From: Alphaproteobacteria bacterium MarineAlpha12_Bin1
Lineage (GTDB): Bacteria; Pseudomonadota; Alphaproteobacteria; UBA6615
Length of the DNA stretch: 64,000 nucleotides
NCBI GenBank assembly: GCA_002937505.1
Contig: PTJY01000004.1
Coordinates: forward strand, 125,186-189,185
Direction of reading: 5' to 3'
Shown here: piece by piece, positions 1 to 64,000 of the stretch
Position numbering within the stretch: position 1 is the stretch's first letter
Layout: every line of letters starts with the position of its first letter
Position numbers and translations under genes: made by a program
Notes under the pieces: model-generated
Seen by the model: only the letters and a program-made list of their open reading frames with translations
Told to the model about the DNA's origin: nothing
Databases searched by the model: none

Positions 1-37
1 AATAAATGTAAGATTACTGCTTTTGTAGTTATAGAAT

Positions 38-724
38 ATGCCATTTCTTCCACTATATGACTCAAATCCACGGATAAATATTAAGTTTCATTATGTAACA
101 ATTAGTTTACTTGCTATTAATCTATTTTTTTTTATAGAAACAATAAACTTAGTTCGGGTCGGGTTTGGGGAAACTTTAATTGGTTATACTCTTTTACCTG
201 CCAGATTGTTTGGGGGTTTGGATCTTCCATTAAATGCCCAGGGAAATGGTGTTTTGTTTTCCCTGATTAGTTATCAGTTTTTACATGGAGGTTGGCAGCA
301 TCTTCTTTTTAATATGCTTTTTCTATGGGTTTTTGGGGATAATATTGAAGATAAATTGGGCCACAGTAGATTTATCTTATACTACCTAGTTTGTGGCATA
401 GCTGGTGGGTTGCTTCATTCTCTAGTTAATCCTACATCATTGAATCCAACGATAGGAGCCAGTGGAGCTATCGCGGGAATTCTCGGCGGTTATCTCTTAC
501 TTTACCCTCGTGCTAGACTACTGGTCTTAGCTTTTGGTTTTATACCTGTAAGACTACCATCTCTGCTTGTTATAGGAGCTTTTTTTGCTCAAGATTTAAT
601 TTGGGGTATTACTGGAACAGATACAATTCAAGGAGTTGCTGTGTGGGCACACATTGGAGGTTTTATATGTGGAGGAATACTCATTTTTTTACTCACTAGG
701 AAATCTATAACCAAATTCAACTAA
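38..724 (+). CDS. Rhomboid family intramembrane serine protease
   Basis: Polytopic hydrophobic protein with GxSG catalytic-serine motif (GASGAIAGILGGY) and a downstream His in a TM segment (AHIGGFICG). ATG at 38. Confidence 0.75.
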   Translation: MPFLPLYDSNPRINIKFHYVTISLLAINLFFFIETINLVRVGFGETLIGYTLLPARLFGGLDLPLNAQGNGVLFSLISYQFLHGGWQHLLFNMLFLWVFGDNIEDKLGHSRFILYYLVCGIAGGLLHSLVNPTSLNPTIGASGAIAGILGGYLLLYPRARLLVLAFGFIPVRLPSLLVIGAFFAQDLIWGITGTDTIQGVAVWAHIGGFICGGILIFLLTRKSITKFN

Positions 725-787
725 GTTTGAAATTTACCGAGTTTGATTACTTCCAAATTTAATATCTTATTAAGATTTATTGTTGTG

Positions 788-1384
788 CTAGATACCATCA
801 ATGATGACTATATTTGAGCTAGAGGCATTAGTTCGAATTTCAAGAAGTGGAGCGTATGTATTTGACTTATAAAAATTATATACAGCATCTTTATTCGAAA
901 AACCTCCAATTACAATTCTATCAAGGTTATAATTTCCTTCAATAACCTCAGATTTTCCCCCTCTGGCCAGATATGTTCCTTTAAGCTCCTCGAAAACATC
1001 AGGGACTCTTTCAGCATATTTACTATAGAGCTCAATATCCTCCATAATTATATTTCCCAGAAGAAAGCCTTTCATGTTTTTTGAATCTGGATTTGATGTA
1101 ACGCCTTCAGTTAACCATACATCTGATGTGGTTGATTTGTGTCTAATTTCTGCTATGGGTTTATATTCAGGATCCGAAACGAAAGATAAGGCCTTTTGGT
1201 ATGTAGGAAATTCTACTACAGCTATACGATTTCCGGGCCAAGTACCTTCAACCACTTCATAAACTCCTCCTCTAACGATGTAATGCCCCCCATGTTTGGA
1301 GATTATAGAGGGGACTTCCTTAATGTAATCTTTATAAACATTAGGATCATGAACGGTCATTGCTGCCATTATATAAGCGGACAT
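788..1384 (-). CDS. Tandem DUF1330 domain protein
   Basis: 198 aa with two ~95-aa internally repeated halves resembling DUF1330 (dimeric alpha+beta barrel-like). GAGGAAA Shine-Dalgarno upstream of the ATG at 1384 (minus strand). Confidence 0.5.
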   Translation of the reverse strand: MSAYIMAAMTVHDPNVYKDYIKEVPSIISKHGGHYIVRGGVYEVVEGTWPGNRIAVVEFPTYQKALSFVSDPEYKPIAEIRHKSTTSDVWLTEGVTSNPDSKNMKGFLLGNIIMEDIELYSKYAERVPDVFEELKGTYLARGGKSEVIEGNYNLDRIVIGGFSNKDAVYNFYKSNTYAPLLEIRTNASSSNIVIIDGI

Positions 1385-1561
1385 TCTATTTCCTCATAAA
1401 CTAGTTTGGTTTAACCAAAAATTTCCTAAACGTTTCAAACTTTGATAAAATAATAAAATCTATTAAACTAAACAGCAATAATTTAAAGACATTGGATTGA
1501 CAGTTGAGCTCAGTCTAAGTAACAACAAAATTGCATACGTCGTGATAACCCACTCAGATGC

Positions 1562-1653
1562 GGAGGGGTGGCCGAGTGGCTGAAGGCGACGGTTTGCTAA
1601 ATCGTTATAGGGTTAACGCTCTATCGAGGGTTCGAATCCCTCTCCCTCCGCCA
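1562..1653 (+). tRNA. tRNA-Ser (anticodon GCU), class II tRNA with long variable arm, encoded CCA
   Basis: Cloverleaf readable directly: acceptor GGAGGGG/CCCTCC(G). Anticodon stem ACGGT/ATCGT, loop TTGCTAA with anticodon GCT. Long variable arm (TATAGGGTTAACGCTCTATC). T-arm GAGGG-TTCGAAT-CCCTC. 3' CCA encoded. Confidence 0.9.
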
Positions 1654-1670
1654 TACTTTCGATTTCGATT

Positions 1671-2222
1671 ATGCTAAAAAAGCTACTGTATATACCAATT
1701 ATCACTTTAGTTATCCTTAGTTCCTCTTCTTTTGGCCAACAACACCATTTTGAAGGTAAGGATTATAATCGTTCGTTGTTAGGCATGTCGAATTTTACTG
1801 ATCTTGATATGATCCTGTATGGTAAAGCTGTTGTTACAGATGGTGACTCATTACGAATCTCAGGTAGGAGAATAAGGTTACTAGGTATTGATGCGCCAGA
1901 GCTTAAACAAAAATGTATCAATAATATTGGTTTATTTTACCTTTGTGGACAGAAATCTAAAAATGTCCTGTTGAGGAAAATCTCAAGCAAAATCATTATC
2001 TGTCGATTTAAAAACACAGACAGATATGGGAGGGTCCTTTCGGTTTGTTGGGTTGATAAAATAAATATAAATTCATGGCTTGTCACAAATGGTTATGCAG
2101 TGGCTTACAGGCGCTATTCGAGCGCATTTATAAAAGATGAGATGAAAGCTCGTTCTACAAAAAAGGGTCTATGGTCGGGTGAGTTTGAAATGCCTGAAAG
2201 CTGGCGACAAAATAATCGATGA
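1671..2222 (+). CDS. Secreted thermonuclease (staphylococcal nuclease/SNase-like) family protein
   Basis: N-terminal signal peptide (LLYIPIITLVILSSSSFG). SNase core motifs (GDSLRISGRRIRLLGIDAPE, DRYGRVL). Confidence 0.7.
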   Translation: MLKKLLYIPIITLVILSSSSFGQQHHFEGKDYNRSLLGMSNFTDLDMILYGKAVVTDGDSLRISGRRIRLLGIDAPELKQKCINNIGLFYLCGQKSKNVLLRKISSKIIICRFKNTDRYGRVLSVCWVDKININSWLVTNGYAVAYRRYSSAFIKDEMKARSTKKGLWSGEFEMPESWRQNNR

Positions 2223-2283
2223 CGTAAGGTTGGCTGTCTGTATCATTTATACAACGTTGGTATATATAAATAGTATCGCGTAT

Positions 2284-2730
2284 CTAATTTAGTGGTTCAT
2301 ATTTCTCGATCCCGCCAAGACTTGATAAGTCTTCGGCTCTACCTCTTAGTTCTAGTGTGTTACGGTCGGGATCTCTCAAAAACACTGAAACATGGCCATC
2401 CTCACCAAAAGCGACGGGACCTTGAGTTATTTTAATGTCGTTTTTATTAAGTTTCTCTATAGCACTTTTAATAGAGTCCACTCTGAATGCTATATGTGTG
2501 AACCCCGGATATTTATATGTTTCGTCCATTAAAATATTGTTATTTTTGTTCGTGTTATTAGCGTTAAAAATTATATTAATTTCGACATTATTATTATTTT
2601 TCATAACTATGACGTTATCGTTATCAGCAGCCCGTTCCAGTTTGAAGCCGAATAAATTGTAAAATGCTATTGCGCGGTCTTTGTCTGCGACACGTATGCC
2701 TATATGGTCAATGCTGTTTATTTCTATCAT
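2284..2730 (-). CDS. VOC (glyoxalase/bleomycin-resistance/dioxygenase) family protein with Asn-rich insertion
   Basis: N-terminal IDHIGIRVADKDRAIAFY and a C-terminal beta-alpha-beta-beta-beta module typical of the glyoxalase I fold. Interrupted by an N/K-rich low-complexity insert. Confidence 0.65.
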   Translation of the reverse strand: MIEINSIDHIGIRVADKDRAIAFYNLFGFKLERAADNDNVIVMKNNNNVEINIIFNANNTNKNNNILMDETYKYPGFTHIAFRVDSIKSAIEKLNKNDIKITQGPVAFGEDGHVSVFLRDPDRNTLELRGRAEDLSSLGGIEKYEPLN

Positions 2731-2802
2731 ATGTTTGATTCCTGCTCCGTTTGTATGTTGAACTATAAATCAACTGATTGCCTTACTATGGACTATCTAA
2801 AG

Positions 2803-3642
2803 CTATTTCTGATTCAGATTTGCACTTGAGTGATTGTGTGGATTGGGTTCAATGTCGAGTTTAGCCACTATGCCTGATAGTTTTTCATTTGGGGTTGGAT
2901 AAATATCTAGAACAATAGGATCATGTCCTGGAATAATATGGTTGTCAGTTTCTGCATGCTCTCTGAGAGATTGATAGCCGCGAATCATATCATCTACATT
3001 AAAAATAATTGGAAACGGGTTTACCTGATCCATGTTTTCATAAAAGTGGCTCGTGTCTGAAGCGAGGACTACATAGCCTCTTTTTGTTAGGACTCTAACA
3101 AACTGTAGACCCATTGTATGTCCTCCAACATGATGAACAGTAATGCCAGGGGCAACTTGTCCAACTCCATCATAAAAAGTAACACGACCCTCGAATACAT
3201 TTTTGACCATGCTAGTTATATGCTCAACAGAAAATGGGTGTTTCATAACATCACTGCACATGTGTGGTCCTGTTGCAAATTGCATTTCACTCTCTTGAAT
3301 ATGGAATTTAGCTGTAGGAAATTCGGCATGGCCGCCTATGTGGTCGTAATGCAGATGTGTTACGATGACGTCCTTAACTTTCTTTGCATCAATCTGAATA
3401 AGTGATAATGATTCTGTGATGCTTCTTTGTATGTTACGACCCCGGGCTGATGCTTCTATTTCATCAAATCCTGTATCAATAACTATCTTTTGGTCTTCGC
3501 ATATGGCAACCCATATAAAATAGTCAAGTGGCATAGGTGTTGAGTCATGAGGGTCAGTATTTAAAAAGTTATCATTACGGATTCGATTTATGGAGGTCGC
3601 GTATTTAACTGCATAAAGTTCCCATGTTTTTGGATTAGTCAT
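2803..3642 (-). CDS. MBL-fold metallo-hydrolase (lactonase-like)
   Basis: HxHxDH zinc motif (THLHYDHIGG) plus downstream His/Asp ligands. AGGAGA RBS before the ATG at 3642. Confidence 0.75.
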   Translation of the reverse strand: MTNPKTWELYAVKYATSINRIRNDNFLNTDPHDSTPMPLDYFIWVAICEDQKIVIDTGFDEIEASARGRNIQRSITESLSLIQIDAKKVKDVIVTHLHYDHIGGHAEFPTAKFHIQESEMQFATGPHMCSDVMKHPFSVEHITSMVKNVFEGRVTFYDGVGQVAPGITVHHVGGHTMGLQFVRVLTKRGYVVLASDTSHFYENMDQVNPFPIIFNVDDMIRGYQSLREHAETDNHIIPGHDPIVLDIYPTPNEKLSGIVAKLDIEPNPHNHSSANLNQK

Positions 3643-3734
3643 GGATATCTCCTAATCGACTTGTAGTTGTATTCAATGCAAGTAAGTATAACTATATTTT
3701 ATTTGACCATGGGTTGAACATAGGGGCAATTGTT

Positions 3735-4604
3735 ATGACTGATTACGGTTTTATTGGATTAGGTAGTATGGGGTCTGCAATGAGCAGCCATTTGGTCAAT
3801 GCAGGCCTTACTCTTTATTGTTATGATTCAGCTGGAACTGCCAAGCTTGCTCCAAAAGGAGCAATTGTAAAATCTAGTATTGAGGAGGTAGCTAAACTCT
3901 CGGAAGTAATTTTTTTGAGTCTTCCTGATGGAAAAGTCGTTTTACAGGTGGCGCAAGAAATCCAGGATACGAAAGAGAGTAAAACGAAGATTGTCGTTGA
4001 TTTATCAACAACTGGCCCTGAATTCGCAATGTTGATTTCCTCATTGTTATCAAAATCCAATATAGTTTTTATTGATGCTCCTGTCAGTGGTGGAAGATCT
4101 GGTGCAGAAAACGCAAGTCTAGCCTTAATGTGCTCCGGTCCAGATAAAGAAATTAAAGATTTACGGAACTTATTCTCTCTTATTGCCTCTAATGTAATTC
4201 AAGTTGGTAAAGATCCTGGCCAGGCACAGGCAATGAAACTATTAAACAATTTCCTGTCAGCGACTTCTATGGCTGCCACTTCAGAGGCTGTATTATTTGG
4301 TAGATCTCATAATTTAGACCTGGATACTATGTTATCTGTCTTAAACGTCTCTAGTGGGAGAAATACTGCTACGGAAGACAAATTTCCTAATCGAATATTA
4401 ACAGAGACATATGATGCAGGATTTGCTGCGTCTCTTATGTCTAAAGACGTTAGCCTATTTAGAGAGCAAGTCGATAAAGCTGAGACGCCATCAAGAATTA
4501 TTGAGGTTATCTCTGCTCTTTGGAAAGAGACAAATGAATTTGCTCCAGGAGGTGATTTTACCGAAATATACCGTTACCTAAAAAAAACATCTAAGTCCCA
4601 GTAA
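3735..4604 (+). CDS. NAD(P)-dependent 3-hydroxyisobutyrate dehydrogenase family oxidoreductase
   Basis: Rossmann GxGxxG (IGLGSMGS) at the N-terminus and the 6-phosphogluconate-DH-like C-domain. Start placed at ATG 3735 with an AGGGG RBS 8 nt upstream. The ORF track starts at TTG 3714. Confidence 0.7.
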   Translation: MTDYGFIGLGSMGSAMSSHLVNAGLTLYCYDSAGTAKLAPKGAIVKSSIEEVAKLSEVIFLSLPDGKVVLQVAQEIQDTKESKTKIVVDLSTTGPEFAMLISSLLSKSNIVFIDAPVSGGRSGAENASLALMCSGPDKEIKDLRNLFSLIASNVIQVGKDPGQAQAMKLLNNFLSATSMAATSEAVLFGRSHNLDLDTMLSVLNVSSGRNTATEDKFPNRILTETYDAGFAASLMSKDVSLFREQVDKAETPSRIIEVISALWKETNEFAPGGDFTEIYRYLKKTSKSQ

Positions 4605-5379
4605 ATTGTGGTTTGCGCTTTTCTATAAAAGCAGTTCTCCCTTCTTGATAATCATTACTCGCGAAGCAGGCAGCAACTTGTTCTTCACATAGGGCAATAT
4701 CTCTGTCTGCTGGCGTTTTCAGGTTTTCTGTAACTGCTGTTTTGACTGCCCTTATTGTTAGAGGCGCATTACTGGAAATTCTGTCAGTGTACTCTTCGCA
4801 AAGGCTTGTTAAATTATCATTATCTACAATTCTATTAACTAGTCCCATTATCATAGCTTCATTGGCGTTAAATTGCCGAGCTGTGTAAAATATTTCCATT
4901 GCGAAAGATGGCCCAACGATTTGCATTAACCTTTCAATTCCAGTAGCGGGGTAACCTAACCCTAGTTTAGCTGCTGGAACAGCAAATCTAGAATCTTCTG
5001 AGGCTATCCGCAAATCACAGCACAAGGCAATTGCTAGGCCTCCTCCTATGCAATATCCCTTTATTTTTGCTATGGTAGGTATCGGAGTTTTTGAAAGTGT
5101 ATCCTGAAAGTTTTTTACAGCTAGGTTATACTCTTCTATGTTCTGTTTTGAATTCCTTTCTTCTCCAAACTTTGATATGTCTGCACCCGCAACAAAGGCC
5201 TTTTCTCCTGCACCTGTTAGTACAATGACTCTTGTGTCATTTGAATCTATACATTGTTTAATGGCCGAAGCTCCCGCACGCCACATTTCCAGTGACATAG
5301 CGTTATGACGCTTTGGATTATTAAATGTTATCTTACCTATGCCATCTTGGCGTTCTAAGATAATTTGTTCACTGTTCAT
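4591..5379 (-). CDS. Enoyl-CoA hydratase/isomerase (crotonase) family protein
   Basis: Crotonase fold signatures (VIVLTGAGEKAFVAGADI, oxyanion-hole GGG region IGGGLAIALCCDLRIA). Strong RBS AAGAGGAAAA. Confidence 0.8.
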   Translation of the reverse strand: MNSEQIILERQDGIGKITFNNPKRHNAMSLEMWRAGASAIKQCIDSNDTRVIVLTGAGEKAFVAGADISKFGEERNSKQNIEEYNLAVKNFQDTLSKTPIPTIAKIKGYCIGGGLAIALCCDLRIASEDSRFAVPAAKLGLGYPATGIERLMQIVGPSFAMEIFYTARQFNANEAMIMGLVNRIVDNDNLTSLCEEYTDRISSNAPLTIRAVKTAVTENLKTPADRDIALCEEQVAACFASNDYQEGRTAFIEKRKPQFTGT

Positions 5380-5399
5380 GTGTTTTTCCTCTTAATTAA

Positions 5400-6593
5400 C
5401 TAAACAATTTTTTTTGACTTTAAACTTTTTATTTCGTCCGCTTTGTAACCTAAATCCAATAGGACCTCTTCTGTATGCTCTCCTGCTTCCGGAGGAGCCA
5501 CTGTAAATGAAGAGGGGGTCCTCGTTAAATTAATGGGTTGCCTAACAAATTCACTACTTGTCGATGATTGGGTGCTTAAAGGGCGAGCTATTTCTAGAGC
5601 TTGAACCTGGGGATCAGAAAAAACTTCCTTAATATTATAAATAGCCCCACAAGGTACTCCAACTTCATTTAATTTTTTTATCCAGTCGTTCGTATTACCT
5701 TCTTTAGTAATTGTATTTATTTCATTATTTAATAAGTCACGATTCTCTGATCGAGCTTCACTATCGATATATTTTGGATTTTCTAGCCATCCGGTTCTTT
5801 CCATTACTTCACAAAACCTGTGCCATATTGCCCCACCTGCAACTGCTATATTTATATAACCATCAGATGTCTCAAACACTCCGGTAGGTATGCTAGTTGG
5901 GTGGTTATTGCCTGCTTGCCATGGAATTTCTTTGTCTACTAGCCATCTAGCAGATTGAAAATCCAGCATAAATATTTGTGCTTCTAATAGAGATGTATGG
6001 AGCCATTGACCTATTCCAGATGTTTGACGTTCAATCAAGGCCAGAAGGATGCCTTGTGCACAAAATATACCTGCAGTCAGGTCTGCTATAGGGATACCTG
6101 CTCTTACAGGGCCCTGTTCAGGTATACCAGTAATGGACATTAGCCCTCCCATTCCTTGAGCAATTTGATCAAATCCGGGTCTTTTAGCATAAGGGCCGAA
6201 CTGACCAAACCCTGATATACTGGCTAATATTATTTTTTGGTTTACCTTCTTAAGAGTCTCATAATCTATACCTAAACGATCTTTTACATCCGGTCTGTAG
6301 TTTTCTACTACTATGTCAGCTTTTTCAACTAATTGATGAAATATCCTAAGTCCTTCTTTTTCTTTTAGATTGAGGGTAAGTGATCTTTTGTTACGGTGAA
6401 GGTTTTGAAAATCTGAACCGCGTCTATTACTCGATAACCCTCCCTTAACATCTAGGGCTTCCGGAATTTCAACTTTTATTACGTTTGCCCCCCAATCGGC
6501 TAGTTGTCTAACACAAGTTGGACCGGATCTAACTCTTGTTAGATCAAGTACAGCTATATCTTTAAGGACTGTTGCGGCTGGTATATGTGGCAT
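5400..6593 (-). CDS. CaiB/BaiF family III CoA-transferase
   Basis: Family III CoA-transferase N-terminal motif (VLDLTRVRSGPTCVRQLADWGANVIKVE) and length ~400 aa. Confidence 0.8.
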   Translation of the reverse strand: MPHIPAATVLKDIAVLDLTRVRSGPTCVRQLADWGANVIKVEIPEALDVKGGLSSNRRGSDFQNLHRNKRSLTLNLKEKEGLRIFHQLVEKADIVVENYRPDVKDRLGIDYETLKKVNQKIILASISGFGQFGPYAKRPGFDQIAQGMGGLMSITGIPEQGPVRAGIPIADLTAGIFCAQGILLALIERQTSGIGQWLHTSLLEAQIFMLDFQSARWLVDKEIPWQAGNNHPTSIPTGVFETSDGYINIAVAGGAIWHRFCEVMERTGWLENPKYIDSEARSENRDLLNNEINTITKEGNTNDWIKKLNEVGVPCGAIYNIKEVFSDPQVQALEIARPLSTQSSTSSEFVRQPINLTRTPSSFTVAPPEAGEHTEEVLLDLGYKADEIKSLKSKKIV

Positions 6594-6682
6594 GTCAATA
6601 ATACTCTCTTTCTAATAATTTATATATTAGCCTAAAATGAGTGCTCTTTATAAATTTATTAATTATTTCTGGAGGAAAGAAA

Positions 6683-7006
6683 ATGGCATTTTATGAATTA
6701 CGTCAATATAAAGTATGGCCTGGTAAAATGGATGAGTGGGTAAGCTTTATGGAAAAAGAGATTATACCATTTCAAATATCTAAAGGCATGGTGATTACTG
6801 GTAGCTTTCGTGGCGAAGAAGATGATAGTACATATATTTGGCTTCGTAGATTTGAAGATGAGAAAAGTAGAGAAAAGCTTTATGCAGATGTTTATGAGAG
6901 TGATCACTGGAAAAATGAAATCGCTCATCGTATTCCAGAACTTTTAGATAGAGAAGGAATGATTGTTACAAGAATTGTGCCGACGCCGAAATCAACTTCC
7001 CAATAG
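6683..7006 (+). CDS. NIPSNAP family protein
   Basis: MAFYELRQYKVWPGK... matches the NIPSNAP N-terminal consensus. GGAGG RBS at 6671-6675 supports ATG 6683 rather than the upstream ATG at 6641. Confidence 0.5.
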   Translation: MAFYELRQYKVWPGKMDEWVSFMEKEIIPFQISKGMVITGSFRGEEDDSTYIWLRRFEDEKSREKLYADVYESDHWKNEIAHRIPELLDREGMIVTRIVPTPKSTSQ

Positions 7007-7062
7007 TCTGGGCTTATTTAACCGTTAATTTGGTTTTAACTATTGTCTTAGGGAGACTACTT

Positions 7063-7833
7063 ATGTCAGATACCGACTTGTCAAATAGGCCTGTGGCATT
7101 AGTTACTGGCGCTTCATATGGCTTAGGGGCTGAAATTGCTATTACTTTGGCTCGTGATGGATTTGATGTGGCAGTTACTGAGCTTAATGCGAATGACCTT
7201 GACCAAACTGTAGCTGAAATTGAAATGGAAGAAGGCGCGAAAGCTGCTGCATTTGATCTCGATTTAAGAGATATTGAAAATCTAAAAGAAACGGTAAAAG
7301 GTGCAATAGGTGCTATGGGCAAAATAGATGTCTTGGTCAATAATGCTGGATTGCTTATTGCCAAGCCTGCTCTTGAGGTCACTCTTGATGATTGGGATCA
7401 AGTAATGTCCATAAATGTTAAGGGTTGTTACTTTATGTCTCAGTACGTGGCAAGACACCTGATAGAGGAGGGAAGGTCTGGAAGTATAATAAACATAGCT
7501 TCAACTTTTACTGTTATAGGAACACCCAATGTATCCCCTTATGGGGTGTCAAAGGCAGCCGTTGGGGGAATCACAAGACATTTAGCTGTTGAGTGGGCTC
7601 AATATGGTATACGTGTAAACGCTGTTGCTCCAGGTACAGTTGAGACCAAATTAAGGGCAAAAATTTTAGCTGCCGATCCAGAGCGTAGGGCAACCAATAT
7701 GGCAAAAATTCCCATGGGGCGATTTGGTACTCCAGAGGACATGGCTGGTGCCGTTTCGTATTTAGCTAGTCCTGCTTCATCTTATGTCAACGGTCACGTG
7801 CTTACTGTTGATGGTGGGCTTACTATTTCATAA
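7063..7833 (+). CDS. SDR family NAD(P)-dependent oxidoreductase
   Basis: TGASYGLG cofactor motif, NNAG, catalytic S...YxxxK (YGVSK). GGGAG RBS before ATG 7063. Confidence 0.8.
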   Translation: MSDTDLSNRPVALVTGASYGLGAEIAITLARDGFDVAVTELNANDLDQTVAEIEMEEGAKAAAFDLDLRDIENLKETVKGAIGAMGKIDVLVNNAGLLIAKPALEVTLDDWDQVMSINVKGCYFMSQYVARHLIEEGRSGSIINIASTFTVIGTPNVSPYGVSKAAVGGITRHLAVEWAQYGIRVNAVAPGTVETKLRAKILAADPERRATNMAKIPMGRFGTPEDMAGAVSYLASPASSYVNGHVLTVDGGLTIS

Positions 7834-7888
7834 AACTTTTATGATTGTTATATGATATTATCAATGCTTCATGTCAGGGAGTAGAAAA

Positions 7889-10204
7889 ATGCAATTTGGT
7901 ATAGGACAACCAGTAAAGAGAAAAGAAGACCCTAAATTTCTACGGGGATTAGGTCGGTATGTGTCAGACATGACATTACCGAGGCAGAGCTACGCTGTTT
8001 TTGTTTACTCTAATTATGCGCATGCTGATATCAAATCTATAGACACTTCTAAAGCAATAAACTCGCCAGGAGTAATTTCTATTTTAACTGGACTTGAGTA
8101 TGTTGAGGATGAAATGGGGCCTACTGGAGGGGTTATGCCTGAGGACATGGGGGGACCCCCAGGATACCGTACTTCTCATATGCCGCTAGCTGTTGAAAGA
8201 GTCAGATTTGTCGGTGAAAGAGTTGCTGTCATAATAGCTGAAACTGAAGAGCAAGCGCGCGATGCTGTTGATCTTATTGAAATAGACTACTCTGAATTAC
8301 CAGCTGTGATTATGGCCAGTGATGCGATAAGAGACAATGCTCCTCAAGTTTATAAGGAGGCTGATAGCAATGTAAGCTTTACACTTCAATCAGGAAGCTC
8401 TGATGACGTGGAAGCCGCTTTTGCACAAGCTGATCACATAACGAAACTATCTCTTCATAATAACCGTATTGATGCTGTCACAATGGAACCTAGAGGCTGT
8501 TTGGGAGACTTTGATGCTAGCAATGGTCGTCTTAATTTTTATACAAGCACTCAAAACGTTCATGGAATAAGGCAAGGTCTTGCAAGCCAAAATCTAAATG
8601 TTCCTGAAAGCATGATACGAGTGATTGCTGGTGATGTAGGAGGTGGTTTTGGAATGAAAGGTCATGTGTATCCCGAGGAGGCAGTTGTTGCGTGGGCCTG
8701 TAAGAGGCTAGGAAGGCCAGTTAAATGGATAGCAACACGTAGTGAATCTCTATTGGGAAACGGTCATGGACGTGATCAATCAGTTGATGCTGAGCTAGCG
8801 CTTAATAAAAATGGAAAGTTTATTGGGTTACGATGGAGAGGTCTCCACAATGTGGGAGCCTATATTGAAGGCGCTGGGGCCATTCCTCCTGTCTTTGCAG
8901 TTAAGTTAGCACCTACTGTATATGATATTCCGGCTGTTGATGTGATTAATAAGGCTGTTTTTACTAATACTTCCCCGACGGTGCCATATAGAGGAGCCGG
9001 AAGACCTGAAGCAGTTTATATTATGGAAAGATTAATTGATCTGGCTGCCCAAGAAACTGAGATGGATAGAGCTGAAATAAGAAAAATTAACTTTATAAAA
9101 CCAGATGACATGCCACACAGCACTATTACTGGTTGGACATATGATACAGGTGAATATTCCGTAGCTTTGGAAAAGTGTAGAGAGCTTTCTGATTGGGATG
9201 GATACGAAGATCGAGTGATGATCTCTAAAGAGAGGGGTCTGTATAGAGGTCGTGGTATTGTCTATTACGTAGATAATACAGGAATATTTAATGAAAGAAT
9301 GGAAATACGATTTGATCCTAGTGGTACGATTACCATTGTGTCTGGTGTTTTATCTCATGGACAAGGCCACGAAACTACTTTTGCTCAAATGGTATCCGAG
9401 TGGTTAAATGTTCCGTTTGAAAATATTCGTCTTACTCAGGCAGATACTGATGAAGTTCCTATAGGCCGAGGTACCTATGCCTCTCGTTCAATGATGGTTG
9501 GTGGTAGCGCTCTTCAGGCCGCAGCAAATGATGTAATAGAGAAGGGTAAAAAGTTTGCTGCACATTTTATGGAAGCCAATGTTACAGACATTGAGTTTTC
9601 TGAAGGAAATTTCATCATAACTGGAACTGACAAACAGATGCCTCTCACTGAAATCGCAAAGATGTCCTTTATGCCGGTGCACTTACCAAGTGAAGAACTT
9701 GGAGTGGGTCTTCAGGGAGTGGGAGCTTTTTCTGCCGATGTGCCAAGTTTTCCAAATGGTTGTCATATAGCTGAAGTGGAAGTTGATTCAGAAACCGGTG
9801 AAGTAATAATTGATAGATATAGTGTTGTTGACGATATTGGTACGGTCATTAACCCATTACTGGCTAGCGCACAAATTCACGGAGGAGTTGTCCAAGGGGT
9901 AGGACAGGCTTTAATGGAAGATCTTTATTATGATCGACAGAATGGACAGTTACTTTCAGGGTCGTTTATGGATTATGGAATGCCTCGAGCTGATATGATG
10001 CCAGATATAAAAGTAGAGTTTAATCCCGTGCGGAGTAAATCGAACCCTATTGGGGCTAAAGGTGTTGGAGAAGGGGGTACTGTGGCTAGTACTCCTACGG
10101 TTGTGAACGCAATACTTGATGCAATTAAGGCTTTAGGGGTCAACAAGATAGATACACCTGTAACTCCTCGAAGAATTTGGGAAGCGATTAACTCAGCTAG
10201 TTAA
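7889..10204 (+). CDS. Xanthine dehydrogenase family molybdopterin-binding large subunit (form II CoxL-like, AYRGAGR-type)
   Basis: ~770 aa. N-terminal IGQPVKRKEDPKFLRGLGRYVSD. Active-site loop VPYRGAGRPE (form II CODH-like / aldehyde-oxidoreductase large-subunit signature). C-terminal GAKGVGEGG. GGGAG RBS 7 nt before ATG 7889. Confidence 0.85.
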   Translation: MQFGIGQPVKRKEDPKFLRGLGRYVSDMTLPRQSYAVFVYSNYAHADIKSIDTSKAINSPGVISILTGLEYVEDEMGPTGGVMPEDMGGPPGYRTSHMPLAVERVRFVGERVAVIIAETEEQARDAVDLIEIDYSELPAVIMASDAIRDNAPQVYKEADSNVSFTLQSGSSDDVEAAFAQADHITKLSLHNNRIDAVTMEPRGCLGDFDASNGRLNFYTSTQNVHGIRQGLASQNLNVPESMIRVIAGDVGGGFGMKGHVYPEEAVVAWACKRLGRPVKWIATRSESLLGNGHGRDQSVDAELALNKNGKFIGLRWRGLHNVGAYIEGAGAIPPVFAVKLAPTVYDIPAVDVINKAVFTNTSPTVPYRGAGRPEAVYIMERLIDLAAQETEMDRAEIRKINFIKPDDMPHSTITGWTYDTGEYSVALEKCRELSDWDGYEDRVMISKERGLYRGRGIVYYVDNTGIFNERMEIRFDPSGTITIVSGVLSHGQGHETTFAQMVSEWLNVPFENIRLTQADTDEVPIGRGTYASRSMMVGGSALQAAANDVIEKGKKFAAHFMEANVTDIEFSEGNFIITGTDKQMPLTEIAKMSFMPVHLPSEELGVGLQGVGAFSADVPSFPNGCHIAEVEVDSETGEVIIDRYSVVDDIGTVINPLLASAQIHGGVVQGVGQALMEDLYYDRQNGQLLSGSFMDYGMPRADMMPDIKVEFNPVRSKSNPIGAKGVGEGGTVASTPTVVNAILDAIKALGVNKIDTPVTPRRIWEAINSAS

Positions 10205-11073
10205 TAAAACACAACTGTTCTATCTTTGTGTGTGATAACACGATGTTGAATGTGGTAACGTACAGCTCTTGCTAAAACTAAACTTTCCAAATCCCTTCCC
10301 ACACGCTCTAATTCTTGTGGGTGCTGTGCATGAGTTACTCTTGTGGTTTCTTGATCGATAATCGGACCCTCATCAAGGTTAGGTGTAACGTAGTGGGCTG
10401 TTGCCCCAATAAGTTTCACTCCTCTAATGTATGCCTGATCGTAGGGCTTTGCCCCTTTGAACCCGGGTAAGAAGGAATGATGAATGTTTATAATTCGACC
10501 TTTGAGAATTTCACAAGTTTCCGGGGTTAATATCTGCATATATCTTGCTAGCACCGTTAATTCAGCGTCCGTTTGTTCTATAATTTTTAATACCTCTGTT
10601 TCTTGTTGTGTTTTTGTTTGAGGTGTAATCGGTAAATAGTGATAGGGTATGTCATAGAAAACAGCACGTGGTTTCTGGTCTAGGTGATTAGAAATGATAC
10701 CTACGACATCAATTTCTAAAGCCCCAATACTAACTCTATAGAGAAGATCATTTAAGCAATGTCCTGGCTTAGAAACCATTATTAATACACGTGGCTTGTG
10801 ACATTGATTATACAGCTTCCAGGCCATAGCAAACCTTTGTGCAATTGGGTTAAATGAACTTTTGATGTTTGTTTCAGAAGGAGTGGTTTCTCCTGCTCCA
10901 AATACAGTGCGCATAAAAAATTGCCCTGATATTTCGTCATCAAACTGTGCCGATTCTAAAATATTACAACCCTGCTGGGCTAGAAAACTGGCTACTTCTG
11001 CAACGATTCCCATTTGGTCGGGACAAGATAGATTTAGTATATAACGTCTATCAAACTCTTGACGTTTTGGCAT
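10201..11073 (-). CDS. purU: Formyltetrahydrofolate deformylase
   Basis: N-terminal ACT domain (LNLSCPDQMGIVAEVASFLAQQGCNI) plus formyltransferase domain with the HHSFLP motif. GAGG RBS before ATG 11073. Confidence 0.8.
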   Translation of the reverse strand: MPKRQEFDRRYILNLSCPDQMGIVAEVASFLAQQGCNILESAQFDDEISGQFFMRTVFGAGETTPSETNIKSSFNPIAQRFAMAWKLYNQCHKPRVLIMVSKPGHCLNDLLYRVSIGALEIDVVGIISNHLDQKPRAVFYDIPYHYLPITPQTKTQQETEVLKIIEQTDAELTVLARYMQILTPETCEILKGRIINIHHSFLPGFKGAKPYDQAYIRGVKLIGATAHYVTPNLDEGPIIDQETTRVTHAQHPQELERVGRDLESLVLARAVRYHIQHRVITHKDRTVVFY

Positions 11074-11202
11074 GATTCCTCTCAAAAGATTTTGTTTTGA
11101 TATATTTTCAATATGTATATTTAAGTATGTTTGAATATAATTTATATTCTTAAATTAAAATTTTTTTGACGTATAATTTGAATTTATAAAAGGATAAAGG
11201 AC

Positions 11203-12411
11203 ATGGCTAAACCTCAGTTGCGACAGGAGCAAGGGTGGATATTTGATAATTTTCTTATGCTTTCAGAAAACGAAGATATTCTTCATCCAGGTATTATGGG
11301 AACGCGTCTTGTTAGGGGGTTTATGCTTGAAGATTTGCACGCAGTCTACAAAAAGGTTACAGGAAGAAGATCTTTTCCGAAGGCCTGGTTTAAACGGGCA
11401 AGTGCATTAGAGTCTGCTGCCAAAGCAGCTGAAGACAGTGGGCAGCTTATTACCGCTAGAAAATTATATCATAGAGCTTCTCTGTGTTTTGGTCGCGCTC
11501 AACACCTTATACCCGTTCATGGAAATGAGGAAATGAATAAGGCGTATAAATTATTATATAAATGTTATGACAAAGTAATTGAGCTATCTAATGGGTGTAT
11601 GATCAAAAATTCTCTAGAATTTTTGCCAGGTGAATATGTTCATTGTGTTTTTCATAAGGCTCCTGGTGAAGGTCCTAAGCCAACAATACTTATTATTCCA
11701 GGTATGGATGCTATTAAGGAAGACGTTGTTAATCCTTTTTCAAATGATTACCTCGATCGTGGTATAAATGTTTGTGCGTTAGATGGCCCAGGTCAGGGAG
11801 AATGTAATTATAACGCTGTTTGGCTAACCCAAGATAACTATCAGATAGCTGCTTCAAGAGTTATTGATATGCTTGTTACACGTGAAGACGTAGACGCTGA
11901 TAAAATTGGCGTTATGGGAATGAGCATGGGATCCCGATGGGGAGTGCAAGTGGGTGCACATGATGAACGTGTTAAAGCTGTATGTGGTCAGATGGCAAAT
12001 GTTGGGTCGTTTGATATAATTTTTGAACAAGCGCAGCCGAACTTTAAGCGTATTTTTATGTATATGACGGGTTACACCGACGAGGATGAGTTTGATGAGT
12101 TTATGCTCAAGATGGATTACTTGCCCGATGTTGCGAAGAGGCTTCGCGTGCCACACTTACTTGTTGCTGGTGATATGGATGAATTATGTACGCCAGCGGA
12201 TATTAAAGTCTTCAGGGAAAGTTTGGCAGGGCCGTCAGAATTATGGCTCTATGAGGGTGTTTTTCATCCTATGGGAGAAGTAGCGGGAGAAATATACCCA
12301 GCAATGTCTGATTGGCTTTTAAGCACTTTAAATAGCGGCAGGCCTAATGACTATGAAAAAACAGTTTATGTTGAAGAAGGCAGAAACTTAGGTGACTACG
12401 ATCATGGCTAA
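11203..12411 (+). CDS. Alpha/beta hydrolase fold protein (dienelactone hydrolase / S9-peptidase-like)
   Basis: Nucleophile elbow GMSMGS and C-terminal His region (VFHPMGE). N-terminal ~150 aa cap. AAAGGA RBS. Confidence 0.55.
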   Translation: MAKPQLRQEQGWIFDNFLMLSENEDILHPGIMGTRLVRGFMLEDLHAVYKKVTGRRSFPKAWFKRASALESAAKAAEDSGQLITARKLYHRASLCFGRAQHLIPVHGNEEMNKAYKLLYKCYDKVIELSNGCMIKNSLEFLPGEYVHCVFHKAPGEGPKPTILIIPGMDAIKEDVVNPFSNDYLDRGINVCALDGPGQGECNYNAVWLTQDNYQIAASRVIDMLVTREDVDADKIGVMGMSMGSRWGVQVGAHDERVKAVCGQMANVGSFDIIFEQAQPNFKRIFMYMTGYTDEDEFDEFMLKMDYLPDVAKRLRVPHLLVAGDMDELCTPADIKVFRESLAGPSELWLYEGVFHPMGEVAGEIYPAMSDWLLSTLNSGRPNDYEKTVYVEEGRNLGDYDHG

Positions 12412-12445
12412 AAATAATTTTTTACAGAGGTTTCTGTATTAATAT

Positions 12446-13444
12446 CTACTCAGCTGCATTCTTGGTAAGCGCTAACCTTGCTTTTTCAGGAAGTCCCGTA
12501 GCTTCTATTTCTTGTATGAACGTAGATTTAGCTTCCTCATCCATTTCTAATACTGGTGGACGTACTGTCCCCCCGTCCATCAATATGCATTCCTGCCAAT
12601 ATTTCATTTCAGACATTGGCATTCGTCCCTTGCGCCAGTAACCTTGTATCCATTTTGAGTGTAATCCTCTAATGGGGTTTAGTGATGCTGCAAGTTTTGT
12701 TGCTTGCTCAATTTCTCCGTTCTGGGCGAGCCTTGTATACTCATTAATTGGTAAGTAACCTGGCACCTGATATAAATGAGGGTTGTAATTGATAAGCCAT
12801 TGATGGCCAAGTTGCGTCATGTTATGCAACCACGGTGCTTCATCAGCAACAGAAATTACTACATCTTTACCCACGCTCGCTTCTAGAGCTATAGTAGAAG
12901 CTGGTGCGGGGTCTGCTTGTTTTATTGCAACTATGTTGGGCAAAGATATAAGCCGTTTGGCTAGACTCGGACTTATTGGATGGCAATTGGAAGGGACATT
13001 AAATAGTACAATCCCTATTTCAGTCCGCTCACATATGTACTCGTAAAAGGAGTAAACTGAATCATCATTACCTGCTGCTACATAAGGTGTTAAAATTATT
13101 ACGAAATCAAAACCAATGTCCCAAGCATGATTAGCTAGCATTGTAGCATCTTTGACAGATTGATGATGACATCCTGCTATTTGTGGTATTCGACCATTCG
13201 CTGCAGCGATCATTACCTCATGAGCGTGTTTTCTTTCGTCATTTGGCATTGACCAAAACTCAGCAATATTACCTGAACAATAATGCCCATCGATTTCAAG
13301 TTTTGTTATGATGTGATCCATATTACGGCAGTTTGCCCTATCGTCGAACTCATCTGTCTCATTCCAACAATATGGCATTGCTGTCCAAACGCCACGTAAT
13401 ATCTCTTTGGCGGCATCCTTGGCTTCATTTTTGTTATATTTCAT
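12446..13444 (-). CDS. DapA/NAL (class I aldolase, dihydrodipicolinate synthase) family protein
   Basis: DapA-family blocks: GVWTAMP, GRIPQIAG, FDFVIILTPYV, IVLFNVP, Schiff-base Lys in PNIVAIKQA. AAAGGAGAAA RBS. Confidence 0.55.
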   Translation of the reverse strand: MKYNKNEAKDAAKEILRGVWTAMPYCWNETDEFDDRANCRNMDHIITKLEIDGHYCSGNIAEFWSMPNDERKHAHEVMIAAANGRIPQIAGCHHQSVKDATMLANHAWDIGFDFVIILTPYVAAGNDDSVYSFYEYICERTEIGIVLFNVPSNCHPISPSLAKRLISLPNIVAIKQADPAPASTIALEASVGKDVVISVADEAPWLHNMTQLGHQWLINYNPHLYQVPGYLPINEYTRLAQNGEIEQATKLAASLNPIRGLHSKWIQGYWRKGRMPMSEMKYWQECILMDGGTVRPPVLEMDEEAKSTFIQEIEATGLPEKARLALTKNAAE

Positions 13445-13494
13445 GCCGTTTCTCCTTTATATAACTAACAATATCTGTGCTGTTATATATTGCA

Positions 13495-13893
13495 TTAGTC
13501 TGATTTCATATTTGCCATTGCAACTTGCAGCTCCTCAGCAGTATCAGCCTTATTATAGTCCTGACTGTGCCGTCCATCACCTGCAGGACTTTTTACTGAC
13601 CAAAATAAGCAGTGACCGTCCACTGGCAAAATTCCGTGTCTAATATTTCTAGGAATGTGCACAACATCGCCTGCCTCTATAGTGGTTATATCTTCGCCAA
13701 GTACCATACGTAATTTTCCTTCTAGGAGATAGATGAACTGTTCCTCATTTGGATGAAAATGAGGGGGAGGAGCTATCCCTTCTTCATAATGAACAAGAGC
13801 TGCTTTCATGAACTCTCCCACAAAACTCTTCATTAAGGCTGGCGCAGTATCATCAGGCTTAAATTCAATATCAGAGAGCTTGTGATGTGGCAT
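13495..13893 (-). CDS. Cupin domain protein
   Basis: Cupin motifs (HFHPNEEQFIYLLEG ... GDVVHIPRNIRH). Appears co-transcribed with the upstream DapA-family gene. Confidence 0.6.
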   Translation of the reverse strand: MPHHKLSDIEFKPDDTAPALMKSFVGEFMKAALVHYEEGIAPPPHFHPNEEQFIYLLEGKLRMVLGEDITTIEAGDVVHIPRNIRHGILPVDGHCLFWSVKSPAGDGRHSQDYNKADTAEELQVAMANMKSD

Positions 13894-14155
13894 TTTAATA
13901 TCCTTTTAAATTACAAAAAGTGTGCTTTCTTAATTTAACCGTATATTAGAGTTCCTAAATAAAATTCATAATAACCACTAGTTTAAACATTTTTTTCCTA
14001 AAAAAAACTTATTAATTCACATTCGGTAGAGTTAAATTTGTTTTTTGAATAATTGTAGAATATTATGAATATCATTATTGATTAGTAAAAGTTTGCTCAA
14101 TTTTATTAATTATAGTTGATTGTATTAGAATACCACACTTTGGGACATTTAGATA

Positions 14156-15115
14156 ATGGCTAGATTTCGTGATTACACACCTCAAGGGGTAATTCCAGCA
14201 GCTATATTAGCATTTGATGATGACTTCGGAATCAATAAATCAGAAACTCGACGTCACTTTCTGTATCTGTCTAACGTAGAGGGAATATCTGCAATAACAG
14301 TTAACGGCCATTCTTCCGAAGTACACGCATGTAGTCATGAAGAGCAATCATTAATACTCAACCTTGCCAGTGAAACGGTTGGTGATAATATTCCACTTAT
14401 CAATGGGATATATGCCGATGGAAGTATTGAAGCTGCTCGATTGGCTAAAAGGGCTGATGATCTAGGTGCCTCTGCGCTTCTTTGCTTTCCGCCTCATTCA
14501 ATGAGGATGGGTGGAGTGCAGCATCGTCCAGAAATGGCATTGACGCATTTTAAATGTATTGCTGATGCCACCGATCTTCCATTAATCGTTTTTCAATATG
14601 GGGATGAACTGGCATACTCATTAGATACCTTGGTTGAGCTTACTGAAGAAGTTCCAAGCATAGCTGCTGTTAAAGATTGGTCGGTGCCACAAAAACACGA
14701 AACCCACATAAGGGTTTTACAATCACTACCGCGACCGGTAAATGTTTTGTCAACAAATTCAGCGTGGTTAATGTCTTCTTTGGTTATGGGCGCAAATGGA
14801 TTGTTGTCTGGTGCGGGATCAGTAATCGCAGATCTTCACGTTAAGCTATATAGAGCTGTTCAATCTAATGATTTAGAAACAGCAAAAAGAATATCTGATT
14901 CTATTTGGCATACTACAGGCGTCTTTTACAGAGACCCTTTTGGAGACATGCATAATCGAATGAAAGAAGCACTTGTTCTTTTGGGACGACAGAATAAGGC
15001 AATCGTTCGTCCGCCTTTGGTAAAACTTAAACAAACTGAAATAGCAATGATTGCGGAAGCGCTTGATGCCGCAGGCCTTTCATCTGATGGGACCTCTAGG
15101 GCTGCTGCTGAATAA
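14156..15115 (+). CDS. DapA/NAL (class I aldolase) family protein
   Basis: DapA-family blocks including Schiff-base lysine (SIAAVKDWS), LIVFQYG, GASALLCFPP. Confidence 0.65.
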   Translation: MARFRDYTPQGVIPAAILAFDDDFGINKSETRRHFLYLSNVEGISAITVNGHSSEVHACSHEEQSLILNLASETVGDNIPLINGIYADGSIEAARLAKRADDLGASALLCFPPHSMRMGGVQHRPEMALTHFKCIADATDLPLIVFQYGDELAYSLDTLVELTEEVPSIAAVKDWSVPQKHETHIRVLQSLPRPVNVLSTNSAWLMSSLVMGANGLLSGAGSVIADLHVKLYRAVQSNDLETAKRISDSIWHTTGVFYRDPFGDMHNRMKEALVLLGRQNKAIVRPPLVKLKQTEIAMIAEALDAAGLSSDGTSRAAAE

Positions 15116-15263
15116 ATAATTCACTCAAGTTCTGAGGATTAGATTAATTATTATTTTGTGGATTTGTTTTTATTAAGTTATTAAGCACGTATATATCGTC
15201 TAAGTTTATTTAATAGAGAAGCTACTTTTAGAATCAAATTGTATGAATTAAGAGGTAAGAATA

Positions 15264-15593
15264 ATGACTACTGCTGTTGCTAAATCCTACACGCCATTGT
15301 CACAGGATCGAACTGCTCCTGAACATATAGTGCTTCACGAAGATGAATATTCTAGGATGATTTATTATGTTATCCAGCCGGGAGAGCAGACTGGATGGCA
15401 TACACATGAGTTGGATTACACAGTAATCCGGATCTCAAAGGGAACACTTACTTCTCATTTTGCTGATGGTACTAGCGCAGACTTTAATTATGAGCCAGGA
15501 ACAACTTCCTCGTATAAAGCTCCGGTCGAACATAACGCTATTAATACGGGCGATACCCCAATAATAGGATACGAAATAGAGTTCAAAAGCTAA
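15264..15593 (+). CDS. Small cupin-fold protein
   Basis: 109 aa, His-containing beta-barrel motif (GWHTHELDYTVIRISKG). AAGAGGTAAG RBS. Confidence 0.5.
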   Translation: MTTAVAKSYTPLSQDRTAPEHIVLHEDEYSRMIYYVIQPGEQTGWHTHELDYTVIRISKGTLTSHFADGTSADFNYEPGTTSSYKAPVEHNAINTGDTPIIGYEIEFKS

Positions 15594-16985
15594 TTATTTA
15601 GGTAGATCGTTTCCAATATCCCAGAAAAGACCTGTCATAATTTGTAATCCTTCCCGTGCTATAGAGGATAGCATATGTTCATTTGGAGCATGCTGTGAAC
15701 AACCAGGGTAAGAGTGGGGTATCCAGATTGTAGAGAGATTTAAAGTGTTCATAAATACATCATTTGGAATACTTCCTCCTATATTGGGAACCACAGCAGC
15801 AGGTTTTCCTAAAGTTTTTTGAATTGAGTAATTAGTTAATTTAGCCCAATAATTGTTGTGATCGAGTCGTGTAGCTTTCATGCTTGACATGCGAGAAGGC
15901 CTCACCTTTATGTCTTTGTAACCTTTTTCAATGAGATGCTTTTTTAAGGAAGGTAAGATATCATCTGGATTGGTTCCTACAACGTACCTAAGTTGACATA
16001 TTGCTCTAGCTGACGGGGCTATAGCATTTTGAGTTCTCTCGATATCACCTAAATCCATTGCTAACACTGAAAAACTATTCCAGCCAAAAACTCTCTCCTC
16101 TGGGGATAAATCTATTTCACCCCAATTTTCATCTATAGGTGGAGAGTTTGATCCTCCAGAGATTTTGAGTTTTTTGATAATATCTCTTATTTCATTATTC
16201 AAAGAATTAGGTTTCCATGAGGGAATCATTATTTGCCCTCTCTGGTCGACTATCGAAGAGATAGCATTAGACAGAATGATTCCAGGGTCACTTATTAATC
16301 CTCCCCAATTGCCAGAATGATGTGAACCCTTCCTTAAGTGTAGACTCATTTCAAAGTTTATTAGTCCTCGAGACCCTAATACTATTGTTGCTTTGTCTGG
16401 ATCCACTCGAGGTCCGTCAGAGGCTATAAGGACATCTGCAGATAAATCGTCGCTTCTGCTTGCACAGAAATCATACAAGCCTCTTGATCCCATTTCTTCA
16501 TCACTTTCAATTAAAATTTTGCAGTTGAATCCTAGATTTCCCGTTTCCTTTATTACGTGTTGTAGAGAAGATATGATTATCCAATGTTGTCCTTTGTTAT
16601 CTGCTGTTCCTCTTCCAAATATTTTGTCTTCCTTAATTGTTAGATTCCAGGGGTCTAAGCCTCTATCCCATTCGTCCTCTTGACCGACAACAACATCTGA
16701 GTGTCCATAGATAAGGATTGTGGGTAAATCTTTATTTTCTATTCTTTCTGCAATTAAAAGTGGGCCTGCTTTAGGATTAGGGTTATCTGATATTTCTGTT
16801 TTAAAACCATATTTATTTAGTGATGGAGTAAGATGATTTAAAAAGTAGTTATTTAATGTTTCTAATGAATTATCTATTTGGCTCTCTGTTTTTGATTCTA
16901 TTAAAAGGTTTAAATCTTTTATAAACTCACCATCATCGAAATATTTCTCGATTGATTTAATTATCTTGTTTCGATCATTGGACAT
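15594..16985 (-). CDS. M20 family metallopeptidase (dipeptidase/carboxypeptidase G2-like)
   Basis: M20 metal-binding blocks (ILIYGHSDVV, GRGTADNKG, ESDEEMGS) and a dimerisation-domain-sized insert. Confidence 0.75.
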   Translation of the reverse strand: MSNDRNKIIKSIEKYFDDGEFIKDLNLLIESKTESQIDNSLETLNNYFLNHLTPSLNKYGFKTEISDNPNPKAGPLLIAERIENKDLPTILIYGHSDVVVGQEDEWDRGLDPWNLTIKEDKIFGRGTADNKGQHWIIISSLQHVIKETGNLGFNCKILIESDEEMGSRGLYDFCASRSDDLSADVLIASDGPRVDPDKATIVLGSRGLINFEMSLHLRKGSHHSGNWGGLISDPGIILSNAISSIVDQRGQIMIPSWKPNSLNNEIRDIIKKLKISGGSNSPPIDENWGEIDLSPEERVFGWNSFSVLAMDLGDIERTQNAIAPSARAICQLRYVVGTNPDDILPSLKKHLIEKGYKDIKVRPSRMSSMKATRLDHNNYWAKLTNYSIQKTLGKPAAVVPNIGGSIPNDVFMNTLNLSTIWIPHSYPGCSQHAPNEHMLSSIAREGLQIMTGLFWDIGNDLPK

Positions 16986-17050
16986 ATTTATATCTTACCG
17001 TGCATATCTATATAATACCTATTTGTTTATCATAATTAAGGTCTGAAGGA

Positions 17051-18184
17051 ATGAAAATATTAGTTGTTGGAGGAGGTCCATCAGGTCTTTATTTCTCTTA
17101 TCTTATAAAGAGGTCGCACCCAGGTATAGAAGTAAAGGTTGTTGAACAGAACCCTAGTAATGCCACTTTTGGATTTGGAGTAGTATTTTCTGACAAAGCG
17201 CTAGAATTTTTACACAGTGATGATGAACAAACTTATAATTATTTAATGCCTCATATGAGATATTGGCCAGACTTAAAGATTGTTCATAAAGATGAACATA
17301 TGGCAATCGATGGTAATGGTTTTGCTGCAATTGGACGCTTGCAATTACTAAACTTACTTCAGTCACTTTGTTTGCAGACTGGTGTTTTGTTCGACTTTAA
17401 TACAGAGTTTAAAGACATAAAAAACGATTATAACTATGATTATATTGTAGCTGCCGATGGAGCAAACTCTTCCATTAGAAAAAATTACAAAGAGGAGTTT
17501 AGGTCATCAGAAACAATACTAAAAAACCCATTTATTTGGTTTGGTACAACGAAGTTATTTGATTGTTTGAGCCTTACTTTTAGATTAAATAATGACGGTG
17601 TTTTTTGTGCTCACCATTATCCCTATAATTCTCATATGAGTACATTTATAGTTGAGACAGACCCAAAAACATATGAAAAAGCAGGTTTTTCAGCTAAAGA
17701 TGAACGTTCTATTAAAGCCTATTGTGAAGAAGTATTTGCTATTGATTTGGACGGGCATGAGTTATTAACGAATAAATCAGTTTGGCGTTGGTTCCCTCAG
17801 GTGTGGAATGAGCGGTGGAGTCATGAAAATATCGTTCTAATCGGAGACGCTTTGCACACAGCTCATTTTTCAATTGGATCCGGAACACGTCTTGCAATGG
17901 AGGATGCTATTTGTCTATTTGAGGCGATAAACGAACATCTAAGTGACAAAACAGCTGCCTTGAATCAGTTTGAAGTTAAACGTCGTCCAAAGTTAGAAAA
18001 ACTAATAGATGCTTCAATTGCAAGCGCTCTGTGGTATGAGAAAATGGATGAGCTGGTTAGAAGTCTTGAGCCTTATGAATTTGCAAAAAGCTACATGATA
18101 AGAACCGGCAGGGTAAGCGATGAGAAATTAAAATCAATAGCTCCAAATTTTATGAAGAGGTATTCGTATTATCATGCTAGCTAG
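17051..18184 (+). CDS. Class A FAD-dependent monooxygenase (aromatic hydroxylase-like)
   Basis: GxGxxG FAD motif (VVGGGPSGL), DG motif (AADGANSSIRK), GD motif (GDALHTAHFSIGSGTRLAMEDA). GAAGGA RBS. Confidence 0.7.
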   Translation: MKILVVGGGPSGLYFSYLIKRSHPGIEVKVVEQNPSNATFGFGVVFSDKALEFLHSDDEQTYNYLMPHMRYWPDLKIVHKDEHMAIDGNGFAAIGRLQLLNLLQSLCLQTGVLFDFNTEFKDIKNDYNYDYIVAADGANSSIRKNYKEEFRSSETILKNPFIWFGTTKLFDCLSLTFRLNNDGVFCAHHYPYNSHMSTFIVETDPKTYEKAGFSAKDERSIKAYCEEVFAIDLDGHELLTNKSVWRWFPQVWNERWSHENIVLIGDALHTAHFSIGSGTRLAMEDAICLFEAINEHLSDKTAALNQFEVKRRPKLEKLIDASIASALWYEKMDELVRSLEPYEFAKSYMIRTGRVSDEKLKSIAPNFMKRYSYYHAS

Positions 18185-18195
18185 GAAACTTAATT

Positions 18196-19821
18196 ATGGA
18201 AGTTAATGATATAACAGATCACGTTCCAAGGTTTTTGAAAATATCTAAAGACATAAACTTTGATCTTCCTGAAAAGTATAACGCAAGTGAAATACTTTTC
18301 GCTAATCTGGAAAAACGACCAAATAAAATCGCTGTTTACTCTGATAATGGTAATGTCACCTATAGGGAGCTTTGTGAAACTTCAAATAAAGCAGGAAATG
18401 CTCTGAATCATATGCAGTTGAGACCATTTTCACGAATATTAATGATTTTAGATGATACAGCAATTTATCCTTCGGCAATATTTGGAGCAATGAGAGCAGG
18501 ATTTGTACCAGTTTTAATTAATACTTTGTCTCCTCCAGAGTTGGTGAATTATTATCTTAAGGATAGCGAAGCCACTGTAGTTATTATTAGCGAAAGCTTC
18601 TCCCATCTCATAAGTGAAGAGACAGTAGTTGGTACAAATCTAGAAACTATAATAGTTGATGGAAACATAGAAACAAATATATCCCAGATCACTTCAATTA
18701 CCTGGAAGGACTGGATTAGAAGTCACTCATCGTCTATGCCGGCGTCTAATACAAACAAAGATGACATGGCTTTTTGGATGTATAGTTCTGGTAGCACAGG
18801 GCGACCTAAAGGAATCGTTCATTTACATCATGACATGGCCTATACTAATGAATCTTACGCTAAAGAAGTGCTTAGTTTAACGGACGATGACATCTGTTAT
18901 TCACCGCCGAAAATATTCTTTGCTTATGGCTTTGGTAATTCTATAACGTTTCCATTTTCTGTGGGGGCTAGTGTTATATTAAGTGCTGGAAGGCCTCAGC
19001 CAGAAATAGTTTTTGATCATGTGGAAAGGTATAAACCTACTGTTTTCTTTGGTTTACCAACGCTTTATAATGCACTGTTAAGTAATAAAGTTAAGACTAG
19101 TTCATCTTTTAACAGTGTTAGATTATGTATTTCAGCCGCGGAAACTCTTTCAAAGGATTTATTCTCTGCTTGGAATTCTAGGTTTGATTTGGACATAATC
19201 GAAGGTTTAGGCTCTACGGAAGTGTTACACATCTATATATCGAATAAATTAGAAGATTTTAGAGTTGGTTCAGCGGGTAAGCCAGTTAAGGGTTATGAAG
19301 TTGAGTTAAGAAATGTTGAGGGTAAGGTTGTCGAAGGGGATGAACCAGGTGTTTTATGGGTTAGAGGCGATTCAAATGCACCTTGTTATTGGAACAAGCT
19401 GGATAAAACGCTCGAAACTATGAAAGAAGGATGGATTTATACTGGTGACAGATTTGAGGTAGATGATGATGGGTTTTATTATTTTCGAGGTCGTGCAGAT
19501 GACCTAATTAAGATCAGCGGACAATGGGTGTATCCACTTGAAATTGAGCTTTGCTTAAAAAATCATCCCTCTGTAAAGGAGTGTGTTGTTTTAGGTTTGA
19601 CCCTCGCTGATGAACGAATGACAACAAAAGCATTTGTTGTTCTCTCAGATGATTGCGAGGAAAACCAAAACATGACGGAAGAATTGAAAAATTATGCTCA
19701 GAAAAACTTGTTACCACATAAATACGCAAGAGAGATAAGTTATATGAAATCGCTTCCAAAAACTGGATCGGGTAAGATCGATAGACAAAAGCTTAAAGAG
19801 GATAGCAAACTACAGAGGTAA
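18196..19821 (+). CDS. AMP-binding aryl/acyl-CoA ligase (benzoate-CoA ligase family-like)
   Basis: AMP-binding box YSSGSTGRPKG, hinge YTGDRF, C-terminal GKIDR. Length 541 aa. Confidence 0.8.
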   Translation: MEVNDITDHVPRFLKISKDINFDLPEKYNASEILFANLEKRPNKIAVYSDNGNVTYRELCETSNKAGNALNHMQLRPFSRILMILDDTAIYPSAIFGAMRAGFVPVLINTLSPPELVNYYLKDSEATVVIISESFSHLISEETVVGTNLETIIVDGNIETNISQITSITWKDWIRSHSSSMPASNTNKDDMAFWMYSSGSTGRPKGIVHLHHDMAYTNESYAKEVLSLTDDDICYSPPKIFFAYGFGNSITFPFSVGASVILSAGRPQPEIVFDHVERYKPTVFFGLPTLYNALLSNKVKTSSSFNSVRLCISAAETLSKDLFSAWNSRFDLDIIEGLGSTEVLHIYISNKLEDFRVGSAGKPVKGYEVELRNVEGKVVEGDEPGVLWVRGDSNAPCYWNKLDKTLETMKEGWIYTGDRFEVDDDGFYYFRGRADDLIKISGQWVYPLEIELCLKNHPSVKECVVLGLTLADERMTTKAFVVLSDDCEENQNMTEELKNYAQKNLLPHKYAREISYMKSLPKTGSGKIDRQKLKEDSKLQR

Positions 19822-19896
19822 AATTTTTTAATCATTTTATATAAGTCTATTATTCACTGAATAAACGGATAACTAATTTTTTGAGGAGTAATAACA

Positions 19897-21573
19897 ATGA
19901 CGATTATGTCTGGCGCGCAAGTTATGGCAGATATGCTTAAGGGGTATGGTGTTACACATGTGTTTATGGTTCCTGCTGTTTTGCGTCGTACTATGGTAGA
20001 ATTAGAATTACGAACAGACATAAAGCGCTTACATGTTCATTCAGAGAAAACGGCAGCTTATATGGCTGATGGTTATGCGAGGGCTACAGGTAAACCTGGC
20101 ATTTGCATGGCACAAGTTATTGGAGCACTAAACTTGGCTGCAGGACTTAGAGATGCTCATTTAGCTCATTCACCTGTTATTGCAATGACTGGTGGTAGAG
20201 ATCCCAGCACCAAGTTTCGTGGAGTTTATCAGGAGGTTGATGACGTGCCAGCATTTGAACCAGTTACTAAGTTCAATGCTACTATCGATAGTGTTGATAG
20301 ATTTCCTGATATGATCAGACAAGCATTTAGAGTGGCCGCCTCTGGTACTCCAGGCCCTGTTCATCTACAATTTCAAGGTAATGAAGGGCAAATTGATGCA
20401 GAAGAGGCGGACATGGAGGCTCTTTGTGAGACGGCGTTTAGCCAGATCCCGCCGTTTCGACCTGAACCCTCTGAGGTAGATCTCAGGTCTGCATTAGATC
20501 AGTTAGAGTCTGCTGAACGGCCAGTAATTATAGCAGGCGGTGGTGTTAGAGCATCGGGGGCATCGTCATCTCTATTGTCTTTGGCTGAACGATTAAATAT
20601 TCCAATCGCCACATCACTCAATGGTAAAGATTCTGTGCCGGGCAATCATCCACTTTCTGTTGGTGTTGTAGGTACTTATTCGCGTGAGAGTGCTAACCGA
20701 GTAGTAAATGAAGCAGATCTAGTTGCTTTCATAGGTACCACGGCAGGAGGAATGACAACACATTTTTGGCAAGTTCCACCCATCGGGGTTGCGGCAATAC
20801 AGATAGATCTTGAACCGGAAATTATAGGGAGGAACTATCCGTTGAAAGCATCGGTTCAAGCGGATGCCAAAGTTGCCTTAGAAAAAATGCTTGCCCTTAC
20901 GAACGCTGAATCTGCCTCTAGGAGATCCAAGTGGATCGATAGAGCCGCCTTAATTGTAAACGAATGGAATGAAAAATTTCATGATTTATTGAACTCTGAT
21001 TCTTTGCCAATAAGACCTGAACGTATCTGTAATGAACTATCAGAGCACTTACCAAGTGATGCTATTGTTGTTGCTGATACTGGTCATGGGGGAATGTGGA
21101 TGGGAGGAATGTATGATTTACGTTCTCCGAACCAAAGTTATATGAGGAGCGCAGGTCATCTTGGTTGGGCTTTTCCTGCCGCACTAGGTGCTAAATGTGG
21201 TGCGCCCGACAGGCCTGTTTTTTGTTTTACTGGTGATGCAGGTTTTTGGTATCACATTGCTGAAGTTGAAACAGCTGCTCGTTGGGGTATTAAAACTGTT
21301 ACTCTTGTTAACAATAATAGCTCCGGGAATCAGTCTAAAAGAGGTTTTGATCGAGTTTATGGAGGTGAGCAGACTGATGAGGCACTGAGGCTTTGGCACT
21401 TTTCTGATGTTAACTTTGCTGAAATTGCTGAAAATATGGGTGGTATAGGAATACGTGTTGAAAAGCCGTCTGATCTACCTTCAGCTCTGCAAAAAGCATT
21501 TGAAGCAAATGGACCTGTTATAATTGATGTGATAACGGATATTGATGCATTGGCACCGCTTGCTGTTATTTAA
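19897..21573 (+). CDS. Thiamine pyrophosphate-dependent enzyme (acetolactate synthase / 2-hydroxyacyl-CoA lyase / oxalyl-CoA decarboxylase superfamily)
   Basis: Three-domain TPP architecture. The TPP-binding GDAGF...NN motif region is FTGDAGFWYHI...LVNNNSSGN. GAGGAG RBS. Confidence 0.8.
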   Translation: MTIMSGAQVMADMLKGYGVTHVFMVPAVLRRTMVELELRTDIKRLHVHSEKTAAYMADGYARATGKPGICMAQVIGALNLAAGLRDAHLAHSPVIAMTGGRDPSTKFRGVYQEVDDVPAFEPVTKFNATIDSVDRFPDMIRQAFRVAASGTPGPVHLQFQGNEGQIDAEEADMEALCETAFSQIPPFRPEPSEVDLRSALDQLESAERPVIIAGGGVRASGASSSLLSLAERLNIPIATSLNGKDSVPGNHPLSVGVVGTYSRESANRVVNEADLVAFIGTTAGGMTTHFWQVPPIGVAAIQIDLEPEIIGRNYPLKASVQADAKVALEKMLALTNAESASRRSKWIDRAALIVNEWNEKFHDLLNSDSLPIRPERICNELSEHLPSDAIVVADTGHGGMWMGGMYDLRSPNQSYMRSAGHLGWAFPAALGAKCGAPDRPVFCFTGDAGFWYHIAEVETAARWGIKTVTLVNNNSSGNQSKRGFDRVYGGEQTDEALRLWHFSDVNFAEIAENMGGIGIRVEKPSDLPSALQKAFEANGPVIIDVITDIDALAPLAVI

Positions 21574-21597
21574 TATAAGCAGAAAATCATTATAATA

Positions 21598-23271
21598 TCA
21601 GGTCTTTTTAGCCCAAGTGTCCCTCAATGGAACTGTTCTATTGAATATTGGATTTTCTTGAGTGCTATTTAAGTCTGCACAAAAATATCCCAATCTTTCA
21701 AATTGAATGGTCGTGTTTGATTTAAAATCCAATATAGAAGGTTCTAAAAAGCAATTAGTTAAACTCTCTAATGATGTTTTATTCACGTCTTCAATCCAAT
21801 CACCATTCGATCCTGGTATGGCTTCTGTAAAGAGTTCGTTATAAAGATTAATTGTAGCTTTTTTTGAGTGGTTTGCAGAGACCCAATGCAAAGTTCCCTT
21901 AACCTTGCGACCGTCAGGTGAGTTACCTCCTCGGCTTGCAGGATCATAATGACATCGAAGTTCAATTATGTTTCCCTTTTTGTCTTTTATAACTTCTTTA
22001 CAAATTATCAAATAAGCGTATCTCAGCCTTACTTCTCTTCCAGGACCCAATCGAAAGAACTTTTTAGTTGGGTTTTCCATGAAATCATTATGCTCAATAT
22101 ATATCTCTCTAGAGAATAATAATCTACGAAAACCGTCATCTTCGTTATTAGGATTATTGGTTGCTTCAAGCTCATCCTTAAATTGTGGGTCTTCAGGATA
22201 ATTTTCAATAACGATCTTTAGGGGATTCAATACAGCCATACGTCTTTGGGCTGTCACGTTTAAATGTTCCCGAACAGTATTTTCAAAATAAGACATCTCC
22301 ACAATTCCATCAGACTTTGTAACACCAAGTCGCCCCACAAAATCTCTTATGGCTTCAGGGGGTACACCTCTTCTTCTAAGACCTGCTAACGTAGGCATTC
22401 TAGGATCATTCCAGCCTGTTACGTAACCACACTCTATTAATTTAAGAAGACGTCTTTTTGAAAGGATTGTGTGGCTAAGATTTAATCTAGAAAATTCATA
22501 TTGTTTTGGTTTAGAGGGAATGGATAAATTTTCAAGAAACCATTCATAAAGGGGACGATGGTCTTCAAATTCTAGTGTGCACAATGAATGAGTGACGTTT
22601 TCAATTGCATCTGACTGACCATGACCAAAATCATACATAGGGTATATGCACCAATTATTGTTAGTTCGTGGGTGATTAGCGTGCATTATTCGATAGATTA
22701 CAGGATCTCTAAGATTTAAGTTACCTGACTGCATGTCTATTTTAGCTCGTAAGGACATTTTACCTTCTTCGAATTCGCCATTTTTCATGCGCTCAAACAG
22801 ATCAAGATTCTCAGCTATTTCTCTGTTTCTTGAAGGGCTTTCTATGCCAGGTTCTGTCAATGTTCCACGGTACGATCGCATTTCATCTGGGGAGAGATCA
22901 TCTACATAGGCCAAGCCTTTGTTTATTAATTCTATCGCCCAGTCATAGAGTTGTTCGAAGTAATCAGATGTATAACGAATATTGTTTTCAAAATTAAAAC
23001 CTAGCCATGTTAAATCAAATTTTATTGCATCTATATATATCTGGTCTTCTTTTGTGGGGTTTGTATCATCAAATCTGAGATTACAAAGTCCCTGAAACTC
23101 CTGTGCCACCCCGAAATTTAGGCAAATCGATTTGGCATGACCGATGTGTAGGTATCCATTCGGTTCTGGAGGAAAACGAGTAACGATTTTTTCGTGTAAA
23201 TTTGCTGCTATATCCCCTCGGATTATTTCACGAATAAAGTCGTTTTTCTGAGACAGATTTTTTTCAGTCAT
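21598..23271 (-). CDS. glnS: Glutamine--tRNA ligase
   Basis: Almost colinear with E. coli GlnRS as recalled: FIREII..., TRFPPEPNGYLHIGHAKSICLNFG (HIGH), VMSKR (KMSK), C-terminal anticodon-binding barrels, ending RDTWAK. Start placed at the internal ATG (MTEKNLSQ...) by alignment to GlnRS N-termini. The ORF track starts 27 nt upstream at 23298. Confidence 0.85.
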   Translation of the reverse strand: MTEKNLSQKNDFIREIIRGDIAANLHEKIVTRFPPEPNGYLHIGHAKSICLNFGVAQEFQGLCNLRFDDTNPTKEDQIYIDAIKFDLTWLGFNFENNIRYTSDYFEQLYDWAIELINKGLAYVDDLSPDEMRSYRGTLTEPGIESPSRNREIAENLDLFERMKNGEFEEGKMSLRAKIDMQSGNLNLRDPVIYRIMHANHPRTNNNWCIYPMYDFGHGQSDAIENVTHSLCTLEFEDHRPLYEWFLENLSIPSKPKQYEFSRLNLSHTILSKRRLLKLIECGYVTGWNDPRMPTLAGLRRRGVPPEAIRDFVGRLGVTKSDGIVEMSYFENTVREHLNVTAQRRMAVLNPLKIVIENYPEDPQFKDELEATNNPNNEDDGFRRLLFSREIYIEHNDFMENPTKKFFRLGPGREVRLRYAYLIICKEVIKDKKGNIIELRCHYDPASRGGNSPDGRKVKGTLHWVSANHSKKATINLYNELFTEAIPGSNGDWIEDVNKTSLESLTNCFLEPSILDFKSNTTIQFERLGYFCADLNSTQENPIFNRTVPLRDTWAKKT

Positions 23272-23320
23272 TTTATTGATTTCATGTCTTGTGCGCACTG
23301 TGATAGAAAAAGCATTTCTG

Positions 23321-23920
23321 TTATTCTTTTATTCGCATCACCTTTAAAGCGTTGGCCCATTTGGCTAACTCAGGAATCATGTTTTTTGCTGATTGAATGT
23401 GTATTTCTTTTGGAAGAAAGACGCCATCATTAATGTGTTCTGACACCATTGGAATTGGAACAGCCTCAAAAATTGGAACAACTCTAAATGTTGTAAGTAG
23501 AAGTTTTTCCATTTGTACACCTCTTAAACCGCCTGAAACCCCACCATAGCTAACAAATGAGGCAGGTTTATAATGCCACTCTGATGCTAAATAGGTTAAA
23601 GCATTTACAAATGATGGTGGAGGACCATAATTGTATTCTGGTGTCACAAAAACATAAGCATCAGCAGAGTCAACGCATTTACTCCACACTTTAGTTTCTT
23701 CATTTACATATTCGCCAAACCTCGGATGTTTTGGTTCATTAAAAACAGGTAAGTTAAAGTCAAGAAGGTCTATGTTTTTAACATCAAAAATATCCTTGAA
23801 TTCATTTGATGCATATTCAACAAACCAGTTCGCTATCACTGGCCCAATTCTTGTTGGACGAGTGCTAACGGTTATGACATTTAACTTAAGCATTTCGTTT
23901 AAACTCCTATTTCTTGTCAT
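23321..23920 (-). CDS. NADPH-dependent FMN reductase family (flavodoxin-like fold) oxidoreductase
   Basis: Flavodoxin-like N-terminus (ITVSTRPTRIGPVIANWF), ~200 aa. Confidence 0.65.
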   Translation of the reverse strand: MTRNRSLNEMLKLNVITVSTRPTRIGPVIANWFVEYASNEFKDIFDVKNIDLLDFNLPVFNEPKHPRFGEYVNEETKVWSKCVDSADAYVFVTPEYNYGPPPSFVNALTYLASEWHYKPASFVSYGGVSGGLRGVQMEKLLLTTFRVVPIFEAVPIPMVSEHINDGVFLPKEIHIQSAKNMIPELAKWANALKVMRIKE

Positions 23921-23934
23921 ACTTCGCTAAACAA

Positions 23935-23961
23935 AAGCCCGGCTTACTAGCCGGGCTTTTT
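23935..23961 (-). terminator. Rho-independent terminator (bidirectional hairpin)
   Basis: AAGCCCGGC-TTACTA-GCCGGGCTT perfect 9-bp GC-rich stem flanked by A-run/T-run on both sides. Lies 18 nt downstream of the stop of the 23979-24938 minus-strand gene. Confidence 0.6.
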
Positions 23962-23978
23962 GATGATTAAGGCTTCGG

Positions 23979-24938
23979 CTATGGACTTACATGTTCAATG
24001 AATCTCATGGGAGCTGGTTCACCCCATTGAGATCCAAAACCTTCCTCGGCCGAAACGTGTTTAGTGCCATAATCCTTATTTAACACATCTGTATCACACC
24101 AATGTTCATGGACTCGATCCCAAGGGTCCATCCAGTAATCATAGATTTGACTTCCCAACACGTGCCTTCCTAGTCCCCATACGTGATCATAGCCTTTTTC
24201 TTTGAGATGTTCGTGTCCCATGACAACATCATCAAAATCTTGTACCTCATAAGAAAGGTGATTTAGTCCAGCTCTTTCGTTGTGCACAAAGAGAAAAACG
24301 TGATGGTCAACAAATTCTTCTCCGGCATCAATTCGATTGAAACTGGCGATAACCTTGTTTTCATCATCTTCAACATAAACTTCATCGGTGCCCACCAGGC
24401 CAATATGATGTCTCATCCAAGATATTGATTCAGTTAGTTTTGGCGTGCCTATAACACCGTGACCTATCCTTTTGGGCTGAGACGGCCCTTTGGGTTTTCT
24501 CCAAAGCTCACCAGCGCGTGCTCTTTTATCAACATTTCCAAGATTATAGGCATGACGCTCGACTTTGATTGGTTCTAATTCATCGATACCCCAAACTACC
24601 TCTATTCCATATCCGTTTGGCTCCGTTATAATAACTCTTTTACCACCTCCGGGTTCGTCTATATCATGAACATCACTAGCGGTCTCTGCTTCCGCTGCTA
24701 GTTTATGAAGGTCTTCTTCTGAGGCTGCATTAAAAGCCAGACTAACGAATCCTGGATCACCTTTCTCGGTGACATGAATATGATGATCAGGATCTGTGCC
24801 GCGCATATATAAAGCGTCATTAGTTCTTTCTGCGCGAACCATACCGAAGTTAGTGAGAAACTCTTCTTGTATGTCTAAATCAGGTGACTTAATTCTTCCC
24901 CAAGCAATGTCGGTCACCCTAATAATTGGCTCAGCCAT
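23979..24938 (-). CDS. Two-domain VOC-fold extradiol ring-cleavage dioxygenase-like protein
   Basis: ~320 aa with two glyoxalase-fold modules. His/Glu-rich C-terminal metal site (HHVFLFVHNE..., NHLSYEV). Architecture of type I extradiol dioxygenases. GGAGTGAGAAA RBS. Confidence 0.55.
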   Translation of the reverse strand: MAEPIIRVTDIAWGRIKSPDLDIQEEFLTNFGMVRAERTNDALYMRGTDPDHHIHVTEKGDPGFVSLAFNAASEEDLHKLAAEAETASDVHDIDEPGGGKRVIITEPNGYGIEVVWGIDELEPIKVERHAYNLGNVDKRARAGELWRKPKGPSQPKRIGHGVIGTPKLTESISWMRHHIGLVGTDEVYVEDDENKVIASFNRIDAGEEFVDHHVFLFVHNERAGLNHLSYEVQDFDDVVMGHEHLKEKGYDHVWGLGRHVLGSQIYDYWMDPWDRVHEHWCDTDVLNKDYGTKHVSAEEGFGSQWGEPAPMRFIEHVSP

Positions 24939-25123
24939 TTTCTCACTCCATAATTCTTTATTTTATTCAGTTTTAAATATATTAGTTTTGTATTTATTAA
25001 TTATTGTTATAGTTAACTTAAGAAAAGAAAAAAATTAGCGCTACCCAAATATTCATTATATTTTAAAGATATTAACGTTTGTTGAGCACGAAGGCATTAT
25101 AAATTTCAGATATTGAGTTAAAA

Positions 25124-25744
25124 ATGTTTATTGATCCAGAAATTAATATAAAACCAGAACCTCTTTTGTATAATCCATTTAAGGCTTTAGTAGTACCCCG
25201 GCCTATTGGTTGGATAAGCACTATTAGCTCTAGAGGAACTATCAACCTTGCTCCTTATAGCTTTTTTAATGGTGTAGCGGATGATCCACCATGCGTAATG
25301 TACTGCCCCAATGGCACGCATCCGGAAGGGGGGCCTAAGGACAGTCTAATAAATGTGGAGGAAACTGGTGAATTTGTTTTCAATCTTTGTAATTGGGACT
25401 TGCATAAAAAGATGAATTTGACTTCTGAACATTTGCCAAGAAATGTTGATGAGATGTCAGAAGCAGGATTGGAACCATTGAACTGTGTTAAAGTAAAACC
25501 CCCTCGTGTAGCCGTTGCTCCTGCTGCTTTTGAGTGTAGATATTTAAAAACAGTTAAATTGCCAACTGGGCGAAGTGGGAGAGAGAATAATCTAGTGCTT
25601 GGAGAGGTGGTCGGAATACATATTGATGAATCTGTCATACTGGATGGGAGGGTTAGCATTAATTTATTAAAACCAGTCGCAAGATTAGGCTATATGGATT
25701 ATACAGTAGTAACTGAATCTTTTGCCATGGAACGTCCTGACTAA
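25124..25744 (+). CDS. Flavin reductase-like FMN-binding (split-barrel) domain protein
   Basis: Flavin reductase domain motifs (LAPYSFFNGVADDPPCVMYC). Confidence 0.7.
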   Translation: MFIDPEINIKPEPLLYNPFKALVVPRPIGWISTISSRGTINLAPYSFFNGVADDPPCVMYCPNGTHPEGGPKDSLINVEETGEFVFNLCNWDLHKKMNLTSEHLPRNVDEMSEAGLEPLNCVKVKPPRVAVAPAAFECRYLKTVKLPTGRSGRENNLVLGEVVGIHIDESVILDGRVSINLLKPVARLGYMDYTVVTESFAMERPD

Positions 25745-25895
25745 ACATAGACATGTAAATTTTATTGAATACTATTGGAAACATAAATTATATTGTCATA
25801 TAGACATAATTATGATCACAGGATTGACAACAGAATAAATTTTACACCTCGTCTTAATATGTTTAGCGAGGTTATCAGATTAGGAGAAATATTAC

Positions 25896-26219
25896 ATGAG
25901 GGGACCACAGGATTATGGCGGATTACCTGCAGGGCTAGTTGACCCTGTAAAGAATGAGCATGAACCCACTCATTGGGAAAGACGTGTTGATGCGATTATG
26001 TTACTTCTTTTTGATCCCAAAAGAAGATTGGCGCGTGTGGATGAATCACGTCGTATGCAGGAAGCCTTAGGAGATGACTATCATAAATATCCTTATTATG
26101 AGCGCTGGCTTCAAGCTATAACATGGTTGCTGCTTGAAAAAGGTGTTTTCACACAAGAAGAGCTTGATAAAAAGAGAGAAGAAGTAAGATCTCGACTAGA
26201 GGCCGAAAGAAATGGATAG
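25896..26219 (+). CDS. Nitrile hydratase beta subunit, N-terminal-domain half (separate gene; ScnB/ToyK-like)
   Basis: 107 aa aligning to the N-domain of NHase beta (HDxGG start region, WE.R..A, DE.R..E.L....Y...YYERW..A). AGGAGA RBS. Stop TAG overlaps the next ATG in ATGGATAG. Confidence 0.8.
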   Translation: MRGPQDYGGLPAGLVDPVKNEHEPTHWERRVDAIMLLLFDPKRRLARVDESRRMQEALGDDYHKYPYYERWLQAITWLLLEKGVFTQEELDKKREEVRSRLEAERNG

Positions 26220-26496
26220 TAAGTTCATCCCGGGAGATAAAGTCCGAGTAATAGAGCGCAGCCAACCTGGGCATGTCAGAACACCTATGTATGTACGTGG
26301 TAAACCGGGAGTGATAGAAAGAATCGTCGGTCCCCAACCTAACCCGGAGACGCTGGCATATGGACAATCCGGCCTCCCCTACAAAATGCTATATAGAGTT
26401 AATTTTTCACAAAAAGTACTTTGGCCAGATTATGAAGGTCAAGACAATGATTCTCTTGAAATAGAGATCTATGAACATTGGTTAGAGCGTATATAA
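26212..26496 (+). CDS. Nitrile hydratase beta subunit, C-terminal-domain half (separate gene; ScnA/ToyL-like)
   Basis: 94 aa aligning to the NHase beta C-domain (F.PGDKVRV..., H.R.P.YVRGK.GVI, LYRV.F...LW). Translationally coupled to the preceding gene (8-nt overlap). Confidence 0.8.
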   Translation: MDSKFIPGDKVRVIERSQPGHVRTPMYVRGKPGVIERIVGPQPNPETLAYGQSGLPYKMLYRVNFSQKVLWPDYEGQDNDSLEIEIYEHWLERI

Positions 26497-26528
26497 TTTA
26501 ATAAATTTACATCATATGAGAGAAAAAA

Positions 26529-27179
26529 ATGAGCGAACATCATCATGATCATCTAAATGCTACTCACACTCACGATGGTAAACCTATTCAGAATGATGAG
26601 CCACCCTCTATTGAAGCAGAATCTCTTGAAACTGCTGTAAGAGAATTGTTAATGGAAAAGGGTGTCATAACTGCTGATGAATTACGTGGTGCTATTGAAG
26701 CGCAGGAACAAAGGAGGCCCGAACTTGGGGCAAAGATTATTGCGCGAGCATGGGTTGATGAGGACTTCAAACAAAAATTATTGAGTCATGGGGATATGGC
26801 TGTTCGTTCTTTTGGTGTCGACATGAAGCCCACTGAGTTATGTGTGGTAGAAAACACAGAAGAGGTACATAATCTGGTTGTTTGTACCTTATGTTCTTGT
26901 TATCCGAGAGCTATTTTGGGCATTCCTCCTGCGTGGTACAAACGACGTGACTATAGGTCCAGAGCGGTACGAGAACCAAGATCAGTTTTATCCGAGTTCG
27001 GTACAATTATTTCGGAAGATAGACAGGTAAGAGTGCACGATAGCAATGCTGATTTGCGTTACTTGGTGCTGCCGATACGTCCTTCTGGTACCGATGATTG
27101 GAGCGAAGAAGATTTGGCTGAGTTGGTCACTAGGGACAGCATGATAGGTGTAGCTGAGGCGATCACACCTGATGGCTAA
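26529..27179 (+). CDS. Nitrile hydratase alpha subunit, cobalt type, with His-rich N-terminal extension
   Basis: Metal-binding VCTLCSCYP claw (Thr = Co-type) followed by PPAWYKRRDYRSRAV and C-terminal SEE..L..LVTRDSMIGV. Near-identical in blocks to remembered Rhodococcus/Pseudonocardia NHase alpha. N-terminus MSEHHHDHLNATHTHDG. Confidence 0.9.
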   Translation: MSEHHHDHLNATHTHDGKPIQNDEPPSIEAESLETAVRELLMEKGVITADELRGAIEAQEQRRPELGAKIIARAWVDEDFKQKLLSHGDMAVRSFGVDMKPTELCVVENTEEVHNLVVCTLCSCYPRAILGIPPAWYKRRDYRSRAVREPRSVLSEFGTIISEDRQVRVHDSNADLRYLVLPIRPSGTDDWSEEDLAELVTRDSMIGVAEAITPDG

Positions 27180-27375
27180 TTTTCAGGAATGCTTTCGCCA
27201 TTGATTTATATCTCTAATATTTATATTGAATCATTTTGTTTTTAGTGATTCTATGTAGTCAGAAATCATACTTTTTTTGTATTGGTTAATATTTAGAAAT
27301 TATTACTTAACTAATCATCTAATTAGTGTGAAAACTCTAATATAAATAATAACTCTATAAAAGTTCTGTAATCTT

Positions 27376-28734
27376 ATGAAAATGTTTTTCAGTATGAGAA
27401 ATAGATTAATTGTATTTTTTTTAACTCATACAAGACTGATTTGTTTTTCAGTCTTACTTGTGGGGCTTTTAGTATGGGGTTTTTTTATAACCGATGTAAA
27501 TTTAGCTAATAAAAAAGAATTGGATGAGCAGCAAACCAAAATAGCTGATAGTCTTAATTCTATTAATAAAATCGAAAACGTAATCTCTGGGTTAAATGAT
27601 AGATTAGCTGAAACGAATAAGAGGAGAGCAGATGATATTTCTAATTTTAATAAATCTCTTTCACGAAAATCTAACCTAGAAAAAGAAATTGTTAGTTTAA
27701 AAGAGTTAAGTGAGAGAAAAGACGCTAGAATAACGCAAATTTTAAATGAACTAGACAAAACTAACCTACGTGAAAAAGAAAATGCTGAACGTTTAGTGGA
27801 TATAAGGGAAACTAACTCTTTACTTGTCAAAAAGAGTGATGAACTTCGTAAAGCGCTAGAAATTAAGACTGTTCAGTTGGATGAAATTAACAAGAGACTA
27901 AAGGACACAGATGATAAAAATAACATCTTATTAAAACGCTTGAAAGAATCACGGAAGACAGCATCTTCCTTATTAATTGGAAAGCACGATAAAACCAATA
28001 ACCTGATAAATGAAGGACTTTTAAACACAAAATCTAAGAATAGTTACAGTACATCCGGCATATCCAAACAGGCGACCTTATCAAGGCTATATAAAACGAC
28101 TGATAAGACTGTCGAGACTTTAGAAAGGGCTTTGCAGGTTTCAGGCCTAAATTCTAACTTGTTGATAAAAAGAGTGCTGTCTAAAGAGGATTATTTAATT
28201 AATGGACGAGGCGGGCCTTACATTAAAATCAAAAATATAAGTGACGATAATTCAAATGTTAATTATGTAGAGCCTGAAGATAAAGTGATTAGATTAATAG
28301 GACTCCAGGAAGTAATGAAACGGATTCCATTGTCTCCGCCTCTTGATGAGTTACGAGTAAGTAGTGGTTTTGGTAAGAGAATAGATCCATTTACTAATCA
28401 ATTAGCAATGCATCCAGGTATTGATTTTGCTTCCAGAAACAAAAGCACTATTTTTACAACTGCACCAGGTGTAGTGACTTTCGTTGGTTGGAATGGGGGC
28501 TTTGGAAAAATGGTAGAGGTTGACCACGGGTTGGGTATTCGCACTAGATATGCACATTTATCAAAGATATTCGTAAAACCAGGTCAGAAGCTAGAGTTTA
28601 GAGAAAGATTAGGTCAGGTTGGCAATACAGGAAGAAGTACTGGAACTCATTTACACTATGAGATTTTATTTGATGGAAAAGAAATGGATCCTCAAAGATT
28701 TCTACGAGCCGGTCAGTATCTTTTTAAGACCTAA
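27376..28734 (+). CDS. M23 family metallopeptidase with N-terminal TM/coiled-coil (EnvC/NlpD-like murein hydrolase factor)
   Basis: N-terminal hydrophobic segment, ~200 aa of heptad-like K/E/L-rich coiled coil. C-terminal LytM domain (HPGIDFA...VDHG...NTGRSTGTHLHYEI). Confidence 0.8.
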   Translation: MKMFFSMRNRLIVFFLTHTRLICFSVLLVGLLVWGFFITDVNLANKKELDEQQTKIADSLNSINKIENVISGLNDRLAETNKRRADDISNFNKSLSRKSNLEKEIVSLKELSERKDARITQILNELDKTNLREKENAERLVDIRETNSLLVKKSDELRKALEIKTVQLDEINKRLKDTDDKNNILLKRLKESRKTASSLLIGKHDKTNNLINEGLLNTKSKNSYSTSGISKQATLSRLYKTTDKTVETLERALQVSGLNSNLLIKRVLSKEDYLINGRGGPYIKIKNISDDNSNVNYVEPEDKVIRLIGLQEVMKRIPLSPPLDELRVSSGFGKRIDPFTNQLAMHPGIDFASRNKSTIFTTAPGVVTFVGWNGGFGKMVEVDHGLGIRTRYAHLSKIFVKPGQKLEFRERLGQVGNTGRSTGTHLHYEILFDGKEMDPQRFLRAGQYLFKT

Positions 28735-28778
28735 CGTTAATAAAATATTAGTTTTTATCTAAATATTAGCTTAATAAA

Positions 28779-29780
28779 CTATTTAATAACTCTTGAATAA
28801 AATTCAGGATCAACGTTTGCTCCAGACAATATAACTACACTGTTTAGATTAGAGAAATAGTTTTTTTGTTTTAAAACAGCGGCTAACGCTACCGCTCCAC
28901 TTGGCTCGACAACAAGCTTCAGATATTGCCAGGCAAAAGACATTGCTTTTATTACGTCTTCGTCAGTAACAGCAATTCCACATGAAACAAACTTTTTGTT
29001 AATTTGAAATGTTAAATTTCCAGGACTTGGCGCTAGTAAAGCATCACAAATAGAATTTGTTGTAATTTTATTTTTCAATATTTGTCCTTCTTTGAGTGAT
29101 CGAGCTGTATCATCATAGCCAACCGGCTCTACAACAATAATTTCTGAATATGGAGATTTTTTACTGACAGTGGTTACTGTGCCGGCAGTAAGTCCACCTC
29201 CTCCGCAGCATACTAATATTTTATTAGCATTAAGACCTATTCTATCTAGTTCATCTAAAATTTCTAAGGCTACAGTACCTTGTCCTGATATTGTCCAAGG
29301 GTGGTCATAGGGGGGTATAATTGTAGAACCAGTTTTTTGGGAAAAGTTTATAGCAATCTCTTCACGATTTTCTTTGTCTCTTACGTATGTTATTACTTTA
29401 GCTCCTAGTGCACGAGTTTGTTTTAGCTTTATATCAGGGGCATCAGAGGGCATTATTATTGTCGCGTTAACTTTTAGTAGTTTTGCTGCAGCTGCTACCC
29501 CTTGAGCATGATTTCCAGATGAATAGGCTACTACTCCTTTTTTTTTATAACTTTCATTTAATTGAGAGAGAAAATTATAAGCGCCACGAAATTTAAATGA
29601 ACCAGTGTGTTGTAAAGTCTCCGCTTTAAGAAAAACCCTGCCGTTTACTAGTTCATTCAAGTGGCTGTTCTCAATTAGTGGAGTTTTAACTGCAATATTT
29701 TTTAGACGTTTTGATGCTGCTAAAACATCTTTATAATTGGGGGTAGTTTTAGATAAAGGATCTATCATTACATAATTCAA
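28779..29780 (-). CDS. PLP-dependent threonine/serine dehydratase (catabolic threonine ammonia-lyase-like)
   Basis: PLP-lysine motif TGSFKFRGA and the glycine-rich loop CCGGGGL of the Trp-synthase-beta fold. ~330 aa without regulatory ACT domains. Confidence 0.7.
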   Translation of the reverse strand: MNYVMIDPLSKTTPNYKDVLAASKRLKNIAVKTPLIENSHLNELVNGRVFLKAETLQHTGSFKFRGAYNFLSQLNESYKKKGVVAYSSGNHAQGVAAAAKLLKVNATIIMPSDAPDIKLKQTRALGAKVITYVRDKENREEIAINFSQKTGSTIIPPYDHPWTISGQGTVALEILDELDRIGLNANKILVCCGGGGLTAGTVTTVSKKSPYSEIIVVEPVGYDDTARSLKEGQILKNKITTNSICDALLAPSPGNLTFQINKKFVSCGIAVTDEDVIKAMSFAWQYLKLVVEPSGAVALAAVLKQKNYFSNLNSVVILSGANVDPEFYSRVIK

Positions 29781-29788
29781 ATTATTTT

Positions 29789-30481
29789 TTATGTTAGATC
29801 ATCGAGAGAGTTTATTATAGAATCTGGTTGATAGGGTAGTTTCTCTGAAATTAGACTATTTCTATTAACCCAAACACTATGAAAGCCAAAACTTTTAGCA
29901 CCCGCTACGTCCCAATTATTAGCTGAAACAAAACAAATATTGCTTTTATTAATTTTTAATTTATCTGTTGCCATTTGATAAACTAAAGGGTTTGGTTTGT
30001 AGATTTCTATGTCATCAATGGACATAGATAAATCGATTAAGTCACCCAAACTAGAATTTTTAATCACTTCGTTTAGCATCTGGTGTGTCCCGTTTGATAG
30101 GATGGCTATTTTACAGTCTTTATTTTTTAAAGAGTTAAGGGTCTTATTTACTTCGTTAAATGTCTTTAACTTAAGGTATAAATTCATAAGTTGGGAATGT
30201 AGTATTGAGTTGTTTATATTTACCGATTCCATTGCATAATTTAAAGCCTCTTTGGTAATTGTCCAAAAATCTGAATAAGAACCCATCATACTATGAAGCC
30301 AAGTATATTGAATTTGCTTTTCTCTCCATAACTTCGAAAGCTCTTCTGATTTGTCTCCTATAATGATTTTGTGTTCTTCTACAGCAGAGTGGAAATCAAA
30401 CAAAGTGCCGTAAGCATCAAAGACATAAGATTGATAACTAATACCCTTGGAAGAATTTTCGTGACTACATGACATCAGCAA
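29789..30481 (-). CDS. HAD superfamily hydrolase, L-2-haloacid dehalogenase (type II) subfamily-like
   Basis: Motif I YVFDAYGTLFD (nucleophile Asp) plus the downstream S/T and K and the DD motif (NNWDV). Length 230 aa. Confidence 0.65.
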   Translation of the reverse strand: MLMSCSHENSSKGISYQSYVFDAYGTLFDFHSAVEEHKIIIGDKSEELSKLWREKQIQYTWLHSMMGSYSDFWTITKEALNYAMESVNINNSILHSQLMNLYLKLKTFNEVNKTLNSLKNKDCKIAILSNGTHQMLNEVIKNSSLGDLIDLSMSIDDIEIYKPNPLVYQMATDKLKINKSNICFVSANNWDVAGAKSFGFHSVWVNRNSLISEKLPYQPDSIINSLDDLT

Positions 30482-30722
30482 TACCTTTCAATGGAAGTAG
30501 TGTTTTGACGAAAATGTTAATTTTCTTTAAAAAATCAGACAGTCGAATTAAGCGCAGAAACGAGTAACTATTTGTTATATCCGATATTAAGTAGGTAAAA
30601 TATTAATATAACTTAATTTCATAATTTGATCTAACCCTTGTAGGGTGTCGATCTTCTCGGTATCGTCACAGTATTACATTTCTGGCAACATAAATTTAAT
30701 GGCGAGACCCTAGGAGAAGAAT

Positions 30723-31601
30723 ATGTTTAAAGGATCAATCGTAGCTTTAGCGACACCATTTCGTGACGGAAAGGTGGATGAAGTTTCTTATCAAGAAATA
30801 ATTGAGTGGCAAATTTCTGAGGGCACAGACGGCTTGGTGCCAGTTGGTACAACTGGAGAGTCTCCGACATTGAGTCACGAGGAACATAAAAGAGTTGTTG
30901 AGTTGTGTATTGAGGCTTCCGATAGAAGGGTGCCTGTTATTGCCGGATCAGGTTCAAATTCAACTGAAGAAGCTGTATTTCTTACGAAGTTTGCAAAGGA
31001 TGCGGGCGCTGATGGTGCACTTGTAGTTACGCCATACTATAATAAGCCATCTCAAGAAGGTCTGTATTCTCACTTCAAAACCATAGCGGATACGGTGGAT
31101 ATTCCAATTATTATTTACAACATTCCCCCTCGGTCTGTTGTGGATATGTCAGTAGAAACTATGGCTAGGTTAGCCAATGACTGCCCTAACATAGTAGGGG
31201 TAAAGGACGCTACACAGGACTTAGTTAGGCCGCTAGATACGCGTGCCGTCATTGGAGATAAGTTCTGCCTTCTATCAGGTGAAGATGCAACGGTACTCTC
31301 TTATTTAGTTAATGGTGGAGATGGATGCATATCTGTTACAGCAAATGTAGCACCCCGTGCTTGTGCAGAAATGCATGATGCTTGGCAAAGTGGAGACTTT
31401 AAGGAAGCAATGACAATTAATGAACGTCTTTATCCTTTGCATGATGCACTCTTTGTTGAGCCAAACCCTGTTCCTTCAAAGTTTGCGTTGTCTCTTTTGA
31501 ATAAATCTACAATGGATGTTCGTCTGCCCTTAACCCCAGCAAATGAAAATACAAAGAAAACTGTACAGGCAGCTATGATGTCAGCAGGTATTCTTAACTA
31601 A
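30723..31601 (+). CDS. dapA: 4-hydroxy-tetrahydrodipicolinate synthase
   Basis: Canonical DapA blocks ([46 protein letters not shown], Schiff-base Lys in VGVKDA). GGAGAAG RBS. Followed by smpB. Confidence 0.85.
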
Positions 31602-31623
31602 TTTATTTTTTAGAAGAACTTTG

Positions 31624-32097
31624 ATGGCTAAAAAGTCTGCGACGGATAAAAAAATTGTGGCACAAAACCGCAAGGCGCGTCACGACTATTTTATAGAAGA
31701 TAATATACAAGTGGGCTTAGTCTTGCATGGATCAGAAGTTAAATCTCTACGTTTAGGGCAAGGCAGTTTAGCAGATTGTTGGGCAGGTGAAAAAGATGGA
31801 GAAATTTGGATGTTTAGTTGTTATATCCCTCAGTATTCATCGTCACATGAACCAGATTATGTTGCTAGAAGGCCACGGAAAATACTGCTTCACAAACGTG
31901 AGATGAATAAGTTACTAGGTGCTATTCAAAAAGATGGAGTTACTTTGGTGCCTCTCTCAATCTATTTTAATGACAGAGGAATTGCTAAAGTTGATCTGGG
32001 TATTGCCCGTGGAAAGAGAAAGTATGATAAAAGAGAAACGCAAAAGAAACGAGACTGGGATCGACAGAAAGCAAGACTATTGAGAGAAAAGGGATGA
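31624..32097 (+). CDS. smpB: SsrA-binding protein
   Basis: MAKK...IVAQNRKARHDYFIED...GSEVKSLR, typical SmpB. ATG at 31624 (the track begins at the TTG 3 nt upstream). Confidence 0.9.
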   Translation: MAKKSATDKKIVAQNRKARHDYFIEDNIQVGLVLHGSEVKSLRLGQGSLADCWAGEKDGEIWMFSCYIPQYSSSHEPDYVARRPRKILLHKREMNKLLGAIQKDGVTLVPLSIYFNDRGIAKVDLGIARGKRKYDKRETQKKRDWDRQKARLLREKG

Positions 32098-32198
32098 ATA
32101 TTTTTTATAGATTTTAGCAACCTCTCATACAAAAATTATTGTTCAAGTATAAACGAAGTAACTCAATAAGTTTTTTATATAAATTTAGGAATAAGACT

Positions 32199-33371
32199 AT
32201 GATTCCAAATCAATTTCCCTCACTAAATTTTGATCTTGGTGAAACAGCAGATATGTTGCGGGACACAGTGAGAAGTTTTTCTGATGACCATATAGCACCG
32301 AGGGCGGATGAAATTGATAGAAGTAATGAGTTCCCTATAGATTTATGGCCCATGATGGGGAGCATAGGACTTCATGGAATTACAGTTGAGGAAGAATATG
32401 GTGGTTCGGGCTTAGGTTATTTAGAACATTGTATAGCCATGGAAGAGGTTAGCAGGGCCTCAGCATCTGTTGGTCTTTCGTATGGAGCACATTCAAACTT
32501 ATGCGTAAATCAGATAAGAAGAAATGGCACTGTTGATCAAAAAAAACGCTACCTACCCAAATTAATTTCTGGTGATCATGTCGGGTCGTTAGCGATGAGC
32601 GAATCTGGAGCTGGCTCTGACGTTGTCGGAATGCGGACAAAAGCAGAAAAAAGAGGAGATTTGTACATTCTTAACGGAAGTAAAATGTGGATCACGAACG
32701 GACCAGTTTCCAATACTTTTGTCATTTATGCAAAGACTGAACCCGACGCAGGTCCTAGAGGAATTACTGCCTTTCTAGTTGAAAGAGAATTTAAAGGTTT
32801 TTCGGTTGCTCAAAAACTTGATAAATTAGGTATGAGAGGTTCTGACACTTGTGAGCTTATATTCGAAGATTGTGAGGTTCCTGAGGAAAATATTCTTGGG
32901 GAGTTGAATAAAGGTGTCAATGTTTTGATGAGTGGTCTTGATTATGAACGTGCAGTCTTAGCAGCTGGCCCGCTTGGTATAATGCAATCCTGTATGGATA
33001 TTGTAGTGCCCTATGTACACGAACGAGAACAATTTGGGCAACCCATAGGCACTTTTCAGTTTATGCAGGGCAAACTTGCAGACATGTACACAACCATGAA
33101 TGCATGCAAGGCATATGTGTATGCAGTAAGTAAAGCATGTGACAGAGGAGAAACAACCCGTAAGGATGCTGCTGGGGCAATTCTTTATGCGTCTGAAAAA
33201 GCTACGTTAATGGCGTTAGATGCTATTCAAGCACTTGGGGGTATGGGTTATGTAAATGAAAGTCCAACAGGACGTCTTTTGCGTGATGCCAAACTTTATG
33301 AAATTGGTGCTGGCACTTCAGAGATTAGACGACTTTTAATCGGTAGAGAATTATTTGAAGAGACAATGTAA
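32199..33371 (+). CDS. Isovaleryl-CoA dehydrogenase-like acyl-CoA dehydrogenase
   Basis: ACAD three-domain fold with catalytic-Glu region ([12 protein letters not shown]). Sits in a cluster with MCC subunits and HMG-CoA lyase. Start at the internal ATG 32199 (MIPNQF...). Confidence 0.75.
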
Positions 33372-33408
33372 GAATAGTTAAAATTATTTAGGGGAGGTTT
33401 TGTGCTGA

Positions 33409-34065
33409 ATGCCTAGTGTTATTATTATTGGAGCAAATAGGGGAATAGGATTAGGTTTTGCTAAACTTTTTTCAAAGTATGATAATTGGAATATTTACGC
33501 GACTACAAGAAATGTCCAAGCTACTGGGGAACTAGGGAATATAAGCGAGAATATATCGATTTATAAGTTGGATGTTGTAAAACCAGTTGATGTTTCAAAT
33601 CTCGCAAAAGAATTTGAAAATAAAAATATTGATCTAATAATTCATAATGCTGGTGTCTATGGTCATAATATGACTCGAGCGGAAGTTATGGAGGTTAATT
33701 CATTAGCTCCATTTAAGGTAATTGACTCATTGATGCCTTCTTTGCTTCGAGGGGATCAAAAAAAAATAGCGATATTAACAAGCCAGATGGGAGCTCGAAA
33801 CGGGGGAAAAACACCAACTGGCGTTTATGGGGCATCAAAAGCAGCTCTTAATGATCAATACCGTATAGTTGAATTAGAGTGGCGTAAAAGAGGGATAAGC
33901 TCTCTCGTTTTTCATCCCGGATGGGTAAAAACTGACATGGGAGGAAGTTCTGCACCGGTAGAAATTAAAGAGAGCGTGATAGGTATGTATAGCGTTCTAG
34001 AAGAACTTTGTCTTGAAAACAGTGGTAGGTTTATGGACTGGAGAGGAATGGAATTGTCCTGGTAA
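33409..34065 (+). CDS. Short SDR family oxidoreductase
   Basis: IIIGANRGIGLG cofactor motif, NAG, Y(GAS)K catalytic pair. GGGGAGG RBS. Confidence 0.65.
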   Translation: MPSVIIIGANRGIGLGFAKLFSKYDNWNIYATTRNVQATGELGNISENISIYKLDVVKPVDVSNLAKEFENKNIDLIIHNAGVYGHNMTRAEVMEVNSLAPFKVIDSLMPSLLRGDQKKIAILTSQMGARNGGKTPTGVYGASKAALNDQYRIVELEWRKRGISSLVFHPGWVKTDMGGSSAPVEIKESVIGMYSVLEELCLENSGRFMDWRGMELSW

Positions 34066-34106
34066 AAGCTATTACCAGGTCTATTATATTCCAGGAGGTA
34101 ATTCGA

Positions 34107-35249
34107 GTGCTAAATCAAGAACAAATGATGATCCGAGACTTAGCTCGTGATTTTTCCCAAAATGAACTTTCCCCTAATGCAGCAAGGTGGGATAGTGAGG
34201 TTATTTTTCCTGAAACCCAAATTAAAATGATGGGTCGGTTAGGTTTATTAGGAGTTCAAGTTTCAGAGAAATGGGGTGGCTCAGGATTAGGAAACACTGA
34301 ACTTGCGCTTGTAATAGAAGAGATTGCTGCTGGGGATGGGGGGTGCTCAACCATTCTTGCTGTACAAAATTCTGTTGTGTGTATGCCAATTGAAATATTT
34401 GGATCAAATGATCAAAAACAAAAATATCTAAAAGACCTGGTAAAAGGTGAGGTTTTAGGGGCTTTCATGTTGACGGAACCTCATGCTGGGTCTGATGCAG
34501 GGGCAATAAAAACTAAAGCTGAAAAGGTGGGAAATAAGTATATTCTCAATGGGTCCAAGTCATTTATAACTACAGGGAGTAGGGCAGGTTTGGCAATAAC
34601 ATTTGCAGTAACCAATCCTTCAAAGAAATCTCGTGGAATCAGCGCTTTTATTGTCCCAACGGACTCTCATGGTTTTACAGTTAATCGTATTGAAAAAAAA
34701 CTTGGGCAACGATCCTCGGAGACGTGTTCCATTACGCTGGATAATGTGGAAATTACTCCAGATTTAATGCTAGGCGAGGAAGGTGAAGGTTACCATATAG
34801 CCTTATCTAACTTAGAAGGTGGTCGTATCGGTGTTGCAGCCCAGTCTGTTGGCATGGCACGTTCTGCTTACAATGAGGCTTTAAAATATGCTATAGAAAG
34901 AGAAAGTTTTGGGCAGAAAATAGCCAATCACCAAGCTATTGCTTTTAAATTAGCTGAAATGAAGACTAAAATTGATGTTGCTCGCCAGATGTATTTACAT
35001 GCAGCTGATCTCCGGGATAGTGGAGTTAAATGCGTAGAAGAGGCATCTATGGCAAAATTATTTGCCTCTGAAATGGCTGAAGAGGTTTGTTCTGATGCCA
35101 TTCAAATTCATGGTGGTTATGGTTATCTTCAGGATTTTCCTGTTGAGAGAATATATAGAGATGTAAGGGTTACACAAATATATGAAGGAACATCTGAAAT
35201 CCAAAAACTAGTTATATCTAGAGAAATTTTATCTAAAAATTATTCATAG
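34107..35249 (+). CDS. Acyl-CoA dehydrogenase (short/branched-chain type)
   Basis: ACAD blocks (GAFMLTEPHAGSDA, catalytic YEGTSEIQK). GTG start 8 nt after a perfect AGGAGG. Confidence 0.8.
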   Translation: MLNQEQMMIRDLARDFSQNELSPNAARWDSEVIFPETQIKMMGRLGLLGVQVSEKWGGSGLGNTELALVIEEIAAGDGGCSTILAVQNSVVCMPIEIFGSNDQKQKYLKDLVKGEVLGAFMLTEPHAGSDAGAIKTKAEKVGNKYILNGSKSFITTGSRAGLAITFAVTNPSKKSRGISAFIVPTDSHGFTVNRIEKKLGQRSSETCSITLDNVEITPDLMLGEEGEGYHIALSNLEGGRIGVAAQSVGMARSAYNEALKYAIERESFGQKIANHQAIAFKLAEMKTKIDVARQMYLHAADLRDSGVKCVEEASMAKLFASEMAEEVCSDAIQIHGGYGYLQDFPVERIYRDVRVTQIYEGTSEIQKLVISREILSKNYS

Positions 35250-35264
35250 TACTGGGGTAATATA

Positions 35265-35870
35265 ATGACTGATACACCACTCGAGTTTTATTTTGATTTT
35301 AATAGTCCCTATGGTTATGTCGGTGCTCATCTGATTGATAATATAGCTGAAAGATATGATCGTAAAACTGACTGGTATCCAATTTCTTTAGGAGTGGCTT
35401 TTAAAATAACTGGAATGAAGCCTATGAGTGAAATTCCATTGAAAGGCGAATATTTTGAAATTGATAGTGCTAGAGTGTGCAGGTATTACGGTGTTGATTA
35501 CCTTAAACCGGATGTTGCACCATTTTCAGCGACTGCAGCATCGAGAGCATTTTATTGGATAAAGGATAAAGATCCTGGCCAAGCTAAAGGCTATGCAATG
35601 GCAATATACACAGCAGCATTAGCAAAAAATGAGGATGTGTCAGCACCTGCTAGTGTTGCTAAAATAGCTGCTGGAGTTGGTATAGATCAAAAAGAACTTC
35701 TTGACGCTCTTCAAAAACCCGACGTTAAACAAAGATTGGTGGATGAAACAGATCGAGCAGTAAAAAAAGGTGTTTTTGGTTCACCATTTGTAATAGCTGA
35801 TGGAGAACCTTTCTTTGGAGTAGACCGTTTTGAGATACTGGATGAATGGTTAGTCACAGAAGGGTTCTAA
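35265..35870 (+). CDS. DsbA-like thioredoxin-fold protein, 2-hydroxychromene-2-carboxylate isomerase family
   Basis: N-terminal FYFDFNSPYGY motif characteristic of HCCA isomerase/DsbA-like GSH-dependent isomerases. ~200 aa. Confidence 0.6.
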   Translation: MTDTPLEFYFDFNSPYGYVGAHLIDNIAERYDRKTDWYPISLGVAFKITGMKPMSEIPLKGEYFEIDSARVCRYYGVDYLKPDVAPFSATAASRAFYWIKDKDPGQAKGYAMAIYTAALAKNEDVSAPASVAKIAAGVGIDQKELLDALQKPDVKQRLVDETDRAVKKGVFGSPFVIADGEPFFGVDRFEILDEWLVTEGF

Positions 35871-36830
35871 GGAATAACTTTCTTCTAAGATTTTATAGAA
35901 CAGTGAAAGATCAATATTTCCACCAGAGAGTATCAATCCTACATCTCTGCCACTGTATTTATGCCTTTCCTTCATAAAAGCTGCGAGTGGTGCAGCTCCA
36001 GCCCCTTCAGCAATATTATGTGTATCAGAAAAATAATATCTAATTGCTGTCTTTATTTCTAACTCGCTAACTTTAACTATATGATCTACAGAATGGTTAA
36101 TTATCCGAACTGCGTCTTTATCAGGAGTTCTAACAGCTAATCCATCAGCGATTGTATCTGAGTTATTTGTCGACACAGCCTTACCTTGTGAGAAGGATAA
36201 CTCATAACAAGGTGCGTTCTCTGCAACCACTCCTACTATTTCTGTGGTCAGATTTAATGCCTCTCTTGCTGCAATACACCCACAGATGCCTGAGCCAAGT
36301 CCTATTGGAACATAAATAACATCTAGGTTTTTGACACTATTAAAAAACTCATAAGCATAAGTTGATACCCCTGTAATAAGCTCTTTACTAAACGAGGGTA
36401 CCAATATTAATTCTCTCTCTTTCGCCAATATAGAAGAATATTCGAATGCCTCCTGAAAATCTGCTCCATATTCTATTAATTCTGCCCCTAAAGCAGTCAT
36501 GCTCATATTTTTTTCTGAAGAATTTCCCTTTGGAACTATAATTGTTGATTTAATACCGTTCACTGAAGCAGCAAAAGCGATAGATTGTCCATGATTACCC
36601 CTAGTAGCAGCAATAACTCCATTGATATTTTTTTCACTATTTGTCAGGTGGGACATGTAAACTAGTCCGCCACGGAGTTTAAAAGCACCTATAGGTGTTT
36701 GGTTTTCGTGTTTAATCCATATATTTGCACCACCTCTTTTGTTCAAAAGAGGCCAATTATAGTGATTTGTAGGCTGCATGTGATCATAAACAGTGTTTGC
36801 TGCTTTCTCTATTTCTGACTTTACTATCAT
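35850..36830 (-). CDS. PLP-dependent serine/threonine dehydratase-family enzyme
   Basis: PLP-lysine motif GAFKLRGG, Gly-rich loop GLGSGICG. 326 aa. 3' end overlaps the convergent gene by 21 nt. Confidence 0.65.
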   Translation of the reverse strand: MIVKSEIEKAANTVYDHMQPTNHYNWPLLNKRGGANIWIKHENQTPIGAFKLRGGLVYMSHLTNSEKNINGVIAATRGNHGQSIAFAASVNGIKSTIIVPKGNSSEKNMSMTALGAELIEYGADFQEAFEYSSILAKERELILVPSFSKELITGVSTYAYEFFNSVKNLDVIYVPIGLGSGICGCIAAREALNLTTEIVGVVAENAPCYELSFSQGKAVSTNNSDTIADGLAVRTPDKDAVRIINHSVDHIVKVSELEIKTAIRYYFSDTHNIAEGAGAAPLAAFMKERHKYSGRDVGLILSGGNIDLSLFYKILEESYSLEPFCD

Positions 36831-36900
36831 TTTCGTGCTAACTTCCTAATCAGAGGTATAAGTAATACAATAGAATGATCTTAATGAGGTACAGTGGCAA

Positions 36901-38508
36901 ATGACTATTATAAAAACATCTGTGGACATTAATTCACAGGAGTATATTCAAAACTACAATAATATGCAGGTTGTGGTAGATGATTTACGAGAAAAGATAT
37001 CAGTTATAGAGAATGGTGGTAGTCAGAGTGCTCGTGAGCGTCATGTGGCTAGAGGTAAACTCTTACCGCGGGACAGAATTACTAATCTATTAGATACAGG
37101 TTCTCCATTCTTGGAATTCTCTCAATTGGCTGGATACGATCTTTATGACGACGATATACCAGCGGGAGGAATTATAACGGGTATAGGACGTGTTTCAGGT
37201 CGTGAATGCTTAATTGTTGTAAATGATGCTACGGTAAAAGGAGGAACGTATTACCCGGTAACAGTCAAAAAACATCTCCGTGCCCAAGAGATAGCAAAAG
37301 AAAATAATATTCCGTGCATTTATCTGGTCGATTCCGGAGGGGCTAATTTGCCACAACAGGCTGGTATTTTTCCTGATAAAGAACATTTCGGTCGTATATT
37401 TTTTAATCAGGCTAATATGTCAGCACAAGCTATTCCGCAAATTGCTGCGGTTATGGGTTCCTGCACAGCCGGGGGTGCTTACGTTCCAGCTATGGCTGAT
37501 GAAAGTATAATCGTTAAAGATCAAGGAACAATATTTTTGGCTGGTCCTCCGTTGGTAAAAGCAGCTATAGGAGAAGAGGTCACTGCCGAGGAACTCGGTG
37601 GATCAAGTGTTCACACTCAAACGAGTGGCTTAATTGATCATCTTGCAGTTGATGACGCACATGCGTTAGCATTGATTAGAAAGATTGTTAGTAATCTTAA
37701 TAAGCTTGAATCAAATTCTCTGACAATAAAAGAGCCTATTGAGCCTCTTTATGACATGAAAGAAATTTATGGAGCAGTCTCTTCAGACAGCCGAAAACTC
37801 TACGATGTGAGAGAGATAATCGCTCGGATAGTGGATGGAAGCAATTTTGATGAGTTTAAAGAGCTTTACGGCGAGACATTAGTTACCGGATTTGCCCACA
37901 TATATGGTTATCCTGTTGGAATCATAGCGAATAATGGCGTTCTATTTTCAGAATCATCTCTTAAAGGTGCACATTTTATTGAATTATGTTGTCAACGAGG
38001 TATACCTCTAGTTTTTTTACAAAATATTTCAGGTTTTATGGTTGGAAAAAAGTATGAGGCTGGCGGCATAGCTAAAGATGGAGCCAAATTAGTAACAGCA
38101 GTATCTTGCGCTAATGTTCCCAAGTTTACTGTTATTATTGGCGGAAGCTTTGGCGCAGGTAACTATGGAATGTGTGGTCGTGCTTATGGACCTAGATTTT
38201 TGTATATGTGGCCAAATGCAAGAATATCGGTTATGGGCGGGGAACAAGCTTCTAACGTTTTGGCAACTATACGTCGGGACCGCATCGAGGCAAGAAATGA
38301 AACATGGACAGAGGAAGAAGAGAGCAACTTTAAGGCCCCAATTCTTGAACAATATGAGAAAGAGGGCCATCCCTATTTTGCGAGTGCTAGACTGTGGGAT
38401 GATGGTATCATCGATCCATCTGAAACAAGGCGTGTTTTAGGTCTTAGTATATCAGCGTCATTAAATTCACCTATTGAGTCAACTCGTTTTGGTATATTTA
38501 GGATGTAA
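36901..38508 (+). CDS. Methylcrotonyl-CoA (or geranyl-CoA) carboxylase, carboxyltransferase beta subunit
   Basis: 535-aa two-domain carboxyltransferase closely resembling MCCase beta / PccB. Confidence 0.85.
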
Positions 38509-38513
38509 AATTG

Positions 38514-39293
38514 ATGAGCAGTAATAAACTAAAATTCGAAATTAGTGATAATGTTGCTAATTTGATTCTCCATCAGCCAGAAAAGCATAATGCTTTTGAT
38601 GACCTTATTATTAAAGATATAAAAGATACGGTTGAAGAAATTAGTAGAAATCCAGAAATACGTGTCTTAATTCTTTCTGGGTCGGGTAAAAGCTTTTCTG
38701 CTGGCGCAGATCTTGATTGGATGAGGCGCATGTCTGAGTTTGATGAAGATGAAAACTTTTCAGATGCACGTTCGTTAGCAGATATGTTGAATACGCTTAA
38801 TTTGTGTCCAAAGCCAACTATAGCGAAAGTGCATGGTCCGGCGATAGGAGGGGGCGTAGGCCTTATTGCTTGCTGCGATATGGCTATAGCAGCCGACACG
38901 GCTACATTTAGCTTCTCTGAATCCCGTCTAGGTTTAACGCCTTCGACAATAGGTCCATATGTAATCAAGTCAATCGGAAGTCGTAACGCGAGAAGATTCT
39001 TTTTGACTGCTGAGAGATTTGATGCTTTTACAGCGTTAGAAATAGGCCTTGTTAATGTGGTTATACCAGCGAATGACCTGGATCAGTATGTATCTGATTT
39101 GTCCAAAACTTTATCGAAGAATAGTCCAAATGCTATGAGTGAATGCAAAAAACTAATTGATTACATAGATGGTCGAAATATAGACGGATCAGTACTTGAA
39201 TTTACAGCACAGCATATTGCACGTGTCCGTAGTTCTAGCGAGGGGAAAGAGGGAATAAATGCATTCCTAGAAAAAAGGAAGCCAGATTGGTGA
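38514..39293 (+). CDS. Enoyl-CoA hydratase family (methylglutaconyl-CoA hydratase-like)
   Basis: Crotonase motifs (FSAGADL, oxyanion hole GPAIGGGVGLIACCDM). Position between the MCC beta and alpha genes as in liu operons. Confidence 0.75.
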   Translation: MSSNKLKFEISDNVANLILHQPEKHNAFDDLIIKDIKDTVEEISRNPEIRVLILSGSGKSFSAGADLDWMRRMSEFDEDENFSDARSLADMLNTLNLCPKPTIAKVHGPAIGGGVGLIACCDMAIAADTATFSFSESRLGLTPSTIGPYVIKSIGSRNARRFFLTAERFDAFTALEIGLVNVVIPANDLDQYVSDLSKTLSKNSPNAMSECKKLIDYIDGRNIDGSVLEFTAQHIARVRSSSEGKEGINAFLEKRKPDW

Positions 39294-39384
39294 TATGAGA
39301 AGTTATTTATTATAATATAAACTCACTATAAAACGTCTTTCAAAGATACTAACAAACTGTTGATAATTTAAAACGAGGTAAAAT

Positions 39385-41355
39385 TTGTTGATCTCGAGCT
39401 TACTTATTGCGAATAGGGGTGAGATTGCAGTCAGAATAATAAAGACTGCAAAACAAATGGGTATCCACACTGTGGCTGTTTTTTCCGATGCGGATTCAGA
39501 ATCTTTACATGTCTCTGAAGCCGATGAGAGGATACATATTGGCCCCTCAAGTGTGAATGATAGTTATCTAAATCTTGAATCTATAATGAACGCAGCAACT
39601 ATTAGTAATGTGGATGCTATTCATCCTGGTTATGGTTTTTTATCTGAGAATTATGCATTTGCACAAGCCTGCAGAGACTCTGATATTCTATTTGTAGGGC
39701 CTTCTCCAGAAACTATTAAAGTCATGGGAGATAAGTCAGCCGCTAAAAGCTTGATGCAAGAGTCTGGAGTACCAATTATCCCTGGTTATCATGGAGATGA
39801 CCAAACTCATGATTTTTTATATAAAACCGCAGAAAAAATCGGATTTCCTCTTCTGATTAAGGCTTCAGCTGGGGGAGGCGGAAAGGGTATGAGAATAGTA
39901 AATTGTCTGAATGAGTTTTCTGAATCTCTATCTGGAGCACAAAGAGAGGCAGATAGCTCTTTTGGGGATAGCAAAGTTATACTTGAAAAGTACATCCAAA
40001 AACCTAAACATATTGAAGTTCAAGTCTTCGGCGATAGAGACGGTGAAGTAGTTCATCTATTTGAACGGGACTGCTCAGTTCAAAGGCGTTATCAAAAGGT
40101 GATAGAGGAAGCACCAGCTTCCCAATTGCAGGTTGATTTAAAACGAAATATTTTATCGGCTGCTGTAAAGGCGGCCGGCTCAATTAATTATGAGGGAGCT
40201 GGCACAGTTGAATTCATAATTGATACTGAGGCTCCAGAACCTGATACGTCATTCTATTTTATGGAAATGAATACCCGTTTGCAGGTTGAGCACCCGGTAA
40301 CCGAAATGATTACTGGTTATGACCTGGTGGAATGGCAATTAAGAATTGCATCTGGTGAAAATCTACCCGTATCTCAGAATAAAATAACGCTTTCCGGACA
40401 TGCAATTGAGGTACGTCTTTATGCTGAGGATCCTATTAATGAATTTTTACCGGTTGTAGGAAATATCATAAAATTACATTTACCAGATGGGAAAGGAATT
40501 AGAGTTGACACAGGTGTATCCCAAGGTGATCAGATTACAATTAATTATGATCCTCTTTTGGCAAAAATTATTGTTCATGGAGAAGATCGAAATAAAAGTA
40601 TAATACTACTACACGAAGCCTTAACAAAATTAAGATGTATCGGAATTACCACGAATCAAGAATTTCTTATAAAAGTTTTAGGTCATTCTGTCTTTCATTC
40701 AGGTGATTATGACACAAATTTTATAAATGAATATAAATCGGATCTTGTTTCTGAGAACCAAATAATAACCCATGAAGAAATTCTTTCTGCTGTTAATTTC
40801 CTCTGTAACAAAAATTTACGAACAGGTTTACAGTCTGACAGCTTTGTAAACTCCCCATGGGCATTAAGTGACGGGTGGCGTTTGAATTTGCCTTCTCGTC
40901 TCACATTTCACTTCTTATTTGGAAATGATAAAATAGATGTTGAAGTTTTTGATGATGATAAAGAATCGATAGTTATTAACGGTGGTTTAAGCCATTGTTC
41001 CTTAGATAATATTAGTGATGATATTGAAGTTTTTCGAAGTGAGACAAATATTTATATTGCTGATAATTATAAGCAAAAAAGATTAATCTATGTTGATCCT
41101 GAAATTGAATTTGAAACAGCTAAAGTGAATTCTGGGGGGCTTTCTGCACCAATGCCTGGAAAGTTAACAAAACTCTTTGCTAGGATTGGAGAAACAGTAG
41201 AAGAGGGCGAGACATTACTGATAATTGAAGCGATGAAGATGGAACATTCTGTTATTAGCCCTAATGATGGCGTTGTTGAAGATATATTCTACACAGAGGG
41301 TGAACAGGTAGAAGAAGGGGTCGACTTGCTTAAGCTGAAAGTGAATAATAAATGA
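39385..41355 (+). CDS. Methylcrotonyl-CoA (or geranyl-CoA) carboxylase alpha subunit (biotin carboxylase + biotin carboxyl carrier protein)
   Basis: ATP-grasp biotin carboxylase N-terminus (LLIANRGEIAVRIIKTAK), C-terminal biotinyl domain with EAMKMEH. TTG start 7 nt after GAGG (no in-frame ATG nearby). Confidence 0.85.
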   Translation: MLISSLLIANRGEIAVRIIKTAKQMGIHTVAVFSDADSESLHVSEADERIHIGPSSVNDSYLNLESIMNAATISNVDAIHPGYGFLSENYAFAQACRDSDILFVGPSPETIKVMGDKSAAKSLMQESGVPIIPGYHGDDQTHDFLYKTAEKIGFPLLIKASAGGGGKGMRIVNCLNEFSESLSGAQREADSSFGDSKVILEKYIQKPKHIEVQVFGDRDGEVVHLFERDCSVQRRYQKVIEEAPASQLQVDLKRNILSAAVKAAGSINYEGAGTVEFIIDTEAPEPDTSFYFMEMNTRLQVEHPVTEMITGYDLVEWQLRIASGENLPVSQNKITLSGHAIEVRLYAEDPINEFLPVVGNIIKLHLPDGKGIRVDTGVSQGDQITINYDPLLAKIIVHGEDRNKSIILLHEALTKLRCIGITTNQEFLIKVLGHSVFHSGDYDTNFINEYKSDLVSENQIITHEEILSAVNFLCNKNLRTGLQSDSFVNSPWALSDGWRLNLPSRLTFHFLFGNDKIDVEVFDDDKESIVINGGLSHCSLDNISDDIEVFRSETNIYIADNYKQKRLIYVDPEIEFETAKVNSGGLSAPMPGKLTKLFARIGETVEEGETLLIIEAMKMEHSVISPNDGVVEDIFYTEGEQVEEGVDLLKLKVNNK

Positions 41356-41526
41356 TTGTTTTTGCTGAATAATAGTTAGCAAAAAATGAAAATGCTTCGT
41401 CGACACCCAATTATAGCGATTGGAGACGGGTCTGCCATAAACATTAAGGGTGTAAATTTGTGGGTTAACTTAAAAATTTAAGTTTGAAAATATTTGTCGT
41501 TTTAAATCAATTAAAAAGGCCTGAAG

Positions 41527-42180
41527 ATGAATGATATCCAACAAACTACGGACAGCTCTGATAAATCTATAGATCAAGTTTTAAATGCTATGGCATGTCC
41601 AATTAACACCCGCGTTCCTCCCATTAAACCTGGAAAAGAGTCACCAGAGGTGACTGAGCTTTATAAACTATGCCTGGATATGTATGGAATTGTACCAAAA
41701 TTTATTCAAGTTTTGGCTCACGCACCAGGTGCAGCTAGAAGTTTCCTTGTATTTGATAGAGACATAAAAGTTGCTTCTCATAGAGATGGAGATACAGAGC
41801 GGTCGCGAATGCAGGTGTTGTGTATATTAAAACCCTCACTAGATAATTCATGCCACAATTGTGCTCATCATAATGTAGCACTAGCAAGGCAGTTGGGATT
41901 TAATGAGACACAGCTATCATCAATATCTTCTAACTCTTGGAACCAAAATAATGACTTCACAGAAAAAGAAAAACTTATTCTTGATTGGGCAAATGCAGTA
42001 ACTGATATGTCAGCGCGTGATAAAAATACCCTTTTTACAAAAATGCTAAAGCACTTTTCAAATTCAGAAATAGTAGAATTTACTTATACCACCGCTCTAT
42101 GGAATTGCACTAATCGATTAGCTGAAGCAATGCACATTACGGCTGAATCGAAGGATAAGGGTATAAATTGGGAAGCTTAA
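41527..42180 (+). CDS. Carboxymuconolactone decarboxylase (AhpD-like) family protein
   Basis: CxxCxxHH-type core (SCHNCAHHN) within a ~217-aa all-alpha-sized protein. Confidence 0.55.
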   Translation: MNDIQQTTDSSDKSIDQVLNAMACPINTRVPPIKPGKESPEVTELYKLCLDMYGIVPKFIQVLAHAPGAARSFLVFDRDIKVASHRDGDTERSRMQVLCILKPSLDNSCHNCAHHNVALARQLGFNETQLSSISSNSWNQNNDFTEKEKLILDWANAVTDMSARDKNTLFTKMLKHFSNSEIVEFTYTTALWNCTNRLAEAMHITAESKDKGINWEA

Positions 42181-42199
42181 AGAGATACTGGAGACAAAT

Positions 42200-43108
42200 A
42201 TGACAATGCCCAGTAAGGTTCGCATTTATGAGGTTGGACCACGTGATGGATTGCAGGCAGAAAAACAATCTGTTTCTACAGAAGAAAAGATTGAACTGAT
42301 TGAAAGGCTTGCTGAAGCCGGAATCAAATCAGTTGAATCCGGAGCATTTGTTTCTCCAAAATGGGTACCGCAAATGGCTGATAGTGTTAGTGTGTTGCGA
42401 AAAATTAAAAGAAAACAGGGAACTAGTTATCCTGTTTTGACACCGAATATGAAAGGGTTTTACGGTGCTCTAGAAGTTAAGGCAGATGAGATAGCTCTTT
42501 TTAGTGCAGCATCAGAAACATTTTCGCAAAAAAATACTAATTGTTCCATTAGAGATAGTTTGGAAAGAGCAAAAGAAGTAGCTGAAGCAGGCTTATCTCA
42601 TGGGATGCGCATTCGAGGGTACATTTCTTGTGCCCTAGGGTGTCCTTATGAAGGAGAAGTAAATAAGGAAAATGTTGTTGTGTTGGCAAAGACACTTCGA
42701 GAGATGGGGTGCTATGAAATAAGTCTTGGAGATACAATCGGTGTAGGGACACCTCATAAAGCAAAAGAGATGTTAAGTGCAGTAGCTTCTGAAGTGCCAA
42801 TCGATGAGTTAGCTTTACATTTTCACGATTCCTACGGACAAGCATTAGCCAACATATTAGCTTGTCTTGAGCTAGGCGTTTCTACCATTGATACGGCAGT
42901 TTCTGGCCTTGGTGGATGTCCTTATGCACCTGGCGCATCGGGCAACGTTGCAACAGAAGATGTCCTTTATATGTTGGATGGGTTAGGTATAGAGACGGCT
43001 ATTAGTTTTGATGAAGTCATTAAAGCCGGTCAGTTTATCTGTAAAGTTTTGGGACGAAAAACTACATCAAAAGTTGCACAAGCCTACATCTCAAGAGCAA
43101 ATACTTAG
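42200..43108 (+). CDS. Hydroxymethylglutaryl-CoA lyase
   Basis: TIM-barrel HMGL family: VGPRDGLQ N-terminal motif, metal ligands HFHDSYGQA, C-terminal GGCPYAPGASGN. GGAG RBS. Confidence 0.85.
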   Translation: MTMPSKVRIYEVGPRDGLQAEKQSVSTEEKIELIERLAEAGIKSVESGAFVSPKWVPQMADSVSVLRKIKRKQGTSYPVLTPNMKGFYGALEVKADEIALFSAASETFSQKNTNCSIRDSLERAKEVAEAGLSHGMRIRGYISCALGCPYEGEVNKENVVVLAKTLREMGCYEISLGDTIGVGTPHKAKEMLSAVASEVPIDELALHFHDSYGQALANILACLELGVSTIDTAVSGLGGCPYAPGASGNVATEDVLYMLDGLGIETAISFDEVIKAGQFICKVLGRKTTSKVAQAYISRANT

Positions 43109-43227
43109 TCCTGAATACGCTAAACCACTATTATTAGGTGATTACAAAAGAGATAATGCTTAATTTGTTGTTAAATAATAGAATTATATAGATGGTTAGT
43201 TAGAACAGTCTTGGAAAATTTCGTGTT

Positions 43228-43668
43228 ATGACCTTACATTTGATAAAGTTGGCAGTAGGTGCTGAATCTGTCAAACATCTGAAAGAAAGACAAGCGCTTC
43301 GTTACAAAAGTTATAATACTAATTATGGGAAATCGAATTTCCGTATATTAACTCGGAATATGCCTCGGCGTGGTGAAGAAATTATAAATAAAGGTGGCTC
43401 TATTTTTTGGGTAGTAAAAGGGCAAATACTTGTAAGACAAAAAATCGTTTCCATAGAGTTATTGAAGAAAACGGTAAATGAAAGAAAATGTGCAATTTAT
43501 CTTGATGCGTCATTTATACCAGTCTATCCAAAAAGGTTTAGGCCATTTCAGGGCTGGCGATACTTTGAAGGAGTTGCTGTTCCGACTGATTTACCCAGTA
43601 CGAAAACTTTGAATAATGAGCCGTCACCTAAGATGGTGGCTGAGCTTAGCGATCTAGGATTAATCTGA
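43228..43668 (+). CDS. Conserved hypothetical protein (DUF1489-like)
   Basis: N-terminal M.LHLIKLAVG motif resembling alphaproteobacterial DUF1489 proteins. Weak RBS. Confidence 0.35.
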   Translation: MTLHLIKLAVGAESVKHLKERQALRYKSYNTNYGKSNFRILTRNMPRRGEEIINKGGSIFWVVKGQILVRQKIVSIELLKKTVNERKCAIYLDASFIPVYPKRFRPFQGWRYFEGVAVPTDLPSTKTLNNEPSPKMVAELSDLGLI

Positions 43669-43748
43669 GTTTCCTAATGTTGTTTATTATATAATAACGT
43701 AAGTTTAACCTAACCTGTTACATAAATAATTACTTTTAACTATTTGTT

Positions 43749-43994
43749 ATGAATAATAAAGATACTAAAAAAGAAGCCTTAGAAAGAGCACTAAATACTA
43801 TTTGGAATAAGCCAGATGGAAGTGTTATGGACTGTGATGAGTCAATAAAGGTAATTCGTCAGAACCTTGAAGAAATACAAGAAGTGTGTCAGGAGGCATT
43901 TGAAGACGCGATTCTAATGGAAGTTTCTGCTGAGCAGTTTATTGAGGTTTTAGAAAAATTAGTTGAAGGTTTGCATAACCCTTACAAAAGATAA
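43749..43994 (+). CDS. Hypothetical small acidic protein
   Basis: 81-codon ORF in an otherwise empty inter-gene gap. No recognised motif. Confidence 0.3.
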   Translation: MNNKDTKKEALERALNTIWNKPDGSVMDCDESIKVIRQNLEEIQEVCQEAFEDAILMEVSAEQFIEVLEKLVEGLHNPYKR

Positions 43995-43998
43995 ATTA

Positions 43999-45006
43999 TT
44001 ATGCTTGGTTTATTATCTCATCTACCTGAACGTGTCGATTTTCTTTCGCTGATCTTATGCCAGCTAAAACCACTGCAAGTGATTTAGTAGCACTTTCACC
44101 ACCAACTTCTACTTTATTATTATTTTGAGCAGCATCTGCCCATTCTATTAATTGTTCGAGTAAAGTATCCACTTCCTCAACTTGGATTTGTTTTTGTCTT
44201 GTTTCGTTTTGCTTTAATGTTCTAAGTCCGTCAAATAAGTTGTAGTAAGCGGACATTTTCTTTCCATATACATTCAATAAATAATACTCGGAGGCAGAAG
44301 CGTAACTTGTGGACAGCGTCGAAATTGCACCATTTTTATGGTGCATTAAAAGAGATCCAACGTCTGGGTTGTCTCCAGGTAAAACTAGTTGCGAGGCCAT
44401 ACCCGAGACGGATTTAATGGGACCTAACAGCATTGTCAGAACATCTACATAATGGAGTCCAATTTGTAGCATAACACCTCCTGGCATACCGTCAGCTGTA
44501 TACCTCCAGTGGCCATGCTCAAATTTTCCTTCTCTATCTCTACTTATATTAGCTTCTGCCTGAACTAATGTGCCGAACTCTCCTGAATCAATTTGATTTT
44601 TAATCCATCTAAAATGACTCTCTCTTCTGCGCTGGTAACCTACACTCAGAGTAATACCTGTTTTCTTGCACTCATCTGTTATTGTTTTTGCCTCAAGCAC
44701 GTTATTGGCAATAGGCTTGTCTAGAAAAACGTGCTTACTAGCGTTTGCTGCTGCCTTTGTTGTTTCTAAATGAACATGATTTGGGGTTGTATTAATTATT
44801 CCATCAATGTTTGGATCATCCAAGATTTCTTGATAACTATTAGCGTTTGCACACTTATATTTGTCGCTAAATTTTGCGCGTTTGTCAGGTGAACGAGTAT
44901 AACACGAAACTATTTTTAATTGATTAGAGGATCTATTCACAGCGTCAGCCAGTACATCTGACCACCATCCTAAACCTATGGAAGCTATTTTAAATTGTTT
45001 TTTCAT
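43999..45006 (-). CDS. Gfo/Idh/MocA family oxidoreductase
   Basis: N-terminal Rossmann (KIASIGLGWW) and C-terminal alpha/beta dimerisation domain typical of the family. Confidence 0.75.
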   Translation of the reverse strand: MKKQFKIASIGLGWWSDVLADAVNRSSNQLKIVSCYTRSPDKRAKFSDKYKCANANSYQEILDDPNIDGIINTTPNHVHLETTKAAANASKHVFLDKPIANNVLEAKTITDECKKTGITLSVGYQRRRESHFRWIKNQIDSGEFGTLVQAEANISRDREGKFEHGHWRYTADGMPGGVMLQIGLHYVDVLTMLLGPIKSVSGMASQLVLPGDNPDVGSLLMHHKNGAISTLSTSYASASEYYLLNVYGKKMSAYYNLFDGLRTLKQNETRQKQIQVEEVDTLLEQLIEWADAAQNNNKVEVGGESATKSLAVVLAGIRSAKENRHVQVDEIINQA

Positions 45007-45021
45007 TGTTCATTACCAAAA

Positions 45022-46509
45022 CTAGTTAGTTATCTGTTTGTATTTTTTATTGGATCTAAAAGACCAAATTACTGAGACTATGGACAATATTATGAAGCTA
45101 AGACTTATTGGCGATGTAAAAAAAATACTAATATCTCCTTGCGAGCCTGTTAAGGCAACTCTCAGATTTTCTTCCAATTGACCCCCTAAAACCAATGCTA
45201 GTAGTAAGGGTACAACAGGCATTTCTAACCATTTCATGGAAATACCAATTAATCCAAAAAACAACATTATATACACATCAAAGAAATTATTACGAAGCGC
45301 AAAACTACCTACAACACAAAGTACAGCTAAGGATGGCATTAATATTGAACGGGGAGTATCTAAAACTTTTACAAGAACACGAAGAGATAGTATTGCAATT
45401 AAGAAATTAAAAATATTTGCCCAAAAAAAAGAAAATATTACTCCATAAGCAAAGTCTGCTCTCTCGAGAAACATTAGTGGACCTGGAGCAAGTCCGTGAA
45501 CAATTAGAGCACCTATTAATATAGCTGTTACGGGATCTCCAGGTATTCCCAGGGTCATCATCGGAATTAACGCACCACCTGTAACTGCATTATTAGCTGA
45601 TTCAGGCGCAGCGACACCTTCTATTGTCCCTTTACCAAATCTTTCAGGACGTTTTGATATCTTTTTAGCGTAGTCATAGCTTATGAAGGCTGCAATAGGT
45701 CCTCCAGCACCAGGCAAAGTCCCTAAAAACGAGCCAATCAATGAGCCCAGTATTATAGGAAATTTTATAATTTTAAGATCTGAAATATTCGGAAGTATAG
45801 ATTTTATTTTCGATTGTGTAACAGCACGTAAATTAGTTTGATCAGATATGTGGCTTATTAGTTGTGGAATAGCAAATAAACCAATAAGGGCAGTTAAAAA
45901 ATGTACTCCCGCCATTAAATTAACTTCACCGAATGTGAATCTTTGAGTCCCCATGACGGGATCTTGCCCAACTGTGACTATTGCTAAGCCTATAGCAGCC
46001 GATAAAAGTCCTTTAACAAGAGATCCAGCAGAAAAACTACAGATGATCGTCATACCAAATAATATAATTGAAAACATGTCTTCAGTTCGAAAGTTCAATG
46101 CGAATTCTGCTAAAATTGGTGCAACTAGAAATAAGAAAAGAAAACTTACTATCCCGCCAACAAAACTCGCTGTTATAGCAATGCCCAGTGCTCTTCCAGC
46201 GTTACCACTCGAGGCCATAGGATAACCATCTATGGCTGTTGCAGAAGCTGAAGGCGTACCTGGTATGTTTAATAATACAGCTGAAAAGCTTCCTCCTGTC
46301 ATGCCTCCGACATAAAGGCCAAGCAGTAGCGCAATAGAAACGTCAGGAGGAAGAACGAAAGTAATGGGCAAAAACACAATGATTCCCGTGCTGATTGTGA
46401 GCCCAGGTATCATTCCCACAATTAGGCCAATTAGCACTCCTATTGATGTGCTTAATAATACTATGAGACCCACTGATTGGTTCAAGCCAATTATAATATC
46501 TGGGTTCAT
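45022..46509 (-). CDS. tctA: Tripartite tricarboxylate transporter, large permease TctA family
   Basis: ~495-aa polytopic protein with the TctA signature Gly/Pro-rich repeats (GLIVGMIPGL, GTLPGAGGPIAAF). Confidence 0.85.
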   Translation of the reverse strand: MNPDIIIGLNQSVGLIVLLSTSIGVLIGLIVGMIPGLTISTGIIVFLPITFVLPPDVSIALLLGLYVGGMTGGSFSAVLLNIPGTPSASATAIDGYPMASSGNAGRALGIAITASFVGGIVSFLFLFLVAPILAEFALNFRTEDMFSIILFGMTIICSFSAGSLVKGLLSAAIGLAIVTVGQDPVMGTQRFTFGEVNLMAGVHFLTALIGLFAIPQLISHISDQTNLRAVTQSKIKSILPNISDLKIIKFPIILGSLIGSFLGTLPGAGGPIAAFISYDYAKKISKRPERFGKGTIEGVAAPESANNAVTGGALIPMMTLGIPGDPVTAILIGALIVHGLAPGPLMFLERADFAYGVIFSFFWANIFNFLIAILSLRVLVKVLDTPRSILMPSLAVLCVVGSFALRNNFFDVYIMLFFGLIGISMKWLEMPVVPLLLALVLGGQLEENLRVALTGSQGDISIFFTSPISLSFIILSIVSVIWSFRSNKKYKQITN

Positions 46510-46997
46510 AGTATTAACCTGAGTACTACATCATGTAATACGCCCTGAGGTAAGAAAATATTGAATCCATGTCGAAATACGAAATAGAAAAGAAATGTTA
46601 TCCCGATTGAATTACTTAATATGTAGAGTGGTCTTTTTTCCGAAAACAAAATCATTAAAAAAGCAAAAAATGGAATTGTAGATATAAGAAACCCAAAATT
46701 TGGTAGTATAATCAGATAGATAGAAAAGCCTATAATGGCCCATAAACCCCTAAGATTTTGATTGTTCTGAGTTTCATCTTTTCTTTTAGTGTCTTGGCTG
46801 CCATTTTCTTTAGTAAAAGCTGAGCTTAGCAGAAGTAGGACACTTAAAAATAAAATAATTACTACATTTATCCAAGGAAAAAATGTAGGCCCGGGAGTGT
46901 CTGGAAGACTGCGCGTGGGGAGTTGCAGAGTTATTAAGCCATAAATCATTGCCATCACAATTATGACGATGGCGGCTGTTATATTTTTCCGGCGCAT
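46506..46997 (-). CDS. Tripartite tricarboxylate transporter small subunit TctB family (putative)
   Basis: 163-aa 4-TM protein. Start overlaps the tctA stop by 4 nt. Sits between tctC and tctA. Confidence 0.5.
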   Translation of the reverse strand: MRRKNITAAIVIIVMAMIYGLITLQLPTRSLPDTPGPTFFPWINVVIILFLSVLLLLSSAFTKENGSQDTKRKDETQNNQNLRGLWAIIGFSIYLIILPNFGFLISTIPFFAFLMILFSEKRPLYILSNSIGITFLFYFVFRHGFNIFLPQGVLHDVVLRLIL

Positions 46998-47114
46998 AGA
47001 AAATATTAGTTCTGTTATTTATTAGAATAGAATGAGAAAATTAGTAACTGTTTATAATAAGGAATGTGCGCTAAAGAATAGGGCTGTTCATTATGATGAA
47101 CAGCCCTATTTTGT

Positions 47115-48074
47115 TTACTTAGACTTTAGCAGCCCTGCGCTGGCAAAAATATTCTTAACTTTAGTATTTTCTCTTTTGAGAAGTGCACTAAAGTCCTGGT
47201 GTCCTAGAGGGGACACTTTAAATCCTTTCTTTTTTGCTAGTGCGAGAAACGCTTCCGAGTTTGCAGCTTTTGTCATGGCGTCAGCTAAGATTGTTTTTAT
47301 ATTGTCTGGTGTATTAGGTGGAACTGATAAACCACGGAATAGGTCCAATGAAGCATCATAGCCTAACTCTTTAGCAGTTGGCACATTGGGAAATATTTCA
47401 TTTCGATGATCTGTTGGCATAACTAAAAGACGTATTTTTCCGGCTTTGGTAAGATTTACTGCACCCGTTAAAGGGGCGATCATGGCGTCTGCTTCTCCGT
47501 TAAGTACTGATTTATTTCTTCCCTTTATTCCTTTAGGTAGATGTATAACTTTACAGCCCACAGCATTCATTAGTGCTATTGCAGCTGTGTGGGTTGCGCT
47601 ACCGGTTCCTGAGTTTGCAACCTTTAATTTACCAGGAGAAGCTTTGCAATCGGAAACAAAATCTGAAAACTTTTTCCATTTTGCGCTAGACTTTACAGCA
47701 AATGGTTGTGGTTGGAATTCTACACGTCCAACATGATCCATAGCGTCATATGAAAAATCAGTATTACCCAAATTAGTAGTTGTTAGAACCGAGGTTGAAT
47801 TCCAAGCGATGGTATAGCCATCTGGCTTTGCATTTTTTGTGTGGGTATAGGCTATTGCGCCTCCACCACCTTTCCTGTTCACAGGCGTTAAGGGAACACC
47901 AAGAACTTTTGACATTTCTTTAGCTAAAAGCCTACCCTCAATGTCTGCTCCCCCACCAGCACCAAATGGAATAACAAATTCTATTGGTCTATCGGGAAAT
48001 GATAACGCTGGGGTAGCTCCCACTATAAACACTGCAGTCAAAAGATATTTACTAAAATAGTTCATGAATTTCAT
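47115..48074 (-). CDS. tctC: Tripartite tricarboxylate transporter substrate-binding protein (TctC/Bug family)
   Basis: Signal peptide (MKFMNYFSKYLLTAVFIVGATPALS), Bug-family motif (FVIPFGAGGGADIEGR). Start set at the ATG 7 nt downstream of a GGGAGG. The track's 48101 start precedes the RBS. Confidence 0.8.
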   Translation of the reverse strand: MKFMNYFSKYLLTAVFIVGATPALSFPDRPIEFVIPFGAGGGADIEGRLLAKEMSKVLGVPLTPVNRKGGGGAIAYTHTKNAKPDGYTIAWNSTSVLTTTNLGNTDFSYDAMDHVGRVEFQPQPFAVKSSAKWKKFSDFVSDCKASPGKLKVANSGTGSATHTAAIALMNAVGCKVIHLPKGIKGRNKSVLNGEADAMIAPLTGAVNLTKAGKIRLLVMPTDHRNEIFPNVPTAKELGYDASLDLFRGLSVPPNTPDNIKTILADAMTKAANSEAFLALAKKKGFKVSPLGHQDFSALLKRENTKVKNIFASAGLLKSK

Positions 48075-48106
48075 AATAATCCCTCCCAGTTTATTTATCA
48101 CTAAGG

Positions 48107-48544
48107 TTAAATATCAGCACCGACTGATTTAATAGCAGCTAGAGCGATGTCCTGGTCTTGTTGCCAGTCACCTCCGCTAACTCCTATGCCTCCAACACAT
48201 TCGCCTTGCACAATAATTGGGAATCCACCTTCCATAGCTGTCCATTTATCTGACCCAGCTGCTAGAGCTAAACCAATAGCATGAAGTGTGTCTAGTTCTT
48301 GCCCTTGAGCGCCTTTTTGAGTTGTAGGCCTTTTATTCGACGCTGCTGTAACAGCTTTGGTTGTTGATGAATGAACAGTATGGAATCTACCTCCATCCAT
48401 TCTTTCCAGAACTAACAAATGTCCGCCTGCATCTACAATTGCGACTGTGATTGAAATGTTGTACTCATCCGCCTTATTTATAGCAGTATTAAGCATCACT
48501 TTGGCTCCCCCCGTTGTCAAACGAGGTGTTGTTACAAATGACAT
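48107..48544 (-). CDS. DUF336 (GlcG/HbpS-like, putative heme-binding) protein
   Basis: Motif VAIVDAGGHLL...ERMDG characteristic of DUF336. Start ambiguous (48544 ATG vs 48571 TTG). Confidence 0.6.
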   Translation of the reverse strand: MSFVTTPRLTTGGAKVMLNTAINKADEYNISITVAIVDAGGHLLVLERMDGGRFHTVHSSTTKAVTAASNKRPTTQKGAQGQELDTLHAIGLALAAGSDKWTAMEGGFPIIVQGECVGGIGVSGGDWQQDQDIALAAIKSVGADI

Positions 48545-48658
48545 ACCAGTTAACTTTCTGTTAAATAACAAATTTATAAATAAGTTAAATACAGAGTATA
48601 ATGAGCTTTGCTTGCTATAATGTCCACATGTGGTTTTAACCTATTGAAGAGATAAACA

Positions 48659-49693
48659 ATGAGCCAACGAATTGCTGTTTTGGGTACCGGTGCAAATGGT
48701 GCCTCAATTGCTGCAGATTTAACTATAGCAGGATTGGATGTTGTTCTAATTGAACAATGGCCAGAACACGTTCAACAGATGAGAAAATCAGGTATTCGTA
48801 TTGAAATGCCAGAAAAAGTTTTAGAGACCTCTGTTGAAGTTTATCATTTGTGTGAGGTTTGTACCTTTGACTCGCAATTTGATGTCGTTCTTCTTGTCAT
48901 GAAAGCTTATGATACAATTTGGGGGTGTCAACTAATAAAGCCATATCTAAAGGATGATGGGGTGTTAGTTGGAGTTCAAAACGGAATGACTACTGACAAT
49001 ATAATAGAAGTTGTTGGAATTGATCGCACTATGGGGTGCGTTATTGAGGTCTCCTCTCAGATGTTTGCTCCAGGAGTAGTGGAAAGGCAGTCGTCACATG
49101 ATCACTCTTGGTTTGCGGTTGGTGGTTTATCTAGCAAGGGTAAGAAACGAGAACTGGAAGTCAAAAACTTGCTATCTAACTCGGGGACTACTGTGATTTC
49201 ATCAGACATTCGATCAGCTAAATGGATGAAGATCGTAAGTAACTGTACTACCTTGGGTACAACAGCGATATTTGGTATGCCTATAGCTGAGGCTGCTTCA
49301 AATCCAGTCATGAGAGACATAATGATTGCATCAGGGTTGGAGGCGTTAGATGTTGGTAGAGAAAAGGGATATCGACTTGAACCAATATTTGGTCTATCCG
49401 AAAAAGAAATTCGTGATTCAAATCAATTAGTTGAATTACTCCTTAATAAACTAACAAGTACATATATTTTGCCTCAGACGATTACGACAGTTTTACAGGA
49501 CCATAAAAAAAATAGAAAAAGTGAGGTAGAGAATGTAAATGGTTGGGTTGTAGAGGAACGACATAGTATTGGTAAAAAAGCGCCAGTTAACAGCGCGATT
49601 TTAAAAGTTTCTAATTTAATCAAAAAAGGCGAATTAGAGCCTGATCCCTCAAATGTTGGTTTGATACAGAACTTAATTAAGGATGGAAAATAA
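48659..49693 (+). CDS. Ketopantoate reductase (PanE/ApbA) family 2-dehydropantoate 2-reductase-like oxidoreductase
   Basis: N-terminal Rossmann IAVLGTGANG and ApbA C-domain. 344 aa. Confidence 0.7.
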   Translation: MSQRIAVLGTGANGASIAADLTIAGLDVVLIEQWPEHVQQMRKSGIRIEMPEKVLETSVEVYHLCEVCTFDSQFDVVLLVMKAYDTIWGCQLIKPYLKDDGVLVGVQNGMTTDNIIEVVGIDRTMGCVIEVSSQMFAPGVVERQSSHDHSWFAVGGLSSKGKKRELEVKNLLSNSGTTVISSDIRSAKWMKIVSNCTTLGTTAIFGMPIAEAASNPVMRDIMIASGLEALDVGREKGYRLEPIFGLSEKEIRDSNQLVELLLNKLTSTYILPQTITTVLQDHKKNRKSEVENVNGWVVEERHSIGKKAPVNSAILKVSNLIKKGELEPDPSNVGLIQNLIKDGK

Positions 49694-49828
49694 AGTATAT
49701 TTTTATAAGATGATTAAAAATCTGATTCAAAGTATATCCCATAGAAATTCAAAAACTAACATCACATAATTCAATTCTTAATCAAGCAACAAACCGAGTT
49801 TGCCTATGGCAGTTACGTTTTTGATTGG

Positions 49829-50866
49829 TTAGTCCCAATTTTCGGCATAACCAAAATTTCGTGTAGCATACTCAGCATGAAAATTTTCAAATGTTATAGG
49901 TGGGTATTTTTCAGGATTACTCGCATCTTTACAGGATGGAAGGCACTTAAGAACAGTATCTACATTTGGGTAAAAGAAAAAGATATTTGAATAACGGCCC
50001 TCGTTTGTGTCAGCTAGTACTCTATGGGGGGTTGCTATGTATTTGTCATTGATCCATCTGACAAGTGTGTTCCCTGTATTAACAAGAATTCCTTCAGGTA
50101 TAACTGGTTGCTTTATCCAGTTGCCTGACGGTGTCAAAATTTCCAACCCAGGTCGTGTGGCTGGAGGAATTAGAGAGAGAAATGATATGTCGGTATGGCC
50201 TGGAAGACTTATGTGGTTTTTCTCCTCTTTAATAGGGGGATAGTAGGCAATTCTAGACATTGAGCTTGATCTTTGAAAAAAAGAGCTAAAATAGTTTGCG
50301 GGCATATCTAGGGATAATGCGAGAGGGGGAAGAAGTTTGTGTGCCAAATTTTCAAAAGCAATATGAAACTCCATAAATGATTTTTTAAGTCCTGGCACAA
50401 CTATTTCATCAGGCCATTTGTTGTGTCCTCTAAACCGTCTGTTTTTGCCAAAGTCAGGGTCTTCAGGGTCTAAGTCAAAGGTAAACTTAAATGCTTCGCT
50501 CAATTGAGGCTTGGTTGCTGTTTTTCTCTTCTCGAAAGTATCATTATGAATTGATACATTTGGTGGCATATAGCCGCATTGATGTCGGTTCATTCTAACT
50601 TTTAGCTTCTCAGTCTCAGGTAAATTAAAAAATTTTCTTGAGGATTCAAAACACCGTTCGACAATAGTGTTATCCATGCCGTGATTTACAATAAACATAA
50701 ATCCAATCCCACTGCAGGCGTGATAAATAGACTCAGCGACAACGCTCAATTGATTATCGTCTCCTGAGAGCATTGGGCCTACATCAATAACAGGTATTTC
50801 CTGTTTCGTATTTTCATAAGATTTTTGTGAATCTAATGATTTATTGGTGTCTAGTTGAACGCTCAT
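49829..50866 (-). CDS. 2OG-Fe(II) oxygenase superfamily protein (isopenicillin-N-synthase-like)
   Basis: HxD...H facial triad (GHTDISFLSLI ... TPHRVL) in a DSBH-sized C-domain preceded by the IPNS-type N-domain. Confidence 0.6.
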   Translation of the reverse strand: MSVQLDTNKSLDSQKSYENTKQEIPVIDVGPMLSGDDNQLSVVAESIYHACSGIGFMFIVNHGMDNTIVERCFESSRKFFNLPETEKLKVRMNRHQCGYMPPNVSIHNDTFEKRKTATKPQLSEAFKFTFDLDPEDPDFGKNRRFRGHNKWPDEIVVPGLKKSFMEFHIAFENLAHKLLPPLALSLDMPANYFSSFFQRSSSMSRIAYYPPIKEEKNHISLPGHTDISFLSLIPPATRPGLEILTPSGNWIKQPVIPEGILVNTGNTLVRWINDKYIATPHRVLADTNEGRYSNIFFFYPNVDTVLKCLPSCKDASNPEKYPPITFENFHAEYATRNFGYAENWD

Positions 50867-51124
50867 CTTTATTGTCCCCTAAAGAGCAAATAAAAACTGG
50901 TTATTTATAGAGATTTACCTTCTTTAATTTTTTTCCTACTTATAGATCTTTATAATAAGTATAAGGTTTTACAAATAATAAACGAAGCATTATCTAAAGA
51001 GATTGAATAATGTATCATACAAACAGATTAGCACTTTATTTGTTAATGTATTTTAATCAATTGATTTTATAATATGTTAGTATTGTTTGTTAATAGATAA
51101 ATTTTCTACTTATTAGTCAGTAAA

Positions 51125-51841
51125 ATGAACAAAAGTAATGATAAATTAACACCGTTAGTGTCAACGAACGCAGAAGTTAGAGCTTTTTTGAATCAAGTTG
51201 CAAAGATTCCTAAAACTGAAAAAGGCTCTAGGGGAAGATTGCTATTTGCTATTGACGCAACTCTAAGTAGGGAATCTACATGGGATTTAGCTTCGCAAAT
51301 ACAATCTGAAATGTTTGTTGCTACTAAAGATCTTGGAGGGCTTGAGGTTCAGCTGGCTTTTTATAGAGGGTTCGGTGAAATGAAGGTCACAAAATGGCTT
51401 TCTAATCCAGATGAACTTGTAAAAAAAATGAACCTGGTTCGCTGTGTGGCTGGTCGAACACAAATTCGTAAGGTTTTTAGACATACGTTGAAAGAGACTA
51501 AGCAGAAAAAAGTTAATGCTCTTGTATTTGTTGGAGATGTTATTGAAGAAGACATAGATGAACTTGGTCACTTGTCTGGACAGTTGGGACTCATAGGAAC
51601 TCCAGTTTTTATATTTCAAGATGGAGAAGAGCCAATTTCAAAAAGAGGCTTTCAGGATATCGCTAGACTATCCAATGGTGCTTACAGCTCTTTTAATGCT
51701 GATAGCGCAGCACAACTGAGTGAATTATTGCGGGCTGTTGCTGTTTTCTCTGCTGGAGGAGTTTCGGCTCTTACTAATTATGGCAATAAGATTGGGGGTA
51801 GAGCACTACAGATTAGCAATCAGATGACGAAACAGAAATGA
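51125..51841 (+). CDS. Cytoplasmic von Willebrand factor A (VWA)-like domain protein
   Basis: Rossmann-like beta-alpha pattern with a MIDAS-like DxTxS at the first strand (LLFAIDATLSRES) and a hydrophobic strand ALVFVGD. 238 aa, no signal peptide. Confidence 0.5.
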   Translation: MNKSNDKLTPLVSTNAEVRAFLNQVAKIPKTEKGSRGRLLFAIDATLSRESTWDLASQIQSEMFVATKDLGGLEVQLAFYRGFGEMKVTKWLSNPDELVKKMNLVRCVAGRTQIRKVFRHTLKETKQKKVNALVFVGDVIEEDIDELGHLSGQLGLIGTPVFIFQDGEEPISKRGFQDIARLSNGAYSSFNADSAAQLSELLRAVAVFSAGGVSALTNYGNKIGGRALQISNQMTKQK

Positions 51842-51851
51842 AATTGATGTC

Positions 51852-52577
51852 ATGATTCCTACATTAATACTAGTTTTAGCCTTAATTATTGGAATTTATT
51901 TTATTGCTAGATGGTGGGTTCAGGCTGATCCAAAGCAACTTATCAAGGCTCTTAGATGGGCAGGTGTAATACTAGCTATTATTATCGCTATAGCTATATT
52001 TATATCTGGAAGATGGCATTGGCTGCCCGGATTGTTCTTTTTCCTTTTACCTTGGTTGCTAAGAGCAAGAACATTACAGACCATAAATAAGAATGCTCGA
52101 GGTCCTACAGCAGGTCAATCCAGTCACATTTCTACTAAATACCTAAAAATGAAACTTGACCATGATAGTGGCGAGATGACGGGGCAAATTATAAATGGAA
52201 AGTTTTCTGGAAATAATTTGAGTGAACTAGACTTACCAAAATTGATTGAATTGTGGAAAGAATGTACAGCCAATGATGAACAATCTCGTGTTGTTTTGGA
52301 AAATTATTTAGATAGGGATTTTTCTGATTGGCGTGAATTGGCCGGAATTGGCCCTCGTCATGAGCAATCATATAGCAGTTCAGATAGTCCATGGGCAGGC
52401 GATTTAATGAGTGCGTCTGAGGCAAGAGAGATCCTTGATGTTAGTGAGAACGCATCAGGATCTGATATTGAAAAGGCCTACAGAAAAGCAATGAAAAGAG
52501 CTCATCCGGATCAAGGGGGTTCAGATTGGATGGCCGCAAAAGTAAACCAGGCAAAAGATATTTTACTTGGAAAATAG
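51852..52577 (+). CDS. Membrane-anchored J-domain (DnaJ-like, DjlA-type architecture) protein
   Basis: Two N-terminal TM helices. C-terminal ~60 aa is a J domain with the HPD motif (DIEKAYRKAMKRAHPDQGGS). Start 10 nt after the VWA gene stop. Confidence 0.7.
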   Translation: MIPTLILVLALIIGIYFIARWWVQADPKQLIKALRWAGVILAIIIAIAIFISGRWHWLPGLFFFLLPWLLRARTLQTINKNARGPTAGQSSHISTKYLKMKLDHDSGEMTGQIINGKFSGNNLSELDLPKLIELWKECTANDEQSRVVLENYLDRDFSDWRELAGIGPRHEQSYSSSDSPWAGDLMSASEAREILDVSENASGSDIEKAYRKAMKRAHPDQGGSDWMAAKVNQAKDILLGK

Positions 52578-52690
52578 CAACAAATTCTTACTTTCTATTA
52601 CTTGCTATTCTTCTGACCAATATGGCACAAGAAGACTAGTTGTTTAATGTATATAATTATCAATTGATTAACAGAAGTGGTATTGTCTTT

Positions 52691-53560
52691 ATGACTGCAA
52701 AAGTTCGGAAAGCTATATTTCCGGTTGGAGGACTGGGTACTCGATTCCTACCTGCGACCAAAGCGATGCCTAAAGAGATGCTTCCAGTTGTTGATAAGCC
52801 TCTTATTGAATATGCTGTTGAAGAGGCATATGAATCTGGTATAGAGCAGTTTATATTCGTTACCGGAAGAGGAAAAGTTATCATCGAAGATCACTTCGAT
52901 CATAGTTTTGAACTATTTGAAACACTAAAAAATAGAGATAAAAATTTTCAGCTAGATTCACTTAGCACCTCTAAGTTTGAACCAGGACAAATTTCTTACG
53001 TCAGACAGCAGCAGCCACTCGGTTTAGGGCACGCTGTGTGGTGTGCACGACATTTAATAAAAGATGAACCCTTCGCTATTTTGTTAGCTGATGATTTGAT
53101 TTTAAGTAAAGTGCCCTGTCTTAAACAACTAGTTGAGGCTCGCGAAGAAAATGGAGGTAACATTCTTGCTGCAATGACGGTTCCCTTAGAGCAAACGTCA
53201 AGATATGGAATTATTGAAGCGTTTAACTCAAGGGGCAACTTGCACCATATTAAGGCTTTAGTTGAAAAGCCTGATCCTTCTGACGCGCCTTCCAATTTGG
53301 CTGTGGTTGGAAGATACATTCTCAGTTCAGATATTTTTAGTGAACTTGATAAAGTAAAACCCGGAGTAGGCGGAGAAATACAACTCACAGACGCAATTAC
53401 AAAATTGATGGTTAGAGATGAAATATACGGTCTTACTTTCGAAGGAAGAAGGTTTGATTGTGGTGATAAGCTAGGTTTTTTAGAGGCTAATATTGCTTTT
53501 GCGCTTGAACGAAAAGATCTAGGTGATTTTCGAACTGTTATTTCTAAATATGGAGGCTAA
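52691..53560 (+). CDS. galU: UTP--glucose-1-phosphate uridylyltransferase
   Basis: N-terminal KAIFPVGGLGTRFLPATKAMPKEMLPV, the canonical GalU motif. Start at the internal ATG 52691. Confidence 0.85.
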   Translation: MTAKVRKAIFPVGGLGTRFLPATKAMPKEMLPVVDKPLIEYAVEEAYESGIEQFIFVTGRGKVIIEDHFDHSFELFETLKNRDKNFQLDSLSTSKFEPGQISYVRQQQPLGLGHAVWCARHLIKDEPFAILLADDLILSKVPCLKQLVEAREENGGNILAAMTVPLEQTSRYGIIEAFNSRGNLHHIKALVEKPDPSDAPSNLAVVGRYILSSDIFSELDKVKPGVGGEIQLTDAITKLMVRDEIYGLTFEGRRFDCGDKLGFLEANIAFALERKDLGDFRTVISKYGG

Positions 53561-53563
53561 ACT

Positions 53564-54889
53564 TTGCGGATAGTAATGGTAGGCGCAGGTTACGTCGGCT
53601 TAGTTTCTAGCGCTTGTTTTTCTGAGTTTGGATGGGATGTTATCTGTGTTGATAACGACCCAAAAAGAATTGATGCTCTTACTCATGGCAAATTACCAAT
53701 TTATGAGCCAGGTTTAGATGAATTAGTAAAGCGAAGCGTAACAGAAGGAAGACTAAGTTTTTCTACCGATCTAGCTTCCTCTTTGACTAATACACAAATT
53801 ATATTTATTGCGGTGGGAACTCCATCACGAAGAGGTGATGGACACTCTGATCTATCTTATGTTTTTGACGCTGTGAAAAATATTTCTATGAATGCAGAAC
53901 CTGATGCATTGGTAGTAACCAAATCTACTGTTCCTGTTGGTACTGGGAGAGAAATTCAAAAAATACTTAACAAAGAAAACCCTGACTCGCGACTTCTAGT
54001 TGCAGCAAATCCCGAGTTTTTAAGAGAGGGTTCTGCGATTGATGATTTTATGGGTCCTGACAGAATTATTATTGGTGCTGAATGTGAAAAATCCATGGAT
54101 TTAATGAATAGGGTCTATAACCCGTTGTCCTTGAAAGATATCCCGATTGTTTTTACGTCGCTGGAGTCAGCTGAAATGATAAAATATGCATCTAATTCAT
54201 TTTTAGCTACTAAGATTACCTTCATTAATGAATTTGCTGATTTATGTGAAAAAGTTGGAGCTAATGTACAGGATGTGGCCAGGGGGATCGGTCTTGATGA
54301 TCGAATTGGAAAAGAATTTCTCAATGCTGGCCCTGGCTATGGGGGGTCCTGTTTTCCTAAAGACACTGCGGCATTAGTAAAAACTGGTCAAGATGCTAAG
54401 TCACCGTTATCCATTGTAGAGAAGGTCATTGAGGTAAATGAAAATAGAAAATTTTCTATGGTTAAAAAAGTTATCGATTCATGTGGTGGTTCTGTTTTAG
54501 ATAAGACTGTAGGCGTTCTTGGTCTAACATTTAAACCTAATACGGATGATATGCGCGACGCTCCTAGTCTGGTCATTATTCCTGAGTTGATACATGCTGG
54601 GGCAAATATAAAAGTTTACGACCCAAAGGGCATGGAATCAGCCCACAATTATTTTAGTGATTTAGTTTGGTGTAATGATGCTTATGAAGCAATGAAGGAT
54701 TCTGATGCACTAGTTATATTAACCGAGTGGAATCAGTTTCGCGCGCTTGATTTGGAGAAAATGAGATCTCTTTTAAGAGCTCCATTAATCATAGACATGA
54801 GGAATATCTATAATCCAGAGGATATGAAGAGCGCATTATTTGATTATATATCCATAGGGCGTGAGCCTGTTTATGGAGCCAAAGAGTAA
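53564..54889 (+). CDS. ugd: UDP-glucose 6-dehydrogenase
   Basis: N-terminal GAGYVGL Rossmann, catalytic Cys region (GGSCFPKD), UDP-binding C-domain. TTG start 8 nt after GGAGG. The galU stop lies within the RBS. Confidence 0.85.
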   Translation: MRIVMVGAGYVGLVSSACFSEFGWDVICVDNDPKRIDALTHGKLPIYEPGLDELVKRSVTEGRLSFSTDLASSLTNTQIIFIAVGTPSRRGDGHSDLSYVFDAVKNISMNAEPDALVVTKSTVPVGTGREIQKILNKENPDSRLLVAANPEFLREGSAIDDFMGPDRIIIGAECEKSMDLMNRVYNPLSLKDIPIVFTSLESAEMIKYASNSFLATKITFINEFADLCEKVGANVQDVARGIGLDDRIGKEFLNAGPGYGGSCFPKDTAALVKTGQDAKSPLSIVEKVIEVNENRKFSMVKKVIDSCGGSVLDKTVGVLGLTFKPNTDDMRDAPSLVIIPELIHAGANIKVYDPKGMESAHNYFSDLVWCNDAYEAMKDSDALVILTEWNQFRALDLEKMRSLLRAPLIIDMRNIYNPEDMKSALFDYISIGREPVYGAKE

Positions 54890-54899
54890 GTATTAAGCT

Positions 54900-56288
54900 A
54901 TGCCAATTCATTCCTTCAACCCCTCTATATTAAGAGAGTATGACGTTCGTGGAATTGTTGGAGAAACATTATTTGATGATGATGCGCATATGTTAGGCAT
55001 CACATTTGGAAGTCGTCTAATAAAAGAGGGAGGGAAGAGCGTAAGTGTTGGATATGATGGACGGTTAACTAGCCCTAACCTCACTGAAGCCCTAATTGAT
55101 GGTCTGATCTCGTGTGGACTTAAAGTGTTTAATATTGGTTTAGGTCCGACACCTATGTTATCGTTTTCTACCCATTATCTTTCTTCAGACGCTGGCATAA
55201 TGGTCACTGGAAGCCATAATCCAAAAACTTATAATGGCTTTAAATTTTCTTTAAAAGGTAGGCCTTTCTATGGTCATGATATTTTGTCTCTAGCTGCTCT
55301 AGCAGAGTCTGGTGATGTTGAATCTGGTAAAGGGGTGTTGGAGAAGGTAAACATAGAAGATGACTATCTAAAACGGTTAACAAGAGATTTCTCTAGTCTT
55401 AGCTCTAGAGCTATATCCTGGGATCCAGGAAATGGTGCTACAGCTATCCTTCTTGATAAGTTATGCAAGATTATCCCAGGTCGTCACCACATAATTAATG
55501 GCTGGATAGATGGTAATTTTCCTAATCATCATCCAGATCCAACCATTCCTGAAAACTTAAGCCAGTTGATCGGATCTGTTCATGACAACTCATGTGAACT
55601 TGGTTTTGGGTTTGATGGCGATGGAGACAGAATAGGTGTGGTTGATGCAAAAGGAAGAATTATTTGGGCAGATCAATTAATGATGTTCTTTGCTAGAGAA
55701 ATTCTGAATAACCATCCTGGTGAGACAATAATCGCTGATGTTAAATCTAGTCAGGCGTTATTTGATGAAATTAAACGTTTGAATGGTACTCCACTTATGT
55801 GTGGCACAGGACACTCCCGAATAAGGTCGAAAATGATAGAGTTGTCAGCGCCATTAGCAGGTGAAATGAGTGGCCATATATTTTTTAATGATAGGTACTA
55901 TGGTTTTGATGACGCTTTGTATGCTTCACTTCGGCTTTTGTCGTTTTTGGACATGAATGACACTCCTCTTGACAAGCTTTATGATAGATTGCCTGTTTTG
56001 TTTAACACCCCTGAAATACGATTTTCGTGTCCCGAAGAAATGAAGTTCGAAGTTGTTGAGCAATTATCAAATACTTTGGATGAAGATACCAGAGATATAT
56101 CTAGAATTGACGGTATAAGAGTAAAAACTAATGATGGTTGGTGGCTTTTGAGGGCTTCAAACACACAAGACGCATTAGTTGCGAGATGCGAAAGTTATAG
56201 CGAAAACGGACTTAAAAACCTTATAGATGAATTAGTTAAAAATCTTTCAGCATTTGGCTTGTCGTTACCCAATAATATTATAGATTAG
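54900..56288 (+). CDS. Phosphomannomutase/phosphoglucomutase (alpha-D-phosphohexomutase family)
   Basis: Active-site Ser loop TGSHNP, metal-binding DGDGDR, sugar-binding GEMSGH. Confidence 0.85.
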   Translation: MPIHSFNPSILREYDVRGIVGETLFDDDAHMLGITFGSRLIKEGGKSVSVGYDGRLTSPNLTEALIDGLISCGLKVFNIGLGPTPMLSFSTHYLSSDAGIMVTGSHNPKTYNGFKFSLKGRPFYGHDILSLAALAESGDVESGKGVLEKVNIEDDYLKRLTRDFSSLSSRAISWDPGNGATAILLDKLCKIIPGRHHIINGWIDGNFPNHHPDPTIPENLSQLIGSVHDNSCELGFGFDGDGDRIGVVDAKGRIIWADQLMMFFAREILNNHPGETIIADVKSSQALFDEIKRLNGTPLMCGTGHSRIRSKMIELSAPLAGEMSGHIFFNDRYYGFDDALYASLRLLSFLDMNDTPLDKLYDRLPVLFNTPEIRFSCPEEMKFEVVEQLSNTLDEDTRDISRIDGIRVKTNDGWWLLRASNTQDALVARCESYSENGLKNLIDELVKNLSAFGLSLPNNIID

Positions 56289-56378
56289 TAAGGTACACTG
56301 AAAAGGTGTGCTTTCCGACTCCTTTCTAGTAAGGTATAGATCTAAGGTAATTATTAACAACTGAAAGGAGGTGATCCG

Positions 56379-56471
56379 ATGTCTAACGGATTGGTGATGG
56401 CAAAAGCTATATTACGAGGCACTGGTGACCCTCAATCGATGGGTGGATATATTCGACACCTAAGGGTCTGA
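56379..56471 (+). CDS. Candidate 30-codon small ORF behind a near-perfect Shine-Dalgarno (MSNGLVMAKAILRGTGDPQSMGGYIRHLRV)
   Basis: AAAGGAGGTGATCC (56364-56377) is a 14-nt complement of the 16S 3' tail. It sits 7 nt before the ATG. A rho-independent terminator follows ~125 nt downstream. No homologue recognised. Confidence 0.25.
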   Translation: MSNGLVMAKAILRGTGDPQSMGGYIRHLRV

Positions 56472-56595
56472 GGTTTACTGCATGGGTGTATCGTATTCTG
56501 GTGTTAGGCATGTATAATCGTCAATATGTGTGTCTAAAAGCCAAGAAAATTTTTTAATATAAAAATTTTTTAAAGATCACCTAACGTTTTTAAAA

Positions 56596-56631
56596 GTGCT
56601 GTCCTTCTTTTGTAAGGATGGCACTTTTTTT
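56596..56631 (+). terminator. Rho-independent terminator
   Basis: GTGCTGTCCTT-cttttgt-AAGGATGGCAC (11-bp stem with two G.U pairs) followed by TTTTTTT. Located between convergent genes. Confidence 0.6.
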
Positions 56632-56645
56632 GCTATTGGAATTAT

Positions 56646-57089
56646 TTATTTCCTTTTAATAAACACAGAAGATTTGAGTGTGAGTACAATATTCCCATTC
56701 TGATTAGTTAAATCACCAGTTGTAGTCACAATACCCAGTTTTGGTCTGCTTTTAGAGGTTCTTTTATCCTTAATCACTAAACTAGCACTCAGTGTGTCTC
56801 CTGGTCTGACTGGATTTAGCCACTTCAGATTTTCAACACCAGGAGAGCCCATACTTTGTAAATTCAGCAACAGACCCTCACAAGCCAAGCGCATCCAAAT
56901 GCTTGCAGTATACCAGCCACTTGCAATTATACCTTTGTATAAAGAACTTTTAGCATAACTTTCATCGATATGGATGAGCTGGGGGTCGAATTTCTCTGCG
57001 TAATTAATCATAGACTTACGATTTAATTTATAGCTTCCTAAATCATATTTAGTTCCTATAACTAAATCTTCATAATAAATATTTGACAT
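56646..57089 (-). CDS. MaoC-like (R)-specific enoyl-CoA hydratase / hot-dog fold dehydratase
   Basis: Hot-dog fold MaoC motifs (IHIDESYA...GIIASGWYT). Confidence 0.7.
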   Translation of the reverse strand: MSNIYYEDLVIGTKYDLGSYKLNRKSMINYAEKFDPQLIHIDESYAKSSLYKGIIASGWYTASIWMRLACEGLLLNLQSMGSPGVENLKWLNPVRPGDTLSASLVIKDKRTSKSRPKLGIVTTTGDLTNQNGNIVLTLKSSVFIKRK

Positions 57090-57150
57090 TCATGTCACTT
57101 TTAAAAAGTTAGTAATTAAATATATTAGTGAAAAGGATTATATTAATTGT

Positions 57151-58359
57151 CTATTCAGGAGTTAGCACAAAACACTTATTTCCTTTGAAAAGAAGTTGTT
57201 TGCAAAGAGAACGTGCAGAACTCCCATCTAGCCCCATGAAGCGAACACGAAATAGAGTGTTTGATTTGTGATTTTTGGGTTGAATTTTTAAAAAAGCAGT
57301 AGATGGTAGTCCTAGAAGTAGATGAGCAGTGTTACTGGCAGCGACATACGCGTTGTCATACTTTTTAAAGGTGCCAATTTGGATGCCCCAATTATTTTCA
57401 TAATTATTAGGCGAATTAATTTTTTCTTTGGTTATTTCTGCTGTTTTGGCCACTTCAGATTTATTTGATATCCATGGCTTAGATATTGGGCGAGCTGTCA
57501 GTGTGCTGAGTGCTCTAGCTTTATTCCAGTTACGATTAAAAAGCTTTTTCATGTGTCGATCTCGTCTGACAGCACTTTTTCCACCAAACACAACTCCAAT
57601 TAGCCGGACATTTCCTCTTACTGAAGAGGCAACTAAGTTAAAACCGGACGCACGAATATACCCAGTTTTAATACCATCAGTGCCTTTATAGTTTCTTAAA
57701 AGAGAATTGTGGTTAATATATTTTTTGCTCTTGTGAGTGAAAGATGGGGTGGCGAAGAACTTATAGTATCGATTGTGTTTGGTTATTAAGGCTGCAGCAA
57801 GGATTGACATGTCTTTTGCAGTAGTTTTTTGTCGTTTGTTATACAGTCCAGACGCATTTCTAAATTCTGTTTTCTTCATACCTAGTGAGTGAGCTTTTTT
57901 CGTCATTGCTTTAGCAAAACTAATTTCAGTACCACTTATCGATTCAGCAATTACTGTAGCCACATCATTAGCAGACTTTACAGCTAGAGCATTTATAGCA
58001 TTTTGGACGGTAATGAATTCACCCGGTTTGAGACCTAGTTTGGAAGCAGGTTGTCCTGCTGCTCTTTGAGAAACTCTTAATCTTTGATTTAACCTTAAGG
58101 CTCCTTCTTCTAAGGAATCAAAAACCATGTATAAAGTCATCATTTTAGTTAATGACGCAGGGTTTTTTAACTTATTAGCATTTCGAGAGTAAAGAGTTTT
58201 GCCGCTAGTGGCGTCAACTATAATTGAAGCATACTTTGCAGAAGCAAGCGTTGTAATTGGAGCGGTTAGAACTACCGATAAAAGAAACACTTTTAGATAA
58301 GATTTGATTTTTAAGTTATGAATTTTGGAACACCCCAATGATAAATATTTCAAAATCAA
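57151..58359 (-). CDS. D-alanyl-D-alanine carboxypeptidase (S11, PBP5/6-like) with C-terminal SPOR domain
   Basis: Signal peptide. SxxK (SLTKMMT), SxN (SANDVA), KTG (IKTG). C-terminal ~80 aa SPOR-like (WGIQIGTFKKYDNA...RVRFMGL). Confidence 0.75.
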   Translation of the reverse strand: MILKYLSLGCSKIHNLKIKSYLKVFLLSVVLTAPITTLASAKYASIIVDATSGKTLYSRNANKLKNPASLTKMMTLYMVFDSLEEGALRLNQRLRVSQRAAGQPASKLGLKPGEFITVQNAINALAVKSANDVATVIAESISGTEISFAKAMTKKAHSLGMKKTEFRNASGLYNKRQKTTAKDMSILAAALITKHNRYYKFFATPSFTHKSKKYINHNSLLRNYKGTDGIKTGYIRASGFNLVASSVRGNVRLIGVVFGGKSAVRRDRHMKKLFNRNWNKARALSTLTARPISKPWISNKSEVAKTAEITKEKINSPNNYENNWGIQIGTFKKYDNAYVAASNTAHLLLGLPSTAFLKIQPKNHKSNTLFRVRFMGLDGSSARSLCKQLLFKGNKCFVLTPE

Positions 58360-58451
58360 TTTTTATAGATTGAATATTTACTACCGAATCAGATCGTGTC
58401 CACTTTTTGCATTAAAGATACTTTAATTTTTTTGATTATGTTTGCGCTGAA

Positions 58452-60041
58452 TTAATTGAATTTGGGAAATGTAAGAGAGTTATTAATGTTGATTTGGTCT
58501 AATAAGTTAACCTCCCAGTCAAGGTACTCTGTCATTAGTTTTTTCGTGTCCTCAGAATGATCATAGGGTTTGTACTGAACATCAATGGTGTCACACAAAA
58601 ACTGAGGATTTTTCGTTTCAGTTATATATTTATTTTCTTTCCATTCATTTGTTCCGCCCTTTAAAAAAAAGATCTCTTTATCTGGTTGGTTATTTTCTAT
58701 ATCTCTTGTAGCTAAGGAGGCTAAAACCCCATCGTGAGAGGTGATTACAACTTTATTATATTTAACTATTTTACTAATTTCTTTTTTTAATGATGATCGT
58801 AATGACCAATAGGAACCTGGTATATGTCCTTCTCGATACTTAAGGCTGGTGTCAATATCGATAAGAAAGCATTGATTGTTTTTCAGTAAGGATTTTAATT
58901 CTCCAGGAGATATCGATCTTGAAGAAGGTTCACCATAGATTTTTGGTTTAAAGGGAGCTGTGGTTAAATCAGGATTTTTCGTAATTCCGTTTTTTAGAAC
59001 ATAAACATTAGTCCACCCCATCTGTATTAACCAGGACGCTGTCATTATAGAGCGAGTTTCTGTGTCATCGACTAAAACGATTTTTGAGTTTCTTACTCCA
59101 ATATATTTATCAGTGGCTTGTACTAGTTGTCCTCCTGGGGCATTACGTGATCCTCTTATATGAGCCCGTAAATACTCTTCAGGGCTTCGAATGTCGAAAA
59201 AAAATAAATTCGAATACTTTTCAGCTCTCTGCATATTTAAAAACGAATCATAATCTAAAAATTCGACTTTATATTTTTGAACTAATTTTTCGACTAATTC
59301 TCTTAATCTTTGTTTTTGTTTTGTCGAAGAATTCTGAGCGTACATGGTGGCGCCTTTTTCTAATTGATACCCTGAAAGGTGCCATCCCATAGTACCATTT
59401 TCTAAAGCATATATAGGATTTGGTAATCCTATATTAATTAAAGATTGAGCTCCTATTATGCTCCTGGTTCTTCCTGCGCAATTGACAATAATCTGTGTAT
59501 TTGGATTGGTTATTAAACTAGGGGCACGGTTTACAAGTTCTACGCCTGGCGCATCAATCGCACCTGGTATAGACATTCGTTGATACTCATCAAAAGGACG
59601 TGCGTCAAATATTAGAATATCCTTCTCATCTTCTATAAGTTTTTTTAATTCTTGGGCTTTTAATGAGGGAGTTTTATATGTCTTTTCAACATATTCTCCG
59701 AATGCTTTAGATGGGACGTTTACTCCGCTATAAGTTTCGTTCCCTGTTTTTTTCCATTCTTCTAATCCACCTTTTAATATCTCTACATTTCTGTAGTTCC
59801 ACTTATTTAGTAGTTTTTTAGCCAATTGAGGGATAGCTTCATCACATTGATCCATCAATATTATTTGTGTTTGCTTATTTGGAACTAAACCATCAATTCT
59901 TAGTTCTAGTTGAGTAAAAGGCAAAGAGGTAGCCAGCAATATGTGTTCTTTTCCAAATTCGCCTTCTTCTCTTAGATCGATTAGAGACATTTCTTTCAGG
60001 CTGTTTAAAAGATTTTTTAGCTTAACAGGTGTAAACATCAA
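58452..60041 (-). CDS. Multi-rhodanese-domain sulfurtransferase-like protein
   Basis: Four rhodanese-like repeats. Only one carries a candidate catalytic Cys loop (VNCAGRTRS). The others lack Cys. Confidence 0.65.
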   Translation of the reverse strand: MMFTPVKLKNLLNSLKEMSLIDLREEGEFGKEHILLATSLPFTQLELRIDGLVPNKQTQIILMDQCDEAIPQLAKKLLNKWNYRNVEILKGGLEEWKKTGNETYSGVNVPSKAFGEYVEKTYKTPSLKAQELKKLIEDEKDILIFDARPFDEYQRMSIPGAIDAPGVELVNRAPSLITNPNTQIIVNCAGRTRSIIGAQSLINIGLPNPIYALENGTMGWHLSGYQLEKGATMYAQNSSTKQKQRLRELVEKLVQKYKVEFLDYDSFLNMQRAEKYSNLFFFDIRSPEEYLRAHIRGSRNAPGGQLVQATDKYIGVRNSKIVLVDDTETRSIMTASWLIQMGWTNVYVLKNGITKNPDLTTAPFKPKIYGEPSSRSISPGELKSLLKNNQCFLIDIDTSLKYREGHIPGSYWSLRSSLKKEISKIVKYNKVVITSHDGVLASLATRDIENNQPDKEIFFLKGGTNEWKENKYITETKNPQFLCDTIDVQYKPYDHSEDTKKLMTEYLDWEVNLLDQININNSLTFPKFN

Positions 60042-60463
60042 TTTCGAAGTGAATAGTTTGAGAAAATAGAATAAGAGTTATCTCTTATGATTTTATTCAA
60101 AAAAGCCCCAAAAAAACTTTCAGATTTGCGACGTAAATTCATGGCAGACTTATAAATCACACTATATAACTATAAGAAAAGAAATGTTTTTAATAAATTA
60201 CATTAAGTAAAAATAGTCGAAACTCTATTTTGCCTACCTTTAACATACTATAAGTTGAGATCTTGTACATTTGTTGAATGTTTAGGATAGGATCATTAAG
60301 GCTTACTTTTATAGTTTTACGTGTAAAATAATTATTTTAAAGCTGTTAAATAAAACTGAGATTAATATAATTGGAATTTTTGTTTATCGATACTTAGATA
60401 TTAAAAAATGTTTGTTATTACCACTAAAAATGTAGAAAGCCTCTTATTTTATAGAGTACAAAA

Positions 60464-60817
60464 ATGTTAACAAGAATACATTTACAGAAAAATCAAAAAG
60501 TAGGTGGTTCTCCAGATGAAAATGAACAGACTGGGGTAGCAACAAAGACGCGTTCAAAAACGAAAAAGCCTGCGATGTATAAAGTGTTATTATTAAACGA
60601 TGATTATACTCCAATGGAGTTTGTCGTTGATATTTTAGAGAGATTTTTTCGTAAAAGTGGAGAAGAAGCCGTCAAAATTATGCTACATGTGCATCAAAAG
60701 GGCGTAGGAGTATGTGGTGTTTATACTTATGAAGTTGCTGAAACTAAAGTGACGCAGGTCGTTGACTATGCAAGAAAGAATCAGCACCCTTTGCAATGCA
60801 CATTGGAAAAAGATTAA
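60464..60817 (+). CDS. clpS: ATP-dependent Clp protease adaptor ClpS
   Basis: Core [21 protein letters not shown]...[10 protein letters not shown] nearly colinear with E. coli ClpS. ~35-aa basic N-terminal extension. The internal ATG at 60575 (MYKV) is an alternative start. Confidence 0.85.
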
Positions 60818-60874
60818 TTTAGGTGTCTATTTGAGTTTATTTTTTTATCTAGCTTTTAAAGGTTTGATCCTAAG

Positions 60875-63199
60875 ATGTTATCAAGTAATTTAGAACAGTC
60901 ACTACATAGAGCTCTAGGACTAGCTAATGAACGTCATCATGAATATGCAACTCTTGAACATTTGCTACTTTCCCTAACCGATGATCAAGATGCAGTTGCG
61001 GTTTTAAAGGCGTGCGGAGTAGATATAGATGGGTTAAGAAGAAATCTCTCGAACTATATTGACGAGGAATTATCTAGCTTAATCACGAATAGAACAGACG
61101 ATGCTAAACCGACGGCTGGTTTCCAAAGAGTTCTTCAAAGAGCCGCTATACATGTGCAGTCTTCAGGAAGAGAAGAGGTGACTGGTGCTAATGTTTTAGT
61201 AGCTGTGTTTTCCGAACGTGAAAGTAATGCTGTCTATTTTCTTCAACAACAAGAAATGACCAGGCTTGATGCTGTTAACTATATATCACACGGTATAGCT
61301 AAAGTCCCTGGTCATGATGACGGTAGTGTTGTCTCAGGGTTGGAGGATCAGGAGGACGGAGAATATACCGTTAAGAAAGGTAAAGAAGCATTAAGTGCTT
61401 ATTGTATTGACCTAAATCAAAAAGCTAAAGAAGGATTTATTGATCCCTTGATTGGTCGGGAACATGAGGTTGATAGAACCATTCAGATATTAGCGCGAAG
61501 ACAAAAAAACAATCCTCTTTATGTAGGAGAGCCCGGAGTTGGCAAGACCGCTATTGCAGAAGGATTGGCAAAAAGAATAGTTGAAGGGGATGTTCCAGAA
61601 GTTTTGATTGATGCGAATATATATACACTTGATATGGGCTCATTACTTGCAGGGACCCGTTATAGAGGTGACTTCGAAGAACGCATGAAGGCAGTAATGA
61701 CTGAAATATCTTCCATTGATGGTGCCATTTTGTTTATTGATGAGATTCATACAATAATTGGTGCTGGCGCAACATCGGGTGGGGCAATGGATGCATCTAA
61801 TTTGTTAAAACCTGCACTAGCTGGCGGAAAACTAAGATGTATTGGCTCAACAACATATAAAGAGTATAGAAACTACTTTGAAAAAGATCGCGCTCTCACT
61901 AGACGATTTCAAAAAATAGATGTGAACGAGCCCTCTGTAGAAGATGCAATTAAAATTCTGCGTGGATTAAAATCTTATTATGAAGAACACCATGATATCA
62001 GATATACAGATCAATCAATTAGATCTGCAGTTGAACTAGCATCACGACACATTAGTGAGAGAAAACTGCCTGATAGTGCAATTGACGTAATTGATGAGGT
62101 CGGTGCTGCTCAATCACTACTTGCTCCATCAAAAAGAAAAAAAACAGTAGGTGTCAAGGATATTGAATCTGTTATCTCAAAAATTGCCCGTATTCCTCCC
62201 AAAACTGTCAGTCGTGACGATTTAACAATATTACAAAACCTTAAACGAGATCTTAAGAGGATGGTGTTTGGTCAAGATAATGCGATTGACGAATTGTCTA
62301 GCGCTATTAAGTTATCTAGAGCAGGGTTACGTGATAAAGAAAAGCCTATAGGCAGTTATTTGTTTTCTGGCCCAACAGGAGTTGGAAAAACTGAGGTAGC
62401 AAGACAACTAGCAATGGTGCTAGGAGTTGAGCTTACACGTTTTGATATGTCTGAATACATGGAACGTCATTCTGTTTCCCGACTTATAGGCGCTCCTCCT
62501 GGATATGTTGGTTTTGATCAGGGGGGATTACTTACTGATTCTATAGACCAGCATCCACATAGCGTCGTTTTGCTTGACGAGATAGAAAAGGCACATCCGG
62601 ACTTATTCAATATATTGTTACAAGTAATGGATCATGGAAAGATTACTGACCACAATGGAAAAACTGTAGATTGTAGGAATATTATTTTGATTATGACTAC
62701 AAATGCTGGAGCAGCAGACCTTGCTAAACCCATGATGGGATTTGGTAACAGCAAGAGAGAAGGGGATGACGAGGAAGCTATTAACAGAATGTTTTCTCCT
62801 GAGTTTCGTAACCGACTTGATGCAACAATAGGATTTAAAAATTTAAGTCCTGTTATTATGAATAAAGTTGTAGGTAAATTTATAATGGAGTTGGAAGCTC
62901 AATTAAGTGATAGGGATGTCTCGATCGAGCTAGATGAGGAGTCTTGTCGATGGTTGGCTATGAAAGGTTATGATGACCAGTTTGGAGCCCGCCCGTTGGC
63001 GAGAGTAATACAAGATCAAATTAAGAAGCCTTTGGCAGAGGAGCTTCTTTTTGGAAAGATATCAAAGGGGGGAACAGTAAAAGTTACTATAAAAGATGGA
63101 GGGTTAAAATTTAAACTAACTCAAAGCAGACCAAAAAAGATATCGAACTCCTCAAGCAAGAAACCTCGAATAAAAAAACCAGAACTGGTAAAAAAATAA
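60875..63199 (+). CDS. clpA: ATP-dependent Clp protease ATP-binding subunit ClpA
   Basis: N-domain repeats, two AAA+ modules (Walker A GEPGVGKT and GPTGVGKT), IGF-like loop region, 774 aa. Directly downstream of clpS. Confidence 0.9.
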   Translation: MLSSNLEQSLHRALGLANERHHEYATLEHLLLSLTDDQDAVAVLKACGVDIDGLRRNLSNYIDEELSSLITNRTDDAKPTAGFQRVLQRAAIHVQSSGREEVTGANVLVAVFSERESNAVYFLQQQEMTRLDAVNYISHGIAKVPGHDDGSVVSGLEDQEDGEYTVKKGKEALSAYCIDLNQKAKEGFIDPLIGREHEVDRTIQILARRQKNNPLYVGEPGVGKTAIAEGLAKRIVEGDVPEVLIDANIYTLDMGSLLAGTRYRGDFEERMKAVMTEISSIDGAILFIDEIHTIIGAGATSGGAMDASNLLKPALAGGKLRCIGSTTYKEYRNYFEKDRALTRRFQKIDVNEPSVEDAIKILRGLKSYYEEHHDIRYTDQSIRSAVELASRHISERKLPDSAIDVIDEVGAAQSLLAPSKRKKTVGVKDIESVISKIARIPPKTVSRDDLTILQNLKRDLKRMVFGQDNAIDELSSAIKLSRAGLRDKEKPIGSYLFSGPTGVGKTEVARQLAMVLGVELTRFDMSEYMERHSVSRLIGAPPGYVGFDQGGLLTDSIDQHPHSVVLLDEIEKAHPDLFNILLQVMDHGKITDHNGKTVDCRNIILIMTTNAGAADLAKPMMGFGNSKREGDDEEAINRMFSPEFRNRLDATIGFKNLSPVIMNKVVGKFIMELEAQLSDRDVSIELDEESCRWLAMKGYDDQFGARPLARVIQDQIKKPLAEELLFGKISKGGTVKVTIKDGGLKFKLTQSRPKKISNSSSKKPRIKKPELVKK

Positions 63200-63203
63200 A
63201 AAA

Positions 63204-64000
63204 TCAATTCTTTGTTTTGTACGGTGAATAATCTGAGATTGCCTGGACTTCCCATTCAACCTCGCGTTTTTCTTCTAAACAGAAACGCTTTACAGCATCT
63301 TTAAATGATTCATTTGGTATATAGTGCCCGCTATAGGTTTCTACAGGTTCATAGCCCCTCTGTATTTTGTGCGGACCTTGTGTGCCAGCTTCGACAATTG
63401 AAATATTATTGTCTATAGCGAAATCTATTGCTTGGTAATAGCAGGTTTCAAAATGGAGAAATTTATATTCTTTAATACACCCCCAATTTCTACCAAATAA
63501 AGCATTTCTACTTCGCAGGTTTAGAGCACCAGCTACTGGTGTGTTATCGTATGATGCGATCATCAAAACTACTTTATCTCCAAGGTTTTTCTGGATTAAT
63601 TCAAAAAAGTCACGAGTTAGGTACGGATAACCCCATTTACGGTCGTAGGTGTCTACATAAAACTTATAAAAAGCATCCCAATGATCTGTGGTTATTTCAT
63701 CTCCAACCAATGGTTGAACTGTTAATCCTTGGTTTACAATAGAAAGCCTTTCTTTTCTTATCGTTTTTCGTTTCCTGCTGGTGAGCTCCGATAGAAAGTC
63801 ATTAAAGTTTTTATAATCACGATTATGCCAGTGAAATTGTCTTCCTAGTCGTTGAATCCATCCTGCTTTGCCCATCATTTCCCAATCGCTTTGGTTGGAA
63901 AATGTTACGTGAACTGATGATATGTTTAATTTTTCACAAATATTTTCTAATGATTTTAGAAGTACTAATTTGCCTTTGTTAGAATCTGGTCCAGAACCAG
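63204..64000 (-). CDS. FemAB/GNAT-fold N-acyltransferase-like protein (DUF482-like), 5'-truncated by window edge
   Basis: The reading frame stays open upstream of the track's ATG (63878) all the way to position 64000. The true start therefore lies outside the window. Sequence resembles BioF2-like/FemAB-type acyltransferases. Confidence 0.45.
   Translation of the reverse strand, partial: GSGPDSNKGKLVLLKSLENICEKLNISSVHVTFSNQSDWEMMGKAGWIQRLGRQFHWHNRDYKNFNDFLSELTSRKRKTIRKERLSIVNQGLTVQPLVGDEITTDHWDAFYKFYVDTYDRKWGYPYLTRDFFELIQKNLGDKVVLMIASYDNTPVAGALNLRSRNALFGRNWGCIKEYKFLHFETCYYQAIDFAIDNNISIVEAGTQGPHKIQRGYEPVETYSGHYIPNESFKDAVKRFCLEEKREVEWEVQAISDYSPYKTKN

Follow-up and report, generated by a model that had tools for sequence, protein, structure and literature searches.

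Characterised members of the xanthine dehydrogenase (XDH) family are all known to relay electrons via two [2Fe-2S] clusters (PMC4548258). Among the closest solved relatives of the large subunit described here (L) is that of Kdh (KdhL/M/S) from Paenarthrobacter nicotinovorans (7dqx, E 3.9e-124). Kdh is an L-M-S heterotrimer carrying MCD, two [2Fe-2S] clusters and FAD. In the Kdh structure paper, kdhL and kdhMS are treated as separate gene fragments (PMC8305194), which, by analogy, may serve as a precedent for an L gene that is not contiguous with the genes for the medium (M) and small (S) subunits. However, the two large subunits are not orthologous, and the nicotine-pathway context is missing from the window, the whole 64-kb stretch of DNA that was analysed.

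The best PDB sequence match of L is the large subunit (CoxL) of form I Mo-Cu carbon monoxide dehydrogenase (CODH; 8uem, 1n5w and 1ffu), with which it shares the fold and the cofactor motifs. L nevertheless lacks the AYRCSFR loop, falls below the CODH cut-offs and is without cox accessory genes. Form II was reportedly defined by King and Weber in 2007 by an AYRGAGR loop together with the gene order coxSLM. The form II CoxL-like proteins belong to the same superfamily as L, share its domains and likewise have a YRGAGR-type loop that lacks the Cu-binding Cys, but they differ in the leading residue of the loop (Ala versus Pro in L), in gene order (S-L-M versus split) and in forming a separate clade in the tree. 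Their oxidation of CO is unresolved, and the motif also occurs in other molybdenum hydroxylases (PMC13240472).

An archaeal glyceraldehyde dehydrogenase/oxidoreductase, that of Sulfolobus (4zoh), is also among the top PDB matches of L, a similarity that would mark only the general superfamily region. A split layout is seen in an uncharacterised XDH-family cluster on plasmid pAt1D1609a of a cultured strain, Agrobacterium tumefaciens 1D1609, whose L is 48% identical to window L: S-M-CoxG is divergent from regulator-TRAP transporter-L, with L ~4 kb from S. This 4-kb gap lies inside one obvious cluster, whereas the distances in the window clade are 11-42 kb. Orthology with this cluster was considered and rejected, S being only 43% and M 30% identical to those of the window genome.

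The large-subunit gene and its family

L, the catalytic (molybdopterin cytosine dinucleotide-binding) large subunit of an XDH/CoxL-family molybdenum hydroxylase, is encoded on the + strand at 7889..10204 within an open reading frame of 7871..10204. Translation from ATG 7889, which is preceded by AGGGAG at 7876-7881, gives 771 residues and an N-terminus that agrees with the MQFGIGQ conserved in 19 orthologues. Some gene callers choose ATG 7871 instead (777 aa). The full length of the protein is covered by three Pfam domains, Ald_Xan_dh_C (residues 20-138), MoCoBD_1 (156-402) and MoCoBD_2 (429-705), all above their gathering scores (E-values 1.6e-26 to 9.2e-80), and it aligns over its full length with CoxL 8uem (E 1.6e-143), Kdh 7dqx, 4zoh and 1t3q.

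The active-site loop, VPYRGAGRPE (residues 365-374; 8981..9010, +), takes the form [VIA]PYRGAGRPE in most of the L orthologue clade, and its residues Y367-E374 are invariant among the 20 orthologues aligned. The cofactor-binding motif GGGFG (G251-G255; 8639..8653, +), inside DVGGGFGMK, is likewise invariant and aligns with the same motif in the CoxL structures. In alignments to 8uem and 1ffu, the invariant Gln222 (in STQN; codon 8552..8554, +) lines up with the Gln that, in the active sites of CoxL and XDH, contacts the Mo=O group. Glu728 (in GVGEGG; codon 10070..10072, +), also invariant, aligns with the general-base Glu of the solved large subunits, namely Glu763 of CODH, Glu1261 of bovine XDH and Glu748 of KdhL, and the catalytic role of this residue is described for Kdh and XDH (PMC8305194). 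The hammerhead domain carries no catalytic residues and is conserved as strongly as the cofactor domains. The open reading frame, Pfam and the translation thus agree with the original prediction that 7889-10204 encodes an intact XDH/CoxL-family molybdopterin subunit with this loop; the three full-length domains, the Gln, the Glu and GGGFG are those of an XDH/molybdenum hydroxylase large subunit.

The finer assignment is another matter. The form I loop reads (A/S)YRCS(F/L)R, whereas that of L, VPYRGAGRPE, has no Cys, so that the residue that binds Cu in AYRCSFR is missing. Against the CODH models, L scores 519 bits versus a cut-off of 991 (TIGR02416) and 558 versus 950 (NF040766). The prediction had also given the motif as AYRGAGR and the class as form II. 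The actual sequence is PYRGAGR, matching the form II loop at six of seven positions with Pro for the leading Ala, and no S or M gene adjoins L in the order coxS-coxL-coxM. The form II label is loose because of this motif and this gene order. In the tree, the L clade is separate from the DAYRGAGRPE clade, a member of which (locus L149) does have the order S-L-M. As L fails the form I definition and fits form II only loosely, annotators of marine Alphaproteobacteria should not take its CO label as a sign that the organism can oxidise CO.

An M-S pair beyond the window's left edge

No CoxS or CoxM gene was found in the 64-kb window when all open reading frames were annotated, a six-frame motif scan was run and CoxS/CoxM HMMs were searched against the open reading frames. 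Candidates of suitable size proved to be other genes: the CoxS/CoxM-sized frames at 44-48.6 kb encode TctABC, an HbpS-like protein and a GFO/IDH/MocA-family oxidoreductase, and a 774-aa frame at 60875-63199, considered as a second L, encodes ClpA. The window holds 7.9 kb of sequence upstream of L.

The window was extended leftward by means of two loci, L085 and L086, which are identical to it over a 10,724-bp overlap. The added sequence carries, on the - strand, a CoxM-like gene of 276 aa (window -4354..-3524; L085 5609-6439; precomputed Pfam FAD_binding_5 and CO_deh_flav_C) and a CoxS-like gene of 159 aa (window -4865..-4386; L085 5098-5577; precomputed Pfam Fer2 and Fer2_2). The CoxS-like protein retains all eight cluster cysteines (8/8), and the CoxM-like protein has the FAD motifs GGQSL and TIGGS. 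The two genes stand in M-then-S order and adjoin no L gene. They precede the L start by 11.4 kb, are transcribed from the other strand and lie 3.5-4.9 kb past the window edge. As L and the pair are on opposite strands and ~15 genes apart, they are not co-transcribed. As in the A. tumefaciens cluster, TRAP transporter genes are found next to the pair, and an 84-kb stretch of the window genome contains a single L, a single M and a single S.

The earlier statement that S and M genes are absent within 10 kb of L is literally true, although the margin is only ~1.4 kb. Of the options offered at the time, this L-less pair supports the one that places the partners elsewhere. Co-oriented subunit genes immediately outside the window had been named as a finding that would refute the prediction; this is half borne out, as the genes do occur there, but on the opposite strand and outside the operon of L. 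The chief value of this result is the correction that an apparently orphan L has putative partners just past the window edge; a gene that is missing from a window of set size may thus still be present in the genome.

With an L-less M-S pair ~11 kb upstream of an intact L that is under strong selection, L most likely belongs to an ordinary three-subunit enzyme. We consider it probable that L and the nearby M-S pair form a conventional Mo/2x[2Fe-2S]/FAD hydroxylase whose genes are split over two sites; the pairing of L with this particular M-S pair we infer from sequence. With the putative partners included, the genome encodes the two [2Fe-2S] clusters and the FAD subunit expected of the XDH family. 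In such an enzyme, L would bind the molybdopterin cofactor and oxidise or hydroxylate the substrate with oxygen from water, and electrons would pass from L to the two [2Fe-2S] clusters in S and then to FAD in M, a path drawn from the family; S and M would most probably come from this bicistronic M-S pair. A different electron acceptor for L, another option of the prediction, is not needed. CO is discounted as the substrate; judging from the TRAP-transporter, CoA-transferase, hydratase and aryl-CoA-ligase genes in the surroundings, it may be an organic acid, aldehyde or heteroaromatic compound.

Split layout among relatives and competing readings

S and M genes are absent from the flanks of L throughout its orthologue clade (17 loci) and at locus L092 (L identity 62-91%). 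M orthologues (57-100% identity) always occur as M-S pairs without L in the sequence available, and no second L was found within 10 kb of any of them, seven of these loci having ~8-10 kb on both sides. L and M-S share one chromosomal stretch in three genomes, at a distance of 11.4 kb in the window genome, ~16 kb in an 89-91% relative and, on a single scaffold, 42 kb in a 64-70% relative. An L that is not contiguous with an L-less M-S pair fits a split-gene molybdenum hydroxylase layout, a descriptive grouping rather than a curated family. For this family, the assumption that separation of L from its partners is exceptional does not hold, as ~80% of the 91 L relatives sampled are without S or M within ~10 kb. 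Members of the same L family are clustered with S and M genes in loci L038, L040, L042, L061, L068, L073 and L020. A literature search on orphan or stand-alone coxL gave nothing directly on solitary L genes. The joint occurrence, at distances of 11-42 kb, of a whole L clade lacking S/M and a whole M-S clade lacking L is of modest interest for the evolution of multi-subunit molybdoenzymes, and L and M-S offer a concrete locus pair for the question of assembly in trans.

Homologues of M at <=52% identity, where enough flank is available, are in M-S-L operons in every case. The closest canonical relatives of the pair are operons of this kind in which L belongs to another subfamily (loop QYRAVGHP; 30-36% identical to window L), and the S and M found beside closer relatives of L differ more from those of the window genome (S 42-53%, M 25-40% identity). 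As the nearest canonical relatives of L and of M-S differ, the two do not look jointly inherited. The best curated families for L, M and S are glyceraldehyde dehydrogenase alpha, beta and gamma (NCBIfam NF041018-20), with scores that reach none of the cut-offs (L 650/790, M 249/350, S 186/290). The common best family was considered as evidence that the three subunits belong with one another, an argument weakened by the QYRAVGHP-type L, which matches likewise; because this L has the same best hit as window L, the NCBIfam match is non-discriminating.

The difference in nearest relatives lends some weight to the notion that the partners act in trans without forming a dedicated trio, with M-S as a generic electron-transfer module shared by several L paralogues or L using another S/M set from elsewhere in the genome, which we regard as possible though doubtful. 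In keeping with it, L paralogues outnumber S/M sets in relatives (three L, one S and one M in L020; two L and no S/M in each of L044, L054, L075 and L083), and an xYRGAGRPE-type L adjoins complete M-S-L' operons in L060 and L108. However, the 84 kb of the window genome contain a single L, M and S, both orphan clades share one chromosomal stretch in three genomes, and none of the M-S orthologues has a second L within 10 kb, all of which argues against this reading. Mix-and-match assembly, in which an M-S pair from QYRAVGHP-type M-S-L operons was adopted by an L of another lineage or is shared among L subunits, can be put forward tentatively, and is more probable than an L working without Fe-S and FAD subunits. 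The latter, in which Mo would hand its electrons straight to O2 or to some unrelated acceptor, for example an oxidoreductase encoded nearby, appears improbable, even though S and M are missing from the operon of L throughout the orthologue clade and the window lineage has an SDR gene 55 bp upstream of L. An intact L-less M-S pair is present 11.4 kb away, the non-catalytic hammerhead domain is conserved like the catalytic domains, and neither the SDR nor any other neighbour recurs across the clade. We also know of no characterised XDH-family enzyme without two [2Fe-2S] clusters; if true, this would be the first one without an Fe-S relay, and M-S would then serve something else.

More improbable still is that L is the large subunit of a form II CODH oxidising CO. 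Public records label it 'carbon monoxide dehydrogenase', its best PDB sequence match is M. smegmatis CoxL (8uem), and its loop resembles AYRGAGR. Nevertheless, the Cu-binding Cys is absent, the scores of 519-558 bits are far from the CODH cut-offs of 950-991, and a coxSLM/coxMSL operon, CoxG and maturation genes were not seen in the annotated region of the window genome; the literature itself leaves CO oxidation by form II enzymes unresolved (PMC13240472). The prediction had further allowed that L might be a relic, here taken as the decaying remainder of an earlier operon, and the partner genes are indeed not adjacent to it. We give this virtually no credence. The frame is intact, dN/dS is ~0.06 (against a 91% orthologue), 285 of the 771 positions are invariant among 20 orthologues of 65-91% identity, thousands of full-length homologues were found, and identical copies of L are present on many environmental contigs. 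The sequences also occur in Tara data. A relic is ruled out because of this dN/dS together with the invariant catalytic Gln and Glu and cofactor motifs.

Genes next to L

The neighbours of L are those described earlier, an SDR gene on one side and purU, in convergent orientation, on the other. The SDR-family oxidoreductase gene (7030..7833, +; Pfam adh_short) is upstream of L and co-oriented, with a gap of 55 bp, and purU (formyltetrahydrofolate deformylase; 10201..11085, -) overlaps L at the stop codons, its product scoring 336 bits against the NCBIfam PurU cut-off of 286. Scans for promoter and terminator consensus sequences gave counts equal to the shuffled expectation.

Orthologues of the adjacent SDR are limited to close relatives; the SDR is 6.8 kb from L in locus L036, and two genes separate its orthologue from L in locus L092. 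The SDRs beside distant L genes are ~35% identical. A coupling of SDR and L was therefore rejected, the SDR being a neighbour specific to the lineage rather than a partner kept across the clade. When the neighbours in 85 L loci were clustered, none proved common to all, and antisense open reading frames inside L made up the largest cluster. Only 5 of the 17 orthologue-clade loci, together with L092 and L093, have PurU near L; its linkage to L is therefore probably residual synteny.

The large-subunit gene and its classification

The ORF at 7871-10204 (+) has two in-frame ATG codons, 7871 and 7889, and public gene calls differ: NCBI records give 771 aa, whereas some assemblies use ATG 7871 and give 777 aa. 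AGGGAG sits 7 nt 5' of ATG 7889, and the alignment showed that the N-terminus MQFGIGQ from this ATG is common to all orthologues. Both favor the later start, so the originally predicted coordinates, 7889-10204, are right. The VPYRGAGRPE loop was also found in the translation, and the two reported neighbors, an SDR gene (7030-7833, +) and a convergent purU (10201-11085, -), were annotated. Scans for promoters and terminators yielded no signal above background.

The 771-aa product has the complete architecture of an XDH-family large subunit (L), with the Pfam domains Ald_Xan_dh_C, MoCoBD_1 and MoCoBD_2. Full-length alignments were obtained with L subunits of solved structure: CoxL of M. smegmatis (8uem, E 1.6e-143), CutL (1ffu), KdhL (7dqx), the Sulfolobus enzyme (4zoh) and QorL (1t3q). 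In every testable feature it is a member of the XDH/Mo-hydroxylase large-subunit family, and it has no match to a curated equivalog. A form I CoxL identity was rejected, as the AYRCSFR loop is missing and the scores are far below the CODH model cut-offs. The form II label of the original prediction suits the protein only loosely: the loop is of the YRGAGR type but starts with Pro (PYRGAGR) where the form II motif has Ala (AYRGAGR), the order of the genes differs from S-L-M, and the clade is separate from the DAYRGAGRPE group. The form II motif also occurs in other Mo hydroxylases, and the function of form II is unresolved (PMC13240472).

It had been suggested that the gene might be a relic. 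This is ruled out by thousands of full-length homologs, by orthologs at 65-91% identity in marine and soil Alphaproteobacteria, and by a 20-sequence alignment with 285 invariant positions that include Gln222, Glu728, the GGGFG motif and the entire YRGAGRPE loop. Against the 91% ortholog, dN is 0.046 and dS is 0.78 (ratio ~0.06). The window L is a new, uncharacterized member of a known enzyme kind.

Solitary L genes and a separate M-S pair

No gene for a CoxS-like small (S) or CoxM-like medium (M) subunit was found in the whole 64-kb window by annotation of every sizeable ORF (51-64 kb from precomputed annotation), by a six-frame scan for the CoxS cluster motif, or by an HMM search of the window ORFs with CoxS and CoxM profiles based on verified sequences. 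The absence noted around L extends to the entire window. A look-up of the first protein encoded in the window, by exact sequence, led to the same contig in several assemblies. Two of these contigs, L085 (264 kb) and L086 (GCA_002717545.1, PBDZ01000001.1), match the window exactly over a 10,724-bp overlap and extend 10 kb upstream of it, where they carry two minus-strand genes 31 bp apart: M (FAD_binding_5 and CO_deh_flav_C, 276 aa, window -4354 to -3524) and S (Fer2 and Fer2_2, 159 aa, window -4865 to -4386). All eight cluster cysteines are present in S, as are the GGQSL and TIGGS FAD motifs in M. Cupin and GST genes border the pair, with no L gene beside it in the L085/L086 flanks, and M starts 11,413 bp from the start of the window L; by NCBI accession numbers, L (PPR13141.1) and S (PPR13125.1) are 16 proteins apart. 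In the 10 kb past the window's right edge, there is no L, M or S gene. Among the options originally considered, partners encoded elsewhere is the one that the evidence favors.

A reference-genome scan with the window L returned 80 loci (41-80% identity), and CoxS and CoxM homologs (examples confirmed by Pfam) are present in just 11 of 85 L-family loci. In a neighbor-joining tree, the window L clusters with 16 other loci at 62-91% identity (loop [VIA]PYRGAGRPE). All of them lack S and M in their flanks (mostly ~10 kb each side), as does a further homologous locus, L092, and most relatives at 43-54% are solitary too. In this family an L gene usually stands alone, and the orphan status of the window L is an effect of the window edge together with a family habit of scattered genes. 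As loci clustered with S and M are interspersed in the tree (L038, ordered L-CoxG-S-M; L040, ordered L-SDR-NMT1-S-M; L042, L061, L068, L073 and L020), the family is ancestrally a three-subunit enzyme.

Several L-family loci hold two or three L paralogs in tandem, with a single S/M set at L020 and none within the flanks at L044, L054, L075 and L083, which suggests that S/M are shared among L paralogs in some Alpha- and Betaproteobacteria. The SDR gene adjoining the window L is lineage-specific. purU adjoins or lies near L in 5 of 17 ortholog-clade loci and also in L092/L093 (window 10201-11085; L002 17931-18821; L036 12360-13343; L092 12319-13191), in one of two arrangements: next to L and convergent with it, or 5.6 kb downstream in the same orientation. 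Residual synteny could explain this, as could a tie to one-carbon metabolism. The neighbor comparison revealed no other recurrent neighbor across the clade.

The M-S pair shows the reciprocal pattern. When the M homolog set and 80 metagenome loci were compared for S and L neighbors, every M at ≥57% identity was followed by S with no L in the sequence available, seven of these loci having ~8-10 kb on both sides (counting L091, L175 and L176), whereas every M at ≤52% with more than ~1 kb downstream belonged to an M-S-L operon. The two halves are 11.4 kb apart in the window genome and 42 kb apart on one scaffold of a 64-70% relative. In an 89-91% relative the distance is ~16 kb, inferred by joining L175 and L001 via shared genes; the longest contig shared by L and M of this population is 321,979 bp. 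Transcription of L and M-S is divergent in both cases with readable strands. The setting of the orphan M-S recurs, with genes for a TRAP transporter (DctPQM), a PuuE-like polysaccharide deacetylase, a 2-hydroxyacid dehydrogenase and GST in 4 of 4 loci (L085 1-9809, L091, L175, L176), and Cupin_2, histidinol-dehydrogenase-like, PF04199 cyclase and nitroreductase genes in most of them. This island resembles a pathway that breaks down an imported organic acid and requires a Mo hydroxylase, yet has no L of its own.

A candidate enzyme assembled in trans

XDH-family large subunits carry a molybdopterin cytosine dinucleotide (MCD) cofactor and oxidize or hydroxylate their substrates with water-derived oxygen. 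The MCD-bound window L would do the same with Glu728 as the general base, and electrons would pass to two [2Fe-2S] clusters in S and then to FAD in M, both subunits being supplied in trans by the nearby M-S pair. This electron route has family precedent (PMC8305194, PMC4548258).

The reciprocal-orphan pattern makes the nearby M-S pair the simplest in-trans source of S and M, and on this reading the two halves would form one enzyme. Split layouts have precedent: the Kdh structure paper treats kdhL and kdhMS as separate gene fragments (PMC8305194), and in an annotated plasmid cluster of a cultured Agrobacterium strain, S-M-CoxG faces regulator-TRAP-L. Soft support for this reading also comes from the hammerhead domain, which in Kdh is part of the N-terminal domain embracing the Fe-S subunit; although non-catalytic, it matches the cofactor domains in conservation (37% invariant columns, compared with 40-45%).

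However, the nearest relatives of the two halves differ. The closest canonical relatives of the M-S pair are M-S-L operons serving an L with a QYRAVGHP loop, only 30-36% identical to the window L, and the S and M beside closer L relatives are more distant from those of the window genome (S 42-53%, M 25-40%). From these identities, the association of L with M-S may be secondary; alternatively, several L subunits may share the M-S module. Family labels do not discriminate: the best matches of L, M and S are the glyceraldehyde dehydrogenase alpha, beta and gamma families, with each score short of its cut-off, and the QYRAVGHP-type L has the identical best match (alpha, 527 bits against a cut-off of 790), with no NCBIfam equivalog of its own. 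One enzyme assembled from the two halves remains the simplest reading, and the reciprocal orphan clades, L without S/M and M-S without L, are not a new system but a neat comparative finding and a case in which in-trans assembly could be tested.

The QYRAVGHP operons form a large set (L103-L170; for example, L108 9869-13708, L136 950-4670 and L144 10001-13680), and their loop differs from both the form I (AYRCSFR) and the form II (AYRGAGR) motif.

Neighboring genes and substrate hints

CoA-transferase III and enoyl-CoA hydratase genes lie upstream of the window L, benzoate-CoA-ligase-family and salicylyl-CoA-5-hydroxylase-like genes lie 7-10 kb downstream, and TRAP transporter genes adjoin the M-S pair. 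Speculatively, the substrate suggested by these genes is an organic acid, an aldehyde or a heteroaromatic compound. The downstream genes (17051-19821) encode a 377-aa FAD monooxygenase resembling the N-terminal half of bifunctional salicylyl-CoA 5-hydroxylase (382 bits, below cut-off), then a benzoate-CoA ligase family protein (506 bits, cut-off 375), and point to an aryl-CoA catabolic module.

Nitrile hydratase genes occupy 25896-27179. The beta subunit lies in two ORFs overlapping by 8 bp (NHase_beta_N, 25896-26219; NHase_beta_C, 26212-26496), which may reflect a natural split or a frameshift, and the alpha subunit comes next (26529-27179). A leucine/isovalerate catabolism cluster (32139-43108) includes two acyl-CoA dehydrogenases, an enoyl-CoA hydratase, a carboxyltransferase (36901-38508), a biotin carboxylase with a biotin carrier domain (39385-41355) and an HMG-CoA-lyase-like gene (42200-43108); a 217-aa ORF at 41527-42180 has no Pfam match. 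Downstream of purU, a FrsA-like alpha/beta hydrolase is an intact 402-aa ORF (11203-12411). In the 91% relative (L001 13314-14522) it is called as three separate genes (132, 101 and 165 aa), a break that may reflect a pseudogene or a faulty assembly.

What the first reader, a model, noticed from the sequence alone, without database searches (positions are those of the whole stretch)
25896..27179. Cobalt-type nitrile hydratase with a genetically split beta subunit (three-gene beta-N / beta-C / alpha arrangement)
The alpha subunit is unmistakable (VCTLCSCYP, PPAWYKRRDYRSRAV, LVTRDSMIGV). The beta subunit is encoded as two separate, translationally coupled ORFs of 107 aa and 94 aa with an ATGGATAG overlap. 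These correspond exactly to the N- and C-terminal domains of canonical ~230-aa NHase beta. The linker is cleanly removed and each half has its own start. That gene order is the thiocyanate hydrolase scnB-scnA-scnC order. It also resembles the three-subunit toyocamycin nitrile hydratase ToyJKL, here in an AT-rich marine-looking genome. A clean domain-boundary split argues for a genuine three-subunit enzyme rather than a frameshifted pseudogene. Substrate (nitrile vs thiocyanate vs nucleoside nitrile) is open.
Basis: partly seen in the sequence, partly recalled or inferred. Interest (0 to 1): 0.78.

Follow-up and report, generated by a model that had tools for sequence, protein, structure and literature searches.

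The report
Three-gene cobalt nitrile hydratase operon
A marine alphaproteobacterium encodes a working cobalt nitrile hydratase whose beta subunit is made from two small overlapping genes; this layout is real and conserved, but it is already known from other bacteria and only the substrate remains open.

Summary
Three + strand ORFs encode NHase beta N-domain (25896-26219, 107 aa), NHase beta C-domain (26212-26496, 94 aa; 8-nt ATGGATAG overlap) and a Co-type alpha subunit (26529-27179, 216 aa; C119-T-L-C122-S-C124).

It is not a frameshift. The same betaN-betaC-alpha arrangement, with a start/stop overlap, occurs in every related locus recovered with alpha at least ~49% identical (36 loci, several phyla). 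All three genes show dN/dS of about 0.02-0.15. An exhaustive search found stand-alone betaN proteins in 129 of the best 150 protein clusters.

The architecture is already known:
- Thiocyanate hydrolase has the same gene order.
- Toyocamycin NHase is a three-subunit enzyme.
- Streptomyces canus ScNHase (anhD-anhE-anhA) has the same order and no activator gene, and its betaN subunit acts as the cobalt chaperone.

RefSeq already annotates such trios in Streptomyces, Rhizobium and Planktothrix.

The window enzyme is not an SCNase. It has the alpha Arg (CSCYPR) found in every split-type enzyme sampled except one (Lys). It lacks SCNase betaArg90 (Ser51 here) and the SCNase gamma insertion, and it scores below the SCNase model cut-off.

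No amidase, cobalt transporter, activator or deazapurine genes lie in the 64 kb. The substrate is unknown. Verdict: new member of a known kind, modest interest.

The parts
25896..26219 (+). betaN gene (107 aa, 12.8 kDa): N-terminal domain of NHase beta. Carries the conserved active-site Arg52, Tyr67-Tyr68 and Trp71. Ser51 sits at the position of SCNase betaArg90.
   Evidence: PF21006 E=3.8e-17 and TIGR03888 positions 1-100. Alignment to SCNase beta, P. putida and Fe-type beta chains. Orthologs of 104-111 aa at 68-97% identity. dN/dS 0.02-0.09.
26212..26496 (+). betaC gene (94 aa, 11.0 kDa): C-terminal SH3-like domain of NHase beta, with the second conserved Arg (G20-H-V-R23).
   Evidence: PF02211 E=1.2e-18 and TIGR03888 positions 137-225. 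Best solved relatives are SCNase alpha 2dd4_A (1.2e-12) and Co-NHase beta 3qxe_B (1.3e-12), a tie. dN/dS 0.02-0.15.
26212..26219 (+). ATGGATAG start/stop overlap between betaN and betaC, suggesting translational coupling.
   Evidence: Read directly from the sequence. A homologous overlap is conserved: 11 nt in most marine loci, 8 nt in the window, L001 and L014, and 4 nt (ATGA/GTGA) in L030, L031, L034 and L035.
26529..27179 (+). alpha gene (216 aa, 24.4 kDa): Co-type catalytic subunit with a His-rich N-terminal tail (MSEHHHDHLNATHTH).
   Evidence: PF02979 E=3.5e-78. TIGR01323 scores 245.4 bits against a cut-off of 249.85. TIGR03887 (SCNase gamma) scores 214 against 291.45. PDB best hits are Co-type NHase alpha chains. 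dN/dS 0.02-0.17. His-rich tails are shown.
26883..26909 (+). Metal-binding claw C119-T-L-C122-S123-C124-Y-P-R127. Thr and Tyr mark the cobalt type. Arg127 replaces the Trp of canonical Co-NHase and equals SCNase gammaArg136.
   Evidence: Sequence. Numbering against 2dd4_C, 3vyg_C and 3vyh_A. Motif comparison across 71 loci.
25124..25744 (+). Flavin-reductase-like gene directly upstream on the same strand. It is neighbourhood only; no functional link has been shown.
   Evidence: PF01613 E=6.8e-19. Conserved upstream in 9 of 36 related loci. Other relatives have a TetR gene and an unknown 405-aa gene in between.

Best explanation
The three genes form an operon for a three-subunit (betaN + betaC + alpha) cobalt-type nitrile hydratase, probably assembling as a dimer of heterotrimers.

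Shown from sequence:
- alpha supplies the Cys119/Cys122/Ser123/Cys124 claw, which in this family binds non-corrin Co(III) after oxidation of two cysteines.
- betaN supplies Arg52, Tyr67/68 and Trp71, and betaC supplies Arg23. These are the residues that in solved NHases hydrogen-bond the oxidised cysteines and line the pocket.
- The two beta halves are separate, independently initiated, overlapping genes. This is an inherited and selected state, not a lesion.

Inferred by analogy with Streptomyces canus ScNHase, toyocamycin NHase and SCNase:
- All three polypeptides are needed for full activity.
- No separate activator is needed, because betaN doubles as the cobalt and subunit-swapping chaperone.
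- The reaction is hydration of a C-N triple bond to an amide.

The most likely substrate class is an organic nitrile, but the actual substrate is unknown. The pocket is a hybrid. The alpha Arg is shared by every split-type enzyme sampled except one (Lys in L035), including relatives of enzymes that hydrate neutral nitriles. The beta Ser51 is shared with ordinary rhizobial NHases.

The gene is native and vertically inherited in a clade of marine Alphaproteobacteria.
For: - Domain assignments are strong.
- The same three-gene order occurs in all 36 loci whose alpha is at least ~49% identical: marine Alphaproteobacteria/Rhodospirillaceae MAGs, Woeseia, Burkholderiales, Laribacter and Gaiellaceae.
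- The betaN stop / betaC start overlap is conserved.
- dN/dS is 0.02-0.17 for each gene.
- Catalytic motifs are kept in 32-34 of 34 orthologous sets.
- Stand-alone betaN proteins make up 129 of the best 150 clusters in an exhaustive search of 1.84 billion representatives.
- ScNHase has the same gene order, similar subunit sizes, no activator gene, and AnhD (betaN) acting as chaperone (PMC7329996).
- TNHase is an (alpha-beta-gamma)2 enzyme of 21.2/10/11.4 kDa subunits (PMC8574189).
- Flanking genes are syntenic (GlnRS, extradiol dioxygenase, M23 peptidase, PLP enzyme, HAD) in 22-30 loci, and GC content is uniform, so the gene is native.
- The nearest genome is a Station ALOHA alphaproteobacterial MAG with 97% identical alpha.
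Against: - No activity, metal content or stoichiometry has been measured for this clade.
- The alpha score is just under the NCBIfam nitrile_alph equivalog cut-off (245.4 against 249.85).
- No amidase, cobalt transporter or nitrile-related gene lies in the 64 kb, so the pathway context is missing.
- The alpha Arg127 and a clade-specific basic stretch (betaN K42-R43-R44...R47; alpha K133-R134-R135) could mean an anionic or otherwise unusual substrate.
- The chaperone role of betaN is transferred from one distant Streptomyces enzyme whose sequence I could not obtain.
Confidence: 0.85

Rival explanations
1. It is a thiocyanate hydrolase (SCNase) that converts SCN- to COS and ammonia, giving the cell nitrogen and sulfur.
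For: - The gene order is identical to the SCNase ortholog L034.
- The alpha Arg127 equals SCNase gammaArg136; 3vyg is the R136W mutant.
- BetaC scores marginally best against SCNase alpha.
- No amidase is needed for that reaction, and none is present.
- A four-rhodanese-domain protein lies in the window at 58452-60041, although 31 kb away.
Against: - TIGR03887 scores 214 bits against a cut-off of 291.45.
- Alpha scores 220 bits to Co-NHase but 169 to SCNase gamma, whereas the true ortholog L034 scores 270 to SCNase gamma.
- Ser51 sits where SCNase has betaArg90; the SCNase group has EERRR.
- The 10-12-residue SCNase gamma insertion before the active site is absent.
- The N-terminal extensions of SCNase alpha and beta are absent.
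- The SCNase group is a separate, well-supported clade in the alpha tree.
- The alpha Arg is shared by all sampled split-type enzymes except L035 (Lys), including those of Streptomyces, Rhizobium and Planktothrix, so it is not diagnostic.
Confidence: 0.08
2. It is a toyocamycin-type hydratase acting on a 7-cyano-7-deazapurine (a preQ0 or toyocamycin-like nucleoside or base).
For: Three-subunit composition with similar subunit masses: TNHase 21.2/10/11.4 kDa against 24.4/12.8/11.0 kDa here. No activator gene is present, which is also reported for TNHase.
Against: No GTP cyclohydrolase or QueC/QueD/QueE-like genes, or any nucleoside-antibiotic genes, were found among the window ORFs scanned. The neighbours are housekeeping and catabolic genes. 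The locus is a syntenic core-genome region in more than 20 marine genomes. ToyJKL sequences could not be obtained, so sequence relatedness was not measured.
Confidence: 0.03
3. The split is an assembly or sequencing frameshift, or a decaying pseudogene of a normal ~225-aa beta gene.
For: None beyond the bare fact that two adjacent ORFs cover the two halves of a protein that is usually single.
Against: - The same split occurs in 36 independent genomes and assemblies, including complete chromosomes, and in dozens of metagenome protein clusters of 104-111 aa.
- The overlap architecture is conserved.
- Purifying selection acts on both halves.
- About 36 linker positions are missing altogether, which a 1-nt indel cannot produce.
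- Each half has its own SD-like site and start codon.
Confidence: 0.01

Closest known systems
Streptomyces canus CGMCC 13662 nitrile hydratase ScNHase (AnhD-AnhE-AnhA; Guo et al. 2019/2020, PMC7329996)
   Same: The gene order is identical: beta N-half, beta C-half, alpha. It has three small subunits (10.4/11.4/21.3 kDa) and is cobalt type. No activator gene is present, and the N-half subunit is proposed to act as metallochaperone and self-subunit-swapping chaperone. A related Streptomyces plasmid trio (NBC_01176) has CSCYPR like the window and is 54% (alpha), 53% (betaC) and 40% (betaN) identical to it.
   Different: Different phylum and habitat. The soil relatives sit next to aquaporin and Ni/Co transporter genes, which the window lacks. 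The betaN pocket position is Lys in the Streptomyces and Rhizobium relatives but Ser51 here. The marine clade has a 2-residue insertion and a basic stretch (LFDPKRRLAR) in betaN. The ScNHase sequence itself was not available, so identity to it was not measured.
Thiocyanate hydrolase of Thiobacillus thioparus (scnB-scnA-scnC; PDB 2dd4)
   Same: Three subunits homologous to beta-N, beta-C and alpha in the same gene order. It has the Co-type CTLCSCYPR claw, including the Arg that replaces the Trp of NHase, and a His/Asp-rich N-terminus on the catalytic subunit.
   Different: The window lacks betaArg90 (Ser51), the 10-12-residue gamma insertion and the N-terminal extensions of both small subunits. 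It scores below the SCNase equivalog cut-off and falls outside the SCNase clade. The SCNase ortholog L034 has a CbiM cobalt transporter nearby, which the window does not.
Toyocamycin nitrile hydratase ToyJKL of Streptomyces rimosus
   Same: An (alpha-beta-gamma)2 cobalt NHase with two small beta-derived subunits and no activator.
   Different: It belongs to a deazapurine antibiotic cluster, and no such genes are present here. As I recall it, the gene order is alpha first (toyJ, K, L), but this is from memory and was not verified. No sequence comparison was possible.
Canonical two-subunit Co-type NHase (e.g. Pseudonocardia thermophila 1ire, P. putida 3qxe, Bradyrhizobium/Ensifer enzymes)
   Same: Same fold families, the same VCTLCSCYP claw, and the same conserved beta Arg pair and Tyr-Tyr-x-x-Trp motif. 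The His-rich alpha N-terminus is shared with the rhizobial enzymes, and so is Ser at the beta-51 position.
   Different: Their beta is a single 219-233-aa chain with a ~36-residue linker. They have Trp instead of Arg after CSCYP, and an activator gene follows the structural genes.

Membership tests
Nitrile hydratase family, cobalt type (catalytic alpha subunit) | Metal claw C-(T)-L-C-S-C-(Y), with Thr and Tyr marking cobalt type | tested here: met
   V-C119-T-L-C122-S-C124-Y-P at 26883-26906. PF02979 E=3.5e-78. Top PDB hits are Co-type alpha chains.
Nitrile hydratase family, cobalt type (catalytic alpha subunit) | Score at or above the NCBIfam equivalog TIGR01323 (nitrile_alph) cut-off | tested here: not met
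   245.4 bits against a cut-off of 249.85, a marginal miss. NCBI nevertheless names orthologs 'nitrile hydratase subunit alpha'.
Nitrile hydratase family (beta function) | Two conserved beta arginines that contact the oxidised cysteines, plus the Tyr-Tyr-x-x-Trp pocket motif | tested here: met
   BetaN Arg52, Tyr67-Tyr68 and Trp71, and betaC Arg23 in GHVR, align to the corresponding residues of 3qxe_B, 1ahj_B and 2dd4_A/B. They are conserved in 32-34 of 34 orthologous sets.
Canonical two-subunit NHase | Single beta polypeptide of about 210-235 aa, and a downstream activator gene | tested here: not met
   Beta is encoded as 107-aa and 94-aa genes. No betaN-like activator ORF follows alpha. The 197-bp gap after alpha holds no listed ORF of 40 aa or more and is followed by an M23 peptidase.
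Three-subunit NHase of the AnhD-AnhE-AnhA (ScNHase) type | Gene order beta-N half, beta-C half, alpha, with no activator gene | tested here: met
   No activator was found in the window ORFs scanned. The definition is taken from PMC7329996.
Three-subunit NHase of the AnhD-AnhE-AnhA (ScNHase) type | All three subunits required, D2E2A2 assembly, and betaN acting as cobalt and subunit-swapping chaperone | not testable with these tools
   This needs expression and biochemistry. Only purifying selection on all three genes is shown here.
Thiocyanate hydrolase (SCNase) | Score at or above the NCBIfam equivalog TIGR03887 cut-off, and closer to SCNase gamma than to NHase alpha | tested here: not met
   214 bits against 291.45. 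169 bits to 2dd4_C against 220 to Co-NHase. The true ortholog L034 scores 270 to 2dd4_C.
Thiocyanate hydrolase (SCNase) | Both pocket arginines, gammaArg136 and betaArg90. Their role in selectivity is recalled from Yamanaka et al. 2013, which I could not check in the library. | tested here: not met
   The gammaArg136 equivalent is present (Arg127). The betaArg90 equivalent is Ser51.
Thiocyanate hydrolase (SCNase) | Gamma-subunit insertion before the active-site strand, and N-terminal extensions of the alpha and beta subunits | tested here: not met
   The insertion is present in 2dd4_C, L034 and L063 but absent in the window. BetaN and betaC start at the domain boundaries, whereas SCNase beta and alpha have ~46 and ~34 extra residues.
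Toyocamycin nitrile hydratase (ToyJKL) | Location in a deazapurine (GTP cyclohydrolase I, QueD/QueE/QueC-like) biosynthetic cluster | tested here: not met
   A Pfam scan of about 55 of the 62 window ORFs of 90 aa or more found none of these.
Toyocamycin nitrile hydratase (ToyJKL) | Sequence orthology to ToyJ, ToyK and ToyL | not tested
   ToyJKL sequences were not retrievable with the tools. The source papers are not held, and the third homolog search returned only the Gaiellaceae clade.

The most novel reading that the evidence does not exclude
The marine alphaproteobacterial clade has a hybrid pocket: alpha Arg127, beta Ser51, an invariant basic betaN insertion (DPKRRLAR) and an alpha KRRD motif. 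It has no partner amidase. It might therefore act on a small polar or anionic C-N triple-bond compound that is not a classical NHase or SCNase substrate. That would give an abundant oligotrophic-ocean lineage a previously unrecognised route for scavenging nitrogen from dissolved organic or pseudohalide nitrogen.
Probability: 0.12. Interest if true: 0.6.

Novelty: new member of a known kind. Interest (0 to 1): 0.3.

Why it matters
The finding shows that the two-gene beta subunit is an inherited, selected architecture. It also shows that three-piece nitrile hydratases form a large, diverse and mostly unstudied branch of the family, with split, permuted and fused versions in soil, freshwater and ocean bacteria.

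Automatic annotation often mislabels the small subunits as 'hypothetical' or 'SH3-like domain-containing protein', so this enzyme class is under-counted in surveys of nitrile metabolism. The specific clade here is a conserved, syntenic gene in many uncultured marine Alphaproteobacteria. Its substrate is unknown, so it is a reasonable but not urgent target for heterologous expression.

It does not change what is known about how these enzymes work.

Tried and rejected
- **ToyJKL and ScNHase sequences.** I tried to obtain them for a direct phylogeny. The McCarty & Bandarian 2008 and Katayama 1998 papers are not held. The ScNHase supplement holds no sequences. The third homolog search, seeded with the Gaiellaceae alpha, returned only its own soil clade.
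- **Regulatory elements near the operon.** An Rfam scan of the window and a permissive scan of 24900-27450 found nothing near the operon. Promoter and terminator consensus scans were not above shuffled expectation. Short repeats in the 150-bp leader are weak and only partly conserved in L001.
- **Pathway partners.** A Pfam scan of about 55 of the 62 window ORFs of 90 aa or more found no amidase, cobalt transporter, activator, aldoxime dehydratase or COS-hydrolase-type gene.
- **His-rich alpha N-terminus as a special feature of split enzymes.** Rejected. Canonical rhizobial NHases have it too. The locus search was seeded with MSEHHHDH, which biases the sample. A review reports that the His tract is dispensable in the Monosiga enzyme.
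- **The alpha Arg as evidence for SCNase.** Rejected, because all sampled split-type enzymes except L035 (Lys) have it.
- **Technical notes.** The greedy longest-ORF gene maps of GC-rich loci were unreliable, so only Pfam-confirmed genes are used. Bootstrap labels in the neighbour-joining trees may be displaced by rerooting, so only the clear groupings are used.
Full report
**Observation**

- ORF 25896-26219 (107 aa) matches Pfam NHase_beta_N (E=3.8e-17) and positions 1-100 of the 226-position NCBIfam beta model.
- ORF 26212-26496 (94 aa) matches NHase_beta_C (E=1.2e-18) and model positions 137-225.
- ORF 26529-27179 (216 aa) matches NHase_alpha (E=3.5e-78).

The ATG of the second gene (26212-26214) lies inside the last codons of the first, whose TAG is at 26217-26219. 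Each gene has a Shine-Dalgarno-like sequence. About 36 linker positions of a normal beta subunit are simply absent, which a single-base indel could not produce. The alpha subunit has the cobalt-type claw V-C119-T-L-C122-S-C124-Y-P, and its best solved relatives are Co-type NHase alpha chains (E=2.8e-64).

**Is the split real?**

Yes.
- A word-indexed search with betaN found 40 relatives at 68-100% identity. The full-length ones are 104-111 aa and carry only the N-domain.
- A scan of one genome per species with alpha returned 71 loci. In all 36 loci whose alpha is at least ~49% identical to the window's, beta is encoded as two genes in the order betaN-betaC-alpha. These are marine Alphaproteobacteria/Rhodospirillaceae MAGs, a Woeseia, a Burkholderiales MAG with two copies, a Laribacter and a Gaiellaceae.
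- The stop/start overlap is itself conserved: 11 nt in most marine loci, 8 nt in the window and two others, and 4 nt (ATGA/GTGA) in the distant ones.
- Pairwise dN/dS is 0.02-0.17 for each of the three genes.
- The catalytic motifs are kept in 32-34 of 34 orthologous sets.
- The flanking genes (GlnRS, an extradiol-dioxygenase-like gene, an M23 peptidase, a PLP enzyme, a HAD hydrolase) are syntenic in 22-30 of these loci, and GC content is uniform at about 0.38.

The operon is therefore native and vertically inherited. The closest genome is a Station ALOHA alphaproteobacterial MAG with 97% identical alpha.

**How unusual is it?**

Not very.
- An exhaustive HMMER search of 1.84 billion representatives with betaN gave 656 hits at E<=1e-3. 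Of the best 150 clusters, 129 are 160 aa or shorter, that is, stand-alone N-domains.
- The longer hits include betaN-alpha fusions, tandem betaN-betaN proteins and short-linker betaN-betaC fusions. The family is architecturally modular.
- A tblastn search against plasmids found the same trio in cultured bacteria:
  - Streptomyces sp. NBC_01176: betaN-betaC-nthA, then an aquaporin, a hypothetical protein and a Ni/Co transporter.
  - Planktothrix agardhii: betaN-betaC-nthA next to asnB and TauD genes.
  - Rhizobium sp. WYJ-E13: a permuted betaC-nthA-betaN, then aquaporin and CbtB/CbtA.
- RefSeq names the small genes 'SH3-like domain-containing protein' or 'nitrile hydratase'.
- Streptomyces canus ScNHase has been purified. 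It has the order anhD (beta N-half), anhE (beta C-half), anhA (alpha), subunits of 10.4/11.4/21.3 kDa, a D2E2A2 assembly and no activator gene. AnhD acts as metallochaperone and subunit-swapping chaperone, and the enzyme is active on acetamiprid, thiacloprid and benzonitrile (PMC7329996).
- Toyocamycin NHase is an (alpha-beta-gamma)2 enzyme of 21.2/10/11.4 kDa subunits (PMC8574189).

The window's calculated masses are 24.4, 12.8 and 11.0 kDa.

**Is it a thiocyanate hydrolase?**

Locus L034 (a Laribacter MAG) is a true SCNase ortholog. Its alpha scores 270 bits to T. thioparus SCNase gamma against 213 to Co-NHase, and its betaN scores 115 bits to SCNase beta. That gave residue-level references.

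The window shares with SCNase the gene order and the Arg after CSCYP (Arg127 = gammaArg136; PDB 3vyg is the R136W mutant). It differs in several ways.
- It has Ser51 where SCNase has betaArg90. The SCNase group reads EERRR and the window reads DESRR.
- It lacks the 10-12-residue gamma insertion before the active-site strand.
- It lacks the N-terminal extensions of the two small subunits.
- It scores 214 bits against the 291.45 cut-off of the SCNase equivalog.
- It scores higher to Co-NHase (220 bits) than to SCNase gamma (169 bits).

In neighbour-joining trees of alpha, the SCNase group (2dd4_C, L034 and a Synechococcaceae enzyme) and the marine alphaproteobacterial group are separate, well-supported clades within a larger Arg-type assemblage. 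The canonical Trp-type enzymes form the other branch.

The Arg is present in all sampled split-type enzymes except L035 (Lys), including the Streptomyces, Rhizobium and Planktothrix trios, so it does not point to thiocyanate. Ser at the beta-51 position is shared with ordinary Bradyrhizobium and Ensifer NHases.

**Is it a toyocamycin-type enzyme?**

No deazapurine biosynthesis genes, and no secondary-metabolite context, appear among the window ORFs scanned. Sequence relatedness to ToyJKL could not be measured because the sequences were not obtainable.

**Mechanism**

Shown from sequence: alpha carries the complete cobalt claw. BetaN carries Arg52, Tyr67-Tyr68 and Trp71, and betaC carries Arg23. 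These are the residues that in solved NHases and SCNase hold the oxidised cysteines and line the pocket. The two beta genes overlap in a way consistent with translational coupling.

Inferred from ScNHase, TNHase and SCNase: the enzyme is a dimer of alpha-betaN-betaC trimers, matures without a dedicated activator, and hydrates a C-N triple bond.

The substrate is not identified. There is no amidase, cobalt transporter, aquaporin or regulator next to the operon. The conserved neighbours look like core-genome synteny rather than a pathway. These are a flavin-reductase-like gene in 9 loci and a divergent extradiol-dioxygenase-like gene in 30. No riboswitch or other Rfam element precedes the operon.

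Clade-specific features that might matter are an invariant two-residue insertion with a basic stretch in betaN (LFDPKRRLAR) and KRRD after the claw in alpha. Whether they face the pocket could not be tested with a single-chain structure tool.

**Caveats**

- The locus set was seeded with peptides of the window's alpha, including MSEHHHDH. The sample of canonical enzymes is therefore biased, and the Arg/split against Trp/fused correlation holds for this sample only. The Synechococcaceae enzymes already break it, with a fused beta and an SCNase-like Arg alpha.
- The trees are neighbour-joining on 177 columns, and their deep nodes are unresolved.
- The role of the two SCNase arginines in selectivity is recalled from Yamanaka et al. 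2013 and was not checked in the library.
- The scnB-scnA-scnC naming is from memory of Katayama et al. 1998. A review states the order differently, but the order of homologous domains was verified on L034.

**Verdict**

It is a new member of a known kind, the three-subunit cobalt NHase of the AnhD-AnhE-AnhA / SCNase architecture. It sits in an uncultured marine alphaproteobacterial clade, and its substrate is unknown.

Noticed in passing
L063:4771-7018 and L064:1892-3857 (Synechococcaceae MAGs): The alpha subunit is SCNase-like: C-C-L-C-S-C-Y-P-R, SPEWYRSPNYRRR and the SCNase-type insertion. It is sister to T. thioparus SCNase gamma in the tree. However, beta is a single fused ORF containing both domains with the EERRR motif, followed by a 117-aa activator-like gene. 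This looks like a possible fused-beta thiocyanate hydrolase in picocyanobacteria.
   Followed up: partly
L073:6026-9150 (Rhizobium sp. WYJ-E13 plasmid NZ_CP076855.1): The order is permuted to betaC - nthA - betaN, followed by aquaporin, CbtB and CbtA. RefSeq labels the betaN gene 'SH3-like domain-containing protein', which properly describes only betaC. The Streptomyces NBC_01176 trio (L072) is also followed by an aquaporin and a Ni/Co transporter.
   Followed up: partly
L033:649-1978 (- strand) and L033:5166-6645 (+ strand) (Burkholderiales MAG): Two divergent copies of the split NHase trio lie within 8 kb. They are flanked by a TctC solute receptor, a HupE/UreJ metal transporter and an Amidohydro_2 gene.
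   Followed up: partly
proteins P0165, P0194, P0218, P0296; P0161, P0169, P0179, P0201; P0252, P0289: The representative library contains apparent natural betaN-alpha fusions (~283-334 aa), tandem betaN-betaN proteins and short-linker betaN-betaC fusions (~202-209 aa). Some may be gene-calling artefacts; this was not checked on DNA.
   Followed up: no
window 26529-26580 (alpha residues 1-17): His-rich N-terminal tail MSEHHHDHLNATHTHDG, with 4-9 His in the first 25 residues across orthologs and variable HxH repeat number. It is also present in canonical rhizobial NHases and in SCNase gamma, so it is a family-wide feature and not specific to split enzymes.
   Followed up: yes
window 58452-60041 (- strand): A 529-aa protein with four rhodanese domains. 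Rhodaneses can make thiocyanate from cyanide. It lies 31 kb from the NHase, and no link is suggested.
   Followed up: no
window 32139-43108 (+ strand): A leucine/isovalerate catabolism-like cluster: two acyl-CoA dehydrogenases, a carboxyltransferase, an enoyl-CoA hydratase, a biotin carboxylase and an HMG-CoA-lyase-like gene. A 217-aa ORF at 41527-42180 has no Pfam match.
   Followed up: no
window 45022-48101 (- strand): A complete tripartite tricarboxylate transporter (TctC, TctB, TctA) next to a GFO/IDH/MocA oxidoreductase.
   Followed up: no
L002:2770-5215 and equivalents in L003-L007: Relatives carry a TetR regulator and a 399-405-aa minus-strand gene with no Pfam match, located between the dioxygenase / flavin-reductase genes and betaN. 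Both are absent from the window and L001, which suggests local gene loss in this lineage.
   Followed up: partly
window 12446-13444 (-), 14156-15115 (+), 30723-31601 (+): There are three ORFs that appear to belong to the DHDPS/DapA family in one 64-kb window. The two at 12-15 kb have Pfam DHDPS hits and flank a cupin gene. The third, at 30723-31601, was judged from its translation only and was not scanned against Pfam.
   Followed up: no

What the first reader, a model, noticed from the sequence alone, without database searches (positions are those of the whole stretch)
26529..27375. NHase alpha carries a His-rich N-terminal extension, and the locus lacks both an activator/metallochaperone and an amidase
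The alpha subunit starts MSEHHHDHLNATHTHDG, about 10-15 residues longer than typical alphas and containing 7 His in 16 residues. The 196 bp downstream (27180-27375) contains no ORF. Classical Co-NHase operons carry a small activator (self-subunit-swapping chaperone) needed for Co insertion and Cys oxidation, and usually an amidase. A built-in His-rich metal-capturing tail could substitute for the chaperone. Absence of an amidase means the amide product is either the end product or is handled elsewhere.
Basis: partly seen in the sequence, partly recalled or inferred. Interest (0 to 1): 0.6.

Follow-up and report, generated by a model that had tools for sequence, protein, structure and literature searches.

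The report
Three-subunit cobalt nitrile hydratase, His-rich arm
This is an ordinary member of an already described kind of cobalt nitrile hydratase whose beta subunit is split into two genes and which needs no separate activator; the histidine-rich start of its alpha subunit is real and widely conserved but is not what replaces the activator.

Summary
The alpha gene (26529-27179) starts MSEHHHDHLNATHTHDG, with 6 His in residues 4-15 rather than 7 in 16. The 196 bp downstream hold no real ORF. None of the 63 ORFs in the window is an amidase, an accessory protein or a CobW-type GTPase.

The order betaN-betaC-alpha matches the published three-subunit Co-type nitrile hydratases: Streptomyces canus AnhD/AnhE/AnhA, toyocamycin NHase ToyJKL and, more distantly, thiocyanate hydrolase. 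In those enzymes alpha inserts cobalt without an activator, and betaN (AnhD) acts as the subunit-swapping chaperone.

About 85 related loci from many phyla share the split beta, the missing accessory gene and a CSCYP-Arg/Lys signature (classical enzymes have Trp/Phe/Leu).

The His/Asp-rich arm is conserved in composition, variable in length and predicted disordered (residues 1-22). It also occurs in classical operons that do carry an accessory protein (Pantoea, Acinetobacter, Halalkalicoccus, Sulfitobacter) and in thiocyanate hydrolase gamma. A few split-beta loci lack it and still have no activator.

The arm is therefore most plausibly an auxiliary Co(II)-binding arm, not a chaperone substitute. 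This is a new member of a known kind, of modest interest.

The parts
25896..26219 (+). betaN gene: N-terminal half of the NHase beta subunit as a separate 107-aa, 12.8-kDa protein (the AnhD / SCNase-beta equivalent). AGGAG Shine-Dalgarno at 25882-25886.
   Evidence: Pfam NHase_beta_N 3.8e-17, residues 1-100. TIGR03888 positions 1-100 of 226 only, and no TIGR03889 accessory hit. The active-site Arg and YPYYERW motif align to NHase betas. It is the only ORF in the window similar to the activator NhlE (E 5e-5). Mass.
26212..26496 (+). betaC gene: C-terminal SH3-like half of the beta subunit as a separate 94-aa, 11.0-kDa protein (the AnhE / SCNase-alpha equivalent). Its ATG overlaps the betaN stop (ATGGATAG, 26212-26219).
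   Evidence: Pfam NHase_beta_C 1.2e-18. TIGR03888 positions 137-225. The best PDB hits are SCNase alpha 2dd4_A (1.2e-12) and P. putida beta (1.3e-12), with GHVRTPMYVRG aligned. Overlap sequence.
26529..27179 (+). alpha gene: 216 aa, 24.35 kDa, Co-type metal-binding subunit.
   Evidence: Pfam NHase_alpha 3.5e-78. TIGR01323 scores 245.4 against a cutoff of 249.85; TIGR03887 scores 214 against 291.45. The best PDB hits are Co-type NHase alphas at about 5e-56. The AlphaFold2 model has mean pLDDT 84.5.
26529..26594 (+). Codons 1-22: His/Asp-rich N-terminal arm, MSEHHHDHLNATHTHDGKPIQN, predicted disordered.
   Evidence: 6 His in residues 4-15, unique in the window. Conserved in composition and variable in length across 120 homologues and about 85 loci, with H15 invariant in A1. 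pLDDT below 50 for residues 1-22. On its own it matches only the SCNase gamma N-terminus in the PDB.
26883..26909 (+). Metal-binding motif CTLCSC (residues 119-124) followed by Y-P-R127. This is the Co-type VCTLCSCY signature, with the clade-specific Arg where classical NHases have Trp.
   Evidence: Sequence. Invariant in A1. CSCYP-R/K in 83 of 85 split-beta loci against CSCYP-W/F/L in 11 of 11 classical loci.
26518..26522 (+). GAGAG Shine-Dalgarno-like motif 6 nt upstream of the alpha ATG.
   Evidence: The same GAGAGAA motif lies upstream of the ATG in L001; L002 has GGAGG.
25745..25895 (+). Upstream intergenic region with two sigma-70-like promoter matches (25748-25775 and 25765-25794). This is a candidate own promoter for the three-gene cluster.
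   Evidence: consensus matches only, not above the shuffled expectation.
27180..27375 (.). AT-rich intergenic region downstream of alpha, with no accessory gene.
   Evidence: Only a 22-aa TTG ORF. No Rfam hit. No terminator-like hairpin detected.

Best explanation
The locus encodes a three-subunit, cobalt-type nitrile hydratase-family enzyme. The subunits are betaN (107 aa), betaC (94 aa) and alpha (216 aa), made from one translationally coupled three-gene cluster. It is the same kind of enzyme as Streptomyces canus AnhD/AnhE/AnhA and toyocamycin nitrile hydratase ToyJKL, and it is architecturally like thiocyanate hydrolase. SHOWN HERE: the split beta; the Co-type CTLCSC site; the conserved beta Arg and Tyr residues; the absence of any accessory or amidase gene in 64 kb and next to about 80 related clusters; and the fact that the only protein resembling the classical swapping chaperone NhlE is betaN itself. 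INFERRED from experiments on ScNHase and ToyJ: Co(II) enters apo-alpha directly under reducing cytoplasmic conditions, the two Cys ligands self-oxidise, and free betaN forms an alpha-betaN2-type complex that swaps holo-alpha into the apo-enzyme. A dedicated activator is therefore unnecessary. INFERRED from composition, disorder and distribution: the His/Asp-rich residues 1-22 of alpha form a flexible, weakly Co(II)-binding arm that raises the local metal supply. This could be useful for a marine planktonic bacterium. The arm is an old, widespread accessory of Co-type alpha subunits, not the replacement for the chaperone. The amide product is either the end product or is handled by an unlinked enzyme, as is typical of this clade.
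For: Architecture. Clade-wide conservation of the split beta (orders bN-bC-a or bC-a-bN), with one betaN-like ORF per locus and no extra activator-like ORF. As a positive control, the same HMM detects the accessory ORFs in all 11 classical loci and a P15K-like ORF in the SCNase-annotated locus. NhlE hits only the betaN ORFs. The neighbours are heterogeneous: Amidase in 1 of 74 upstream genes, none seen downstream, and no cobW listed. The CSCYP-R/K signature separates the clade from classical CSCYP-W/F/L enzymes. Close marine relatives keep the same synteny without accessory genes. Literature: ScNHase has the gene order anhD-anhE-anhA, no activator in its genome, direct Co insertion with DTT, and AnhD as swapping chaperone (PMC7329996). 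That paper also cites Nelp 2014 for ToyJ alone being sufficient. TNHase is (alpha-beta-gamma)2 with subunits of 21.2, 10 and 11.4 kDa (PMC8574189). Tail: conserved, variable in length and disordered. Cobalt transporters (CbtAB, HoxN, HupE) lie next to relatives, which supports Co dependence.
Against: No biochemistry exists for this protein: metal content, Cys oxidation, substrate and quaternary structure are all inferred. The rest of the source genome could not be searched, so a distant activator or amidase is not excluded. I could not align the AnhA or ToyJ sequences directly; Streptomyces split-beta loci L014 and L087, at 55-57% identity, served as proxies. Metal binding by the tail is inferred from composition only. 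The one experimental test of a comparable His stretch (Monosiga) found it dispensable for Co loading in Co-supplemented E. coli. TIGR01323 scores 4.4 bits below its equivalog cutoff, so even the label 'nitrile hydratase' rests on family membership rather than orthology.
Confidence: 0.6

Rival explanations
1. One reading: the His-rich tail is a built-in metallochaperone that replaces the missing activator, capturing Co and delivering it to the Cys3 site.
For: The tail is nearly universal in the activator-less split-beta clade and absent from the activator-dependent Rhodococcus NhlA and P. thermophila alphas. Its composition resembles the metal-binding tails of Ni/Co chaperones (own knowledge).
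Against: The tail co-occurs with accessory proteins in Pantoea, Acinetobacter, Halalkalicoccus and Sulfitobacter operons. It also co-occurs with them in SCNase, which has P15K (PMC3511329). Tail-less split-beta loci (L034, L040, L068, L080) still have no activator. ScNHase and ToyJ experiments explain activator independence without invoking a tail (PMC7329996). The reported masses of AnhA (21.3 kDa) and ToyJ (21.2 kDa) are close to the window alpha without residues 1-22 (21.8 kDa), which suggests they may lack the tail. The Monosiga (His)17 deletion keeps its metal (PMC7193024).
Confidence: 0.12
2. The tail has no metal role. It is a tolerated low-complexity spacer at the betaN/alpha or beta/alpha junction, kept because it separates or links subunits, as in the natural fusions.
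For: Only composition, not sequence, is conserved over most of the tail, and its length varies from about 4 to more than 14 His. In L016, L026 and L063 the same segment is an internal linker between betaN and alpha. In opisthokont fused NHases a His-rich stretch links beta and alpha, and a spacing role was proposed (PMC3323583, PMC2603476). The Monosiga deletion mutants stay active (PMC7193024).
Against: A neutral spacer would not be expected to keep a His/Asp bias across proteobacteria, actinobacteria, cyanobacteria, Chloroflexota and haloarchaea. H15 is invariant, and an H-x-H-D motif next to the fold is conserved. The His bias is seen here only in Co-type alphas; I did not survey Fe-type alphas.
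Confidence: 0.2
3. The enzyme is not an organic-nitrile hydratase in vivo. Like thiocyanate hydrolase, it acts on a small anionic or polar substrate (thiocyanate, cyanide-derived or similar). This would explain the missing amidase.
For: It shares three features with SCNase: the three-subunit layout, the His-rich gamma/alpha N-terminus, and the pocket Arg after CSCYP. The selectivity role of the SCNase Arg is recalled from memory of the 3VYG/3VYH work; one search shows that 3vyh_A is a P. thermophila alpha carrying YPR. Aquaporin genes lie next to two relatives.
Against: TIGR03887 scores 214 against a cutoff of 291.45. The SCNase-specific insertion before the metal site, the C-terminal extension and the long beta N-terminus are all absent. 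The alpha is closer to Co-NHase alphas than to SCNase gamma (192.8 against 169.1 bits). The Streptomyces three-subunit locus L087 also has YPR, and the characterised three-subunit Streptomyces enzymes hydrate organic nitriles: acetamiprid (PMC7329996) and toyocamycin (PMC9204691).
Confidence: 0.1
4. The His-rich segment is not translated, and the true start is a later codon.
For: A few database homologues are annotated as 195 aa starting at M/L-P-S-L-E-A.
Against: The next Met is M42, inside the first conserved helix. The reading frame, the M-S-E/D start and the His/Asp stretch are kept in about 110 of 120 homologues despite in-frame length changes. Synonymous-only codon changes outnumber non-synonymous ones in codons 1-32. 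A conserved Shine-Dalgarno-like motif lies upstream.
Confidence: 0.02

Closest known systems
Streptomyces canus CGMCC 13662 three-subunit nitrile hydratase ScNHase (AnhD/AnhE/AnhA; PMC7329996)
   Same: It has the same gene order, betaN-betaC-alpha, and similar subunit sizes (10.4, 11.35 and 21.3 kDa against 12.8, 11.0 and 24.35 kDa here). It is Co-type and has no activator gene. Streptomyces split-beta relatives in my set (L014, L087) share CSCYPR and are 55-57% identical in alpha.
   Different: The organism here is a marine planktonic alphaproteobacterium, not an actinomycete. The reported AnhA mass suggests it may lack the roughly 22-residue His-rich arm. I did not compare sequences directly. 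The substrate here is unknown.
Toyocamycin nitrile hydratase ToyJKL of Streptomyces rimosus (PMC8574189; Nelp 2014 as cited in PMC7329996)
   Same: It is an (alpha-beta-gamma)2 enzyme with a split beta. Its alpha alone binds Co, self-oxidises and is active without an activator.
   Different: ToyJKL sits in a deazapurine antibiotic gene cluster and makes sangivamycin. The window has no such genes nearby; the neighbours are a flavin reductase, a glyoxalase-like protein and an M23 peptidase.
Thiocyanate hydrolase ScnB/ScnA/ScnC of Thiobacillus thioparus (PDB 2DD4)
   Same: The beta is split into two subunits. The gamma (= alpha) N-terminus is His/Asp-rich (DHDHDH-DHDHDHKP) and is the only PDB match to the window's tail. 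It has Arg after CSCYP. The betaC best hit in the PDB is SCNase alpha.
   Different: The window scores below the SCNase equivalog cutoff. It lacks the gamma insertion, the C-terminal extension and the roughly 45-residue beta N-terminal extension. SCNase has the activator P15K; the window does not.
Classical Co-type NHase operons with a self-subunit-swapping chaperone (R. rhodochrous NhlBAE, P. putida alpha-beta-P14K, P. thermophila)
   Same: The alpha is about 50% identical, with the same VCTLCSCY metal site and the same beta Arg and Tyr residues. Some classical alphas also carry a His-rich N-terminus.
   Different: The classical enzymes have a single-chain beta, Trp/Phe/Leu rather than Arg after CSCYP, an accessory protein gene immediately downstream, and often an amidase and a cobalt transporter.
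Eukaryotic fused beta-alpha NHases (Monosiga brevicollis and others; PMC2603476, PMC3323583, PMC7193024)
   Same: A His-rich stretch lies immediately N-terminal of the alpha domain. No activator is known. They are Co-type, with CTLCSC.
   Different: Beta and alpha are fused into one polypeptide, whereas here there are three separate genes. Bacterial betaN-His-alpha fusions (L016, L026, L063) are intermediate forms.

Membership tests
Three-subunit Co-type nitrile hydratase (ScNHase AnhDEA / ToyJKL type) | Beta subunit encoded as two separate genes (N-half and C-half) next to alpha | tested here: met
   ORFs 25896-26219 (NHase_beta_N only) and 26212-26496 (NHase_beta_C only), with an 8-nt overlap. 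The split is conserved in about 80 related loci.
Three-subunit Co-type nitrile hydratase (ScNHase AnhDEA / ToyJKL type) | Co-type metal site V-C-T-L-C-S-C-Y in alpha, and beta Arg and Tyr residues that contact the oxidised cysteines | tested here: met
   VCTLCSCYP at residues 118-126. betaN VDESRR / YPYYERW and betaC GHVRTPMYVRG align to the corresponding residues of solved NHases.
Three-subunit Co-type nitrile hydratase (ScNHase AnhDEA / ToyJKL type) | No dedicated activator or accessory gene | tested here: met
   None in the 64-kb window. None next to about 80 related clusters, with positive controls detected. The whole genome was not testable.
Three-subunit Co-type nitrile hydratase (ScNHase AnhDEA / ToyJKL type) | Cobalt(III) content, Cys-SO2H/Cys-SOH modification and nitrile-to-amide activity | not testable with these tools
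   Requires expression, ICP-MS, mass spectrometry and enzyme assays.
Three-subunit Co-type nitrile hydratase (ScNHase AnhDEA / ToyJKL type) | Direct sequence relationship to AnhA or ToyJ | not tested
Streptomyces split-beta loci L014 and L087 (55-57% identical alpha) served as proxies.
Classical two-subunit Co-type NHase with swapping chaperone | Alpha reaches the TIGR01323 equivalog cutoff | tested here: not met
   245.4 bits against a cutoff of 249.85.
Classical two-subunit Co-type NHase with swapping chaperone | Single-chain beta (TIGR03888 at or above 152.2 bits) | tested here: not met
   Two half-length ORFs scoring 52.9 and 62.0 bits.
Classical two-subunit Co-type NHase with swapping chaperone | [quoted passage not shown] | tested here: not met
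   196 bp without an ORF, followed by an M23 peptidase. No TIGR03889 hit.
Classical two-subunit Co-type NHase with swapping chaperone | Aromatic or hydrophobic residue (Trp/Phe/Leu) after CSCYP | tested here: not met
   Arg127 here. 11 of 11 classical loci have W/F/L; 83 of 85 split-beta loci have R/K.
Thiocyanate hydrolase (SCNase) | Gamma subunit reaches the TIGR03887 equivalog cutoff | tested here: not met
   214 bits against a cutoff of 291.45.
Thiocyanate hydrolase (SCNase) | Three subunits with a split beta, and a His/Asp-rich gamma N-terminus | tested here: met
Thiocyanate hydrolase (SCNase) | SCNase-specific gamma insertion before the metal-binding strand, gamma C-terminal extension, and long beta N-terminal extension | tested here: not met
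   The alignment with the PGAP-annotated scnC (L095) shows a 9-residue insertion and a roughly 25-residue C-terminal extension, both absent here. SCNase beta aligns from its residue 47 to window betaN residue 4.
Thiocyanate hydrolase (SCNase) | Activator P15K downstream of scnC | tested here: not met
   No such ORF in the window. A P15K-like ORF is found in the SCNase-annotated locus L095:4163-4543.
His-rich metal-binding tails of metallochaperones (a 'works like' comparison only) | Low-complexity His (plus Asp/Glu) stretch, disordered and conserved in composition | tested here: met
His-rich metal-binding tails of metallochaperones (a 'works like' comparison only) | Demonstrated metal binding and transfer to the client site | not testable with these tools
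   Needs ITC or spectroscopy on the peptide, plus deletion mutants.

The most novel reading that the evidence does not exclude
The His/Asp-rich arm is a genuine Co(II)-harvesting antenna. Its contribution would be invisible in Co-supplemented E. coli, which are the conditions under which the Monosiga His stretch was judged dispensable. At the very low cobalt levels of the open ocean it could become limiting for maturation. In that case this abundant Tara Oceans alphaproteobacterium would depend on the arm, together with free betaN, to metallate its NHase without any dedicated chaperone.
Probability: 0.2. Interest if true: 0.5.

Novelty: new member of a known kind. Interest (0 to 1): 0.3.

Why it matters
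The finding mainly corrects the annotation. What looked like a classical nitrile hydratase operon with parts missing is a complete member of the three-subunit, activator-independent class (ToyJKL, ScNHase and SCNase-like). That class turns out to be very widespread: about 80 species-level genomes across many phyla, and abundant in marine metagenomes. It can be recognised by the split beta plus a CSCYP-Arg signature.

For biocatalysis, such enzymes are attractive because they need no accessory gene.

For metallobiology, the survey shows that the His-rich alpha N-terminus is an old, common feature of Co-type NHase-family alphas and is independent of whether an activator is present. This narrows what the arm can be for, and it links the arm to the His-rich linker of eukaryotic fused NHases. 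Its actual function remains untested in bacteria.

Tried and rejected
- **Mis-called start:** rejected on homologue conservation, codon-level changes and the Shine-Dalgarno-like motif.
- **Hidden accessory ORF or RNA element in 27180-27375:** nothing found.
- **Amidase, CobW or accessory gene elsewhere in the window:** none among the 63 ORFs. The only amidohydrolase-like protein is an M20 peptidase at 15594-16985, with no link to the cluster.
- **A conserved neighbouring gene across related loci that could be a new type of activator:** BLAST clustering and Pfam enrichment of the immediate upstream and downstream genes found nothing shared beyond lineage-specific synteny.
- **betaN as a mis-annotated activator rather than a subunit:** rejected. 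It carries the beta-specific N-terminal G-x-(H/Q)-D-x-G-G motif and active-site residues. The betaN HMM scores the NhlB N-half (58.7 bits, full length) above NhlE (38.4 bits, lacking the N-terminal motif). NCBIfam gives nitrile_beta, not the accessory model.
- **SCNase identity:** rejected.
- **Searching the rest of the source genome:** not possible.
- **Reading Yang et al. 2018 (PMC6201762):** the paper is not held. I relied on the review PMC7193024 for its conclusion.
- **Literature support for the SCNase pocket-arginine work:** not found in the library. That point is marked as memory.
Full report
**1. What is at the coordinates**

The ORF 26529-27179(+) encodes a 216-aa protein that begins MSEHHHDHLNATHTHDGKPIQN. 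It is a nitrile hydratase alpha subunit:
- Pfam NHase_alpha scores 3.5e-78 over residues 30-209.
- The Co-type motif VCTLCSCYP lies at residues 118-126.
- The closest solved structures are Co-type NHase alphas, such as the P. thermophila enzyme at about 5e-56, aligned from query residue 24 to Pt residue 11. The N-terminus is therefore about 13 residues longer than in that reference.

This is the only 12-mer with at least 6 His in the 19,632 residues encoded by the window, against an expectation of about 0.002.

**2. The tail is translated**

- No in-frame start lies upstream, and the next Met (M42) is inside the first conserved helix.
- A GAGAG Shine-Dalgarno-like motif sits 6 nt upstream of the ATG and recurs in the 78%-identical relative L001.
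- Codons 1-32 differ from L001 by 14 synonymous-only and 10 non-synonymous codon changes.
- About 110 of the 120 nearest homologues (60-97% identity) start M-S/T-D/E and continue with a His/Asp-rich stretch of variable, always in-frame, length, followed by a more conserved H-x-H-D-G-K-P-I-Q.
- AlphaFold2 with a 33-sequence alignment gives mean pLDDT 84.5. Residues 1-22 score below 50, and the first helix starts at residue 28. The tail is therefore a predicted flexible arm.

**3.

- The interval 27180-27375 holds only a 22-aa TTG ORF. It has no terminator-like hairpin and no Rfam match.
- I scanned all 63 ORFs of at least 70 aa in the window against Pfam.
- None matches Amidase, CN_hydrolase, FmdA_AmdA or cobW, and there is no second NHase_beta-like protein.
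- NCBIfam found no TIGR03889 accessory protein among the seven ORFs from 23321 to 28734.

The rest of the genome could not be examined.

**4.

- ORF 25896-26219 (107 aa, 12.8 kDa) matches only NHase_beta_N (TIGR03888 positions 1-100).
- ORF 26212-26496 (94 aa, 11.0 kDa) matches only NHase_beta_C (positions 137-225).
- The second ATG overlaps the first stop, as ATGGATAG.
- The residues that contact the oxidised cysteines in solved NHases are present: VDESRR and YPYYERW in betaN, and GHVRTPMYVRG in betaC.
- The best PDB hit for betaC is the alpha subunit of thiocyanate hydrolase, effectively tied with P. putida beta.
- The 59-residue N-terminus of the window's alpha matches only one protein in the PDB. 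That protein is thiocyanate hydrolase gamma, whose N-terminus reads DHDHDH-DHDHDHKP.

**5. This architecture is already known**

- Streptomyces canus ScNHase has the gene order anhD-anhE-anhA, where AnhD is the beta N-half, AnhE the beta C-half and AnhA the alpha. The subunits are 10.4, 11.35 and 21.3 kDa (PMC7329996).
- No activator gene is found in the S. canus genome. Cobalt inserts directly into apo-AnhA under reducing conditions. [quoted passage not shown]
- The same paper cites Nelp et al. 2014, who showed that ToyJ, the alpha of toyocamycin NHase, suffices on its own for activity and for the cysteine modifications.
- TNHase is an (alpha-beta-gamma)2 hexamer with subunits of 21.2, 10 and 11.4 kDa (PMC8574189).
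- Thiocyanate hydrolase is the third characterised relative with a split beta, but it has the activator P15K (PMC3511329).

**6. How general it is**

Close marine relatives (L001-L005) keep the same chromosomal neighbourhood, with no accessory gene:
- The order is GlnRS, a glyoxalase-like gene, TetR in the relatives, Flavin_Reduct (in the window and L001 only), betaN, betaC, alpha, an M23 peptidase, a PALP enzyme, then DapA and SmpB.
- The window's exact alpha occurs in 54 blocks of the metagenome collection, including a 164-kb Tara Oceans contig with the same gene order.

A scan of species-representative genomes returned 80 loci at 49-78% identity. They come from Alpha-, Beta- and Gammaproteobacteria, Actinomycetota, Binatia, Chloroflexota, Nitrospinota, Bacteroidota and others.
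- The retrieval was biased towards this clade, because one of the search patterns was RVHDS[NT]AD[LM].
- Nearly all the loci have betaN and betaC as separate ORFs. The usual order is bN-bC-a, and four loci have bC-a-bN.
- A betaN profile finds exactly one betaN-like ORF per locus, apart from a weak match to the alpha N-terminal helix.
- As a positive control, the same profile detects the annotated accessory proteins in all 11 classical operons I fetched. It also finds an unannotated P15K-like ORF in an SCNase-annotated locus.
- The classical activator NhlE, used as a query, hits only the betaN ORFs.
- Immediate neighbours are heterogeneous. Amidase appears in 1 of 74 upstream genes. No amidase or cobW was listed among 81 downstream genes. 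HupE/UreJ appears twice.
- Annotated plasmid examples (Rhizobium, Streptomyces, Burkholderia, R. leguminosarum, Planktothrix) are labelled by PGAP as nthA plus 'SH3-like domain-containing protein', with no accessory protein. Several sit next to CbtAB or HoxN cobalt transporters, and two sit next to an aquaporin.
- A sequence signature separates the two kinds. CSCYP is followed by Arg or Lys in 83 of 85 split-beta loci, including the window's invariant R127. It is followed by Trp, Phe or Leu in 11 of 11 classical loci.

**7. Does the His-rich tail replace the activator?**

The distribution argues against it.

The tail is nearly universal in the split-beta clade. But the same kind of N-terminus is also found in classical operons with full-length beta and an annotated accessory protein:
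- Pantoea: MAHDHDHEHDHTEPP
- Acinetobacter: MSHKHDHDHTQPP
- Halalkalicoccus: 9 His in the first 30 residues
- Sulfitobacter: MTSHGHDHDGDHSH

It is also present in thiocyanate hydrolase gamma, which uses P15K (PMC3511329).

Conversely, L040, L068 and L080 have a split beta and no activator, yet 0-1 His in the tail. L034 is similar but has alpha only, at a contig end.

In the fused Monosiga enzyme a (His)17 stretch sits at exactly this position, immediately N-terminal of the alpha domain (PMC2603476, PMC3323583). It was reported not to be necessary for metal incorporation (PMC7193024, citing Yang et al. 2018).

The masses reported for AnhA and ToyJ (21.2-21.3 kDa) are close to the window alpha without residues 1-22 (21.8 kDa). 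This suggests, but does not prove, that those self-maturing alphas lack the arm.

**8. Most likely mechanism**

- **Shown:** a complete three-gene Co-type NHase-family module with no dedicated accessory gene nearby.
- **Inferred from ScNHase and ToyJ:** alpha takes up Co(II) directly and oxidises its own cysteines. Free betaN is homologous to the classical chaperones, and it forms an alpha-betaN complex that swaps holo-alpha into the apo-enzyme.
- **Inferred from composition, disorder and phylogenetic spread:** the His/Asp arm binds Co(II) weakly and raises the local metal supply. It is an auxiliary feature of many Co-type alphas, not a chaperone surrogate.
- **Substrate:** unknown. The missing amidase is normal for this clade, and in the toyocamycin case the amide is the end product.

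**9. Alternatives kept open**

- The arm could be a functionally neutral spacer. Natural betaN-His-alpha fusions exist in L016, L026 and L063.
- The SCNase-like pocket Arg could mean that the physiological substrate is not a typical organic nitrile. However, the SCNase equivalog score and the SCNase-specific insertions are not met.

**10. Verdict**

The locus is a new member of a known kind, the three-subunit activator-independent Co-NHases. The tail's function in bacteria remains experimentally untested, which leaves a modest open question.

Noticed in passing
window 26212-26219: The betaC start codon overlaps the betaN stop codon (ATGGATAG). This suggests translational coupling of the two beta halves. 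The split is conserved in about 80 related loci, so it is not a frameshift artefact.
   Followed up: yes
window 26907-26909 (alpha R127); loci L001-L102: CSCYP is followed by Arg or Lys in 83 of 85 split-beta loci and in an SCNase-annotated gamma. It is followed by Trp, Phe or Leu in 11 of 11 classical operons with an accessory protein. This is a simple sequence marker for the three-subunit, activator-less class. In SCNase the equivalent Arg is (from memory) a substrate-selectivity residue.
   Followed up: partly
L016:7194-8648, L026:7308-8600, L063:7611-8639: These are natural single-ORF fusions of betaN directly to alpha through the His-rich segment. No betaC-like ORF was detected within about 8 kb. 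They resemble the eukaryotic fused NHases, where a His-rich stretch links beta and alpha, but they lack the SH3-like half.
   Followed up: partly
L008, L024, L046, L056, L086, L089, L090: In these loci the gene order is betaC-alpha-betaN. betaN therefore sits exactly where classical operons place the accessory protein, and PGAP labels both halves 'SH3-like domain-containing protein'.
   Followed up: partly
L095:2517-3368 and L095:4163-4543 (Roseomonas marmotae plasmid): In a locus annotated scnC (thiocyanate hydrolase gamma), the beta halves are fused into one 283-aa ORF. An unannotated 126-aa ORF just downstream matches the betaN profile over positions 24-99, the pattern seen for accessory proteins. 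It is probably a P15K-like activator. The gamma N-terminus has 7 His.
   Followed up: partly
window alpha residues ~18-61; alphas of most loci: The betaN profile (C-terminal helices, YYERW...LLxEKGxxTxEEL) weakly matches the first helices of alpha (LETAVRELLMEKGVITADEL), at 13-28 bits. This hints at an internal similarity between the alpha N-terminal helix and the beta/activator helix.
   Followed up: no
L086, L087, L089, L090 (plasmid relatives); window 20000-32000: Soil relatives of the three-gene cluster sit next to cobalt transporters (CbtAB, HoxN), and two sit next to an aquaporin. The marine window has none of these within 64 kb. Relatives L001-L005 have a TetR regulator upstream that is missing in the window, where the flavin reductase gene directly precedes the cluster (the window, like L001, has this gene). 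The window also has an FMN reductase between GlnRS and the glyoxalase-like gene.
   Followed up: partly
window 58452-60041 (-): This ORF encodes a 529-aa protein with four rhodanese domains. Rhodaneses can make thiocyanate from cyanide, and a rhodanese also lies about 10 kb from the cluster in L002. There is no evidence of a functional link.
   Followed up: no
window 34107-43108 (+): This looks like a leucine/isovalerate catabolic cluster. It encodes an acyl-CoA dehydrogenase, a carboxyltransferase, an enoyl-CoA hydratase, a biotin carboxylase, an unassigned 217-aa ORF (41527-42180) and an HMG-CoA lyase-like gene.
   Followed up: no
window 26529-27179; L103: The exact alpha protein occurs in 54 blocks of the metagenome collection, including a 164-kb Tara Oceans contig with identical gene order. 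The source is therefore a common uncultured marine bacterium. The nearest named records are 'Alphaproteobacteria bacterium' MAGs.
   Followed up: partly
window alpha residues 63-118: The alpha also gives sub-threshold or domain-level hits to NHLP leader-peptide families (TIGR03793, PF14407). This is the known relationship of those RiPP leaders to NHase alpha and does not indicate a RiPP gene here.
   Followed up: no
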